Origin: Tubulanus polymorphus
Taxonomy: Eukaryota > Animalia > Nemertea
Length of the DNA stretch: 64,000 nucleotides
Direction: 5' to 3'
Assembly: GCF_964204645.1 (NCBI RefSeq)
Contig: NC_134031.1
Coordinates: forward strand, 6,944,001 to 7,008,000
Under the pieces are notes generated by a model. That model was not told the origin of the DNA. It saw only the letters and a list, made by a program, of their open reading frames with translations, and ran no database searches. A program made the translations under genes and the position numbers. This document shows positions 1 through 64,000 of this stretch, one piece after another. Within the stretch, counting starts at the first letter, position 1. Every line of letters starts with the position of its first letter.

Positions 1-1204
1 ACAAATATAGCTGCAAAGCAGCAAGTACAGGTTTTCTGCACAGCTGCATCATCAATGAAGGCTATTACTGCATCAAAATCAGCCTGGGTTCAGACATTTA
101 AGCAATATGTATGTTATTTGTCAAGGCATCAGTTAACTATTACATTGGTTTTCTTGTTGGGAAATGCTTCTTTTTGAATGAATGCTGAAAGCTGTGGGCC
201 AGGATGGAAATATTTGATATCAAAATCAGTCAGGGACTTTATATCTCTGGGAGAAACTAGTGAACTTTTCTTTGTGAACTAGTGAACGTTTTTAAGAGTA
301 ATTTTAATGTGTTTTTGCAGCCTAATTTTTATCTTAAACCGCACCAGTCTATAGATGTTCATTACTATTATCAAAAATACAGAAAGTGTATCCCATTATG
401 TATTTTGCTTTATGTATTTTTGCTATTATTATTAAGCTCTAGTAGTAGTAGTAGTAGAAGTAGTAGTCTTAAACCATACAGAAATAGATAGAAAAATGCA
501 ATGAGTTAAATCATATAACTAGATTCCAAATAAATACCCTTGTTGATCATTGGACAGAATAATAAAGGACCATGGGTCCAGTAGGATCAACTGAGTATAT
601 TTCATTTTTGAGCACAAAACTCGATTTATACTCAGATTTGCAGTTACATATCAAGTTGAAATCTTGGTGCACTGAATAGATTTAGGCATGTTCAACTTTG
701 ATGATATACATAGTAATGGGTTTCCCCATGACAATCATGGCAATCAATGCTATGTTCTATATGTAAGTTCTCAATACCGGTGGTAACGATGTCACTGGGA
801 AAGTCCTTCAGTTCCAACATTGAACTTGGATGCTGAAGGGCTTTCCCAGTCATGTCATTATCGAGAGATAAGGTCAAGCATCGATTAGTAGAATGGGGAA
901 AAATTCATAGAAATTTTGCACATTTCCTCCCAGTACTTCCAAATAGCTATTGATGAAACTTGCCATATCAATTCCATCACCACCTTTCAATTTCATCAAT
1001 TTCCCTCCTAATGACAAAATATCAGCGGTGTATATCCAGTGATTGCAATTTGTGCCAACAAGAGCCAACAGAAAGTTACTCTCAGAACCATTCCACAAAA
1101 ACTAACAAAAGAATATATGCAAATATCCAAAACGATCAAAACGAATTCCCTGAAACCAAAAACACGGAATCCTTTCGATCCTAGTAAATAATAGCTGTAC
1201 TTAC

Positions 1205-3497
1205 ACTTTCTAAATATTCTTCCCAGTTCGAGTTTCGCGCTGTCGTTTCGACTGTGTGACTGGCCGAGTTGAATTCGCGTTCCACTTTCGTCCAGTTGAT
1301 TTTGATGTAACCGCGATGTTGCGCTAACTGTATTAACAGTAGACTACCGCCAAGCGCAGTGGCAGCCGCTTTACCGACCTTCGAGAACAAGTAACCAGCG
1401 CACCTTAAGAAATAGAATGTTTTGAAATCAACAATTGTCTTTAGTTGAATATTTGGTGCTAAAACACCACAGTGGCGGATCCGGGGGGGGGGGGTGCTTT
1501 TTTCAGCTGTATTTTTTTGTATCATTTCTAATTTCAACCAGGAAAGTGCTCAGATTGCACCTAAATGCATCTAATTTTTCAAAATTTTCTTCCGGAGGAA
1601 CGTCCCCAGACTCCTAATGTGCAAGTAGTGACCCAGGTAAGTAGTGCGCACCCTCTTTCCGAAATGCTAGATCCGCCCCTGCGCTACACAATACGATCAT
1701 TCTCCTCTCTGTTGGTAATTCATATTTGGCCCTATGTTACTTCTACTGCGCACTCATGACCTAACTTGGCCATAGTTTTCACTACGCAAATGCATCATTA
1801 GTGAACTGAAACGGAGGCAAGTGGCACGGAATTTAAAAGAAATGTGAAACGTCAGGACTTCTGTCTGGTATACTATATAAGGAAGCAAACCATCGCTGAT
1901 TCGCTATGGTCTGATCATGTGAAATACAACGAAATTACTGAAGCCATTTGACTGCCGTTAGGCTCAATAAAGTCCCATTAATATCCATTGATTTTCGCAG
2001 TTCTTTAAACCGGTACCTGGAGATACGTACCATCCCGATACGCCGCCGATCGTGATCTGTTTCGCCGCTGAAGCTTTCGTAATGTCGTCGTACATTTTCT
2101 TGATCCAGTCGTTGCTGTTATTACTATTATTACCGGTTATCTCCTTTATTATTTCTAATCTGCCACTCCCTTTATCTTCTGTAAGCAACAACAAGGAAAA
2201 GGACATCTTAAGCAACGTTGTTCTTGTAAATGCTATTTTTGGCTATAGCTCCAGGGGCCGATCCAGCAAGACTTAAGCCTTTTACAAGAGCATCAAATTT
2301 TTTTCAGCGCCCTTTTCAATTTTTCCAGCGAAGATAATTAACGAAGATAACTTTGTGCGGTAGTGCCCATAATATTGCCGTTTTTGTTCCTCTGATGATG
2401 GGGCTTAGTTTAAGCCTCGAAACTGCAATAAACTGTTTTTATTTGTTGATATTGCCTTTGTGGATATCACAGTGCCTTTTGCGAATTAAAATGGTCTTCA
2501 AAATTAGCTTCTCAGTGCTGGAGTACACCTAAATAATACCTTTTTGGACATCAAAATGCCCTAAAAGAAAATCCTTCAAAACTGGCCTCTCAGTGTAGGA
2601 TTACAAATAATGTTGCCATTACGGACAACAAATTGCCCTTTTGGAATGTGATAAGTCCTTCAAAATTGGCTTCTGGATCCCGTCCGTGGGCTCATTCCTG
2701 ATTGGTTAGCAACGCATGTCATTTAGCCTATCTTCTGGAGGTCTAGGACCATTCGAATTTCGATTCAAATTTTGAACTTGCTCGTGTTTTTACCTGTAAT
2801 AATCGGCATTTGCTTTTTGTATTTTCTCCTCAATCAGAGTTACATCCAATATATAATAAATATACACCTACAAATTTAAAAAGCATCTTTATTAATTTCA
2901 TGGTCAAGCATGGATATTTCACTCCTGGAAATGGATGTATCCATTGTACGCTACGATTCTGTATACCCGACCACCCAAAAAAACAGTTGATCCAAATTTG
3001 AGCGACGTTTGTCGACCATACTTTGTTTGAATAGTCTGTCAATTAATCTCCTCCATAAAGAACAAACTTTTCAGGGATCAGAAAAGACATGACTTAGGCC
3101 TATTGTGGTCTTGTGGTGGTAGGACCTGTACTCAATCTCTCTCCATTGGACCCATCCTTCCCGGCAGGGATTCGAACCCAATTGCATCGAGATTGCCACG
3201 GTACGAAACCCTGCCACACTTGACCTAGTTAGTTACCTAATCGTTGGTGGTAAGCTTTTTATAATCGGATGGGCTTATACCAACGTTAGGGATGACAAGG
3301 ACCAAAACACGGTTGAAAAAAGTAACACTTCAAAAATATACTTTCTATTCACTTCAGTCCACAATTAATGGCTTAAATCACAAACTAACACAGGTACCTT
3401 TCGAAATAATCCAATTTTATGTATGTTTCGAGTGGTTAATCAACATTAATTTGAGAAATTAATTAATTTCTCCACCAATTTCGCCATTGGCCGCCAT
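1205..3497 (-). CDS. FUNDC1: FUN14 domain-containing protein (mitophagy receptor), 3' partial
   Basis: Phase-consistent exons 3497-3476, 2178-2031 and 1403-1205 give MAANGEIEDKGSGRLEII...ASAAKQITIGGVSGW|CAGYLFSKVGKAAATALGGSLLLIQLAQHRGYIKINWTKVEREF. This matches the FUN14 core (QIxxGGxxGWCAGFLFxKVGKxAATAxGGxxLLLQ). The terminal exon was not confidently found, and the exon-1 donor (GTGGAG) is weak. Confidence 0.9.
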
Positions 3498-3782
3498 TTC
3501 TCTGTATTGCACATGTGGCATGATAAGACAAGGGGACCTACAAGGATTTATATAAAATTTCCAAGACGAAACGACAATTTTTATTTTTGATGGTTTTCCA
3601 ACTTATATTTCAAATCTTCAGGTTTTCCATAATAAATAATGAAATAATAAATTCTGGTAAAAGAAAAATGTGAATAAGTGTTGATTTCTTAATTTTTTTC
3701 AATTTCGTCGTTTCGCTTAGTTAGTTTGTGCTGTTGTCCTGGCCTCAGTCCACAGGTGCCAGCACCTCCAGTAGTTTTCAAA
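3498..3782. promoter_or_regulatory. Putative bidirectional promoter FUNDC1/TSC1
   Basis: The FUNDC1 ATG (-) is at 3497. A + strand exon ends at donor CAG|GTGAGG (3854), and TSC1 is the only downstream + gene found. The spacer is under 300 bp and AT-rich. Confidence 0.5.
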
Positions 3783-6187
3783 ATGGCAGCTGTTGACCCG
3801 ACGGAAATTTACTCTCACTTTACGGCCGATTTGCACATGGATTAAGATCATCAGGTGAGGTGTTATAGGTATCAGACAAACTACGAATCTGTTGTGCCTC
3901 GATTACAACAAAAAATAGACGGATATCTTAAGAGACAATGAAATGCCAGGCAAATTACTCGTCAGTCAAATTGGCTGACGAAGATTTCATACAAAAATGA
4001 CCTTCCCATTCCTGACTGTGGTTTGTGAAAATATCCGATTGTGAAACTAAACCACAGACAGGTTACTGACTACACTTGACCGAGTGCGCAGTTTAGATGA
4101 TGTCATTATTAGCCAATCAGACATCCTGTTTATTATAGCCAGGGTTTTCTGCGCTAGTTCTGTGAAATCCACCTCAGTCATTATAGGCCTACAACGAACG
4201 AGCAATTTGATTGGTGCCGCAAGTTTTCGTGCGACAAAGCTGCGCACCCAGTTCAGTGTGGCAGGGGTTCGTGCTGTGGCTGAGTTGAGTGTAGCAATGG
4301 CATGCCATATCAGGTTCAAATCCCGAGGGAGGACGCATTGCATTGGACCAGGTCCACGGACCACATGATATTGGACCAGGTTCAGGGTCAGGGACCAAGC
4401 GATTGATTTTCATTTTTTTGTCATTGACATTGCCAGGGCCCCAGGCCCAGGGGGATTGGCTGGCCTGGCGATTCATCGATTCAGACGATTTTAGGCAACA
4501 ATTCGTGTTTTTTCTTTTGGAAAGGCAGGGCCAGCCCTTCTCTTGCGAAATTACTCAAGTCAAAAGCTGGGACTTTGGTTTATTTATCATTTACCGCAAA
4601 ACAACTCAAGAGTTTCTTCTGCTGGATTATTTTATGAATCACGACTTCTTCAATAACTTCCACTTTCCAGTCAGTGACAGTTAGTTCGAACTGTCAAGCC
4701 AGCCACTACAACTGGCGTTATGTCGCGGGATATGTTGGTCGATTCCCTACAATGGAAACCGCTTGCTTCGGCTGGTGGTTCTTTAACTCGAGAGCAATTT
4801 CCCTCGTGTGGATGGCTTCCGCCAATTATATTTCGGATTCGAATCCCAAAATTTTGTTTGACCACAACCCTAGTTAATCTTTCTAAATGACGTTCTGTGA
4901 GATGAGGTTAAGTTTCAACGTTAATTTAGGTACACCATTTAATGCAATTTGAATCACATTTCCTTAAAACGAAGCTCGCGATGTCGCGTGTGAATTTCCA
5001 ATTTAGTATTAACCGAGCTTGTGACTTGGATCGATAATTGGCATTTTCTAGGTCAAGGTCGTCAGTATATGCCGCAGTACAGAGTTTTACAGTTAGTACA
5101 GGACATACTCTCTCACTCGAGACTCTACTCTACTGCTGCTGCCTACGCTCGAGTGGATGTATCTCGTGAAGTCTACGTGTTTCAGATCACTACCTCCAGA
5201 CTCCTCTCGCGTTCAGCAGGTACGTTTGCAGGTTGTCAAGCTTTTTATTTTGACGAAACCGGCCTATGACTGAAAACAGTTTTTAAAGTCCCGTCTCTGT
5301 GGTCGGTCCTCGAACTCGCTAGGTCGTCCGTCTCCAGCCTTCTTTTTTTCGGCGAATCCTCTGCCTGCCTGTTCTTCAATCAATTCAATTAATGAAATAA
5401 AAATCAACTGTCTGTTTAATTGTATTGTCTCTCATTTAGACAATTTTCTCTAAAGGTGTTTTCTTTGACCTTTCTGAGCAGAAATGGATGGAATTGGACG
5501 TGCATTTAGCAAAACTAAGTTTGTAAAGATAGGCCATTTCAAATTCAATAAATAGGGAGTGAATATTTTGCCGATTGATGCTGCATTATTTCAGAAAACA
5601 CCATTTTCCGACATTTATATATAGGGTTTATATGTAGAGTCTAAGATTATGACGATAAAATTATTTTAGTCTTAGGGTTACTTTCGGGTTTTGATAGGGG
5701 TAGGGTCCGTAGTGTCCAGACAGAGGGTTAGGGTCCGTTTTGTCCCTTTTTCAAGCTAGGCATAGGGTTTGTGTTGAGTGCTGTATGTAGTTAGGCCCTG
5801 AAAGTAAAACATTTGAATGGTTTCAACCAACATCGGTGGAAAGACATTGCACCAGCAATATGCTGGCACAGGTTCGACCACTGACCTCCCCGCTCTATTT
5901 TTTCTCCAACTCTGTTCGCCACACTTCCCTCGAATTTTTCGAAGTCGCGCACTACCGTGCACATGTGTTCAGGCAACAAATTAGGCAATCAGAATGAGTT
6001 GTCAGCAAAGTAGCGTTTAGGCCTAACGGGAATAATGCGGCGTTGGTCAGCAATCACCTGCTTAGACCGAGCAACTGTTAGAATTTGCATTGAAAACAAT
6101 GTCATGATCGTAAAAAGTTCCATTTGCAAGTATTATGCATCACCGAATGATTCAATTTAATTAATACACAATAAACCTAGTTCAGAT

Positions 6188-6549
6188 AACATCAGTGACT
6201 ACATAATGAGAATCCCACAGTAATGACAAAAAAACAAGGTCCGAAAATGTTTCCTCGAGCTGATAGTTGATTCAACGTTTCAACTATATCTTCAGGAATA
6301 CTGAGTTACAGCAGGACTCAGTTCCAGAGTTGTGAGTTAAAAATCACTCGAGTTGAAATTAGTCGAATTTCAATGTTTTAACTTCGAATCAAATCTTAAC
6401 TCACAACTGTGAAACTGGATCCAGAAAATTAGGCGAGGAAACATTCTCAGACTTTTTTGGAGGTTTTTCATTTTTATTATGGGATTCTCGTTATATTATC
6501 GTCATAACACAGATATAGTGTCTTATGAATGGTGAACATCAGTGACTAC
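6188..6549. mobile_element. Palindromic Penelope-like short element (degenerate hammerhead core), interrupted by a small MITE
   Basis: GAGAATCCCA...TGGGATTCTC arms, and CUGAAGA..GAAACGUU on the - strand near 6275-6296. Direct repeat AACATCAGTGACTAC at 6188-6202 and 6535-6549. MITE at ~6313-6423. Confidence 0.55.
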
Positions 6550-7193
6550 TTAGTCCTAACTCGAATACCGTATGACGGCACATATTTGAGATGGGCATTC
6601 TCCCGGAGTCTGCTTCGTTTTTTCTTCAAAGGTAAAGGCATCCCTATCTAGGCCTATTAGGCCTATAACATCGTAAATTATTCCTAGTCCATGATTTTAC
6701 ATCATTTTTTTAAACGAAATTGGGTTAGATTACTACAATAAAATGTACTGTTCCTGTGTTTATTAAAAAACTCTATGCGTGGTTTGTAAATTGTCCCGGC
6801 TGCCGTGTGGGCCTGCTTAAGTCTTAAGGCGTAAAGTATCCACTTTGTAGTTATTTGGTGCAGTCCAGCAAACTATCACAGCAAACTAAAGGAAAAAAAA
6901 CAAAAAGGAAACAGATAAATCCTTGGGCTATCTTTATATGTGTCTATATTTTCACGTGCAGTGTTTTGGAAAACCTCGCTTCTCGTTTCAGAGCAGTGTT
7001 ACGAGTTTTTAAGCAACCCGTACGGTCCCAAAGCGGGGCATCAGAAATGCGTCTCTGTTTTATGTGTATGTTATTCTGACAGACCGACACAGCGTGTCCC
7101 AGAAAAAGGTTATCAGTTGAAAGATTAATATATCAAATATAGTAATAATAATCAACCGACTTTTTCCCCCATCATCATTTGAGTGTTTACTAA

Positions 7194-7427
7194 TTAGTTA
7201 CCTAACGAGAGAAATCCGAAGAAATTCAGCCTAAAAATGAAAAGTTCTGTGGCAAAAAGATATATATTTCGAGCAACGTTTCGGCTAAAGCCATCATCAG
7301 GCGTGAATTTAGCCGAAGTAGTTACTTTTAGCCAAAACGTTGCTCGAAATATATATCTTTTTTACCATAGAACTTTTCATTTTTTGGCTGATTTATTGTG
7401 GGATTTCTCGACTAGTTAGTTACCTAA
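7194..7427. mobile_element. Palindromic Penelope-like short element with minimal hammerhead core and 12-bp TSD
   Basis: Inverted arms (GAGAAATCC...GGATTTCTC). The - strand reads CUGAUGA-UGGC-UUUA-GCC-GAAACGUU at 7300-7275. Flanking direct repeat TTAGTTACCTAA at 7194-7205 and 7416-7427. Confidence 0.65.
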
Positions 7428-8693
7428 TCGTTGGTAAGCTTTTCTTATCGGATTGGCTTGAAACTAAACCACAGACAGATTACTGGCTATGAATTGATTT
7501 TCAGGCTTGCCTCGTGAATGCATGACTGAGCAGTTCAGTTACGACATGACAAAACAGTCGGTTAACAAAATGTTGGGGCGACACAATCATTTATTGAGAC
7601 TAATGAATTTATACATCTGATGTGAAAAGATTTAACTACTTAGGATTACTCTATGATTACTCTATAATTTTTTTGATCGATCTAAACGAGATTTTACAGA
7701 ATTAAGTGGATCATTCATATCAGGATGTTGAATTTTCAATCTCGCAATCGATGGTGTTCGGTCGCATTTCAGTACAAGGAATACTTACCGTCGAGGCTAA
7801 CCATCCTGGATACTGTGCTCGATAAAAGAACTGACCGATATGTAAAGCAATGACGACCTGTGGGTAGGACTCAAAAAGAGTTGAATTGTCATTATGTGAT
7901 GCTGTTAATTACTGATTGGTGCTCGGTCATGCGTAAAACAAATGGCCTTAAGACCAAAGTAGAATCTAGTTAATAAACACCCAGAGGTAGATGGGGATAA
8001 AATGAAATTGATTATAATTTCTTACATAAACATAGTTATTTTCGATCTGACAACCTTTTCCTGGGGCACGCTGTAATAAGAATTTGTTTCTGCCATTTCG
8101 CGCTAGCATTCAAAGGGCCTGGCTGGTAACCTCATTGCCATGATCTAAGCCGGGTAGGTTTGGTACACCTAAACACCAGTGTTCTACGCATGCTGGAATT
8201 TTAAAGGGGTTGCATTCATTATATATGACATCGTGACTGCTGAAGTAGCAACAGAACAGAGAACGACGAGCTGCTACGCGGTACAGGGTGCTTTTGAAAA
8301 AAGCATAAAAATTTTTTGTTAAGCAAAAAAGTGGCGCAGCTTTGGCCGCTGCTGCCGTCCTCGTTCCAATGGCTCTGAGCAAGGCTTTCAATCCCTCAAA
8401 AAATACAGAAAATTAAACTTAATTCTGGTGTAATATCTTCTATTGCTGGTAGGGATAGCACAAATTTTACAGCGAGGTGGATGTAAAGATGAAAGGGGTG
8501 ACCGCCCTTCTAAGACCTGTTGCACTTGAGAACACTGAAACACTAACACTGCAGTTGCTCCGGCATTTTACGTATCTAAAAAGAAATTGTTCATAAAAAT
8601 TAATGAAACGAATAGACGATCCTTTATTCTTGTTCGATTCCACGATCAGCAGAAAGTTATTCTTACGTGCTGGTCGACCAGTTGATGCCGTGC

Positions 8694-9949
8694 TTTTTTA
8701 GCCCACTTTATTGCGTTCACTTTTCGTCCGTCGTCCGTTCGTCCGTCCGTCCGTAGACGGAATCCAGTTATTTTGGGAAGTTTTGAAGACGCTTCAAGGT
8801 AACGTCTTGATATTTGGGTTACACATGTATCTACCCTAGACACATCTTCAGCCCAAAAACTGCCCCTGTCAGAATCAAGATGGCCGACTGGCAGCCATTG
8901 TTGTTCGCCAAAATCAGCACTTTTTACACATTTTTGAACTTTTTGAGGGAAATTTTGAAGACGCTTCGATCAATTACATTGATCTTTCGGATATATGTGA
9001 ATCCCCCCAGGGCCCATCAACATAACAAAAATTGGGTCGATCGGACTCAAGATGGCCGTCCTATGACCTTTTTAGTGCCCAAAAATGTTAATTTTGGCCC
9101 AAATTCTGAGTCCTGTAGCTTCCTACTGGTTAATCATTTCTCATTGCAATTTGTGATGGGTATTCTTTGGAAAGGGATGTTTTATACCTGAGACAGGTAT
9201 TTTTCATCAGCCAATTATGACGCAATTGGCGGCCATCTTGGTGTCACCAGTACTCATTCGTAAGTGGGACAAAGTTTTTCCACATAATATTGATACCTAA
9301 GCATATTTTGCTACCGCAATCAATTAGAAAGTTGTAGCTCATAACGTGTTCTATGATTGTGGTGAGTTTCATGGTAATTGGATTTTGTATATGGCCACCA
9401 GGGGGCGTTGAATAATACAATATCTTAGCATTTCTTTATTATATTCGTACCTATGCATATTTTGTAACCACAATCAATTGCAAAGTTGTAGCTCATGACA
9501 TCATCTATGATTGTTGCGAGTTTTAAGGACATAAGTTTATCTATATGGTCACCAGGGGGCGTTGAATTGTAGAATAACTTAGTATTTCCTTATTATATTG
9601 GTACCTAGGCATATTTTGTTACCATGATCAATTGCGAAGTTGTAGTTCATGACATGTTCTATGATTGTGGTGAGTTTCGAAGTCATTGGGTTTTGAATAT
9701 GGTCACCAGGGGGCGTTGAATAGTAGAATGACTTAGAATTTCCGTATTAAATTGGTAACGAGGCATATTTTGTTATCACAATCAATTACAAAATCGTAGC
9801 TGCTGACAGGTTCTATGATTGTGGTGAGTTTCAAGGTCATTGGTTTTTGTAAATGGTCACCAGGGGGGCGTTGAATGTTGAAATTGTTAGATTGTTGAGC
9901 ATTTGAAACCACTTCCCAAGTGGGCATGGAGTCCCTGGACCCCTAGTTT
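8694..9949 (+). mobile_element. Non-autonomous Helentron/HINE (DINE-1-like) element with internal tandem array
   Basis: T-run start, then subterminal IR TAGCCCACTT (~8699) pairing with AAGTGGGC (~9918). Also a (GTCC)n microsatellite at 8725-8755, a 154-bp array, and a 3' stem-loop GGAGTCCCTGGACCCC followed by TAGTTT. Confidence 0.75.
9287..9895 (+). repeat. 154-bp tandem array (~4 units) with a CTCF-like motif in each unit
   Basis: ATGG(C/T)CACCAGGGGGCG starts at 9391, 9545, 9699 and 9853, an exact 154-bp period. Confidence 0.9.
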
Positions 9950-12037
9950 GCAGAGGGACTATATAGAAAAAGATGTGCTCTCTATCGGAAGCGATCTTTT
10001 GTCGAACGTCTCTTTAAATCCGTGTCCAGACGAGATATACGTTATGACATTGAAACTGTACTGTAAAATCCTCATTTCATAACACGAGGTTCTAAATATG
10101 TATCCTAACTCGTCCCAGGCAGTATCACAGTATCGGGGCTTCAGGTAGGTTCGGTTAAGTCGTCGAATCTTTTCGGGTCGTTCAAAATGTAGCCGACTCG
10201 AATCTGAGAGCGATGTCCAAATTGGATGGTTTCATAATTCCATTGGTTAGAAAAATACCTCAACGAACATACCTCATTGAAACAGTTGTTCAAGGTGACT
10301 TGGGGTAGAGTAAATGTAATACTTATAAGCATCAGGTCTTTTTCTAGTGTCTGCACGTAGTTTGTCTTTACATGTTTAAACAGGTTGGCCACTTACCTCG
10401 AAATCAGGGAAGAAGAAGTCAGAATAGTCATTGAAGTCAGGGAAAAGCAAAATTAAAAGTGGCCACCTTGTTAAATCGAGTTCCCCACAGATCTCTGTTA
10501 AATTAAGAGACTCTTCAACAACTCAAAACAACCTGCTACTCCTGTTGTAACTAACCGATGATTGAGGATCCGGATTCTGTGAACCCGACGCCCCTGACAG
10601 AAATGATGAAACTTAATTCTATGCGCTGTGGTTAGATTGAAAAGGTACAGAGACGGTTGGTTGATCAAATCACTTGCCATACTCGCTGTAGAAGGGTAAG
10701 AACGTTTTTAAAATTGCGATCGTTTCATTAGGACATTTCAATTATTCTAAGTACATCAGTTCTCGAGCATGACCCGAATCGGGGCCACACGGGCGTAGCC
10801 TGTCCTGTAGAGTGCCCTTGATTCGAGAACGGATCTCTGTGAGACAAAATACAATTCATTAATCGATTGATCGATATGAAAGGTCATCATATTTACCACT
10901 TAGTTCCGGTTTTTCGAGGATAAGATATGAAGGTCGTCTATAGTCTCTCTCTCTCTTTCGCAAGTGTCGCAATGTAAGCCAGTAAAATCTAGTGATCAGT
11001 GTGATGAAGGAAATGCATCGTAGTATAGTGGGATGAAGATATCATATGAGTTCTGCTTTGGGGCCGTCCATATAGTACGTGCGCATGGTCTGGTTAGGAC
11101 CTGTGAATCAAATGCGTACGATAGGTAGCTGACAGTCATCAAGTCTGTACGCGCTTAGTGGACAAAATATGTCGTATATACGTAGCACCCAACTCCTGTA
11201 AGAATGATAGCAGTTGCTTATCAAATCATTGTGAAACCTTATTGACAGACGCTACGCGGTACTGGAAATTTTCCGTGTACGACGCTGTTGGTACTTAACT
11301 TAGTGTTCGGCATTTATTGTGAAAAAATGTTTGAATAGATTTTCTACCTTTGGTTTCTGCAATCAATGTCTTAAATCTATTCACTGATAACGAACGTTGC
11401 TGAGATATAAGTTTAACGTTTTAATTAAATGCAATATCGTAATACTGCAGTGATTCACTTTAATATGATATCTATAAAGTACTCAAATAATTCTATTGAT
11501 TTTCACGTTGAGATTAATGACCTTCTCATTCTTGATAGAGTTTTATGATTACTTACTTAAAATGAGGACCAGATCATCTGTTTCTCAAGAATTTCAACGA
11601 TTCATTGAAATCACGAAGGGTACCCTCTCATTGATTCTTGAGATGACTGCAGTTCTATAAACTAGAACTATGCGGGATTGATCCAGAGGCCAATTTTAAG
11701 ACCTTGTCGCATCTGAAAAGGGCACTTTGATGTCCAAAAAGGCGATAACAGGCAAACTGTGCGCTGAGAAGCTAGTTGCGAAGAACTTGTCTCATCACGA
11801 AATTGAGCTTTCATGCCAAAATAGCCAAAATTAGGCACACTATTGCACTGAAAGGTACCAATTTTCTTTGTTGATGAATTAGAAAAGGGCACTGAAAAAA
11901 AAAATTGATGGACTTGTACTAGTTACGTAAGTCCCCTGAATCGGCACTGACTATGTAAACTCTACAAAAGAATTGGTTGTTCTAATTGTTAATTTTGTCG
12001 ATAACCGTTTTTTATTTTGTAGGTATGATTATTGCTA

Positions 12038-15000
12038 ATGGCTAGTTCCACATCCTCTGCCCAACACGCTCGTGCTAATCATTTATGTAGTCTACTCGAT
12101 ACGAACGAACTACGAGTCTCCGAAAATATAAAAGAGGTTATCCACGAGGATCTCAATGAAAGTAAGTACCGTGTACAACTCATCTTTAAATCATGTTGTT
12201 GATGTAAAATGCTGGGTGAAGATTACTGGGGGGATGAATGCCATATGGCAACATTGAGCTTTGATTGTCGCTAGCCATGATCACACGGAGTCGATTTGGC
12301 CCGGGCCAAATTGGCACGGATCATTTCCGGAACCAGTTGCAGTTCAAATGCCATCATTTTGACCTGTGCTTAAATGTGGCTCGGGCCTGGTTTGATGTTT
12401 TTGGTCGGGCCAAACAGGCACAGGCCCATTTGTGACACCTGTGTGAACTATATCAACTATCCTTTGGTTAACCAACTAACTCCACCTTGAGAATTGTTTT
12501 TCTTGTGGTTGAATAAATGTCAATTAAAAGTTATAAGATAAAAATTGAATTTAAAAGTATTTGTGTTTTTTTTAATGAAAGTAAAAATTGGCCATATTGG
12601 CAAATTGTTTAAGACATTAATTCAGGCCATATTTTCTGATTGATTCCTTTCACTGTTTTACCAATCAAAGCTCCACAAAATCCCCCAGTGACGATATTGG
12701 TACTGTAGCAGTATTTTCTCATTCATGATCTGTTTTTTAGCGCGTGAACCGTTACTACTGAACGCTATATTCGACTATTACATCGCATCGAATTCGGAGA
12801 AAAGCGTCGAAATTTTAGGCGGTATTCGTGAACCCCATGATAAGGTAAACTGGATTAGCAAATTAATTTCATCATCATATCATTACTGAGCTACTTACTT
12901 CAATGATGGAAAAGTTAACTTTGCCTAATTTGAAATGTTATGAGAAGAAACTATGTCCTTTTTTGAGTTACATATGACCAAGCATTGTAGACATAACTTT
13001 AAAGATGGAATAATAACTTCTAGATATCGGCAGCGTCACACAGGGTACCTACAACTCCTTGTTTCCTTAGAAATTCCTCAAAATGGAAAAATGCTTTTAA
13101 AGTTGCTTGAAACTCCTTTAATTTGAGCAAAATGCCCAAAACTCCTACTCCTTCAATTTTGAGAAATAAGCAATTGGAAATTATTGTCTAGTTTCTGTTT
13201 ATACATTAGACTACACCTAAATCGGTATGCTTGGGACCAGGATTTTTTTAACCAAATTAGGCGGTTAATGCATTAGAGGATAGAAGTTAGCTTACCAAAC
13301 CACCTAGACAGTCTTGATTTAGGAGGCATCTACAGTAATTGGGATATGAAATGATGCAGACACTCCCTCGAAATTTTCTCCTTCAAAACTACTTGATCTG
13401 TAGGGACCCTGGTTTAACTCAATGCTATTATTTATTATCCAGAGCTGCCAACTGTTCCTGATTTTCAGTATTTGTTACTATTTTGTAACGAGAAAAACTT
13501 GATTGAGTTGATTAGTTCGATGCATACAGAAATATGAAAGATGTTACTGAGCGTCTTACTGTTGATTACTGATTTATTTGAACATTTTCTTTCATACTTC
13601 AATGAAATGTTACTGAAAAAAATTCAATTTGTTACTGATAGCACTTTTCAGAGGTTGGCAGCCCTGATTACCGATGATAAGATGTGTTCAAATCAAGCTG
13701 TTGTATATTCTATTTTTACCAGCATTTATTCGACAAATGTAATGAGTACATGAAACTAAATCAGACGAAACTTCCGACATTGAATCTACTCGGCTATATC
13801 GTACGCAAACAACCGTCATGGCTGCACAAGATCGTCAATCATACTTTGTTCACGACGATCATCAAGTGTTTGAAGGTAAGAATTGAAATCGGGTATACAG
13901 CGCGGTCCCTTCGTCTCAATGATTCCTTAAAATCTCCTTCTAAACAGAAGATGCTTTTAAGGTGCTTGAAACTCCTTTAATTTGAGCAAAATGTCTGAAA
14001 CTCCTTTGAAACTGTTTCAATTTTGAGAAATAGCCGATTAGAAATGTTTATATTTGTACAGAAAGCTCTACCTAAATTGGTACAGTTCGGGACCTGGATT
14101 TCTTTCTCACCCAATCAGGCAGTAACCGAAACACAGCCAACGACATCCATTCTCCTCCGGCGGGGATTCTAACCTGAAGGCATCGTTAGACTCAGCCATG
14201 GCGCAAAACCCTGCAACACTTGACCGAATGCGCAGGTAGTTGGGCAGATTGCCAGTTGCGTAATCACAAATTTCACGAATAGACTATAAATGGAAAAACC
14301 CGGGCTAAAATAAAACCGGATTTCTGATTGGCTAATAATGACAAAACTGTGCATGTAGCTGTGCACTTGATCTAGTGTGGCAGGATTTCGTACTGTGGTG
14401 AATCTCGGGTTCGAATCCCTGCTGGAGGAGGATGAGGGCAACTAGAAATGCACCCGAGGACGAATTTTAAACCACAAATGTGACACATATCTAAGACATT
14501 ACTGGATATTATAAAACTGCGTATATTCTTTTTCTTTTTAAAATTATAGACGGATACAGATGTACCGATATTAATGAGCGCCGCTCTCATTGTAACTACG
14601 TTATTACCAGTAATACCAGTAGCGGTCGGCAGCTATCTCAACGATATATTCCTCGTGTTTGGGAGATTGGCTGATTTTGCTACGATGAAACCAGGTCTGT
14701 CGATGAAGTCTAGTCAAAACTTAGAAACCGTCAGAAAATAAATCGTAAAATTATCAACTGTGGGTTTTACTCATTAAAACTTAATTAAGTCTTTAAACTG
14801 CCTCCTTTTTAGTTTTATGTAAGTCTTTTAAAAAAAGTCTTCAAATTTAGATATCCTTACTCCTTAATACTATGAACCTTGCTATAACATGTATTTGACC
14901 AGTGATATTTTTATACGTAGGCAATATCCCCGACATATTTCTGCTACATTTACAAGTAAGCGTCTACGCGCTGTTTCATCGTCTGTACGGGATGTACCCG

Positions 15001-18000
15001 TGTAACTTTCTTGCATTTCTACGCGCTTATTACAACAAGAAAGAACGAATGCTGACTTTCAATGCGACTATCAAGGTTTGTGTTGTTTTGTTTCTTTCTG
15101 AAATCTTACGTGATTCAAAGAAAATATGAGAGCATAGAATAGAACGTATGTATGCATTAGCGCCAACGTATTGTGTTCCTAGAAAAAAATTAGGTAGAAA
15201 AAGATTAGGTAGGCTATGTAGGACAGTTCCTGACCACTTGACCTACATAAAACCTATCTGATAAAGGAGGCATTTTGTTTAAAAATTTTTTCCTCCCGTC
15301 ATGTACACGGCAATGAATTACAAAACCAAATATAGCTGCAAAGCAGTGATAAATGGGTTCTGCCTTGCTGGTTGAAATTAATGTTGTAATAGAAAGTGTA
15401 CAAAGATTTTGTCACATTTTCACGATTAAAATACTACGCTACCTTAACCAGGAATTCAGTATGGTTTTGAATGACAAAAGGACCGATGTTTCAAAATTTT
15501 CGAATTCATCAAAAGTTTTGAAACAATGGTTCTTTCGTCTTGTCGTTCATGCTGAAATAAACCTCGAATTTTCATGGCTTTCTGCAATTCAAAACGCTTA
15601 GATCCCTCCCACGTTGGATTCAAATGAAAATTGCAAATGAAATTCGTTTCTGTTTCAGCCCATGCTCGAGCGAGTTAGAATGCACCCGTTGTTGGTGACT
15701 GCCTCGAAAGACCAAGAAGTTTCCACGTCGCGGTTAGTACCTTTCTGTCTTATTTCTGGCCTTGATATTTTCATATATCAATTTATATGCTTTGTTTAGA
15801 TGTTAAATTATTAGGAATTGAAAAGTGAAACACAAACTGAAACGAACTGAAAAGTGATCCCTTAAACATTTTCACTGATTTTTCTGGTACCGGTACCCTA
15901 TAATTTTGTTTGAGAATAGGATAAATTGTATGAAGTTTAAGCTAGGAAAGTATATTATGATAAAACCTGTCTATGGCGAACACTTGTCGTTCTGGGCAAA
16001 ACGTTCACCGCATATACCGGTAGGTGTCCACTGTAGAGAGGTGTACACCGTAAAGAGTTATTCGCTGTAGAGGTGTGTTCACTGCAGAGAAGTGTCCACT
16101 GTAGAGGTGTCCATTGTAGAGATGGTACAATTATTTGCAAATGAACTAGAAAATTTTGGTAGGTTCCTAGAAAAAAGTGTTTGTTATGGGAGATGTTCAC
16201 TATTGAGAGGTGTTCACTCAGGAGGTGTTACCATATTGAGTTCGTTAACCTAACGGCAGACCTACAAATACCAATGATGCGCGCTAGATAAACCGGGCGC
16301 GAAATTTTATCGTTCTAGGTGGAAGCACATGGAAATCCATGACATCATTATCGAATGCGCGAAGATGTCGTTAGACGTGATCGAAGGAACGAACGAGCAA
16401 AACGGACAACTGACGTTATTGAATTCTTATCGAGAACACTTTCTGTCGGATAAACCAGCTAACGTTAGAACTCTGCTTAATCGTGAGTAATCATCGATTA
16501 GGCTTCTCGCCGGAATGACTTTATTTCGTTTGCAACGAAATCTAGATGTGTTTTCGCAGTTTCAAGTTTCTATTTTAACCCTTTCAGTGCTGACTAATCA
16601 ATACCCTATAGTGCTGGAGATAATTTGAAAATTTTGAAAAATTTCACCCTAGTGTGTTGAATAATGGGAATATCACTATAGTGCGTATTTACCGCGGTGC
16701 GGTATATCGTTAGTTACTAATATTTCTCTATGTTTGACAGGTGCTGCCATCTTTCAATAGAGATAAAAACTAATTACATCGATACACCGCAGTGCGGTGT
16801 ACTAGCAAAATCCATCACCGAATCATACACTGCACTGCGGTGTAGACGCGCTGAAAGGGTTAAATTGAAAATAATTTTGTTTTCAATTGCTGGTTCTCGG
16901 CTTTCGTTCAGACGCTAGTTTTCGTACAATCTGTCTGTATGCGTGTCAGCTACTCAACTTCGTAATAGTGGGTCGATCTTGATGAAAGTTGAGTACAATG
17001 TTAGTATGGTGGTCTGATGGTGCGGTGCAAAGAATGAGCACCACCTAGTGGCAGAACTAGGCACTAAAAACTGTTTTTCAGCGAGATGACCTCATGAGGA
17101 ACGGGGTTGACTTTCAAAAAGTAGTGTTGACAAAATTTCCCTATTGGCCCTAGATGCAACATATCCAAAATGCATTGGGAACTAGCGTATGGTAATGTCA
17201 GAGTTCCAGATTCGAGCCTGAGCCTGAGAACCATTATCGCCTGTGGCTTGTTAGACTCAAAATAAACTTGCGACTAATAAAACAGGGTATTGTGAAACAT
17301 ATATGGGGTTGCATTTGGCTACAGTATTCATAAGGTTATTTTGAATGTCTTCGAAATTCGTCGTTAAACGGAATTTTCTTGTAATTTTAGAAACTGCTGG
17401 ATTGAAGGCGTCTGACCTGAATTCAAGAGGAGTAGATTTGTCTCTAGTGTTGTCGAACAGTGATATGTTCAGTCCGTCGGCCGCTTGTGGATTGTCTACT
17501 CCTCCGCGTAGACTGTCTCCGGTTTACGGTACGACCACCAACGAAATAGCTTCGGCCATTTGTAGCACATCTTACCAGGGTAAGTTTTACTTGTTCGGTT
17601 GAGATACACATTGTAATAGTGATTGGCCTGTGAATACTCTTTTTAAGTTTTCAAAGAACGTTTTAGGACGACTGAATTATTTTTATTGTACCCTAGCAAC
17701 AAAGTACAGATTGGGAACATACTGGAGTCAGCTAGTTCATTTGTGTAATTCTTGTGCGGATACTCTGCTAGGTCTCTGGTTGTGTTTTGATGAAACTTGG
17801 TACGACTATTCAAATGAAGATTTGCTCTTGCTGTTAATTTTTTGAGATAATCAAATATGGCTGACTGGCAGCCATTTTGGCATCTATGTAGTTGATTTTG
17901 TGTGGACGACATCCTTTCTAAGGTTTCTTATTGTTCACTATGATAATTGGTACACATATTACTGGATCCCTACAACTCCTTGATTCCTTGAAAACTCCTT

Positions 18001-21000
18001 CTAAACCAAAATGCTTTAAAGGTCCTTGAATATCCTTGAATTTGAGCAAAATACCTGAAGGTCTTTGAAAACTCCTTGAATTTTGAGAAATTGGCGATTA
18101 GAAAATTGTTAGGTTTTAGGCCTAGTTATTATACACACAGATTCCACTGAATTAGATGGTTTACAGAGATAAACATTACGGATTTAGGAGGAGTACAGCA
18201 ATCGGGATATGAAAGTCATAGGCCTACATACATTCCTTGAAATTAAAATTTTCACCTTGAAAATTGCTTGAATTCTGCAATGATTGATCCGTAGGGACTC
18301 TGTATTAAGTAGCTGTACACCTGCCGACAACTCGCGGGCCTTTCAAAAACTGTACAGCATTGGGCACAGGTATTGTTCCGCCCATCACTGACATTTGAAG
18401 ATTATCGAAATGTTGTTGTATTTTGTAGCTGTTCCGCACACAACTCCAGTGCCTACATCCGATACTCCCGTAGACGATAGCTTTGTAAGTTTGTGATTTT
18501 CATCCCACTGTAAACACTGTCACTGATTAATATCTTGTAATCGCAAAACAATCACGAACCAACTGTGATTCATTCTAGTTCACAGGGTTGCCAACCAGTC
18601 ATAGAAAGTCTTTAAAAAGTGCTTACTTTTGTCAAAATTTGGAAAGCCTTTGTGTTTAATATTAAGTCTTAATATGAAGTCTTACTTTCACGAAAAGTGT
18701 TTAATCAACCCAAAAAGGGTAATTCAATGAATACCAGATAGTCTTTGGATTTTTGGGGTGCTCCAATTTGTTGTGATCCTGGTTGTGATTGATTACGCTA
18801 TGATTTTAGCCAGTGACTAGCTTAAAATGTTTTGAGAGTCAAAAAAGTGCCTATGAGTGCTTACTTTTGCGTCGGCCTTACTGCTGCTAAACCCTGGGAC
18901 CAGTTTTGAAGATAGTTGTCATCTTAAACCAAGGGGTTTACGCAATTGAAGCTGAATTGAGTTAACACCGCGGGTTGGAGTCTACAAAACTTGTCCCTAG
19001 TTAAGTTAGCAGGTAGCATATGTTGTGTATACAATTATTTGATTCTCAAGTTGATACCAGTCTATAAAACTGTGCCCTGGCAAAGTTAGCAGGTATTGAT
19101 TTGTTTAATTCTAGAATCATTCTCAATGTGGATCTGCAGCTAAACAGCGAACCTCTTTACCGTCGCTTCAACTGAAAACTACTCCCTCGCCGTCAACCGA
19201 AGTTCCCCCGTCTCCCGTAAAACGAGAGTTCACTAGTCAACCGCCGGTTAGAGCTATACGCATGCAGGTGAAGAAAGCTGAACTGAATTCGCCGACGAAA
19301 GCGCCGCGAGATTCCGCGAATCGGAACGGCGATGTCGGTCAGATCAGCGGTCGACTGCCGCTTCATCAACAGCAGCATCACGACTCGCTCGGACTGAGCG
19401 GGTTGGACGACCGGTTCAACGTCGATTTACCAAGGAGCACCGGCAGAGACGAGTGGGCGATCGTTCGAAAAGAATCGCTAGAATCGAATCGTAAAGAATC
19501 CGTCGATGCAGCGGCGCAGAATCGACGAGATTCGTCGGACGCGCGTGACCTTCGCATGGAGGGTAAGCGTAGGTTCTGAGCGGTAGCAGAAATTTTCTTT
19601 GAACGCTTTTGTAGAAATATGTGTCCAATACAGGGTGGCCACCTACCTGGAAATCAGGAGAAAATCAGGAAATTTTCTTTTCTTTAGAAATGTCAGGGAA
19701 TAGTCAGGGAATTTTGTTCAAAACTGCTTAAAATCAGGATAGTTAGCAAAATTTGTTGAGATTGTTAGATTGTAGCTTAAAGTCAAACAGTTTCCCTCTA
19801 TGTCTTACTTATAACTTATTTACTTACAACTTATTCAACTTATAACTTATTTTAACTTACTTATGTCTTACCTGTGTCAATTATTCGGATTCTTAGCAGA
19901 TTAAGTCAGGGAAAACAATGTGCGTGTCAGGGAACAAGCAAGCCAAATATCAGTGGCCACCTTGAAATATTTGAAAAAAAATGTTTTTGTTATTTTTCAG
20001 TTCATGAACGAAGAAACTCTTCTCCGCCTGTCAGGCGCGATTCCGCTGAAAATCAGCTGTTGGCAGTACCGCATGCTCGAAACGGAGTCAAGTTCGACTT
20101 GTCGCAGGATAAATCTCCTAATATGGACATGTTGCCGTTAGTAATAGAGAAATTATCAGAAAGAGGTTCTGATGATAAACACCACTGTGATAACGGTAAT
20201 CATATTAGATTTTTACTTTCATCTGATATCTGTTCATCTGCTGAGTTGTGGAAATAGAAGAGTTAAAAACCCAGGGCCCAATTGCCTAGGAATTTGGTTT
20301 TAAAATCTGTTAGTTAAATTTCAACCAAATCGAACCGGCAGGTCTGGAAATAATGAGGAAATTTCTTCAATAATAATGTTCAAATTAGCACATTGCTCAT
20401 ATTACGATTCAATGCAGTTTGCGCTATAGGACCCGCATTGAACCCGAATGCAGCAATCAAACTAGCAAGTAGATAATCCTCTTCGGGGAGTGCGCAAATT
20501 TAAAAAGGGCCTTAGAGCCAGGGTACCTACAACTCGATTCCTTATAACTCCTTCTAAAATGGAAAATGCCTTTAAAAGGTGCTTGAAAATCCTTTAACAC
20601 AAGCGAAATGCCTGAAACTCTTCTATTTCGAGTACCAGGATTTGTAGCCTAATGAGGCGGTTACCAAATTAGAATAGATAGCAGTATGCTTACAAAACCG
20701 CCGAATTAACAGTTTACCGAGATTAACAGATCCGAGAGTCTACTGCAACTGGTATAAATGACGCTTGGTCGAAATTTGAAATTTTCTCCTTTAAAAGACC
20801 TTGTCAACTCCTTATATCCAGGAATGACTGATCTGTAGATACCCTGAGCGTGCAGTTTCTAGCAGTTCGATGCTGAAGGCATTTTTGTTCGTTAATTCGT
20901 TTTCAGAAATGGATAAAGAGGTCTGTGATATAACCAAGAACAACAGTAGTAGCATAGAAGACTGTTGTAACCAGTTGACCGCACAGTCGGTCGCGCCGTA

Positions 21001-24000
21001 CATCAAACGCTACAACCGTCAACGATTCAACAGCATGAACTACGACGCGATGTTCGCCGCGCAGGAGCCGGTGAAACGCACGGTCAGTTGCCCGAATCTG
21101 TCGCCCGCTCAATTCACGTCGGAATCGTCGTCGGAGACGGTCGTCTCGGACAGCGGGGGCGGCGGCGCGCAGCAGACGGATAACGCGTCTTCACCGCCGT
21201 CTGTTGGTAAAAATCAGAACAATGTGAAGCGAATGCTGAGTAATTCGCCGTGCGTCGATCATCAGCAGACGCGGCCAAGGTTGCCGTACGAGGATATGTT
21301 CCCGTTTGCGCTGCCCTACACGCCTATCATTCAATGTCAGCGGTGTCTAGACCGCGCGTACACTACGCCCGATTATACCAAACTTGTATTTAGCGGATTG
21401 CCACAACCTATGATGACGATCGGAGCGACACCGAAAGTTTTAGGTTGGTAGAAATATATTTATTTTGTTCACTGATCTACCAGTGTCGACGTCTGGACCT
21501 CAGTTTTATATCATGCCCTGTAGAGAGAGGCTTTCAGCCATTATTTGTCTGGAGTTATAATGCGGATATTGATTTGTAGTCATGTGGAACAAGCCCCTTA
21601 TCAGACCATGATCACTTTGAAAGTTTTGTGATAAGATCACTAATGTCTATACGAGAGAAATCCCGCAATAATTCAGTCAAAGAGTAGAAGTCTTGCGTGG
21701 AAGTAGAAGTATTTGAGTAATGTTTGACTAGACTACTAGCCATCATCAGGCGTACTGAATGCTCCTGGACAGTACGCCTGGTGATGGCTATTACGGTAAT
21801 CTAAAGCCAAAACGTTCAAATGTGTAAATCTTTTACTCAAGCCCTACATCTTTGTCTGAATTATTGTGGGATTTCTCTCGCGTATATTCATCTTAAACAG
21901 TTATTGTGTATCTCCTCGACCTATCACTAATATCTTTGTAGTGTTCAATGAAAATAATAGAATATTTGGATGATAGAGTGTGGATTGAGGCAGTGGGTCC
22001 AAGCAGCAAATTGATACCTTGCTTTAATGAAACTTCAATGGTCCGAGGCCCACTCGTCGTGAAGTCACTTCTGATCTTTCGCCCTTTCTCTGCCTTCCTA
22101 ATTCATCTCCCGAGTTCCTGAGCAGATGGAACCTTGCTACAGAAAATGTTGTTATCATTCCAATGCGGTTTGTTTTTAGGCAGTGAAATTCCATTATTTA
22201 CTCAACTATCTCCACCGGAATTATTAGATCGTCATTTACATCTCGGAGGTAAAGAACACATGTCCCTTACTAGTCACGAAAATATCGACTGGACCCACTT
22301 TGGAGGTAATCATTCAATAATTAAGATGTAAATCATTGAATCATATTAGTTTGTTCTCAACTCACGAAACAGGCATCGAAAATCTCTTCCTACTCTGGGA
22401 AAACATGAGGTATTTCTGACAAAGGTTTTGTGTCAATTCAATTTAGATTTTGACCCAAAAAAAAGTCAGTCCTGGCTAAATATGGCACTATGTGTTAGGC
22501 CGTTAGGCCTATTTCTCTGATGTATTTTTTCGCCACCACTTAACACCACAATTTATGATATTAACCCTTTCAGTGCTGACTAATCAATACCCTATAGTGC
22601 TGACTAATCAATACCCTATAGTGAAAATTTTGAAAAATTCCACCCTAGTGTATTGAATAACAGGAATACCACTATAGTGCGTATATACTGGCTGGGTATA
22701 TCGTTAGTTACTAATATTTCACTATGTTTGACAGGTGCTGCCATCTTTCAATATAGAGATAAAAACTAATTACTAATTGCATCAATACACTGCAGTGCGG
22801 TGTACTAGCAAAATCCATCACCGATTCATACACCGCACTGAAAGGGTTAATGCGAGTTGTTACTAGTTTAAAGATCAATATTTTATACTGTTTTACTGTA
22901 CATATAAGCTATCGAATCGTTAAACAAGTAACAAACCTCTTATTGATAACTGCAATTATGGTGTTCAAAAGATTCCATGAAGTAGTTGCGAAAAAATAGT
23001 CAGCCCCTGATTTTGCTAAAGCATAGTGACCAGAGTACAAGAAGAAGTGAATTTCCCTAAACATTACGCCTGAGTTCCAAGTCTTAACGTGTTCAATCAA
23101 AACCTGCCTTAATGTTAATCTATTTCGAGTTGAGAACTTACGTCATTTCCTGAAACACCTTGTCAGTAAGATTTGGTTTCATAGCGATTCAAACCCGTTA
23201 ATTTGATGTTATTCATATGATTGTCCAGCTCTTTATTATTTTCACTTGTTGAATATCCTTCACTTATCCTTAAGACCCAGTTTCACATTTTTGCGTTCTA
23301 TACTTTAACTCTAGCATGAAAATGAAAATTTAAACGATCACTATAATTCATCAAAAATAGAATAAAAGTTGCAAAAAATCCTAATTGATTACAAAATGAA
23401 TGCCAAAAGTCACGATTGTAATTGTTATTTTGAAACGCCAATTGATGACGACTCGCACAGAACCTCTAAAATAACGCATATTAGGTATCAATGTATATAA
23501 ACATCGTTGTAACGGTTTTTACGGCGTCAAAGAATTGTCCATCTTTTATTACCGCGCTTAAATCCAAAGAGTAAAATTTAACCCATAACTGTGTTATTGA
23601 ATGTTGTTCTTAAGTTAGAATTTCCTAACCATTCGTATAATTGATATGATGAAGTGTTGTATTTGTCTAGGGTTACCGCCTGCGGATGAGTTGAATGTTC
23701 TGTATAATCAGGTGCAGTTGTTACATATGCAGTTAATGTTCGAACGACACAAACGCGAACAGCACGCGCAACGAAACAGACGCCAACTTGGAAAAATCGT
23801 CGAAGCGACCGCGCTGCAGGAACAAAACAAAGCCATGGTGTGTCCCTATTAAACCTTGTGAAAATTCTTTTAGTCCACAAGTTCTAATGCAACTACCCTT
23901 AGGCTATCTATAAACTTGCAACCTGGAAGGAACAGCATTCACTGCTATTGCGACAGGGTCCCTTCGACTCCTTGATTCCTTTAAAACTCCTTCTTAACAG

Positions 24001-27000
24001 AAGATGCTTTTAAAGGTGCTTCGAACTCCTTTAATTTGAGTTAAATGCCCAAAACTCCTTAAAAACTCCAACAGTTTTGAGAAATAGGCAATTAGAAATT
24101 TTTGTCTAGTTTGTAGTTATACAGTAAGTAACGCCTAAATCAGGACCAGGACTTTTTTTACCCAATTATGTGGTTACTGAATTAGAAACTGAATATAGGT
24201 AGTGTTAAGAATAAGAATTTGCTCACGAAACCACCAAATTAATGGTTTACTGAGATAAACAGTACAAATTTAGGAGTCTACTGTAGTTGGGATATGAAAG
24301 TGATGCGGACGCTTCTTGAAATATGAAATTTGCTTGAAAACTCCTCATATCCAGGAATGACTAATCTGTAGGGACCCTCATTAAGCAGAGAAGATGTTCA
24401 GTGTTTGCTAACCATCTTAGGCCAGTTCCTCAAAAGTTAGATAAAATTTACCAGTGGCTAGTCGATATAGGGCCTAGTGATAATTGAAAGTTCATTGTTA
24501 CCATAGTATTCATCAGCCAGATATCTTAAACCAACTTTTGAGCAACTGGCCCCTGTTTAGTCTAGGTATCCTGACCACGCAGGCACAGATCCAGGGCCAT
24601 TCAGTGACTACAGCATAGTGAAAAAAGGGCACCAACTTTGAAAAGGGCCTGTATTAATGCCCAGCGAGTGAGTTTGAGTTTGAGTGCCATTTATTGGTAT
24701 CATGCCACTTAATTTGCCTTCACATTCAATTTGTGTTTTTTTTTTAGATTTTTGGCGAAATTTGCCCTTTTTCGATTAAATTTATAGAGCAACAATAATG
24801 TCTGTAATGAAAATTGCCATAGATTGCCTTTTTTGATTTTGGCCAATTTATTTTCATTCACATTTTGCTTTAGGCCTAGTACAGAAAGGCAGTTATTGTG
24901 TGCCCTTTTATTTACTTTTTTCCCGAATTTTTCAAGGGCATTTGAAAACTGCGACTACTGCACGTGCTGCATGCGCGATAGTCTGGATCCGCGCCTGACA
25001 CGTGTGAAGTCTGGTCAATCCTGTGTCAAATGCTGTTATATGTATTTGAATGTTTAATTTGTGTATATTTTTTGTATCGTAGAAAGATCAGATTTGTCTT
25101 CAAGAAAATGAAATACACTCATTGAACATCGCTTTGAAATTGCAACAAGAGGAAACGAGGCGTTTAAAGGAATCGAAAATGAAAACCGAACTCGAATTGG
25201 ACAAGAGACTAAAGTAGGTTGCACAACAGAGATATGGATATCTCTCAGCCTTCGATATTATAAGAAACGTTTTGATAACAAATTATTTCATTTACAGAGA
25301 GGTGGAACAAGAAAGCGAAGAACTGAAGTACAGAAATAAAGAATTAAAAAGTCAAGTTTTGGCGCAACGTGAAGATTACAACAAACTTTTAAAGGTGATG
25401 CACGGTACCCAAGTGTCCTTTGGGCGATAAAGATTATCATTGGTGCCTCTTTCCGGCAGGGGTATTAAATAATTGATTAAAACGATGTTATCAGTGTCAA
25501 CTGTAGATACCAGTAAATGAAAAGTGCCACTAGAATTCATCCGTCATTCCACTTGATGATGGCTGTTAGTCAACAGCTGAAACACTGTGGTTTCATTTCC
25601 TGGTTGCTTGCTTGGACCTTAAAGGAGTGCATTTGAAATCGCTATTCAGTGTCTTTAAAAATTCAGTGTGCCCCAAGGCTGCTTTCTGCTGAAATTTAGC
25701 CAAATACTGTGCGTCTAGTGTTAGGTTTCAAAATATATGATAAGATACAGTGGAACGTCGTTATTACGAGTAAGCCTACCTGGGGCAATAGAAAATTATT
25801 CTTATTAATGTGAATTCGTAACGCGCAATCCAATGTATATTTCCCGCCAATAGTTGTCGATCAATTCCTAGCATGCCGCCACATGTTCACTGTTTGTATC
25901 ATTGCAATAGACTGACAGTAGACCACGTGGCATTGATTGATAAAACTCTTAGATCTTATCGTCATACTGCACGTGTAATATGTCCGATTCAGGTGATCAT
26001 ATTGACCACCTTGATTTACTAGGGAAATGAGACATAGGGATTGAAAATGTTCATCTTTTTAACAAATTTTTCGTATCGTCTCGTTCGTATGAAACTGATT
26101 TTCGCATTAGTAGTTTGTACTACTTTTGGGCGGGATATTAAAAAAAAATCATCGTTATGCTGCAAGTTTCGTAATAGGCCGTCTCGTACCAACAAGCTTC
26201 CACGCTGTAGTTCAGTCTCGTAGAGTTATCAGTTTTGAATTCTCGATATCGTTACGACGTATGTTTGTAGACGTTACAAGACTCGAAGTCGCAACTGTTT
26301 AAAGTCGCCCACAAGATAATGGCGATGAAGTCGACGATAAATCGAACACATTTACTACAAGCGACCGTCGAACGTTTGAATAAAGAATTGTTGATGATGG
26401 GAGAATTGCAGAAAAAGTATCAAGAGAAATTAGCTCATTATGCGACGGCGTCGAGCGGGGACGAGATGCTGCATCTGTTGTTACAAGCTCATAAAGCGGA
26501 AATTGCTGGTAAGTGGCTGTTGACCTTTTTTTCGGAGAGGGCGGTCTTGTCTAGTATATGGAATTTCGTTATTCGCAGACTTTCGGAATTTATTTTGTAG
26601 ATTTGAACTGTAAATTGTCGCAGAAATGTGTCGAAATAGAGGCGAGTAAAGCTAAACTGATGGAATTTGAGGACATCGTGCATACAAAGGTCAGTCCAAT
26701 GAAATATCTTTCGATTAGACTGCGGAGAAGTTAGCTGTAATCTTGGGGGTCGCGTACACCATGTTAAGTCCGTAGTGCATAATTTGGGCCTAGAAATATT
26801 TGCAATGATTAAGGAAGCAGTACCATAGGTAGATATACACCTAAAAAGTATATTAGGAAAAATATATTACTTTTCATGGGCGGATCCAAGGGGAGGATGC
26901 AGGGGGTACCCCCCCCTGAAAAAAGTGTAGAGTTTTCCAGAAGTTTTACGGCAAAATGAAATATATTAAACTGATACCTAAAAATGTTTAAATTCATACA

Positions 27001-28580
27001 TAAGCTTTCTCTGTATTTTCTAATTCAGTTGATTTAAGCTGTCTTTCAGGATGCCTGTTCAATTATATGATATGCCCTATTTTTAGGTGCACCCTTCCAC
27101 GAAAGATCCGTCCCTGCCTTTCATTGTCCCACCACATATATCATTGTTTTACGGTGTAATGGTTTTGTCGTTACAGGACGAAAACAACATGAAAATGAAG
27201 AGAATGCAAGAACATACGAAATATCTTCACCTAGCAGAAATAGAGGTTAGAATACTCGATTGTCGAAATACCACAAACATTTCCGTGTAACATATTGTTA
27301 GAAAATTTTGTTAAAAAACAATTATTCCGCAGGCGCTCAACAACAAATATCATACGTTACTGAAGTCGAATCGACAGTTGGAAACGCATATAATGCAGCT
27401 TAGAGATCGTATTAGTCATATGGAATCATCTAAAGATGATGGTAAGTTCAAAACTGGGTTCGGCTAGATGGTGGAGAAATGAACGATATTTCAAATGATT
27501 TCAGTCTGAATTACCAGGAACTGTTTGTTAGTCTGCGATCAATGAGGTCCCACGGTTAAAATTTTTAGAGATTTCTGAAGTTCCTAATTCTAGCATGCTC
27601 CCCGGCAGGGATTCAAACCTGATGGTATTGCTAGACTCAGCCACGTCACGAAACCCTGCCAAGTGCGCAGGTACTATAGCAGTTTGCCACAAGCAAACTT
27701 GCGGCACCAATCAGATTGTCCGTTGTATAATTACTAAGGCAAATTTCATGGAAAACCACAGATGGAAAAACCTGGGCTAAAATAAAGCAGGATTTCTGAT
27801 TGGCTAATGACGACATCATCTAAACTGCGAACTCGCGCGAATCAGGCAGGGTTTCCTACCGTGGCTGAGTATTGATGCCACCAGGTTCAAATCTCTACCG
27901 GGGGAGGATTATTTGTAGCATTTCTTTAGTCTTCCTCTACCGTCTAATCGTAAAATTTTTGTTCATCATCTGTTTTTGTAGGTTCGATGAAAAGCTTGAG
28001 TAATTCAGCTCGGTCGAGTCCGAGCCCGGATAAGATGGACATCAGGCGCGGCAGCGGTCCGTTAGAGCTGTGCGCTCACGGCAGTTCATCGGGCCGCGTT
28101 CTAACGTACTCCGATAATACGCAAACCGATACGCCGCCTATCGACGTAACCGCAAACCACAACAACAACCAACATACGGAAACCAACGGCGGTCATGATG
28201 ATGAACCGCCTGGCTTTGAGGGCGACGTTTGCAACGGCATATCGTCGCGGCGTAGTTCCGATTCCGATTTGCCGAGTTCGTACCCGGGTTTGAGTAAACT
28301 GCACCGGCACGTCGAGAAAGACTACAGCTGCAGCGAGGGACACGATCGTTCGATCAACTACGAGGACGTTATCAAACCGTTCGTGCTGTCGTACGACACG
28401 ATCGCCGGCGGCGGCAAACAATCGACGAACGCGAACGCCGACGCGAGGGGCAGCGGCGAGGACACCCATGGTGGTGGCGGCGTAATCGACGAGGACTACG
28501 CGTGCGAGGAAGCCGCTGAGTGGCAGGAAACAAGGACGTCGCGTAGTAGTACGTTAATGGATAGCGGTATCGATTCGTAG
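12038..28580 (+). CDS. TSC1: Hamartin (tuberous sclerosis 1), ~1322 aa, 21 coding exons
   Basis: Exons 12038-12161, 12741-12844, 13723-13875, 14550-14694, 14921-15075, 15659-15732, 16319-16482, 17391-17579, 18429-18484, 19115-19562, 20001-20195, 20907-21443, 22180-22305, 23671-23837, 25083-25213, 25298-25394, 26271-26508, 26601-26689, 27177-27245, 27333-27441, 27982-28580. All are GT-AG and phase consistent (3969 nt). Hamartin motifs: EPHDK, [69 protein letters not shown], and a C-terminal coiled coil. Confidence 0.96.
13041..13411. mobile_element. hAT-type MITE (CAGGGT...ACCCTG)
   Basis: TIR CAGGGTACCTACA/TGTAGGGACCCTG. Copies at ~13900-14130, ~17965-18302, ~20520-20846 and ~23954-24379, all in TSC1 introns. 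Related CAGGGTGGCCAC elements at ~10381, ~19631, ~52290 and ~57570; CAGAGCTGCCAAC elements at 13440 and 60365. Confidence 0.7.
16575..16863. mobile_element. piggyBac-type MITE family A
   Basis: TTAA-CCCTTTCAG...CTGAAAGGG-TTAA. Related copies at 22561-22850, ~31027-31251 (inverted), ~56640-56931 and ~63070-63325. Confidence 0.8.
21636..21935. mobile_element. Palindromic Penelope-like short element (two decayed hammerhead cores)
   Basis: CGAGAGAAATCCC...GGGATTTCTCTCG arms around a central GCCATCATCAGGCGTACTG...CAGTACGCCTGGTGATGGC. Direct repeat ATCACTAAT(G/A)TCT at 21636 and 21923. Confidence 0.6.
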
Positions 28581-28605
28581 CCGACGCTCGCATGTAGGAT
28601 CGTTA

Positions 28606-29071
28606 CTAATGTCTATTTCAACTCGACTTGAGAGCACATCGGGTGGCCTAGTTTGATCAGTTTTGATGTTACATACCTGATAAAAGTGTTATTAGGACCA
28701 GAAAGCACTGGCAGTTGACCTAAACCATTGATTTTTAATCCATTTTAAACTGATTGAAGGATATCTAAAAATAGTCTGCATTGAAATATGTTTCAATATG
28801 TTTCCATGCCTACCAACTAAAGTTTGGTGTGTAGGCATGGGAACATTGTTAAACTTTCAAATCATGGAGTCACTTTTCTCTCATGAACCCCTTTCAATGC
28901 AGACTTTTTGGATATCCTTCAATACAGTTTAAAGTGGATTAAAAAATGATGTTTTAGGTTAACTTCCAGTGCTTTCTGGTCCGAATAAGACTTTCATCAG
29001 GTGTGTACCACCAAAACTGACTGAGCTAGGCCACCCGGTATGCTCTCAAGTCAGGTTGAAATAGACATTAG
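28606..29071. mobile_element. Foldback MITE with ~180-bp inverted arms just after the TSC1 stop codon
   Basis: CTAATGTCTATTTCAAC...GTTGAAATAGACATTAG; the arms pair over ~180 bp. A family fragment is at ~41115-41305. Confidence 0.8.
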
Positions 29072-29313
29072 CTAAGACTGCGCTCAAATGTTCGATGCAC
29101 CAAGCTCTTGGCCGAGGCATTGCTGAGGATACTGATCTGTTATTAGCTGAAGCGCCGATCCGAATGGATATTTTTAGTTCGAAATAGGATGTATTCCAGT
29201 AGCTGTTAAAATTCTTAGCCAGGTCCTGAAATAGCTGGCACTTAAACATAGGATCAATGATCATCACTAGCTAGGGTGTACCACGTTCTTGGCTGAGGCA
29301 TAACGATAATACT

Positions 29314-29444
29314 GGGGCCAGTTGGTCAAAAATTGGTTAAAGATAACCGGCGGGTAAATGCCGTAGTAATGATGAACTTTTAATCGTCACTACGTCAACT
29401 ATCCAGTGGTTAACTCTAACCAACTTTTGAGAAACTGCAGCCCT
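29314..29444. mobile_element. Small palindromic MITE (GGGGCCAGTTG...CAACTGGCCCC)
   Basis: Copies at ~24419-24553, ~29754-29926 and ~61770-61897. Confidence 0.65.
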
Positions 29445-30712
29445 GATCTGTTATTCGTAACTAGCTCAAGCTCTACTCCGAATGGATATCTTTAGTTCCG
29501 ACTCGATATAGTTTTTAGCCAGGGCTCAAACAAGGAATCAATTTGTTGTAACTGTAATTAAACTAAAAGGGGATAGTCCTCTTCATTGCTCCCTGTTGAT
29601 GAACTGTGGATGACTGACTCGTTATGTATCTGTGTATCCTAGACACTGTCCGTCTGCAACTGCTGCTTTTTCGCTGTTGTATAATACGCACTCTTCCATT
29701 CCGCCGTTGGTCATCTTTATTGAATTCAGTCCACTTCGGAAATGACATATCAAGGATCCAGTCGCTTAAAAGTTGGTTGAAGCTATCTCTAGGATGAATA
29801 CCTTAGTATAAGGCCATCCCATGATAATTGTCTGTTTTGCCGTATGGCCTAACCATGAACTTTTAATTGTCGCTATGTCACCTAGCCGCTGGTTATCTCT
29901 AACCGACGTTCGAGCAACTGGCCCCCAGATTGCCATGATGACCCAGATCTACTACTGTGGGTTAGAATTTGAGTCTTATAGACTGTTAGATATTAGGGGG
30001 AAACGAATTTTGACTCTGCCATGTCAAATACACCTCGTCCAAAATTGGAACAAGGTTCAACACCGTTGGAAAAAGTACTGATGCAAATCAAATTGATTTC
30101 CCTAATGTGATTTATCTGATGGCCAGAAGTAGATAGCTAAGTTTTTCTGTTAGGCTTGATTTTCTAGAGACTGCTGAACAAAGTGCAATAGACTCCACGT
30201 TGAAACTTCCATAACTCGAATAGTAGATTGACTAATAATAAGTCATTTTCTAAATAGATTTGATGATATTGAAGCCTTACCTAGAACGATTACTAAAACA
30301 TGTACCGGGGTATGATGGATTGATTATTTTGATTTTGCTCCCGACACGCATTTAAAGAAGTTTTTTTTATTTTATTTTTGATGCAACCTATCGACCTGTT
30401 GGTGAAAAGTTGTATAAATTACATACATGCAAACAGTCTAGCTGCTGACTGTCATATGCTGGCTATGGTTTCGGTTTCACTGCGCCTGTATAAACAATAT
30501 GAAAACTTGATAACGATGAATTATGCAAAATCATCTTTGCTGCCGTGATCATTCTTCCCGGTTGTTACTACATCTCGTACGTAGTTGGAAATAGAATTTT
30601 TATGCATATAGTCAACCATTGACCTTTTTTTGAGAATTGACAAATAAATGATGAGACTATTAGTGAAGCAGCGTTTGTTGACACATTGTATCATTAGAAA
30701 CTACATGTCATT

Positions 30713-30922
30713 CTGGGCGAACTTTGGTTTTCGAAGTTAGTTGATAGTGGTCGCGCCATAGTTCGTCGTAACCTATATCTGTGTCGGCCATCTTGGAAGT
30801 AGGTCCGAACTACAGCGACCGTGCTCAATCGCGTGGTCAACTATTTCTGGACCATATTTCCGACTCACTGATATTCGGTTTCACTTAGTTCGCAAATAGT
30901 CGACTAACTCCAAAGTTCGCCC
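30713..30922. mobile_element. MITE with GGGCGAACTTTGG termini
   Basis: Inverted termini GGGCGAACTTTGG/CCAAAGTTCGCCC. The internal sequence recurs inverted at ~42135-42335. Confidence 0.6.
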
Positions 30923-33668
30923 TGATTGCCAGGGTGGCAATATTGAATAGCAGATCAGCTAGGCCTACCAGTCATCCGTAGTGGGTACATTGTATGAGAT
31001 ATCTCATAGTAAGCGGCAAACCTTTGTTAAAACCCTTTCAGTGCGTCTATACCGCAGTACATCTTATAAATCGGAAGATGGCAGCACCTGTCAAACATAG
31101 CTAAATATAAGCAACTAATAATACATTGCACCGCAGTGTAGACACACTATAGTTGTATGCCCGTTATTTAACACACTAGGATGAAATTTTAAGAGTTAAC
31201 GAACTATATCCAGCATTTCTGGAATTAATTAGTTGGCACTGAAAGGGTTAAAAAAGCTAGAAGAAAATATCATTAAGGCATTTTGCATGTAGAATATGGT
31301 TCCATATAAGCATGTACAGAATTGATATCATAAAATGATGGATTATTGAATGTATGCCAAAGAATTGAATTGATATAGTCGATCATGTACAGGTATTATA
31401 TCATTATTGCATGAGGGCAGAGGAGATCGACGGTTTTATTATGGATTGTTCTTGCAAATCTCTAAAACTTATACAAGCGCGAGGATGTAGATTTATAATC
31501 AATCATCTGAATTTAGTAATTATTACCTTACAGTATTAATAGGCAAAATATATTTATTTACGTAAGTGATTAAACCCCCAAAGAGCCGTAGTCATTGACG
31601 GCAAATTCGATTTAAAAGTTTATTTGAAATTTCATGCGTGTACTTCAGTATTTGGATGACTTATAACTTGTAAGAGAATTTATACGAATGTAAATTGAGT
31701 AATAAGTTATCAGGGTGTTAGCTGCCTAAAAATTCATGAGAAATTTGAATAGCTATAATTGTTCTCCCTCAGCGGGGACTCATACTGAGAGGCATCATGG
31801 CTCTGCTTCTAAGAGAGCGTTAAAATAGTATGTACAATTTGTACCAAAATTGCACAAGATCGTTCAAGGGGGAGGGGGGTCTTTGAATGCTCCCTAATGG
31901 AACACTGACCAGAAAATTGCGTGGACCCAATCAGATTTACCTTTACGCATTTCAGTTAACATAGTCGTAATACCATCCACCCCCGGCACGGATTCGAACC
32001 TGATGGCATTGAGACTCGCCAAGGTACAAAACCCTGCAACACTAGCCCGTGTTCACAGGTACATACGCAGCTTAGATGATGTGATTGTTAAGCAATCAGA
32101 AATCCCGGTTTATTCCCAGCCTGGGTTTTCGATTTATAGTTTATCCGTGAAATTTGCCTCAGCAATTATACGAGCAATCCAGGGTTTGATCTAAGGAATA
32201 AAAGCCTTTTGCAAGACGAGTGATGATGATAACCTACTCGCCCAAATGAGAATATACTTGTCTCAGGCAATGGGACAAGTGCTTAGATCGGACCCCATCT
32301 GATTGATGCTGAAAGTTTTTGTGCAGCAAACCTGCGCACCCGGTCTAGTGTGGCAGGGTTTTGTGCTGTGGTGGCTAAATCTTACGATACCATCAGGTTT
32401 GAATCCCTACCGGGGCGGCTGTAGTGATATAGGCATTTCTTTGGGCTCGGTTGCCTTTTAGCCAGTAAAATCGACGCCATTTCTGATTGGCTGACAATGA
32501 GGTTAATTCATAATCTGAATCTGGAATGCTAATAATGCACTCGTGTCCACTAGGGTAGGGTTTCGTACCATGTACAGTCTTTCGAAGACATCTCGTTTGA
32601 ATCCCTGTAGAACGAAGAAGGCTTTGGATTCGGTTTCGATAACCTCAAAATATTGCAAAATATTGGAAATGAATGTAACCTGCTTTGGTGAGTTGGTTTT
32701 GTACGTCACTGCCCGCATGGCCATTCGTGTAAAAATCTATTTTAACATCGATTATTGAATCCTTGAAATAGGTTCGCTTTGTAAAATGTTTGCTAATTAT
32801 CAACCATTGTTCGTGTGTTATTCTAGGGGTTTAAAAAAAAATTTCATTGACCAATGGCTCATGCAAATTATTGTCATTACTGGAATCGATGGCAAATTGT
32901 GACGATGATAAATACATTATTTACAAATTGAAAATTCAATAGAGAAATAAATTGTCTTATTATTTATAAGAAATTTCGTCTGGTTTATTTTCTCACTAGC
33001 TTTGTCTATAGTTTTCGAGGCATTGCAGCGTCGAGACCGCAGTAAGACTGGCATTGTACTGACCAGTACCGAGTGGAGACAAGTTAACTGACCAGTACAG
33101 TGACAAGTTAGCTGGCCAGATTGAATGGGATAGGAGAGAAGTGCTTGACTAAGCAGCACCAAATGTCTAAATATATTCCTAAACTGACCAGTACTTCCAG
33201 GGGTGGATCCAGGAGCAGACTTTTGACAGGAGCACTAAGAAATGAAAAACGGTAGGGCAAGTTAAGTATCCACACAGCCAAAACAAGGGTCTGAAATTTG
33301 AAATTTCAGTGCATTTTCATACAATTTCTAGGCACCTGAGGGACAATAAAGAGTATAAGCTAAATCTTGTGCTGAAGACTGCCGTCTCATTAGTTGCAGG
33401 AGCACGTGCTCATTGTGCCCTGTCTGGATCTGCCGCTGTATATCTGGCATTTTTCATTGAAACTGATTATTTCTGAGGAGTATGAAGGGTCAAGACAACA
33501 AATTGATACCTATGCGCATCATTACTCTGGAGTAGAGAATCGGTTTAACTGACTGGAATCTATTTGGATGTAGGTGAGCAGTGCTCCAAGTTGAGATAAC
33601 AATCTACTCAAGACAACGACTTGTACTGTAAATGATGATGACTTTATTGTTGAATAATTTTCAATATG

Positions 33669-36600
33669 CTACGAAGACGAATTCGAAGGTTTTTGTTGTT
33701 GTTTAAGTTGTGGATAATAATCTGCATAATCGAAACGTTTAAATGGAAGAGGCATGTCCAAATATCCGTAGTCGTACGCTTGTTCTATCGCTATTTGTAA
33801 ATTCATCAGCTGTTTTCGACACACTCCTGAAAACAGAAAGTACATACAAGCTGAAATTCAAATTTCCCCAAAATTTTTCAGTCATAGATACTAGAGCAAC
33901 ATCCATGGAAACCACTGGTGATCTTATTCAGCCCAGAACTTCAAACTTTTTCAATTTATTGGCCATGGAATATAGTCTGACAATCTAAAAATTATATGAT
34001 ATATGCCCATGCGACATCGACAGGAACTTTGGTAACCTGTACCTGCGGAGATCGGGGACTATAATCGGACGCGAATAAAATATGTAGTTTATTTACAAGG
34101 GTTACAAATTTCTGATCTATTAGGTGACAGTCTTGTGCCCTACTAACTGGGCCATTGTGACTGCATGTATGGTAGTACTATGCTGAAAATTGTTTTGATG
34201 CAAAGATAGTCCATGATTAAAATTCCTGCTCACTGACTGGCTGAAATTTTGTTTGCCTCCATTTGGCCCCCTTATAAAAACAGCAGAACCCACTTAATTC
34301 GGATCCCTTGGGACCAACAACATTCATCCAGTTTATGGGATATGCAGATTGAAAGTAATTTTCTTGCATATAAATGAACAAATGGACTGAAAATATTGTC
34401 CAAATTAGACCAAAATCCGGATTAAGCGCGTTTGACTATTTTCCCAGCTGTTAATAACCGTGTCACCAGTTATACAATGACTACCACACCAAGTTTCTCA
34501 GCCCATTATTTCTCCACAGCAACACCATTCGGTACATAGTTTCGTATTAATATATAGATAACTGACCTGTTTTTAGGGGTGATAATTCCAAACCGCTATG
34601 AGGATCGATAAACTGCTTCAAAAGATTCACATTCTGAAACGAGAGAGCGAACATTTCAATACTACGAACGAAATCATCACGGAAAGAAAACTATTTCGTA
34701 TCGATTTTTTCTTTCATGAGAAACTTACCGCAGGGTGAAGTACCAGATATTCATCTCTACAAATAGGACATGGGTTTCCGCAGATCTTGTCGCCTCTCTG
34801 TAATTATAGTGTCTTCATGGTTAAAAGCCTTCGGCTGAATAAAGCATTTTAAGCCTGCTTTCATTATTCGAATTGAGCCCTTTGCCGATGAAAGTACAGT
34901 AGAACTCGCTTAAAATTCGGGTCACCTGGGACTGGAAAATCTTGTCCGAATCAAATTTGAATTATGCGCTCTCATTTGAAACGAAACGGCCTAGTGGAGA
35001 TTGGAATTTTAGTCCGAAATAAGTAAAAATCTGATTAAAAATCGATCCGAATTAAACGAGTTATAACTACGGGCCTATATAGCATTTTTGCGAACTTACA
35101 ATGCATTGTTTACGCGTCTTCTTTGGTTGATATTGCCCTTTGAAATTTCGTTTGTACTTCGTCCAAACCGGTTCATCTCCGTACACCTCGCTGTAGGCTG
35201 AAATACAGAGATAAATCATCAGCTTCACAGGTCAGCATTCAGTCAGCTGATATGGCTTTGCTGTTTCATTATTCTTCATTTATTTAATTACCCCATTTCT
35301 ACGGGTACGCTTTAGGGTTCAAATCTAAAAACAGCTATGCAACTTAGTAGCTGCTGGGCCATAGAATATCCATACTAAATTTTGGTAATGAACTGATAAG
35401 GATTAGTAGCAATTCGCAGGAATACGGGCCCCACCCAGCAATTGGATCAGGCCTGTACGCAGACTACTTTTGGTGGGTGCGAATTCAGATATGGTGGGTC
35501 TTATTTGACAGCGGAGCCAGCAATAGTGAGCGCCACAGGCGTCCTCTCCTGAGAAAATTTGAAGCGTTTTAGAGACATTTTCAGCCAATGTTAGTGAATA
35601 TTTCAAAAAATCCATCAAGACTAGATTGTAGTCTCTAGGAATTTTTGATATTTCATATATTGAAGTCACTGAAACACTAATGCGTAATCCAATAAATTTT
35701 TTCTAACAAAAATAGTGGAACTCAGGATCTTGTAGGGCGGTGTGTTCGCACCCAACGCACACCCCGAGTATGGGCCTGTGGATAAGGAATGCAGGCCACT
35801 GGGGCTATTCAGGCAGAAGTTCGTACAGTAGCAAGTCTAACGGCGCCATCAGCTTCGAATCCCAGCTGAGGACAAGTTGCTACTGGTTTCTTCTTCATTG
35901 ATAGTAGAATTGAACCCTAATATGAAATCTGAATAAGAAAGCCATAAACACAGCTGAATTCTCAAAAAAAGATGCCTATAAGCCGAGTAGATAGTTACCT
36001 GTCGAAGCCAGATATCTTTGACTAGTTTCTAATGAATGATTCGGTCGAGGATTTATTGGCGTTTGATCATCTGCGTTGCTACTCTCTTCAGTTTCCTCTG
36101 CCTCGTTATAACGACGATTAGCGACTGAAAAATGTCTCTACGGATAGAGTGAGAAAAGAAATTTATGAAATTAAGCTGCGGTAAGTCTAGTTAAGGCCAA
36201 AATCGAGCTACGTCTACACTTGCTTCTGGTACCCGGGTTACGCGTCTACGGTACGCTCGAAACACAGGTTCAAGGCAGAGTCTTCCGCAAAACCCGTGTT
36301 TTATAGAAACCCTCTTGGAAAAGAAGGGTTCATACATTCCGCATTGAACCCGCCTTCCCGTAAAACTCCGCATTTCCTCTAGTGTAGATGGTAAACCTAT
36401 TCAATTCAGCGTTCAGGGCACCACAATTGACCATGAACTTGAACTACATATGTGGATTCTTACTACCGAAACTGCCTTACGTGTAGATGCTACTCGCTGC
36501 GAACGCGGGTTTTCGTCGAACCCCCGTACATCGAAACGCCGGTTTTCGTCCAACCCCTGTACATCGAAACCCAGGTTCAACGAGCTAGTGTACACGTGGT

Positions 36601-39600
36601 TTCACTCTGCTCTTTAATGATACCCGAGATTTCAGGGTCTAGTGTCTATTTCAACTTGTTTGCACAGACGTTGACATAACTCGGTACATTTTGGGTGTAC
36701 AAACCGGATATCGATATAACGACCAGTACGGATGCGTAGCTGAACTAAAACCTCGATTTCTAATCCATGTTACACTACATGTATATAGAAGGATTGCCAA
36801 GTCTTCGTTTTACCGGTACTGGAGTTGAACTCTAATTGCTTATGGCAACTGACATCTGTGAAAACAAGCGAAGCGAAATGGGACATTTCCAGTACACAAT
36901 CATTTGTCCCGTGCTAAAATTTGGCACGGGCCAAGCCTGGGTCAAAAACGCTTGTGTGATCGCGCCTATGGTAACTGGGCTCAGCATTACTTTTTCATAT
37001 GTAACAGAACATGAATCAATAGCGAATAGATCCTTATAGCGCAAAAACCGACAACAATAAGTAGAATATATGGATCTTTCCGTATGTATTTATTATCATC
37101 AATAATTTATGTATAAAAAGAATTTGAATAATTATTTAGTGAAAGACTTGAAACAATGGAAAACGTTCTTGTGTAAAATTTGCTGCGTTTGAATTAAACC
37201 GATGAGAGAGAGAGCAGGTTTAAAAACGAATCATCACGGGTTTCACCGGGAATTTCTGTAGGGAGGTCGGCATAGGCAATTAATAGCCAAAAGGTCAGTC
37301 GAACAGCATAGGGGTACGGGGTCCTCGCCTTAGAAGATTTTGATTCTTTAAAAGTGTTTTCGAGCAATTGGAACATTTTTTAGATGTGAAATTGTTTACT
37401 TCACTTACTGGTACATCTCAGTCAGAAAGAAAATTTGATGACGAACGAAGGGAACTTAGTTTTGGAAACGGGGATTAATCAGACCCACCAAACCCCCCCT
37501 CCCCAGCGACGCCCTTGATCATAAAGAGAGATAACGCAGATCGCATCGGTCAAGACCTCAAAATCTCATAAAAACTCAAGATTCTTTACACATCCTCCCT
37601 CGGCAGGGATTCGAACCTGATGGTATCGCTTGACTAGGACCATCTAGACTAGGTATCTAGACCAGGACGTGCACAGGTACATGTTTCACAGGCACCTGCT
37701 GCAGGCAAACTTGTCCCATAGATCGAATTGCCTGTTAGCCTATAAAATCGCTGAAGAAAATTTCACGGATTAAACAGAAAAATCCGCACTAAAAATATAA
37801 CAGGATTTCTGATTGGCTAATAATGACATCACATAAGCTGCGCACTCGGTTTAGTGTGGCAGGGGTTCATGCCGTGGAGTCTGGACACCGCCATAGGTTG
37901 GAATCCCTGCCAGGGAGGATGGATTAACAAGGTCTCACTGTTTTCAACGGGTGAAATTGAAGTTAAATCGTGCAGCACATTCTAATTATTCAGTTTACAC
38001 AACTACATATAAATAGATTTTTCAGTTTTTCATCAGCAATAATTTTCAATCATGCAAAAATACAAGTTAAGTAACATTACACAGCGCACAAACCACTGTG
38101 CGTCGGTAGCACATGCATGGCTTCCATTTGAGACCAGTCTAAGACCATCTTAGTTCTATAACCAACCTAACGATCTAAGACCAATCTCAAATTCGAGACC
38201 AAATTTGCGCTTAACAATTGTGCAACTGAACCCTTAAGTTATATTGTCATAGAAATTAACCCCTATCAATTGTTTGGTTTCCATTTTCCTAGGGTCTTAA
38301 TTAATTGCACAAAATTCATGTTTTTCACTCTGCTTAATGGTTTGTTTGAATGAAGACCAACAATTAACAGCGAGGACATACATTCGAAACCCTCGGGTGT
38401 TACCATAAACACATACGTCCAAACCCCTAAGGGATCATTCATTTATTGCGTACGCATAAAATTTGAATTTTTCAACCCCTCCTCCCCGTTTGTACGCAAA
38501 ATAATCGGCCATTTTTTCATATACATTAAGCATTACAGTACGCAATTGCTCTGACCCCTCCCCCTCCCCTAATGCGTACGTAATAGGCTATATGAATGAC
38601 CCCTTAGAGAATGACCATATTAAATGTACACCCAAAACCTTGGAGGGGTTTAAGACCAAGTTCACCTTTAATCTTTAAATACATTTCCGCTCACACATTG
38701 GAGCTATCGTTCCATAGATTACTACAAGGTATTTACATTAATCTATTCTTCATGTAGTAGAAGTAGTATTCATGCAATGCGGCGAAAGCAGATAACTACA
38801 ATAAATACAGGTTTAGCCGAATACTGGTATGACTTTTAAAGTACAATGGATTAAACACAAACGAAGCAATACCAATCTATTGCAAATCGTAATGAACAAA
38901 TTTTTTTCCTACCACCAACTAGCAAATATAACCAGTCATGCAAGTCCAATAAAACTGGCCCATAATTGCAGAAACCCTTAAATTCGTTTTTCAAAATACA
39001 GTCAAACCCCGATATACCGCTCTCCCATTTACCCCCACCCCTGCCTACTGCCAGGTTGATCTCAACATAAATACACAGTAAAACACCCCCGATATACCGC
39101 CATACTCTCTATACCGCCAAAATCGTTCTGCACCGACGTGGTCCGTATATCGGGGTTGACTGTACTTTCAAGAAGCACAAATCTTAATGAATGAATTTCT
39201 TCCTTCCACCATAACTCGAAAATATAACCAGTAACGTCCCACAAAACTGGCCCATAATTGCAGAAAGCCTATAGCCTAAATTCGCTTTTATAACTTTTTT
39301 TAAGAATTCTAGAATTGAGCAGGAAACGCAATCTTGAAAACTGGATTCAACGAATCGAAAATAATATCGCCGCGATTCGAAGTTCATTCATTCGTTCATC
39401 GTTCTCTGAAGCCAATCTTTGTATTTTTTCTGCAGTCGTTTCACCGTCGACTGTTTCGACTTTTCAAACTGTTTACAAAATTCCAGTTCGTCGTTGAACA
39501 AATCGAGCGCCGAACGTTCGACTTTGCTCTTTTTCGAACACCCTCCTCCGCCACCTCCTCCGGCGAGAATGGTCTCTGTGTCAACGAACGCCTTATTCTC

Positions 39601-42600
39601 GCACGCGAAATTCGCGAGGTGAAACGCGTCCACGGCGTCGGGATGATTCCGTAAATACGTGACGACGAATCGCCGATGGCACCAGATCGCCTCGTGGTCG
39701 GGAAACCGTCGCACGAGCTCCGTGCTCATCGCCAGTTCGTCGACTAAGATGCGCTTCATCTCGTCATCGTCGCCGAGCTGATCGTCGTTGCACAACAGGT
39801 TGATCAGAAACTGGCGGAAATGGAAGCCGCTGTGGTCAGAGATGTGCGCGCGCACCCATTCCTTCGTCGTTTCGAGTTCGTCGAGCAGAACGTCGACGTC
39901 GTTGCCCGTTAAGTGTTGTATCGTCCAGATTCGATGACTCCACGCGTTGTAGTTGCTGGCGTATTTATCGGCGGCTGTCGAACAGATTTCGAATTCGGCG
40001 AGCACGTGCGATTTAACGACGTCCGGGGTCGCGATCCGGGACCGCTGCTGTTGCTGCTGCGAGGAGTCCACGACGCCAATTTCGATCGATATCGACTCCA
40101 ATTTCACCTCGGTCGATAAACGCGCGAAATAATCTTTCACCGCTGCGTCCGTCGACATCCACCGCTCGAGCAGCCATTTACGATGGCCGAACGTTTCCGA
40201 ACTCTTCGGATGTTTGCCGAGTATCAACGCGCACAGTTTCAATTCGACGTCAACCGTCGCGAAATCGCGATCGATCTGCTCCTTGCGAATGTTCCACACG
40301 GTCGCCACGTCCGGGTTGATCAGTAAAACCGCGCGCGACAAGCTGTTGATCTCGTCCGGTTCGACGTCGCGCGACCGCGCGTCTTTACGACGCCACGACA
40401 TCAGCTTGTCGTACGCGTACGCGTAGAGAATTTTCACGCACCACATTTCGAGGCCGATTTTGCGTTCGATCTTCACCAGCGGACTGCAGTTCTGCACCGG
40501 CTCGAGGACGGGGACGTAGTCGTACTCGTCTATGTCGGGGTCCTGGCGAAACGCTGCGTCCAGGTCGGCGAGAATTCGAGAACCACGCGAATCGACCATG
40601 ATCTAGGCTATTTCTCTCTCGGTCTCTCTTAAAACCCGTCCTGGAAATAGAGCATCATTCAACCATTAAAGCTTTATATCATAAACAATAGAAATCTTTT
40701 CTGAAGATATCGATACACATAAAATAAAATCAGTTCAGATGAAGCATTACGTAATAGCATTAGAAGCAGCTTTTAAGACACTATTTTTGTTTATGAAATA
40801 AAGTTTGTCTTTAATGGTTGGATGCCCCGTCCAGGGTCCAAAGGGGACTGATTGTGAAACTTGTACAAAATTCATCAAATTTCTTGAACTTTTCAACACA
40901 GAAAATTACATTGGTGCATTTCAGTGCAGTAGTGCCCCTAATATTGCCTTTTTGGACATCAAAGCGTTTCCAAATCAAAGTCCATCCAAATTTGCCACTG
41001 GATCCGTTCCTGCCTCAACATTGAAAATTGTGCAACGGTCAATGATAATCCTGTCAAATTTGTGACGCAAACACATTTCAAACAACAACAAATTCCTGTC
41101 GACCATACTCCTACCTGATGTAGGTCTTATAGGATGACTGGCAGTTGACCTAATACATCGTTTTAAAATCCAATCTACACTGTATTCAAGGATCGCAAAA
41201 TGGTCTTCATTGAAAGGGGTTGAATAAGAAAAAGTGACTGCATGATTTAAACTGACTGAGCTACACTACCTGATGTGCTCTCAAATCAAGTTGAAATAGA
41301 CGTTAGACAGTTGCACTGTGGCATGTGTGACTGTCAGATTTACGAGTACCTTCGAAAAAATTGGCAATATTTGTGACTATCTTTATGTAATCTATGTTTT
41401 TGTAGGCCTATCTGTGATATATACTAGTATTTGAAATACTGTCTATAGCATGATTTAACAGATGTTCGCCGAGCTGGCTATGAGAACTACTATACTTGTA
41501 CTTGATCCGGTTCTGTCACCAGTGCCACTACGAGTATACTCATGTCTGATTCTTTCGATTCTCTCATAGATTCTCTGGCACACGGGAATGATACACTGTC
41601 TGAGTGGCTATTTTCCACCCATTATTTACAAGGAAGTGGTTACTTTGCCAATGCGGCATTATTTTAATAAATGCTATTTTGCCAATGGCTATATAGGCCT
41701 ATAATAAGATATACTAATAAAATATAACAATAAAATCATTATATTGGGTTAAGGATTAGGGTTTCGATAGGGTTAGGGTCTAGAGGGTCCAGAGGGTTAG
41801 GAATAGAGGGGATAGGGATAGGGTAAGGGCAAGGTGAGGCTGTAAGTAGTGAAAACTTACAGCTGGATGGCATGAACCTCGCTGATCAAGTGGGAAGACG
41901 TTGCGCTAGCAATCTGCTGGTCCGGGATCGAATCCCGCTCTATGCTCCCATTTGCTCTTACTCTGTTCTCCACACTTTCCTTGAATTTTCTAAGGCACGC
42001 ACCACAGTGCACATGCGCAGCGTCAATTAGCAAATCAGAACGAGCCATTGGCATAATAGCGTAAACAGGAATAATACTGCATTGGCAAAATATCACCTGC
42101 CTATTTGCAAAATATCCTTTTCTTGGATTGTGTGGACTAAATGAAACCGAATATCCGTTAGTCGAAACTATAGTCCGGAAATAGTCGACCACGGGATTCG
42201 ATTAAGCACGGTCGCTACAGTTCGGACCTAGGTTCAAGATGGCCGACAATGTGAAATACGTTACAACTGAACTAGTGTGTGTTAGGTTATTAGTTCCGAC
42301 CACTAGTCGACTAGCTACGAAAACCGAAGTTGGTCCTGGCTTCTTCCGGCATCCGACCTTACTACACATACAACAATTTTTACAATGTAAACATCATCTT
42401 ATACAGTTCACACAACTCTAGCAAGGCTCGATGATTATGAATACTAGGTACAATAAATTGTGCAGCTGCAGATGTGGACTTTTTCCCAGATCCGACTTTA
42501 TCTCTATTCAGTACGAGTCCGACCGAACGAAGAAGTTTAAAAGACGTTCGCCCAGACTAGTTTTAGAGGCGATTTTCTACCGGTCGGACGAAGATTCACC

Positions 42601-42763
42601 GAATATCTACATATAAACACAAAATAATTTTCGGATTCATAAATATTGATTTACTTACTAGTTGTGAATCCGCAGTCAGATACAAGCTAGCTTTTACGGG
42701 TTTCGATATATTGGTGGTTAAACGCGTAAATTTCGTGCAAATTTCTCGAACGATCGACGCCAT
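33669..42763 (-). CDS. MRPS18B: Mitochondrial small-subunit ribosomal protein S18b (mS40), ~211 aa, 6 exons
   Basis: Exons 42763-42659, 36137-35999, 35197-35100, 34797-34729, 34633-34567, 33826-33669 (636 nt, phase consistent). The N-terminus is a basic transit-like peptide (MASIVREICTKFTRLTT...). The core is [73 protein letters not shown] on - at 33648-33643. Not in the ORF track because the exons are short. Confidence 0.93.
37592..37922. mobile_element. MITE-like element with tRNA-like long terminal inverted repeats
   Basis: ATCCTCCCTCGGCAGGGATTCGAACC...GGTTGGAATCCCTGCCAGGGGAGGAT. Family copies at ~3152-3225, ~4075-4333, ~14150-14433, ~27596-27909, ~31975-32417 and ~48229-48368. Confidence 0.75.
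38430..38606. mobile_element. PIF/Harbinger-type MITE
   Basis: TIR GGGATCATTCATTTATT(A/G)CGTACGCA with TAA/TTA flanks. Copies at ~46022-46131, ~48555-48705, ~49597-49765, ~50777-51116 and ~51130-51262. Confidence 0.7.
38999..39162. mobile_element. Tc1/mariner-type MITE (TA-CAGTCAA...TTGACTG-TA)
   Basis: TIR CAGTCAAACCCC(C)GATATAC with TA flanks. A second copy at ~50853-51027 is nested in a Harbinger-type MITE. Confidence 0.7.
39388..40599 (-). CDS. PTAR1: Protein prenyltransferase alpha subunit repeat-containing protein 1 (GGTase-III alpha); single coding exon nested in MRPS18B intron 1
   Basis: Uninterrupted 403-aa ORF with a PTAR1-like N-terminus (AFRQDPDIDE..SPLVKIERKIGLEMWCVK). PFTA repeats: LLINPDVATVWNIRK, KHPKSSETFGHRKWLL, YASNYNAWSHRIW, HISDHSGFHFRQFL, FPDHEAIWCHRR. 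A splice acceptor CTCTATTTCCAG lies 41 nt upstream of the ATG (exon start 40640). Confidence 0.93.
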   Translation of the reverse strand: MVDSRGSRILADLDAAFRQDPDIDEYDYVPVLEPVQNCSPLVKIERKIGLEMWCVKILYAYAYDKLMSWRRKDARSRDVEPDEINSLSRAVLLINPDVATVWNIRKEQIDRDFATVDVELKLCALILGKHPKSSETFGHRKWLLERWMSTDAAVKDYFARLSTEVKLESISIEIGVVDSSQQQQQRSRIATPDVVKSHVLAEFEICSTAADKYASNYNAWSHRIWTIQHLTGNDVDVLLDELETTKEWVRAHISDHSGFHFRQFLINLLCNDDQLGDDDEMKRILVDELAMSTELVRRFPDHEAIWCHRRFVVTYLRNHPDAVDAFHLANFACENKAFVDTETILAGGGGGGGCSKKSKVERSALDLFNDELEFCKQFEKSKQSTVKRLQKKYKDWLQRTMNE

Positions 42764-43799
42764 TTTTCTCCAATCACCTGCTAGGGCAGGAATTTCTCTT
42801 TGATTGGTTTCGAATCCCTTTAATTTTTTTCTGACACTGTGAAAGTACTGAAAAAAATACTGAATGAAAATACAACACGAGTTACGAATCGATGAGTGAA
42901 TGCCGTGCTTTCACCGGAAAAGCTGACACAGTAAATGTGTTAAAATCAGTTCCATAAACCTGTAGTCAGTAACCTGTCTGTGGTTTCACAGTCATATTTT
43001 CAAAAGCCCATCCGATTATAAAAAGCTTGGCGCGACTAATAGGCCACGGTAACTAACTAATATACCTGGGCCCAGAAATCGGAAATATTAATGGGTAGGG
43101 CCTGAGTGCGGAATTCCGGCTACGGCACTGGATCCATACTTTCCCTGATCCAACTTACTCACTGTAAAATTCTTTAAAGTTTTATAAAGTTTAGCGAAGT
43201 TTTGTGAGTTTATTAGAACTTGCAGGCAATCCGTCCAATGGCACAGTCAGAGTAAAACAAACAATTTTACAAATTTCTACCAGTAATAACACAAGGAATT
43301 TATTTTTTAAAAAATAAATTTTCTTTTATTTAGAAAAAAAGCATATACGTTAATCCGCTACATAATCCTAAAATTAGATTGGCATAAAAGTTTCCAAGTC
43401 CAGGCCGGCGGCCGGGAAACTCACTGTCCTGTTTAGTTTCACGATCGGATATTTTCACAAGCCCATCCGATTATAAAAAGCTCAACGAAACTATCCCCAA
43501 AACTGTGCCCTTAAAAATCAGTGACTGTGTGGTCTCAAACAGTGGATCTCCACCCCAATCGGGAAGCATACCTATACACGGGAACTGACATTATTATACG
43601 GCCCCTAGCCTTGAGAATAATGACGTCATCGGGTGGCGTGCCGGTATGCGGTAATTTATGCGAGAAGGTAGATAGTGCGGAAGGCGAGGCGAATTTTACT
43701 CCTCGGCTAAATCACTTAAAACAGCCCCTCGACGCTTTCGTATCCGCCTGAAATTTGTGTCAACGAATACAAAATCGGATACTGATTTATTTATTGCAG
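42764..43799. promoter_or_regulatory. Bidirectional promoter MRPS18B(/PTAR1)-PPP1R10 with a perfect CRE palindrome
   Basis: MRPS18B ATG (-) at 42763. Probable + strand 5'UTR exon at 43800-44045 (donor GGC|GTAAGT). TGACGTCA at 43621-43628, and the 43600-44160 stretch is CpG-rich. Confidence 0.6.
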
Positions 43800-46700
43800 A
43801 TATCGAGCGTTACGGCGACGCGGAATCGCTGGAATTTCAGCTGAGAAATTGTTCAACTCGGGAAAATTGAGAGAAACGTAGATTACTCGCGCACGACGCC
43901 ATATTGTCTTCATCCCCGCCGCGGCGACCAACCTACGAGCGGGTCATCGACGTTGACGACGGATTTTTAGAAATTTAGCCCCTTGTTTTTCTAATAATCC
44001 CCACAGATTTATAAATAGGAAGGCATAAACTCTGTTTTGATGGGCGTAAGTGTCTTATTTAGTCGTGTACATTCGTTTTAAATTGATATATTGGATACAT
44101 TTTTGTTGCAGCGTGTCGGGCGAGTTCAATTGGTCGTAGAGGGGTGGCCTTCGGCGAGGCTATAATGAATTCTGTGTTTTCTATTAGTTTTATCTCTGTA
44201 TTTTTGTCGTCGATTCTTTGAATAATGTTTTCATTTTATTCCATGGATTAGTTTCAAATATACATTCTTATAAATATGTAGTTATTTGTAATGTATATCC
44301 TCAATATTTCACAATTAGTGCTTTCGTTCACAATTAGTGCCATTTGGTTTTTGCTCCCCACCTGTCATAAGTGGTGGTTTTAAGGTTGATAAAATTGTGT
44401 AGGTACTCTAAAAATTGTCTTGTTAATTTTTTTCGCCCCATAATCTATGCTATTGGCATCATGCCATTTTGAACGTGCTGTAGAATATTTCTATTAGTGC
44501 CACGTAGTGAGACAAGAATATGCTGCCATCTATTGGAGTTTTAATGTACCACTAGGCATTGCTCTGGGGGTCATCTCAGGAGTTCAAAACAATTGTTAAG
44601 CCGGAGACCCCTCTAAACAGCAAACTTAATGGTAAAGTGCCTACGATTTTCAGAGCAATACCAAAAAGTCATCAATCTGTGAACTTAACCAATTGAATTT
44701 TTGATAATGTGGCGCAAATTATTGTATTGAAAAATTAATGGGCAATGAAATAGAATTTTAAGAAATATGATAAACTTATACTTGACTTGACCTTAGGACA
44801 GCTAAGTGTTGTCTAACACTTTCAATTTTCAAATTTATCTAGTGACTGTTGACCGACCCCTACCTATTTTACGATGCCCCTTGTACATGGTTCATGTTGC
44901 CAGCGTTCAAACAACTAATATTACTAGAATAATTGCCAATATGTGAAACTACTCAAAATCTTCCCATTTCTCAGTATTTTTTCGATCAAATTCATCCACA
45001 ATTTAATAACTCTCAGTTGTCCTTGCACTAAATTGGATTACAAAATTCTACTTGAGCCATTGGTGACAGTTTGTATGTTTGTACACTACATGTCACCAAA
45101 ATCTTCCATTGTGTTCATGGTTTGCGTGGTTCCCACTTGACATTTGAGTACATTAGTCATGACATTTATTTAGCAGTCAAGGATATAATAGTGCATGCAT
45201 AATGCCGACTAGAATTAGATAGCTGGTAGATGAGAAATTATGAGTATAAGGTTTACAGTAAGCAAATTCATACAGTGTAACTCGTTAAATTTGGATTGGA
45301 TTTAATAATATTAAGATTTCGGACTAAAATTCAAGTCCCCTCTATATTTTTTCAGTTCAAATGAGAGCTCATAATTCAGATTTCGTTAAAGTTTGATTTA
45401 GCGAGTTCACTATCGTGTGTTTGGTGAGCCAAAAATTCTTGAATTTTTGTTCGAACCAATCGCTGAGACTAGGATATATCCATCAATAGTTGGTTTCTTT
45501 GACATATAATTGACTTCATTGACATGTTCTTTATTCATCGAAGTATTTATATTAGGCATTACTTGTCTGACATTCGTGAAATACAAAATCGAAATTTTAT
45601 ACTGATTAATATGACCTAGATGATTGAATTCAGATTTAGATCAGTTGATCAGGGTTAAAAGAACTGTACATTCATATTCATGTGCCTTACATTTGCTACT
45701 TTCGTTCAGATAACACTAAAAATTAATGCGCTTTCTAGCCTTGTATTTCCTTGTGGTAGGGTCTGATGGTTCGTGATGAAAATTCAGCTGAATACATATG
45801 CGATAGTCTAATTCATTTGTACGGCGGTCAGTTGCAATAGTCTGGGCAATTTCAGACATTGTGACTCGGGTGTATTTAAGAATTATAGTCCATTTCTTGA
45901 TACATGTAGTACTGTAAATCCAGCTTAATGATCATCAAATGAGGGTATTAGTTACGTTGGAACCTCATCAAACTTACACACCTAAAATTTCGTGCATAAT
46001 CCGACAATGTTGATATTATCCTAGGGTCATCCGTTTATTATGTAAACATTAGGGGAGGAGTGATGGTAGATTTCGGTACAGAGGGGGGGTTAAGAAATTC
46101 AAGCTTCATGCGTACGTAATAAATGATCCCCAAATGGATAAAACTAACTATTGGTTATCACAAACAGATTTGCTGGTCCTCTGAAATTTGTTGTTTCATT
46201 GTGTAGGCATTGATGTTCAAGATTTCTTTTAAATCAGTAATCAATTTCATCCCAAATGATCCGGTTTAAGTAATTGCCTTGTAGTTGAACTGGTGCTTCA
46301 GATCTAGGCCTACGAGGAGGACACGGAAATATTTCAAACATCAGAATTAGTTGGTCGTATCAGATATGAGCTGACGTATTTGAGAACTCGCTCGATATGG
46401 ATTTTTCAATCCAGATTTCACTCAACGTAATTATGTTGAAATATTTGGTCCATTTTAACCTGGAACCATAGATACTAATTCATAATTCGGGTTTTAGGCT
46501 AAAAAAAATTGATACCTTGTTTCTCCACTCTGCTGAGCTTAAATGTTGACCCGGCCGGCCGCCTATCTACCCTATACATTACTTTTTTAAAAAATCGTGA
46601 TCAATTTTACCATAACAGACCCGGCCGCTATAGAAATGAACTGTTAATAAATTTTATCATAGTTTACAAAACCTGGCCGCTGCGGAGAAACAAGGTATAA

Positions 46701-46986
46701 TTTTTGTTTAGCCTTATTTATGTAATTTAAAGAAAATCTAGGCAAAAGTTCTCATCCAAGTTCTACTAAACTGTTATAAGGAAATTGCTTTTCTCAGTCT
46801 TAAGCGAATTATGATACATCTGTCTTTAATTTAATGCTGTATATATAAATGAGGCACATTTTTTTTCTCGTGAACTCAAAAAGTTCTTTTTTCGAATCTA
46901 TTTTCAGGTATTGGTTTAGTTATTGAACCCCCGTCAAGCGGAGCATCTCCCTAAATATACAGACAGTTCTTAAAACTAGCAAAACT

Positions 46987-49900
46987 ATGGTAATTAATTT
47001 TATAAACGGTTCAAAAGTAATTTAGTAAACGTACAGAAAAAAAGAAATCAGTAAACCGGTTCATCAAATAAATATATAGCGAACCAATACACAATATTCA
47101 CTTGCCACGGTTTCTTTTTGTATGACCTCTCTCAGGTTTCTTCCAACCTGTCACGGGTGTCACGTCAGTCAGCAAGTCTCTTTTTTTTTGAAAGAAGTGT
47201 GGTTTAAAAATGAAATAATTTCAACCAAAAAAAAAAAAACCTAATTAAATGAATAATCGTGCACTCATTATAAACAGGCAATAAAGTCACTGTTTAATTC
47301 TATGTGTTATATTGATATAAACATGCGTTTTGATTGTGTTATGCTTTATTGCCTGGTATTTCCTGCTGTTAAATGTGCACGAACATATAAACAGGAAAGA
47401 AAGTTGGCTTCGAATAATTCTCATTTCTATAAATACGGCTGCCCTTTCTTACCTGGTACTCTGTATTTTAAAAAAAAGTATTTGATTATTGCGTGCGTGT
47501 GTGAATGAATGGAACAGATAGTGAATACGTGTGTTTTCCTTGCCCTCTCCCAGATGTGCGGTGGAATTCAGGATTTAAGCCAAGACAAAATCAGTCATTC
47601 AGACCAGATCAAGGAAGCGTTTCTTCTGGGAATAGAGGTTTTGCATGTGTCAAGAAGTTTGCCAACCAGTGCTGCAGACTTGTCATCACTAATGTGGGTT
47701 TGGCATGTGAATATCTTATTGTATTTGCCGACCATAATCGTGTAGTCGTGATGAAAAAGCACATGGCTGCAAGACCTCTTCACATTCAAGAAATCGCTAA
47801 GAATTTGGTGCTATTAATTCACACACAAATCGATGTGGTATATGGGAGCGTTTGAAAAGTATGTACCTCTAAGGGGATTATGTTTGATTACACTGTATAA
47901 CAGGCAAAAGGGAGTAGCAGAAACTAATTATGTGCCTACACACGCGAGCATATTGATCAATCTGTATAGTACTTAATGAATGAACACCAGAACCAAACTA
48001 ATAGAAATAGCCTGTGTTACACCTATTCCATAAATGGCGAATTGATGTGATAACACGGAATCTTTTGCTTTATTGGGATCATTGTTCCATACCACTGGTG
48101 TAAACTTCTGCATCCTTGTAATTATCTGTATAACTACCTATGCAGTACATATTTTTTGTTTGCAGTACCAAGATTTCATCACTTTCTGGGTGGAAGGGCT
48201 GTGGTATTTGCATTGTCCAAGAGAGTATCCCCTCCTGGTAGGGATTCGAATCTGATTGCATCAGGACTCGCCATGGTATGAATCCTGCCCACCCGCTCTA
48301 GTGAAGCAGGATTTCGTGCTGTGGCTAAGTCTAGCTATACCATCAGGAATCCCTACCGGGGGAGGATTCAAGGAGGGAAAATTGCGAGTGTTTTAAGTAC
48401 CTGGAACATACTTTTTGAACGCGCCCTAATACATGCCTCCTGTACAAAATCTCACAACATTCAAGCGTTTTGGTAAAAATCATTCTACATTCTAAGGGTG
48501 GATCCAGGAGTTATAATAACCTATTTAATTAAGTCCTATCAGGGTAAGCTCATTAGGGGTCATTCATTTATAACGTACGCATTAGGGGAGGGGAGGGGTA
48601 AGTGCAATTGCGTACTGTAATGCTTAATGTATATGAAAAAATGGCCAATTAAGCGAGCAGGTTGGGAGGGGGGTTGAAAAAGTCAAATTTCATGAATGAT
48701 CCCTTATGAAATAAGTACAGTAGACTCTGCCTTACATGATAGCTTATGAACTTAATATCACTCCATGTAAACAGACATGTACTTATCAAGCTGAGCTTCG
48801 CAAATACATGTTACAGTAATGTAGAACTCACTTAATTCGGATGACTAGGGACACTGTGCCCAGATTGATTCAAATTATGTAAAAATATGAATAATAGTTC
48901 ACATGGTTCCAGGTTAAATGGACCAAATAGTTCATCGAAATTAAATTGAAAAATCTGAATTAAGTAAGTTTGACTAGTAGTATTTTTCAATTTTATCAGT
49001 TAACTAATTAGACCAGTACCAAGTAATGAACAGTCTACTTTAGTTTTGTAGGAGGGCATTTCGAAGGGATTTCTTAGAAGTTGAATACTGGTATGCAGAA
49101 AATAAGCAAAAAAGCAGGGTATTTCTATTGGAAATTTTGGAGGATGCTTGTCACAAATCTTACTGATTGGTACCAAGTCTTCCTGGATCTGCCCTGGCAT
49201 TGCACTAAACCTGTGAAGTACGAATGATTACAAACCAAATGAATTCCATCCATCATTATTGATTATTAATATAGTAAATAATCAGGATTTGATGGCGGGT
49301 CATTGAGTATGCTTACTGACATTTAATCATCCTGAAAATAAACAGTAAATTTCAGCTGGAAAATAATTATTACCTCGACATGTGTGTGATGTTTAAATGA
49401 GCATGTTCTTGCTGCAAAGTATCCCAAATATGACTGCTGGGTCCACCAGTTCCACGGTTGTAAACTTCGAAGTCAAAATTACAGTTCATCTGGATTGGTA
49501 CCCTAATATAATCCAGGATTTGATTTAACACTGACATTATTTACAGTCCACCCATATTTGTAAATTATCAGCTTTAAACTGTAACTTGATTAGATTTGGG
49601 ATCATTCATTTATTACGTACGCATGAAATTTGAAATTTTCAACCCCCCTCCCCCTCTGTACGCAAAATCGGCCATTTTTTCATATACATTAAGCATTACA
49701 GTACGCAATTGCACTGACCCCTCCCCCCTCTCCTAATGCATACGTAATAAATGAATGATCCCTTTAGTCAGTCGAAATCACAACTGTGCACTGTTATTTA
49801 AACAACAACAAAACTTCTAGAAACATCACAATGTAATTGGTAAGTATTGAATTCACAGTGTGTGAACTGATACATGCTGATGACATCGCCCGGCGCTGAG

Positions 49901-51470
49901 ACCAATCGACTACAATATATTTCAGCAGTTTCATTCAAAATAACTGAAACTTGTTAATATTGTTTCTAAGAAGATAGTTGAGAGGAAGCTGATTCGACCT
50001 GATGGAACTTCCTCGCACAGCTTTTCTTTTTTTTGTATGAATGAATGAATGAATGTGATACACTCGAGCAAATATCTCATTATGAATAAATATGAAGTGC
50101 CTGTGTCCCCCATCCCCTTAGATTTGAAATTGATTCCCTAGACTATGTGAGATTACTTGTGCTGTTGGTTTCAAAATAGAAATTGACTTAACTGATTGGG
50201 TGTTCGTACAGCTGTCAACTGAAGGATGTACTGACAAGTTCCATAATACTGTCATATACTGCTGATACCTGTGGTGATATGCAACAGTACTTCAACATGT
50301 ATACACACGGTGAAAAGACCTCACATTTAAACAGAGTACCTTGCAACAAAGCTGTCACAACGGTTATAGAATCCTCATTAAACAGGAGTAGGATGGATGA
50401 CTTCATCCATGGTCTGATAATACATACAGGGTACATCGTAAACACAGCTGGATTTGACGCAGGATTCCCCAACACATAGCTGTCAGTAGGATATTACACT
50501 AACTACTATACCCAGCTACAAGGCCTCTAAACATTGCTGTTGGTGTGTTAGTAGAATATGCTGATCTATACAAGGCTCTGCTGGCTATTTCAACACTGGC
50601 TATTCCTCCATTCATTTTGACATGGAAGTCTTTGTCCATTTACCAGTATTTCTCCAGAGCCAATGAGTTCAACATCACTTGTTTATAGTTGAATTTACTC
50701 ATTAATTTAAGGAACCACAAGCCAAGAATTTGATGAATTTTGTTGGCGGAATGAAACATTAATTGTTTAGCAGTTTAGGGTACATTCATTAATTATGTAC
50801 GCATTAGGAGAGGGGAGCGGTGACTGCAATTGCGTACTGTAATGCTTAATGTACAGTCAACCCCTGATATACCGCCCACATCGGTGCCGAACGATTTTGG
50901 TATAGGGAGTATGGCGTTTTATCGGCGTTGTGTTACTATGTATTTGTATAGAGATGTACATTGAGAAAACCTGGCGGTAGGCGAGGGTGGCGATATATGG
51001 GAGGGCAGTATATCGGGTGTTAACTGTATATTAAAAACTGGCCGATATTCGTACAGGGGGAAGGGGGGTTGAAAAAGTCAAATTTTATGCGTACGTAATA
51101 AATGAATGATCCCTAAGGGATGTATAAAATTTGAATTTTTCAACCCCCCTCCCTCCCTGTACACAAAAGCGGCCATTTTTTCATATACAAAGCATTACAG
51201 TACGCAATTGCACTTACTCCTCCCCCTCCCCTAATGCGTACGTAATAAATGAATGACCCCTCATGGTAATTTTCCTTGCCTGAACGAATTCTGAAACTAC
51301 ATACTGATGAAACCAACCTTGTTGACCCTAACAACGTATTAGTTGGGACGTAGGCTCTGATCCGGGCTATATTTCACTACATTTTTCGAAAGAAAGTGTC
51401 CTTTTCCTTGAAAGAGTCCTTTTGAATATCCATTATTCTGTAATCTATAAAGACTTCTGTTACTAACACC

Positions 51471-51509
<39 letters not shown>

Positions 51510-54500
51510 ATCTATATATATATATATATATAGTCATCTATATATATATATATATAGTCATCTATATATATATATATAGTCATCTATATAGTCACTTGGT
51601 CAAGTTAGCAATCATTTATACTTTGTTAAAAGGTGCGTGCCCCTCTAAATCCGGAATACAATGGAAGATAAGTTCTAGATCCACCCTCGGATGAGGTGTC
51701 ATGAATGAGAACATGTAGAATGCACAAAAATGAAATTTACAAAACCCTCAAAGCATTAATTTTTTCCATTAAATTCCAGCTATTCATAGATTATTAAAAT
51801 GTATATTTCCATTGACCTTTTGAACTGCATTCTGTTATGCCTTTGTGATCAGAATATTTTTTCTATGCATACCTTAAATGTGTTGTATTTATTAAGAAAT
51901 GTTATGTATAGAAGAAACATTATTGCTGGCCTATTTTCTGGTACTATAAGTGTAATTGCTTCATGTATTACAGGCGCCTATAGATCCATACAACCTGTTG
52001 AAGATACTGTCTCCTCAACTCGGAATCAATGGAAATATTAAAGATTTACCAGACGTCGTTAAGATTATCGGGTATGTTTTAAGTAATATTGTTATCAAAT
52101 TCCTTAAAATGTTTTCTGCGTAGGTGGGACAATCTTTAGAATGCAAGTTTATCGTTAAATGATAATTCCTTTAATTCAGATTGATGAAGGACGCGAATAA
52201 ACTAGTCAGTCGATGTATATACATAAATATATTACGAGCTACAACAGATTTAGAAACGTTAGAAAGGTAAGATATTTCATCGTTTAGGCGGGGTGGCCAC
52301 TGACCTGGGAAAACCTCGGGGAATTTGGCAAATTTTACTTAAAATCTGGTAAACTCTGGGAATTTGGATAATGCTATTGACCGCATATTTCTTTATCATA
52401 ACTGTAACGTCTTAAACCTAGAAATTCTCGGCGAATTTTGTGTCATCACACGGAAAATCAGGGAAAACTCAGTGGATTTGGAAATGGGCAGAAAGTGGTG
52501 CCATACTGTTAGAATGACTTATTGCTTTTATTTCTTAATGTAGCATCAATGAGTAATCTGATTTCTGATAAGTAACTAATTTTGACGTCGTAAAACCTAA
52601 TTTCATTCACACATCTATTGTAGGTTGCTGTTATCTCATCTAGAAAATTCTAATTACCATATATGTTTATAGTCAGACATATTTTACATTTGACAAATCT
52701 TTATATTTCGATTTTTGCAGATTTTTAAACAGCGGAGGTTGGGATGTTTTGAACGCGTGGCTGAACGAAGCTAAGGAAGTCGACAATTACCCAATTTTGC
52801 TCGAGATGTTGAAACTGTACCAGAATCTGCCGATTAGTCTGACGTTGTTGAAAGCGAATACATGTGCTAAAACAATAAAACTACTGTCGAAATGTAGTAA
52901 TGAAGGTACGTTCAGAGTATAAACGTAGACGCAAGATTTCCATGTTTGCCTCTCATCAATTAGGCCTAGTTGTTATGTTCCTGAACGATGTGAAAAAATT
53001 GGAAAATTGATGACTGATAAAAAGTTTGCAAAGAATAGGCCAGAGCCGTTGGAAGGAATTTTTCAGTGGCGAGGCTTATTTCTGAAGGGGGTCTTGGGCC
53101 CTCCCCTGTTAAGTCGTGAGCCAACCATCTAGTACAGAGAACAACGAGCTGCTACGCGGTACAGCGTGCTTTTGAAAAAAGCATTAACAAATTTTCAAGC
53201 AAAAAAGTGGGGCGGCTTTGGCCGCCCCCATTCCGACGGCCCTGTAGCTATATTCGATAAAGTGCAAAATTTAAAAAATCTTAATAAATCATTAAACTGT
53301 GTGAACAATTCAGTGTCTGCTAAAATATTTTGATCTCCTCTCTATGCCTTATGCAATGGCGCTCAGAATCAATGCTGTGGTAAAGTTTAAATAATTCAAT
53401 TTTTATCTGTCCAGATTTCTTATCAGTTTTTTGTACCTATTGGAAATGAAAGAATGTAAAAAATCTGGAAAGATTCTGTTAGAAAATGTGAAAAAATCCT
53501 CGTGCGTATTTCCTTCGATATTTTGTTCAATATGCTTTACGTTTATTTTTCGACAGATGTGAAATCTTTGGCTTCTGTTATTGTTGATTTGTGGAAAACT
53601 AAAATCAGCGAAGGTGCCTTAAGTAAGTCTAGAATTTATATTTTGAATAATACATGTATCTCCATGATTTACAATTTGGGATTCAGTTGAATAGATATTC
53701 GAAAGAATAAGGGTACCAATGACCAAATTGTTCAAGCCATTGGTGTCTTGTGTCTTGTGTGATTCTATGGCTCCTGCTTTCTAATCCTTGATGTTGGTAT
53801 CGTATCTTCGTCAATGCTTCTTCAGGCCCCTGCCCACCTATATTCGACCAATCAGCTTTCGGTTGACGTAGACTTTACTACTTTTGTTCTTATCGAATAA
53901 CCTATTCGTATTTCAGAAGGATCTAAAAATACGGACGAAAACGGTGCCAAGAAATCGAAACCGGGCAAAAAGGACGATAAAAAGTCGAAAAAATTCAAAC
54001 CGGAAAAGGATAGTAAAAAACTGAAAAACGGACCCGATTCGAAGAAACCTCGAATCGTATCCGCGGAAATGAACGACGCGGATAAACCGAGTATAAAACT
54101 GAAGATAAACTTGAAGGATAAACAAAGTCACACGACGTCGTCGCTGTCCTCGTCGTCGTTGTCGGACGCGGCATTAAAACGCAGTGGAGATCACCTCAAT
54201 AACGACTCCATTAAAACGAAAGTGTTAAAAACCGGCGATAAGAAAGACGTGAAGAAAATCGATCGGCCGAAAACAGTGAAAACGTTCACGACGAAGTTCC
54301 GTTCGACGGGTACGTTCAATTGTAGCGATATAAGCGATATATATATATATATACATATAGCTCACTCAGTGTTCTCCGCAACGGGTTTAACCTCTTCGCT
54401 ACCATGGGTATACCATATATTTACTTCGCAAATGATGACCTTCTCTCACCATGCGCGACGTATATTTACGTCGCAAATATATTCATTTACTACAATTGCT

Positions 54501-57500
54501 GGTTGGTGAGCCATTGCACCGCTTGTGTGTAGCCGTACTATAGGCTTGTCTGCCTCAACTTAGTTCCAATTTTTACTCATAGATGGAGGATTAGTTACTC
54601 TAACTGCCTCTAATACCGATTTTATTTGAATTGATTGATGCCATTGGGCTCGAATCCTGGTGAGGTAGGTTACATTATCTGTGGTAGTGAAGAGGTTAAG
54701 AGGGGTTGATGCCCCTTTCATTTTTACATCCACCCTTTTAGGCTTTAGAATGCAGCCATTTTAAAATTCCAGCATAAAAGAGAACACTGCTCACTGTCTA
54801 AAGCTTAGCTCAGGTCGACTTACGACCCGATGATCTCGTCGTAAGAACAGCGGTAGTAACCACGCGACCGCCGATTGCAGATTCGTTTGTCGCATCGTTG
54901 TTAGAACACCCGGTTCATCTATGACTCGATCATCGTAGAGTCTATAGGTCATGCGACGCATAACTCGTTTACAATTTGATCGGCGCGTAGAAATGGAACT
55001 CGGTCTATTCTCGCGATTCGGCTTACGACGGGTCTGCGATCAATTCGTCGTGGTCGAAAAGGTTCCCGCTGAATAATTCGCGGACCAGTCCAACGAGATG
55101 ACCGGGTCGTAAGGCGACCTGAATTTAGCTTAACAGTACAGTAGACGTAGTCAGTAACCGGTGTGTGGTTTTGTTTCAAAAAATAAAGCTCGTTGATAAA
55201 ATAAAAGCTTACGACCAACGTTTAGGTAACTGAGTAGACTGCGCTTAACTTACTGCGATGTGTAATAATTATACGTTGCTATTAAAAATTATTTGAATTT
55301 CGAAATGTAGATCTACTAGAGCCTCTTGCAACAAATATATTTGTCGATTACTTCATTGACAATGGTATGTAACATGTTCGATATTGTGTCGCGATGCATT
55401 AAGTATGCCCAAGTGTGCGCATTTTTCGGCATAATTTTGAGTGACGGGATTTAGTATCAATCACATAATCGACAATACATTGGTTGTAGTCTGCCGGTCT
55501 GTAAATCGCGCATTTTGTAAATTTGTTTTTGGCGTACTTGTCGCTAGTGTTGGGCAGGCTCTTATCCAAGGTAGTCGCCGCCCATCATTCAGAATTGAGG
55601 TGAGACAGCTGAGTTTTCAGTTGACACTATCTGCCACCAGTAAGAACCTGTGTCACTCCCATTGCCACAGTGAAATGTACAGCAGAACCAGTAGTTGCTT
55701 AATTAGATAGGATTATTTTGGACCAATGGGGTGCCAGCATTTACCAGTTGACACAACAATTGTGGGATTGACTTTAGGACTGTATTACATTTTAGAATGC
55801 GAAAAATCCTTTGAAACAACGGAATAAGTCAAAGATATCTTCTACCAAATAATTGGATTGTGTCGAATAGGTTTATTACATAATTGAGGAATTTGAACTA
55901 TCAGGAATGGATCCCGAGGCCAACTTTAACTTGCCACATCAAAAAAGGACTCTAAGATGTCCTAAAAGGCAATATTTGGTCTGTTAGCGCGCTGAGGGCC
56001 AAATTTTGAAGAGATTTTCAAGTCCCAAAAGGAACTGATCCTTTTATCTACTATTGTGTTTTAATATTATGTTTTAATACGGTTAAAATGATTTATATCT
56101 ATGTAAAGCACACCGATTACCATGTAGGGGTGCGCTATATAAGAAAATATATTATTATTATTATTATTAACATTGATATCCAAATTATATAGGCTATTAG
56201 GTGTACATTTCCACACTGAAATGTTCCAATGTTTGTTGACAAAATGAAAAAGGGCACTCAAAAAATTGGATGCACTTATAACAAGTCTTCTAAGTCCCCC
56301 TGGATCCGCCCCTGGTTCTTGAGATCCCTGGGGATGCGAGTCTCTAGTTGCTGGCTACGTCTATTGTTTCAAATTGGTACCAATCACTGAATAGTTTTAT
56401 GAGGTTCGCCTCTGCGGCTTGTGTCTTACACAGTACTCGTTGATAAGTTGAAATCTCGATTGTAAGATGGCAGCTCATTGTTAAACATTGTAAAATTTCC
56501 GAACTTACAAAAAACTAGACATGATATAGTGACATACGTATCCATTATAACAAACTGCATAGTGGTGAGATATTCAGTAATCTCTGAAAACTCCCAATAG
56601 TACAAGGGTGGGAAAGTGTCGGCTGAGAAAAATGTTTAAAACCCTTTCAGTGCTTGGTTATTGTTACTCTAAAGTGTTGGAGATAATTTGAAGATTTTGA
56701 AAAATTCCACCCCACTGCTGTTATACCAAGCACTGGGGTGACCCCAGTGCTTGGTATAACATGCATACCACTGAAGAGTGTCTACACTGCAGCGCGGTGT
56801 ATCATTAGTTAGTTCGCTGTGTTTGACAGTTGCTGCATTCTTTCATGACACATTCACAAATTACATCAATACACCGCTATGCGGTGTTGTAGCAAAGTTC
56901 ATCACCGATATGCCGCACTGCACAAGGTTAAAATGTTTCTGAAAAGTCCCTTGGATTGAATAAGCCTAACGTATGTTGATTTTTCCATGTTTTTCCGTGC
57001 GAACGTATTTATATCATGTTTATGTATATGAATTAGGTTTAGAAGAAGAACCCGTTCTACCGAAGAAGAAGAAACAAGATTCATTCGAGAACGCGTTGTC
57101 CGTTGGAATCGATATGAAACCGTTTAAAATACCTAAAAGAGTGACAACGACGACAACGTAAGTTTATTTCTATCGGGACCCATTCTCAGACTATAGAGTG
57201 TAGTCGAATGAAACACTCATCCGTGTACACTAACTAGATAATCAAAGAACTCCCGCGATTCAAATTTGGTATGATAAAATTTATTATTTTGAAACCAGAA
57301 CGTTTTGGAATGATGGCTGGCTATTAGTCGAAACGTTCTGGTTTTGTTTTTTAAAATTATATCGTATAAAAATTGACTTCTTCGATTGACTATAGAGGTC
57401 TTGCACGTGACTTCATAGTTTGTTTGCCAACCAGTGCTGAAGACTTGACATACATAACGACAGATGATTATCAGGGGATTAACAAACTTTGATTGTCTAT

Positions 57501-60500
57501 CTTGTAAATCGGTTATCGTGTTGCCAACCAGTATGGCGTAGTCACGTTGAAAAAGCACATTGCTGCAAGACCTCTTTTAGACCTAGAAAACCTTGAAAAT
57601 TCAGGGAATCAGAAAAATCCGCAGAATACTCAATTTGACAAATTTTACGAAAAACCTTGAATTTTGATAATGCTTTTGACTGTGTGTTTCTTTATCAATA
57701 CGTGTTTCGATGAAAAATGAATAATGAATTGTAACATTTTAAGCCTAGAAATTTCTCTGATTCACTCAGGGAATTTTGTGTAATCACATGGAAAATTAGG
57801 GAAAACTCTGGGAATTTGTAAATTGGTGGAAAGCCACCCTGATTAACCTCTTCACTACCGCAGATAATGTAACCTACCTCACCAGGATTTGAGCCCAATG
57901 GCATCAATCAATTCAAATAAAATCGGTATTAGAGGCTGTTAGAGTTACTAATCCTCCATTTATGAGTAAAAATTGGAACTAAGTTGAGGCAGACAAGCCT
58001 ATAGTACGGCTACACACCAGCGGTGCAATGGCTCACCACACCAGCGGTGCAATGGCTCACCACACCAGCAATTGTAGTAAATGAATATATTTGCGACGTA
58101 AATATACGTCGCGCATGGTAGCAAAGAGGTTAATAAAAATCTAAACTTGAACTAGAGTTGAAATGAGTTAATTTATGCCAAAGAATATTTCCATTATTTA
58201 ATCTATTCAAACATCGATAACGGTAGTTTAATTGTTATTATATTCGGTAGGTCGAGCGAAAACAATAATAAACCGTTGGATAAGAAATCGCGGGGACCGT
58301 CGCAACCGAGTCCGCTGGCGAACTCGCACCCGGTTGAGAAAAACAAACTGTTAACTTCGTCGTCGCAGCCGCCCGAGAAAAAACCGCGACCTACGCTGCC
58401 GGGACCGATAGTCGCGACGCCGTCTACGGCGCTCTCGGAAAAATCGCCGACGTCACCCGCTGGCGACGGGAAATTGAGACCGGGCGTTAATAAACAGCAT
58501 CGAGGTAAGTACTCGTTGATTTCGATGGATAGATTATTTCTATAATTTCAATTTCAATTTATCAAAAATCCAAAGTATAAGTAATGAAGAAAAACAACAA
58601 TAACAACAAACAGACAAAAAACAAAAAAGATGTGCACTAAAAGTAAAAAAATAAAAGGAGAGAGAGAAGTAATACAATGTCTAACATCTACATGACATTG
58701 ATTTTGGTGGTCGCAAGGTGCAAATAATGGTGTGTAACGTAGTCGGTTATTTCATAGGAATATTAATAATAATGATTGATAATAATAATGATGATGATAA
58801 TTTATTCAGCCTAAAATCCATTTAAAATATGCGCATTGGCTCTACATGACATATAAAATGAGAAGATAGAAACAGAGAAAACTAAAACGAGTTTAATTAA
58901 AAGCTTTGATGGGTTTTGAGCTAAGATTTAAAAACATTGATTGAAGGACTAGATTTAATTGGACTAGGTAAAGTATTCCAGAGCACCGGGGCAGAGTACG
59001 CGAAGGCTTTAATATTACTTAAGATTCCTTGAAAAGTATGCTAAGTTTCCTCCCCGGAAATAGTTTCGATGAGCTCAAAAATCCTCCCTAAAGTTGTTGA
59101 ATGACGCTTCAATTAGTTCTACTAGGCTACCAAGAAGATTTTTTCAAACGAATGTTTCTTTACCGTATTTAGTGCAAGAAAGTTCCGGATTTATGGACGC
59201 GCTGATGGCTCCGGCGGTTCACATGCCTCGTATTAAAAAGAAGAAACCGACCACGCCGACGAATAAAGCTACGTCGCCTACCGGGACGAAACCTGGAGAT
59301 TCGATGGAACGTCCATCTCCACTTGTCCAACAGCCTCAGCCTAAATTCCCTTCAGTAAGTACATCAGATTCATTGGACTGCTTTTGATAAAGTAAATGGC
59401 TTTCGCTTTTGCTTGTGGATCGAGGACCTGATACACCAGCTATCCCATTAGATGACACCACTGAAGTGCCTCAGAAATCAGCTAATTTTCAATTAACTTT
59501 GATCGAGATTTTTAGTCCCTTTTATGTGTGAGAATATTCAGTCAAGTCATTGAATTTTCGAGAAAATTATGCACAGATTTCAATTGAGTTATTAAAGATA
59601 AATACTACTAGCATTGATGTCGTATGTAAAATGGTGAACCTGGTGGATCCTCTCCTCAATAGCATCCCTGCTGGGTACCCTCATCAACAATGAATTGCTG
59701 GGGCCATATTGATGATACGAAAATGTGAAAAAAATTAAAAAAACTATGGAAATGTGTCAGAAATTCAAGAAAAGTGTTTCGAAGATGTTTCGATTCCCCT
59801 TTTTCGTCATATACTGAGAAGCTCAGAAGTAATGCTCAGCTGTCACCATTTTAAAGCTTAAGAGGCTTACTATGTCCATATCATGATCAGAAACCATTTA
59901 CTGTATGTTATTGTCTTGACAATGAAATGTGAAATATTCTTACATTTTGCTATGAAAAAGATGTGAAAAAAGCCAATTGTAAGGATAAAAAGAAATTTGA
60001 AAGATCGAAATTTCGAAGTTCATCAATCGCGGACCCCTGGGGAACATGAGTTTAAATGAAACTGAGCCCCTTCCAATTTGTGCTTATTCACATCGGAAGA
60101 TTCTGGATCCGGTTCCTGACCTATGTTTTAAGCATATTGACCCTTCCTTGCAGTATTACAAAGATACGCTGGAAACGAGCGACGATTCGAAAGAAAAAAC
60201 GGATGAGGAAACGAAAAACGGCGCCGAGAAGGAAAGGACTCCGACACCATCGGATAATTCTCAAGGAGGTAGATGAATGTTCTGTAATCTAGTAGTGGTT
60301 TAAATTAGGTTAAATCATATTGAAGTAATTGAAAACAGTTGTAAGGCAGGCTGCATGCTATATACAGAGCTGCCAACTATTCCTGATTTTCACTATTTTG
60401 TTACGAGAAATACTGATTCGATTTGTTTGATCCGTATGGAAATATGAAAGAACATTTTCTTTCACAATTCAATAAAATGTTACTGGAAAAAATTCAATTC

Positions 60501-63500
60501 ATTACTGATAACCGTTTTTAGTGGGTGGCAGCCCTGTATCAGAACACGGAGAAAGTTCTTTTACCAGGGAAACACAGGGAATTTGGAAGTCGATGGATTG
60601 TTGCCAGTAATCCCGATGGATTTCATCGGTGCCAAATGATTTGAATTAAGCGCGTGTGACTTAACGTAGATGATATGAAATGACCACTGCTTGTACATTA
60701 TAGGCGATGGTGCTGAAACTTCTACGAACGGCAAGAAAAAAAAGAAAGTGACCTGGGTGCAGGAATCCGAATTAAGGACGTTTCACTACTTCGAAATGGA
60801 TAACGAGGAACGAGGTAAGCTTCCGTCGATCAGTAGAAGTCATAGAAAAATTCTTCTACATAGAAAAATCTTTTCATTCATTTGCATGACTGACGTAAAT
60901 TAAAATTCCACAAAAAAAATCATACGCAAAGTACATACGCAAAATTTTGCTTATTTTGGGCCCCCAACATTTGTACATTCAGCGTATTCTCCATGTGCTG
61001 GAATTTTAAAGGGACTGCATTCACGTCGTGGCTGCCGAAGTAGCAAGGCTTTCAATCCCTCCAAAAAATACCGGAAATTAAACTTAATTTTGGTGCAATC
61101 TTCTTTTTGTCACATTGCTCAATAATATATTTCAAAGCAATCATCATTATATCAAAAGCCACTCTAGCAGGGGCAGCAGAGATATGGCTGCATTTCTGAG
61201 GGGTGAAAACCTGCCCCTCTAAAACCTGTTGTGGAGAACACATGCAATTTCAGGCATATGTATGAACATCATATGGGCAAGAAGCTAATATTTTGGGACT
61301 CCGCAATGTGTATGTCTCGCTGACTTATTTCCGCGTACCGGTACCTGGAATTTAGTTAAGTTTTTTTCATCGACAGTGAATGTCAATCGCATTCGAGATT
61401 TCGCCGAGTTGAAGAAGGCCGAGATGATGGAAGGACGACAGCACGTTCAACAGCACAAACGAATGCACAATCCGAATGACAAAATGTGCGAGAAAATGTC
61501 GTGGTACCGACCCATATTGATCAGTATTCCGTTTAAAACCGTCGAGACCGGTCACATGAGCAAAGAACGCGAAATACAGCGCCAGCGGGAACGCGGTGTT
61601 CTTCAAGCTATTTACTTCGGCAGGGATATGTAAGTATTTACGATTTTACCTTCAATCGGCGTTAGAGCTCAGTTTATTGATAAAAAATTTTACGATAGAG
61701 GTCTTGCTCCATGGTCAAATAGTTATTTTAAGATTAGAACATGAAAACAGGGGCCAGATTTTAATACAGGGGCCACTTGCTCAAAGGTTGGTTAAAGATA
61801 ACCAGTGGATAAATACCACAGTAACAATGAAACTTTAATCGTCACTATGTCAACTATCCACTGGTTAACTCTAACCATCTTTTGATCAACTGGCCCCTGG
61901 CCTATGCCAAGCTTTTTTCAGGGGCAGTTCTATTTCAAGAAAAAGGCACTTTATCTAATTTTCGAAAAAATTTGGACCCATATTTGTTGACACTGACTTT
62001 TTGAAGGGCACTTGTAGGGGGTTCGTTTGCTACCCCGAACCCCCCCTCGGTACGGGCTTGATTGAATACATCGATAATTGAATTGATTCAACTGGCAACC
62101 AGTCTAACCCCGATATATTGGTGACGTTGTGCACGTCCTCTCAAAAATAATGACATTTCGAGTAAATCGCAATACTATTCACTGGTCATGTCATTCGCTG
62201 TTTCGTAACGACATCGAACAAATGGACTGCTATATATACTGCCATATACAGTGTATCCCAGAAAATGGTTGCTCCGAAATGATTGAATATTTATAAGTTA
62301 ATCTAAATAAATAAATAAAGTTTTGGTCTGGGTTAGTTTTCAGTAGGATGTATTCTTTACATATTAAGGATATTGGGTCATGTTGACCACGGTTGGCTGG
62401 TTTTCAAACACTAATTATGAAGCGACCTATTTAACTTCAAAACCAAAATTGATAAAATAAGGCCGTTCTACGTGACCCATTAGCCTTGACCTGTAAAGAA
62501 TTCATCCTACTAGATCGCAAAAATTTATTTACTAATATAGATAAACTGATGAATATTCAATCATTTCGGAGGAACCATTTTCTGGGGCACACTGTATAGA
62601 GTAGACAGATATGTCTCCAGATATGTACTGATCTCATACGAGATGCTTGATTCTAGGCTACGAGTAGATTCTCAGTTTGCACTCGATTTAGCGTACTGGG
62701 ATCGTCACTTAAGAGATATATGTCCTGGGTCCTGATTTGTGGGTGACTTGATTTTACATGAAACGATTTAATACGATTATTTCGATGAATATATTCGCTT
62801 ATTTTTTTGTAAAGGGTACCGGATTCTGCTGCTGAACCAGATCCCGAACTGACGGCCGAAACCACCGAAGCGAAAGTCATTCCCCTCGACGATGTAAGTA
62901 GATGTTTACGATAAGTTCTTACCAATGATCTGAAAAAACAAGAATGAAAATATATATATTTTCAGCAATTGTCGATGATCAGAATAATCTTATTTAAAAA
63001 AATTCAAGTTTTTTGATGGCTGTACAGACCAGTAAATGCTAAGCTTAAACAACTGTTCTTAAACTCAACTGATTAATACCCTAGTGCTGGAGATAATTTA
63101 GAATTTTTTGAAAAATTCCACCCTTAGTGTGTTGAATAACCGGAATATCACTATAGTGCTTCTACACCACGATGCGGTGTATCGTTACTAATATTTCACT
63201 ATGTTTGACAGGTGCTGCCATCTTTCAATAGAGATAAAAACTAATTTCTAATTACATCAATACACCGCAGTGTGATGTACTAGCAAAATCCGACACCGAT
63301 TTATACATCTCACTGAAAGGGTTAAATCTCATCAACTTAATCTGAACAATTATTTTTTTGTTGTAGGACGGTGTTTACGAAACGAGTTACGACACGACCG
63401 GTGAGTCGGCAGACGGATACGATCCCACGAAACCCGACACCGGATATTCTAGCAGCGCTGCGGACATCGCCGCCACCTCAGCCGGAGCGATGCCGATACT

Positions 63501-63792
63501 ACCGCCCGCGCTGGCCGGATTACTGGGATCTATATCGACGACGAGCAGCAATAAATCCGACGCTTTACTAACGGAGACTCAGTCGACCGGTGGGCAAGGC
63601 GACCAACCGAAAGGACTTTCGTTGCCGCCAAATATCGCCAGTTTAGTGGCGAGTTTAGCGTCGGCCACGAAACAACAGAACTCCGCTGAAACGACCGCGA
63701 AAACGACGGCCGATGAGAAATCAGCCGAAAGTCAGAACCTCGCTCAAAATAATCCTTTCAGCAGCGTACAAGGTCTCATTAACACACTGATG
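46987..63792 (+). CDS. PPP1R10: Protein phosphatase 1 regulatory subunit 10 (PNUTS), 3' partial
   Basis: The ATG ends exon 46908-46989. Further exons: 51974-52071, 52180-52266, 52721-52905, 53557-53622, 53917-54309, 57037-57157, 58251-58504, 59173-59354, 60154-60268, 60704-60814, 61377-61629, 62815-62893, 63367-63792 (phase consistent, 791 codons). TFIIS N-terminal-like domain (MAPIDPYNLLK..LVSRCIYINIL..GGWDVLNAWL), KFRSTGLE, GFMDAL, PP1-binding KKVTW, FHYFEMDNEERVNVNRIRDF, VPDSAAEPDPE. The gene continues beyond the window. Confidence 0.95.
51473..51592. repeat. Compound (TA)n-GTCATC microsatellite
   Basis: (TA)n tracts of decreasing length separated by GTCATC. Confidence 0.9.
54387..54699. 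mobile_element. piggyBac-type MITE family B, copy 1
   Basis: TTAA-CCTCTTC...GAAGAGG-TTAA. A near-identical reverse-complement copy is at 57843-58133. Confidence 0.8.
57843..58133. mobile_element. piggyBac-type MITE family B, copy 2 (inverted relative to copy 1)
   Basis: TTAA-CCTCTTCACTACC...GGTAGCAAAGAGG-TTAA, the reverse complement of 54387-54699. Confidence 0.8.
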
Positions 63793-64000
63793 GTAAGTCG
63801 AAATGATAGTAATGTATGGTTCTCGTTATTTTTCTGAGCGTTAGTCTGCTGCTGCTGTTGAAAATTATGCTTTCTTTTGAATCTCAAAGTCGCTATTCAT
63901 GCACGAAAAGTGCATCTAAGTAAAGTTTGGATCCAAAAAATGTGATGATATATGAGACAAAAAAATTGAAGGGTTTCCTTCAGAAAGTTTAGTGGCCTTC

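Follow-up and report, generated by a model that had tools for sequence, protein, structure and literature searches.

Intronic retrogenes that hitchhike on the 5′ exons or the promoter of their host have been documented, mouse Taf9 using the first two exons of Ak6 and KTI12 lying in TXNDC12 (PMC5408686). In orphan retrogenes, the retrocopy has assumed the function of a parental gene that disappeared (Ciomborowska et al. 2013, and intronless genes of tunicates, as they are referred to in PMC5408686). Very short leaders promote leaky scanning (PMC13219423). In vertebrates, PTAR1 is the alpha subunit of GGTase-III (PMC9141697).

We analyzed a window of 64,000 nucleotides from the nemertean Tubulanus polymorphus (NC_134031.1, positions 6,944,001 to 7,008,000), in which PTAR1 is nested in the first intron of MRPS18B. 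This locus resembles Taf9/Ak6 and KTI12/TXNDC12 in that an unrelated housekeeping gene harbors a processed, intronless sense copy in one of its 5′ introns and stays functional, an acceptor closely precedes the retro-ORF, and the host promoter would drive PTAR1. It differs in that the junction in the worm is a predicted one, PTAR1 is the sole copy and the animal is a nemertean. Furthermore, the first exon of MRPS18B is coding, and would thus create an upstream open reading frame (uORF) instead of a plain 5′ UTR. Hitchhiking of an intronic retrogene on host 5′ exons is already known, and the PTAR1/MRPS18B pair is not a new principle.

MRPS18B and its nested PTAR1

MRPS18B is read from six exons on the (−) strand, as are all features described below, with a total of 636 nt and an intact reading frame. 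Exon 1 (42659–42763) comprises 35 codons in phase 0, of which the first, at 42763, is the start codon (AAAATGG), and encodes a basic, presequence-like peptide. It is followed by the intron 1 donor GTAAGT (42653–42658), and exon 2 (139 nt, 35999–36137) begins at 36137 after ccgtag, in frame with exon 1. Exon 1, the donor and the start of exon 2 had been placed at these positions in an earlier note made from the letters of the window, and reading and a script verified them. Exons were searched singly. Exon 3 (35100–35197) matched residues 64–95 of human mS40 (E 4.5e-7), and exon 4 (34729–34797), which carries a CxxC zinc knuckle, matched residues 96–113 (E 3.7e-5). Because these matches are contiguous in the solved mS40, they confirm the identity of the gene and the splice between exons 3 and 4. 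Exon 5 (34567–34633) and exon 6 (33669–33826, stop TAG at 33671–33669) were assigned from the frame only; exon 6 alone gave no match in the PDB, and single exons gave no significant match in Pfam, the pieces being too short. An alternative donor at 42599 was ruled out, since it does not match the frame of exon 2.

The complete, intronless ORF of 403 amino acids plus stop that the earlier note had located in intron 1, on the same strand as the host, was recovered at 39388–40599. It contains PPTA repeats (PF01239, four stretches, E 4e-29, above the cut-off) and its top matches are proteins annotated PTAR1; among the 119 listed matches, from which the worm's own protein was left out, the informatively named entries were all called PTAR1, in agreement with orthology to PTAR1 and not to FNTA or RABGGTA. 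The mS40 exon matches, the PPTA repeats and these relatives bear out both gene names. Identity reached 31–38% with vertebrate entries and 46% with Lineus. The ORF is complete, since its alignment with Lineus PTAR1 spans residue 3 to the end, and the start codon is conserved between the two worms. Like vertebrate PTAR1, the protein has PPTA repeats and is similar over its full length. Unlike the vertebrate gene, that of the worm is devoid of coding introns and carries poly-Q and poly-G insertions, and its role in a GGTase-III, with RABGGTB as partner and Ykt6 and FBXL2 as substrates, is putative.

PTAR1 is under purifying selection and is expressed in the RNA-like run described below. Seven of its eight SNPs are synonymous, the eighth being I>V, and an in-frame 15-nt insertion lies within the poly-Gly tract. 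GC3 is 0.72 in the ORF versus 0.36 in MRPS18B. A second, intron-containing PTAR1, for which the earlier note had advised a search, was not found: the protein gave one match in the 268 Mb genome, a count that holds as far as the assembly is complete. Two other PPTA loci, on C2 and C3, each match in several separate frames, as split genes would. The protein collection was also queried with RNA contigs in view; the N-terminal 151 amino acids of PTAR1 (40147–40599) returned nothing and the full protein returned solely the genome's own entry.

In Lineus, PTAR1 has seven coding exons (seven tblastn blocks, six introns), against one ORF in this worm. Its neighbors in this one outgroup are a WD40 gene and pescadillo, whereas in T. 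polymorphus pescadillo is on C2 and PTAR1 on C7. Since all coding introns are gone and the location differs from that in Lineus, we read PTAR1 as a retrogene. In situ loss of the introns is a less likely origin because the Lineus neighbors sit elsewhere. No direct repeat of more than 7 nt flanks the gene as a target-site duplication would, and the one trace of a poly(A) remnant, some 90 nt past the stop, is a weak A-run (aaaaaaagttataaaag), as expected if the retrocopy event is old. The retrocopy proposed in the earlier note thus stands as the intronless derivative of a multi-exon ancestor and the sole genomic copy. The multi-exon PTAR1 of an ancestor would have given rise to a processed copy, which would have been inserted in sense orientation into MRPS18B intron 1 and would have taken over the function as the parental gene was lost. 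As with other orphan retrogenes, PTAR1 is single and intronless, has multi-exonic orthologues, lies in a new neighborhood and is under purifying selection; it differs from them in that a parental remnant, a poly(A) tail and a target-site duplication are all unrecognizable. That worm PTAR1 is a functional orphan retrogene is well supported.

Read depth across intron 1 and the acceptor at 40640

Read contigs were fitted over 36900–42899, and the kinds of the runs (X2 RNA-like, X1 and X3 DNA-like) were assigned from the depth pattern. In X2, the depth was 0 upstream of about 42776 and 213 in exon 1; it dropped to about 10 in the intron, and reached 27–35 over PTAR1 and 38–73 downstream of it. X2 behaves as RNA, because its depth jumps on exon 1 and PTAR1, falls in the intron and is zero upstream of about 42776. 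In finer detail, it was 212.8 across exon 1 and 0 at 42782, and bin sums agreed with coverage of 42776–42700; this places the 5′ end of MRPS18B RNA near 42776 and predicts a leader of about 13 nt. The drop from about 213 to about 10 occurs across the GTAAGT donor. An acceptor at 42777 or an upstream exon 0 was ruled out by the zero depth over 42777–42899. An intronic snoRNA does not account for the additional depth of X2 directly below the donor, since an Rfam scan of 33000–44000 found nothing credible; the 30-letter overlap of the exon 1–exon 2 contig explains it better. ARAGORN detected no tRNA in 36000–43000.

The part of intron 1 upstream of PTAR1 (40641–42658) consists largely of interspersed repeats (40900–42500), with about 420 nt of single-copy sequence; the depth of X1 there was 270–8900, against about 30 for single-copy DNA. 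Downstream of the ORF, the X2 single-copy contigs 38569–39106 (depth 38.5), 37802–38160 (73) and 37140–37620 (60.5), compared with an intron background of about 10, point to a probable long 3′ UTR with repeat insertions (37070–39387). The first canonical AATAAA outside repeats downstream of PTAR1 is at 37094–37089, and a poly(A) site is predicted near 37070. The low depth of X3 in exon 1 had been considered as an argument against exon sharing and was dropped, since an X3 contig crosses the promoter, which marks this run as DNA-like. The excess of X3 depth over the ORF may reflect GC bias. Run X5 (labelled RNA?, 2015) gave no contig that fits PTAR1 and was uninformative.

Immediately upstream of PTAR1, a pyrimidine tract and CAG acceptor (ctctatttccag, 40641–40652) precede an exon start at 40640 (cag/G), and the resulting 5′ leader (40600–40640) is free of ATG. 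Read in phase 0 from 40640, the leader gives GAC GGG TTT TAA (DGF-stop, TAA at 40631–40629), and 29 nt separate this stop from the PTAR1 ATG, whose context is ATCATGG. Joining exon 1 to 40640 would therefore produce a uORF of 38 codons; between the MRPS18B and PTAR1 starts, exon 1 and 40640–40600 contain no further ATG. Equally good acceptors number about 0.53 per kb and strand across the window, so that the chance of an ATG having one no more than 60 nt away is about 3%.

A contig of X2 (record 13) fits 40145–40639 and then continues with 31 letters that do not fit, while a contig of X3 from the same sample (record 20) is colinear out to 40662. A contig break within 1 nt of such an acceptor site has a chance of 0.16%. 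Because the RNA-like contig breaks at this point and the DNA-like contig stays colinear, the acceptor at 40640 is probably used. The acceptor, uORF and spacer of the earlier note all hold in their coordinates, and the break in the RNA-like contig falls on the acceptor that it had named.

The 5′ end of PTAR1 mRNA

According to our leading explanation, the large PTAR1 exon, from 40640 to about 37070, would serve the MRPS18B transcription unit as an alternative 3′-terminal exon. The likeliest donor for 40640 would be the heavily used GTAAGT of exon 1, and the product a hitchhiking mRNA under the host promoter, next to which a private TATA/initiator promoter may act in parallel. Taken as a whole, an orphan retrogene spliced in this way to host exon 1 has not quite an even chance of being correct. 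As the main 5′ partner of the acceptor, exon 1 is proposed tentatively, with doubt somewhat outweighing belief. It is favored because the only demonstrably active upstream donor is its own. The end of the X2 fit at 40639, one letter before the first G of the exon, also bears on this choice. If a letter that is ambiguous at the joint is assigned to the right-hand piece, such an end suggests a partner inside 36900–42899 that is followed by G, as at a GT donor, and would be unexpected if the 31 letters lay nowhere on this stretch.

In such an mRNA, the mS40 start codon would open the 38-codon uORF and the PTAR1 AUG would be the next AUG. The ribosome would reach it chiefly via leaky scanning past the cap-proximal AUG, since the leader measures about 13 nt, and reinitiation would be less likely; translation of PTAR1 by either route is a matter of speculation. 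Several points count against exon sharing. With its TISU-like first AUG in good context (AAAATGG), its uORF of 38 codons and its spacer of 29 nt, the mRNA would be poorly suited to the translation of an essential protein, and a GC3 as high as that of PTAR1 is usually found in mRNAs that are expressed unspliced. The mRNA would resemble the TISU-type or short-leader leaky-scanning mRNAs (PMC13219423) in that about 13 nt precede its first AUG and a second cistron starts at the next AUG. It differs from them in that the worm case is purely predicted, and the TISU-like context would oppose leakiness.

The absence of an obvious separate first exon, on which the earlier note had relied, overlooks a candidate core promoter. 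A TATAAA box (40673–40678) is followed exactly 30 nt downstream by the A (40648) of a YYANWYY initiator, CTATTTC. PTAR1 could thus be an independent nested gene whose unspliced transcripts start at about 40648 and have a uORF-free leader of 49 nt. What looks like an acceptor would then be largely the pyrimidine run of the initiator, and spliced forms, if any, minor by-products of host splicing. The ideal spacing is improbable by chance: the window contains 74 TATAAA, and only 5 of them are followed by an initiator at +28 to +33. The contrast in GC3 between ORF and host suits an mRNA made without splicing, and a leader free of uORFs is preferred on translation logic. Even the X2 contig is compatible with an own promoter, since the assembler would clip the extra 9 nt as a tip. 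This contig is, however, not colinear past 40639, and its 31 other letters begin exactly at AG/G. Moreover, nothing in either run of the second individual (S2) fits 40663–40750 at 90% identity or more, though the depth of PTAR1 was 27–35, so that the TATA stretch is variable or absent in this individual. We consider an own promoter a serious alternative, though rather unlikely as the main source of PTAR1 mRNA. The apparent use of the acceptor would also agree with a private non-coding first exon, with its promoter, within 40641–42658, probably repeat-derived and spliced to 40640 independently of exon 1. The X2 contigs leave gaps at 41078–41169 and 41692–42309, one of which contains the best-scoring donor-like sequence, CATCAG/GTAGGAGT (41115), and in the bin 40900–41099 the ratio of RNA-like to DNA-like depth is about 10 times that of other repeats. 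But X2 gave no single-copy contig above the background of about 10 in 40751–42630, the contigs 40751–41077, 41170–41691 and 42310–42630 are unbroken, so that no donor is used inside them, and promoter motifs in that interval are limited to two TATATA. A private exon is thus improbable.

Finally, the acceptor at 40640 might receive a spliced leader in trans, PTAR1 being resolved from the host pre-mRNA in the manner of operon-like or nested genes of trans-splicing animals. PTAR1 and TAF1A (see below), both intronless and nested on the strand of their host, have acceptors 36–41 nt before the ATG that recall trans-splice sites, and an overhang of 31 letters is close to the k−1 that widely shared upstream sequence would leave for an assumed k of 31. 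Against this, our literature search found no report of spliced-leader trans-splicing in nemerteans, the fit should reach 40640 rather than 40639 if the 31 letters came from outside the stretch, and the reads give no sign of an outron of MRPS18B, coverage being absent upstream of about 42776. We regard trans-splicing as highly improbable.

The TAF1A parallel and its bearing on PTAR1

Exon sharing is favored by a similar layout at TAF1A, whose ORF, likewise intronless and rich in GC3, lies in an intron of its same-strand host WDR12 and has an acceptor 36 nt before the ATG. There, the host would supply three coding exons, and a general model of hitchhiking followed by scanning is for this reason not simply transferable from one locus to the other. 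Combining the two loci, one may propose that the 118-nt exon 1, with its leader of about 13 nt, serves both as the presequence exon of mS40 and as the uORF leader of the only PTAR1. How much of each mRNA is made relative to the other would depend on the choice of acceptor or poly(A) site in intron 1, and how much PTAR1 protein is made would depend on leaky scanning at the cap-proximal AUG. The locus would then be one case of a lineage-wide replacement of housekeeping genes (PTAR1 in MRPS18B, TAF1A in WDR12) by GC3-rich retrocopies exonized as alternative terminal exons of same-strand hosts. This combined proposal is unlikely to hold in all its parts.

If exon sharing is true, an essential prenylation factor would be tied to the promoter, the splicing choice and the start-codon stringency of a mitoribosomal gene, and the locus would provide a clean natural case of a 5′-intron retrocopy that became the sole functional gene. 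Together with the hint from TAF1A/WDR12, PTAR1 suggests that in this lineage of nemerteans housekeeping genes may often be replaced by retrocopies, as has been described in tunicates. The PTAR1/MRPS18B locus is also of practical value to annotators, because the nested PTAR1 is likely to be fused or overlooked by gene predictors.

The MRPS18B host gene

The six exons of MRPS18B (mS40) lie on the minus strand at 42763-42659, 36137-35999, 35197-35100, 34797-34729, 34633-34567 and 33826-33669, and together form a 636-nt reading frame closing with TAG at 33671-33669. Exon 1 opens at the ATG at 42763 (AAAATGG), contains 35 codons (MASIVREICTKFTRLTTNISKPVKASLYLTADSQL) and is followed by GTAAGT. In similarity searches performed exon by exon, each separately, exon 3 on its own matched residues 64-95 of human mS40 (E 4.5e-7) and exon 4 matched residues 96-113. 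Because the two matches adjoin in the solved mS40 protein, the host gene was identified as MRPS18B. Pfam searches with single exons, pieces too short for this purpose, gave no significant match.

High-copy interspersed repeats occupy much of intron 1 (37500-38700, 38900-39300 and 40900-42500), with a DNA-like depth of up to around 300 times that of single-copy sequence, and include inverted-repeat (MITE-like) elements. On either side of one such element, inside the putative 3′ UTR of PTAR1, lie the copies of a direct repeat of 35 nt (38944-38978 and 39236-39270, 91%). A tandem 33-nt duplication (91%) was also observed in the distal intron at 36502-36567.

PTAR1 as an orphan retrogene

The PTAR1 ORF nested in this intron (40599-39388, minus strand) encodes 403 aa with four PPTA repeats (E 4e-29), and among the 119 matches listed, its own protein excluded, all the informatively named ones are PTAR1. 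The best match, from Lineus longissimus, has 46% identity over the full length. The alignment begins at residue 3 against residue 4, indicating that the PTAR1 ATG is the true start and that an upstream coding exon is unneeded. The earlier note on this DNA had proposed that PTAR1 is a retrocopy, and this is borne out by the following observations. A search of the genome (268 Mb, 77 contigs) for a second, intron-containing PTAR1 returned only the present intronless copy, while the matches at two other PPTA loci, on contigs C2 and C3, are split over several reading frames as in split genes. The Lineus gene is recovered as 7 tblastn blocks, i.e. with six coding introns. Its neighbours are a WD40 gene on one side and pescadillo on the other, and in T. 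polymorphus pescadillo lies on a different chromosome from PTAR1. A poly(A) tail or target-site duplication was sought at PTAR1 and none survives, so the retrocopy event is old. These data support well the view that PTAR1 is here an orphan retrogene. Orphan retrogenes are known, including a mass replacement in tunicates, and intronic retrocopies that "hitchhike" on the promoter and 5′ exons of their host have been described, such as the Taf9 retrogene of the mouse, which uses the first two Ak6 exons, and KTI12 inside TXNDC12 (PMC5408686).

In other individuals, seven of eight SNPs in PTAR1 are synonymous third-position changes (the eighth is I>V), and the poly-Gly tract carries an insertion of 15 nt, around 39550, that keeps the frame. 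This excess of synonymous changes, together with the frame-keeping insertion, indicates purifying selection on the ORF. The low-complexity parts are length-polymorphic (39550; 39989-40144), and near the poly-Gln tract (QQQQQ, around 40040-40060) the contigs of a second individual (runs X2 and X3) are interrupted.

The probable acceptor at 40640 and its candidate 5′ partners

The sequence just upstream of the PTAR1 ATG reads ctctatttccag followed by GACGGGTTTTAAG, with an exon start at 40640 if spliced. On re-reading, the coordinates that had been reported for both genes, the acceptor, the uORF stop and the spacer were all correct. Expression was judged from contigs of sequencing runs whose kind, not stated in the records, was inferred from depth. 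Run X1 is DNA-like, with a flat depth of 25-33, and covers 39109-40939 in one contig. Run X2 is RNA-like: its depth is 0 upstream of around 42776, 212.8 on MRPS18B exon 1, around 10 on the single-copy intron, 27-35 on the PTAR1 ORF and 38-73 on the single-copy pieces further downstream, as far as 37140. Run X3, from the same sample as X2, is DNA-like, and its contig 42491-42894 passes straight through the promoter and the donor. The X2 bin sums fit exactly a coverage of 42776-42700 and suggest an MRPS18B RNA 5′ end near 42776, with a leader of around 13 nt.

In the 526 letters of X2 contig 13, letters 32-526 correspond to 40639-40145 and the other 31 are not colinear, whereas X3 contig 20 remains colinear on to 40662. 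The point where this RNA-like molecule and the DNA part company thus coincides with the predicted acceptor. With 0.53 acceptors of this quality per kb per strand, the chance of a break at most 1 nt from one is around 0.16%. Use of the acceptor at 40640 is therefore quite probable. The fitted part ends at 40639, one letter before the first G of the exon. If a letter compatible with either flank of a joint is assigned by the tool to the right-hand piece, as we assume, this end is expected for a partner inside 36900-42899 with G next, as at any GT donor. A partner absent from that interval, for instance a spliced leader, would not be expected to give it, and the detail helps a little. The overhang of around k-1 letters (word length 31 assumed) shows no more than that the end of the partner branches, which is equally true of exon 1, of a private exon in the transcribed intron and of a fold-back.

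The donor of MRPS18B exon 1 (42659) is the sole demonstrably active one upstream of 40640, and its junction to this acceptor is a plausible, although tentative, main route to PTAR1 mRNA. The 2 kb between the two sites are mostly repeats. The X2 contigs 40751-41077, 41170-41691 and 42310-42630 run unbroken at background depth, so that no donor is used within them. A private, repeat-derived first exon would fall in the contig gaps, one of which holds the best donor-like site, at 41115. PTAR1 might alternatively have its own TATA promoter: a TATAAA at 40678-40673 is followed exactly 30 nt downstream by a YYANWYY initiator (A at 40648), an arrangement found for only 5 of the 74 such boxes in the window. 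The 9 extra colinear letters of such transcripts would be clipped by the assembler as a tip, making the contig break compatible even with a TATA majority. Against such a promoter, PTAR1 is covered in the second individual although nothing there fits 40663-40750 at 90% identity or above, so the TATA stretch lacks conservation within the species. A spliced leader added at 40640 is a further candidate; the one-letter-short fit counts against it under the assumed tool behaviour, and no literature report of trans-splicing in nemerteans was found.

The flanks of the 88-nt stretch 40663-40750, just upstream of the acceptor, fit well in the second individual, which probably carries a structural or hypervariable allele. 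The initiator overlaps the pyrimidine tract of the acceptor, and the same 30 nt (40648-40678) could act both as core promoter and as 3′ splice site.

Translation of a possible chimeric mRNA, and the TAF1A locus

In an mRNA joining exon 1 to PTAR1, the start codon of mS40, which has a good context, would begin a uORF of 38 codons. Across the phase-0 join the frame would run DGF-stop (TAA 40631-40629), with the PTAR1 AUG 29 nt further on. There is no further ATG within exon 1 or 40640-40600. Reinitiation is inefficient after uORFs this long with a spacer this short. The uORF stop would lie in the last exon, and exon-junction-dependent decay would consequently not be triggered. The surroundings of the MRPS18B start (window 42763-42780; AAAATGGCG), with the leader of around 13 nt, resemble the TISU arrangement, which is common among mammalian genes for mitochondrial proteins. 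This context would oppose leaky scanning, which very short leaders favour (PMC13219423). Any translational mechanism for PTAR1 from the chimeric mRNA is speculative.

A second case is found in the same genome, on contig C10. TAF1A (locus coordinates 1426-2878) is a single-copy intronless ORF. Upstream of it (region 2876-3300), at a distance of around 310 nt, lies a host exon whose phase-0 end precedes GTAAGC. This exon, translated as DFLIDGEFLRSSLQEYIENSGKST and ending in FDFLIDGEFLRSSLQEYIENSGKST before gtaagc, we take to encode the N-terminal (NLE/ubiquitin-like) domain of WDR12. An acceptor, tgtatcttgcag, is found 36 nt ahead of the TAF1A ATG, with a 33-nt leader that is open and in frame. 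The design shared with PTAR1 suggests that the acceptors at the 5′ edge of these two retro-ORFs are not accidental. GC3 is 0.62 for TAF1A and 0.72 for PTAR1, as compared to 0.36 for MRPS18B, the host of PTAR1, and 0.45 for the PTAR1 gene of Lineus; the GC of the whole window is 0.39. mRNAs expressed without coding introns are GC-enriched, and the composition of the two nested ORFs, distinct from that of their surroundings, fits this enrichment. From the reading frames, a fusion of the WDR12 N-terminal domain to TAF1A is formally possible. A simple "hitchhike and scan" model would not be general, since what would result at TAF1A is either a long upstream ORF or a fusion protein.
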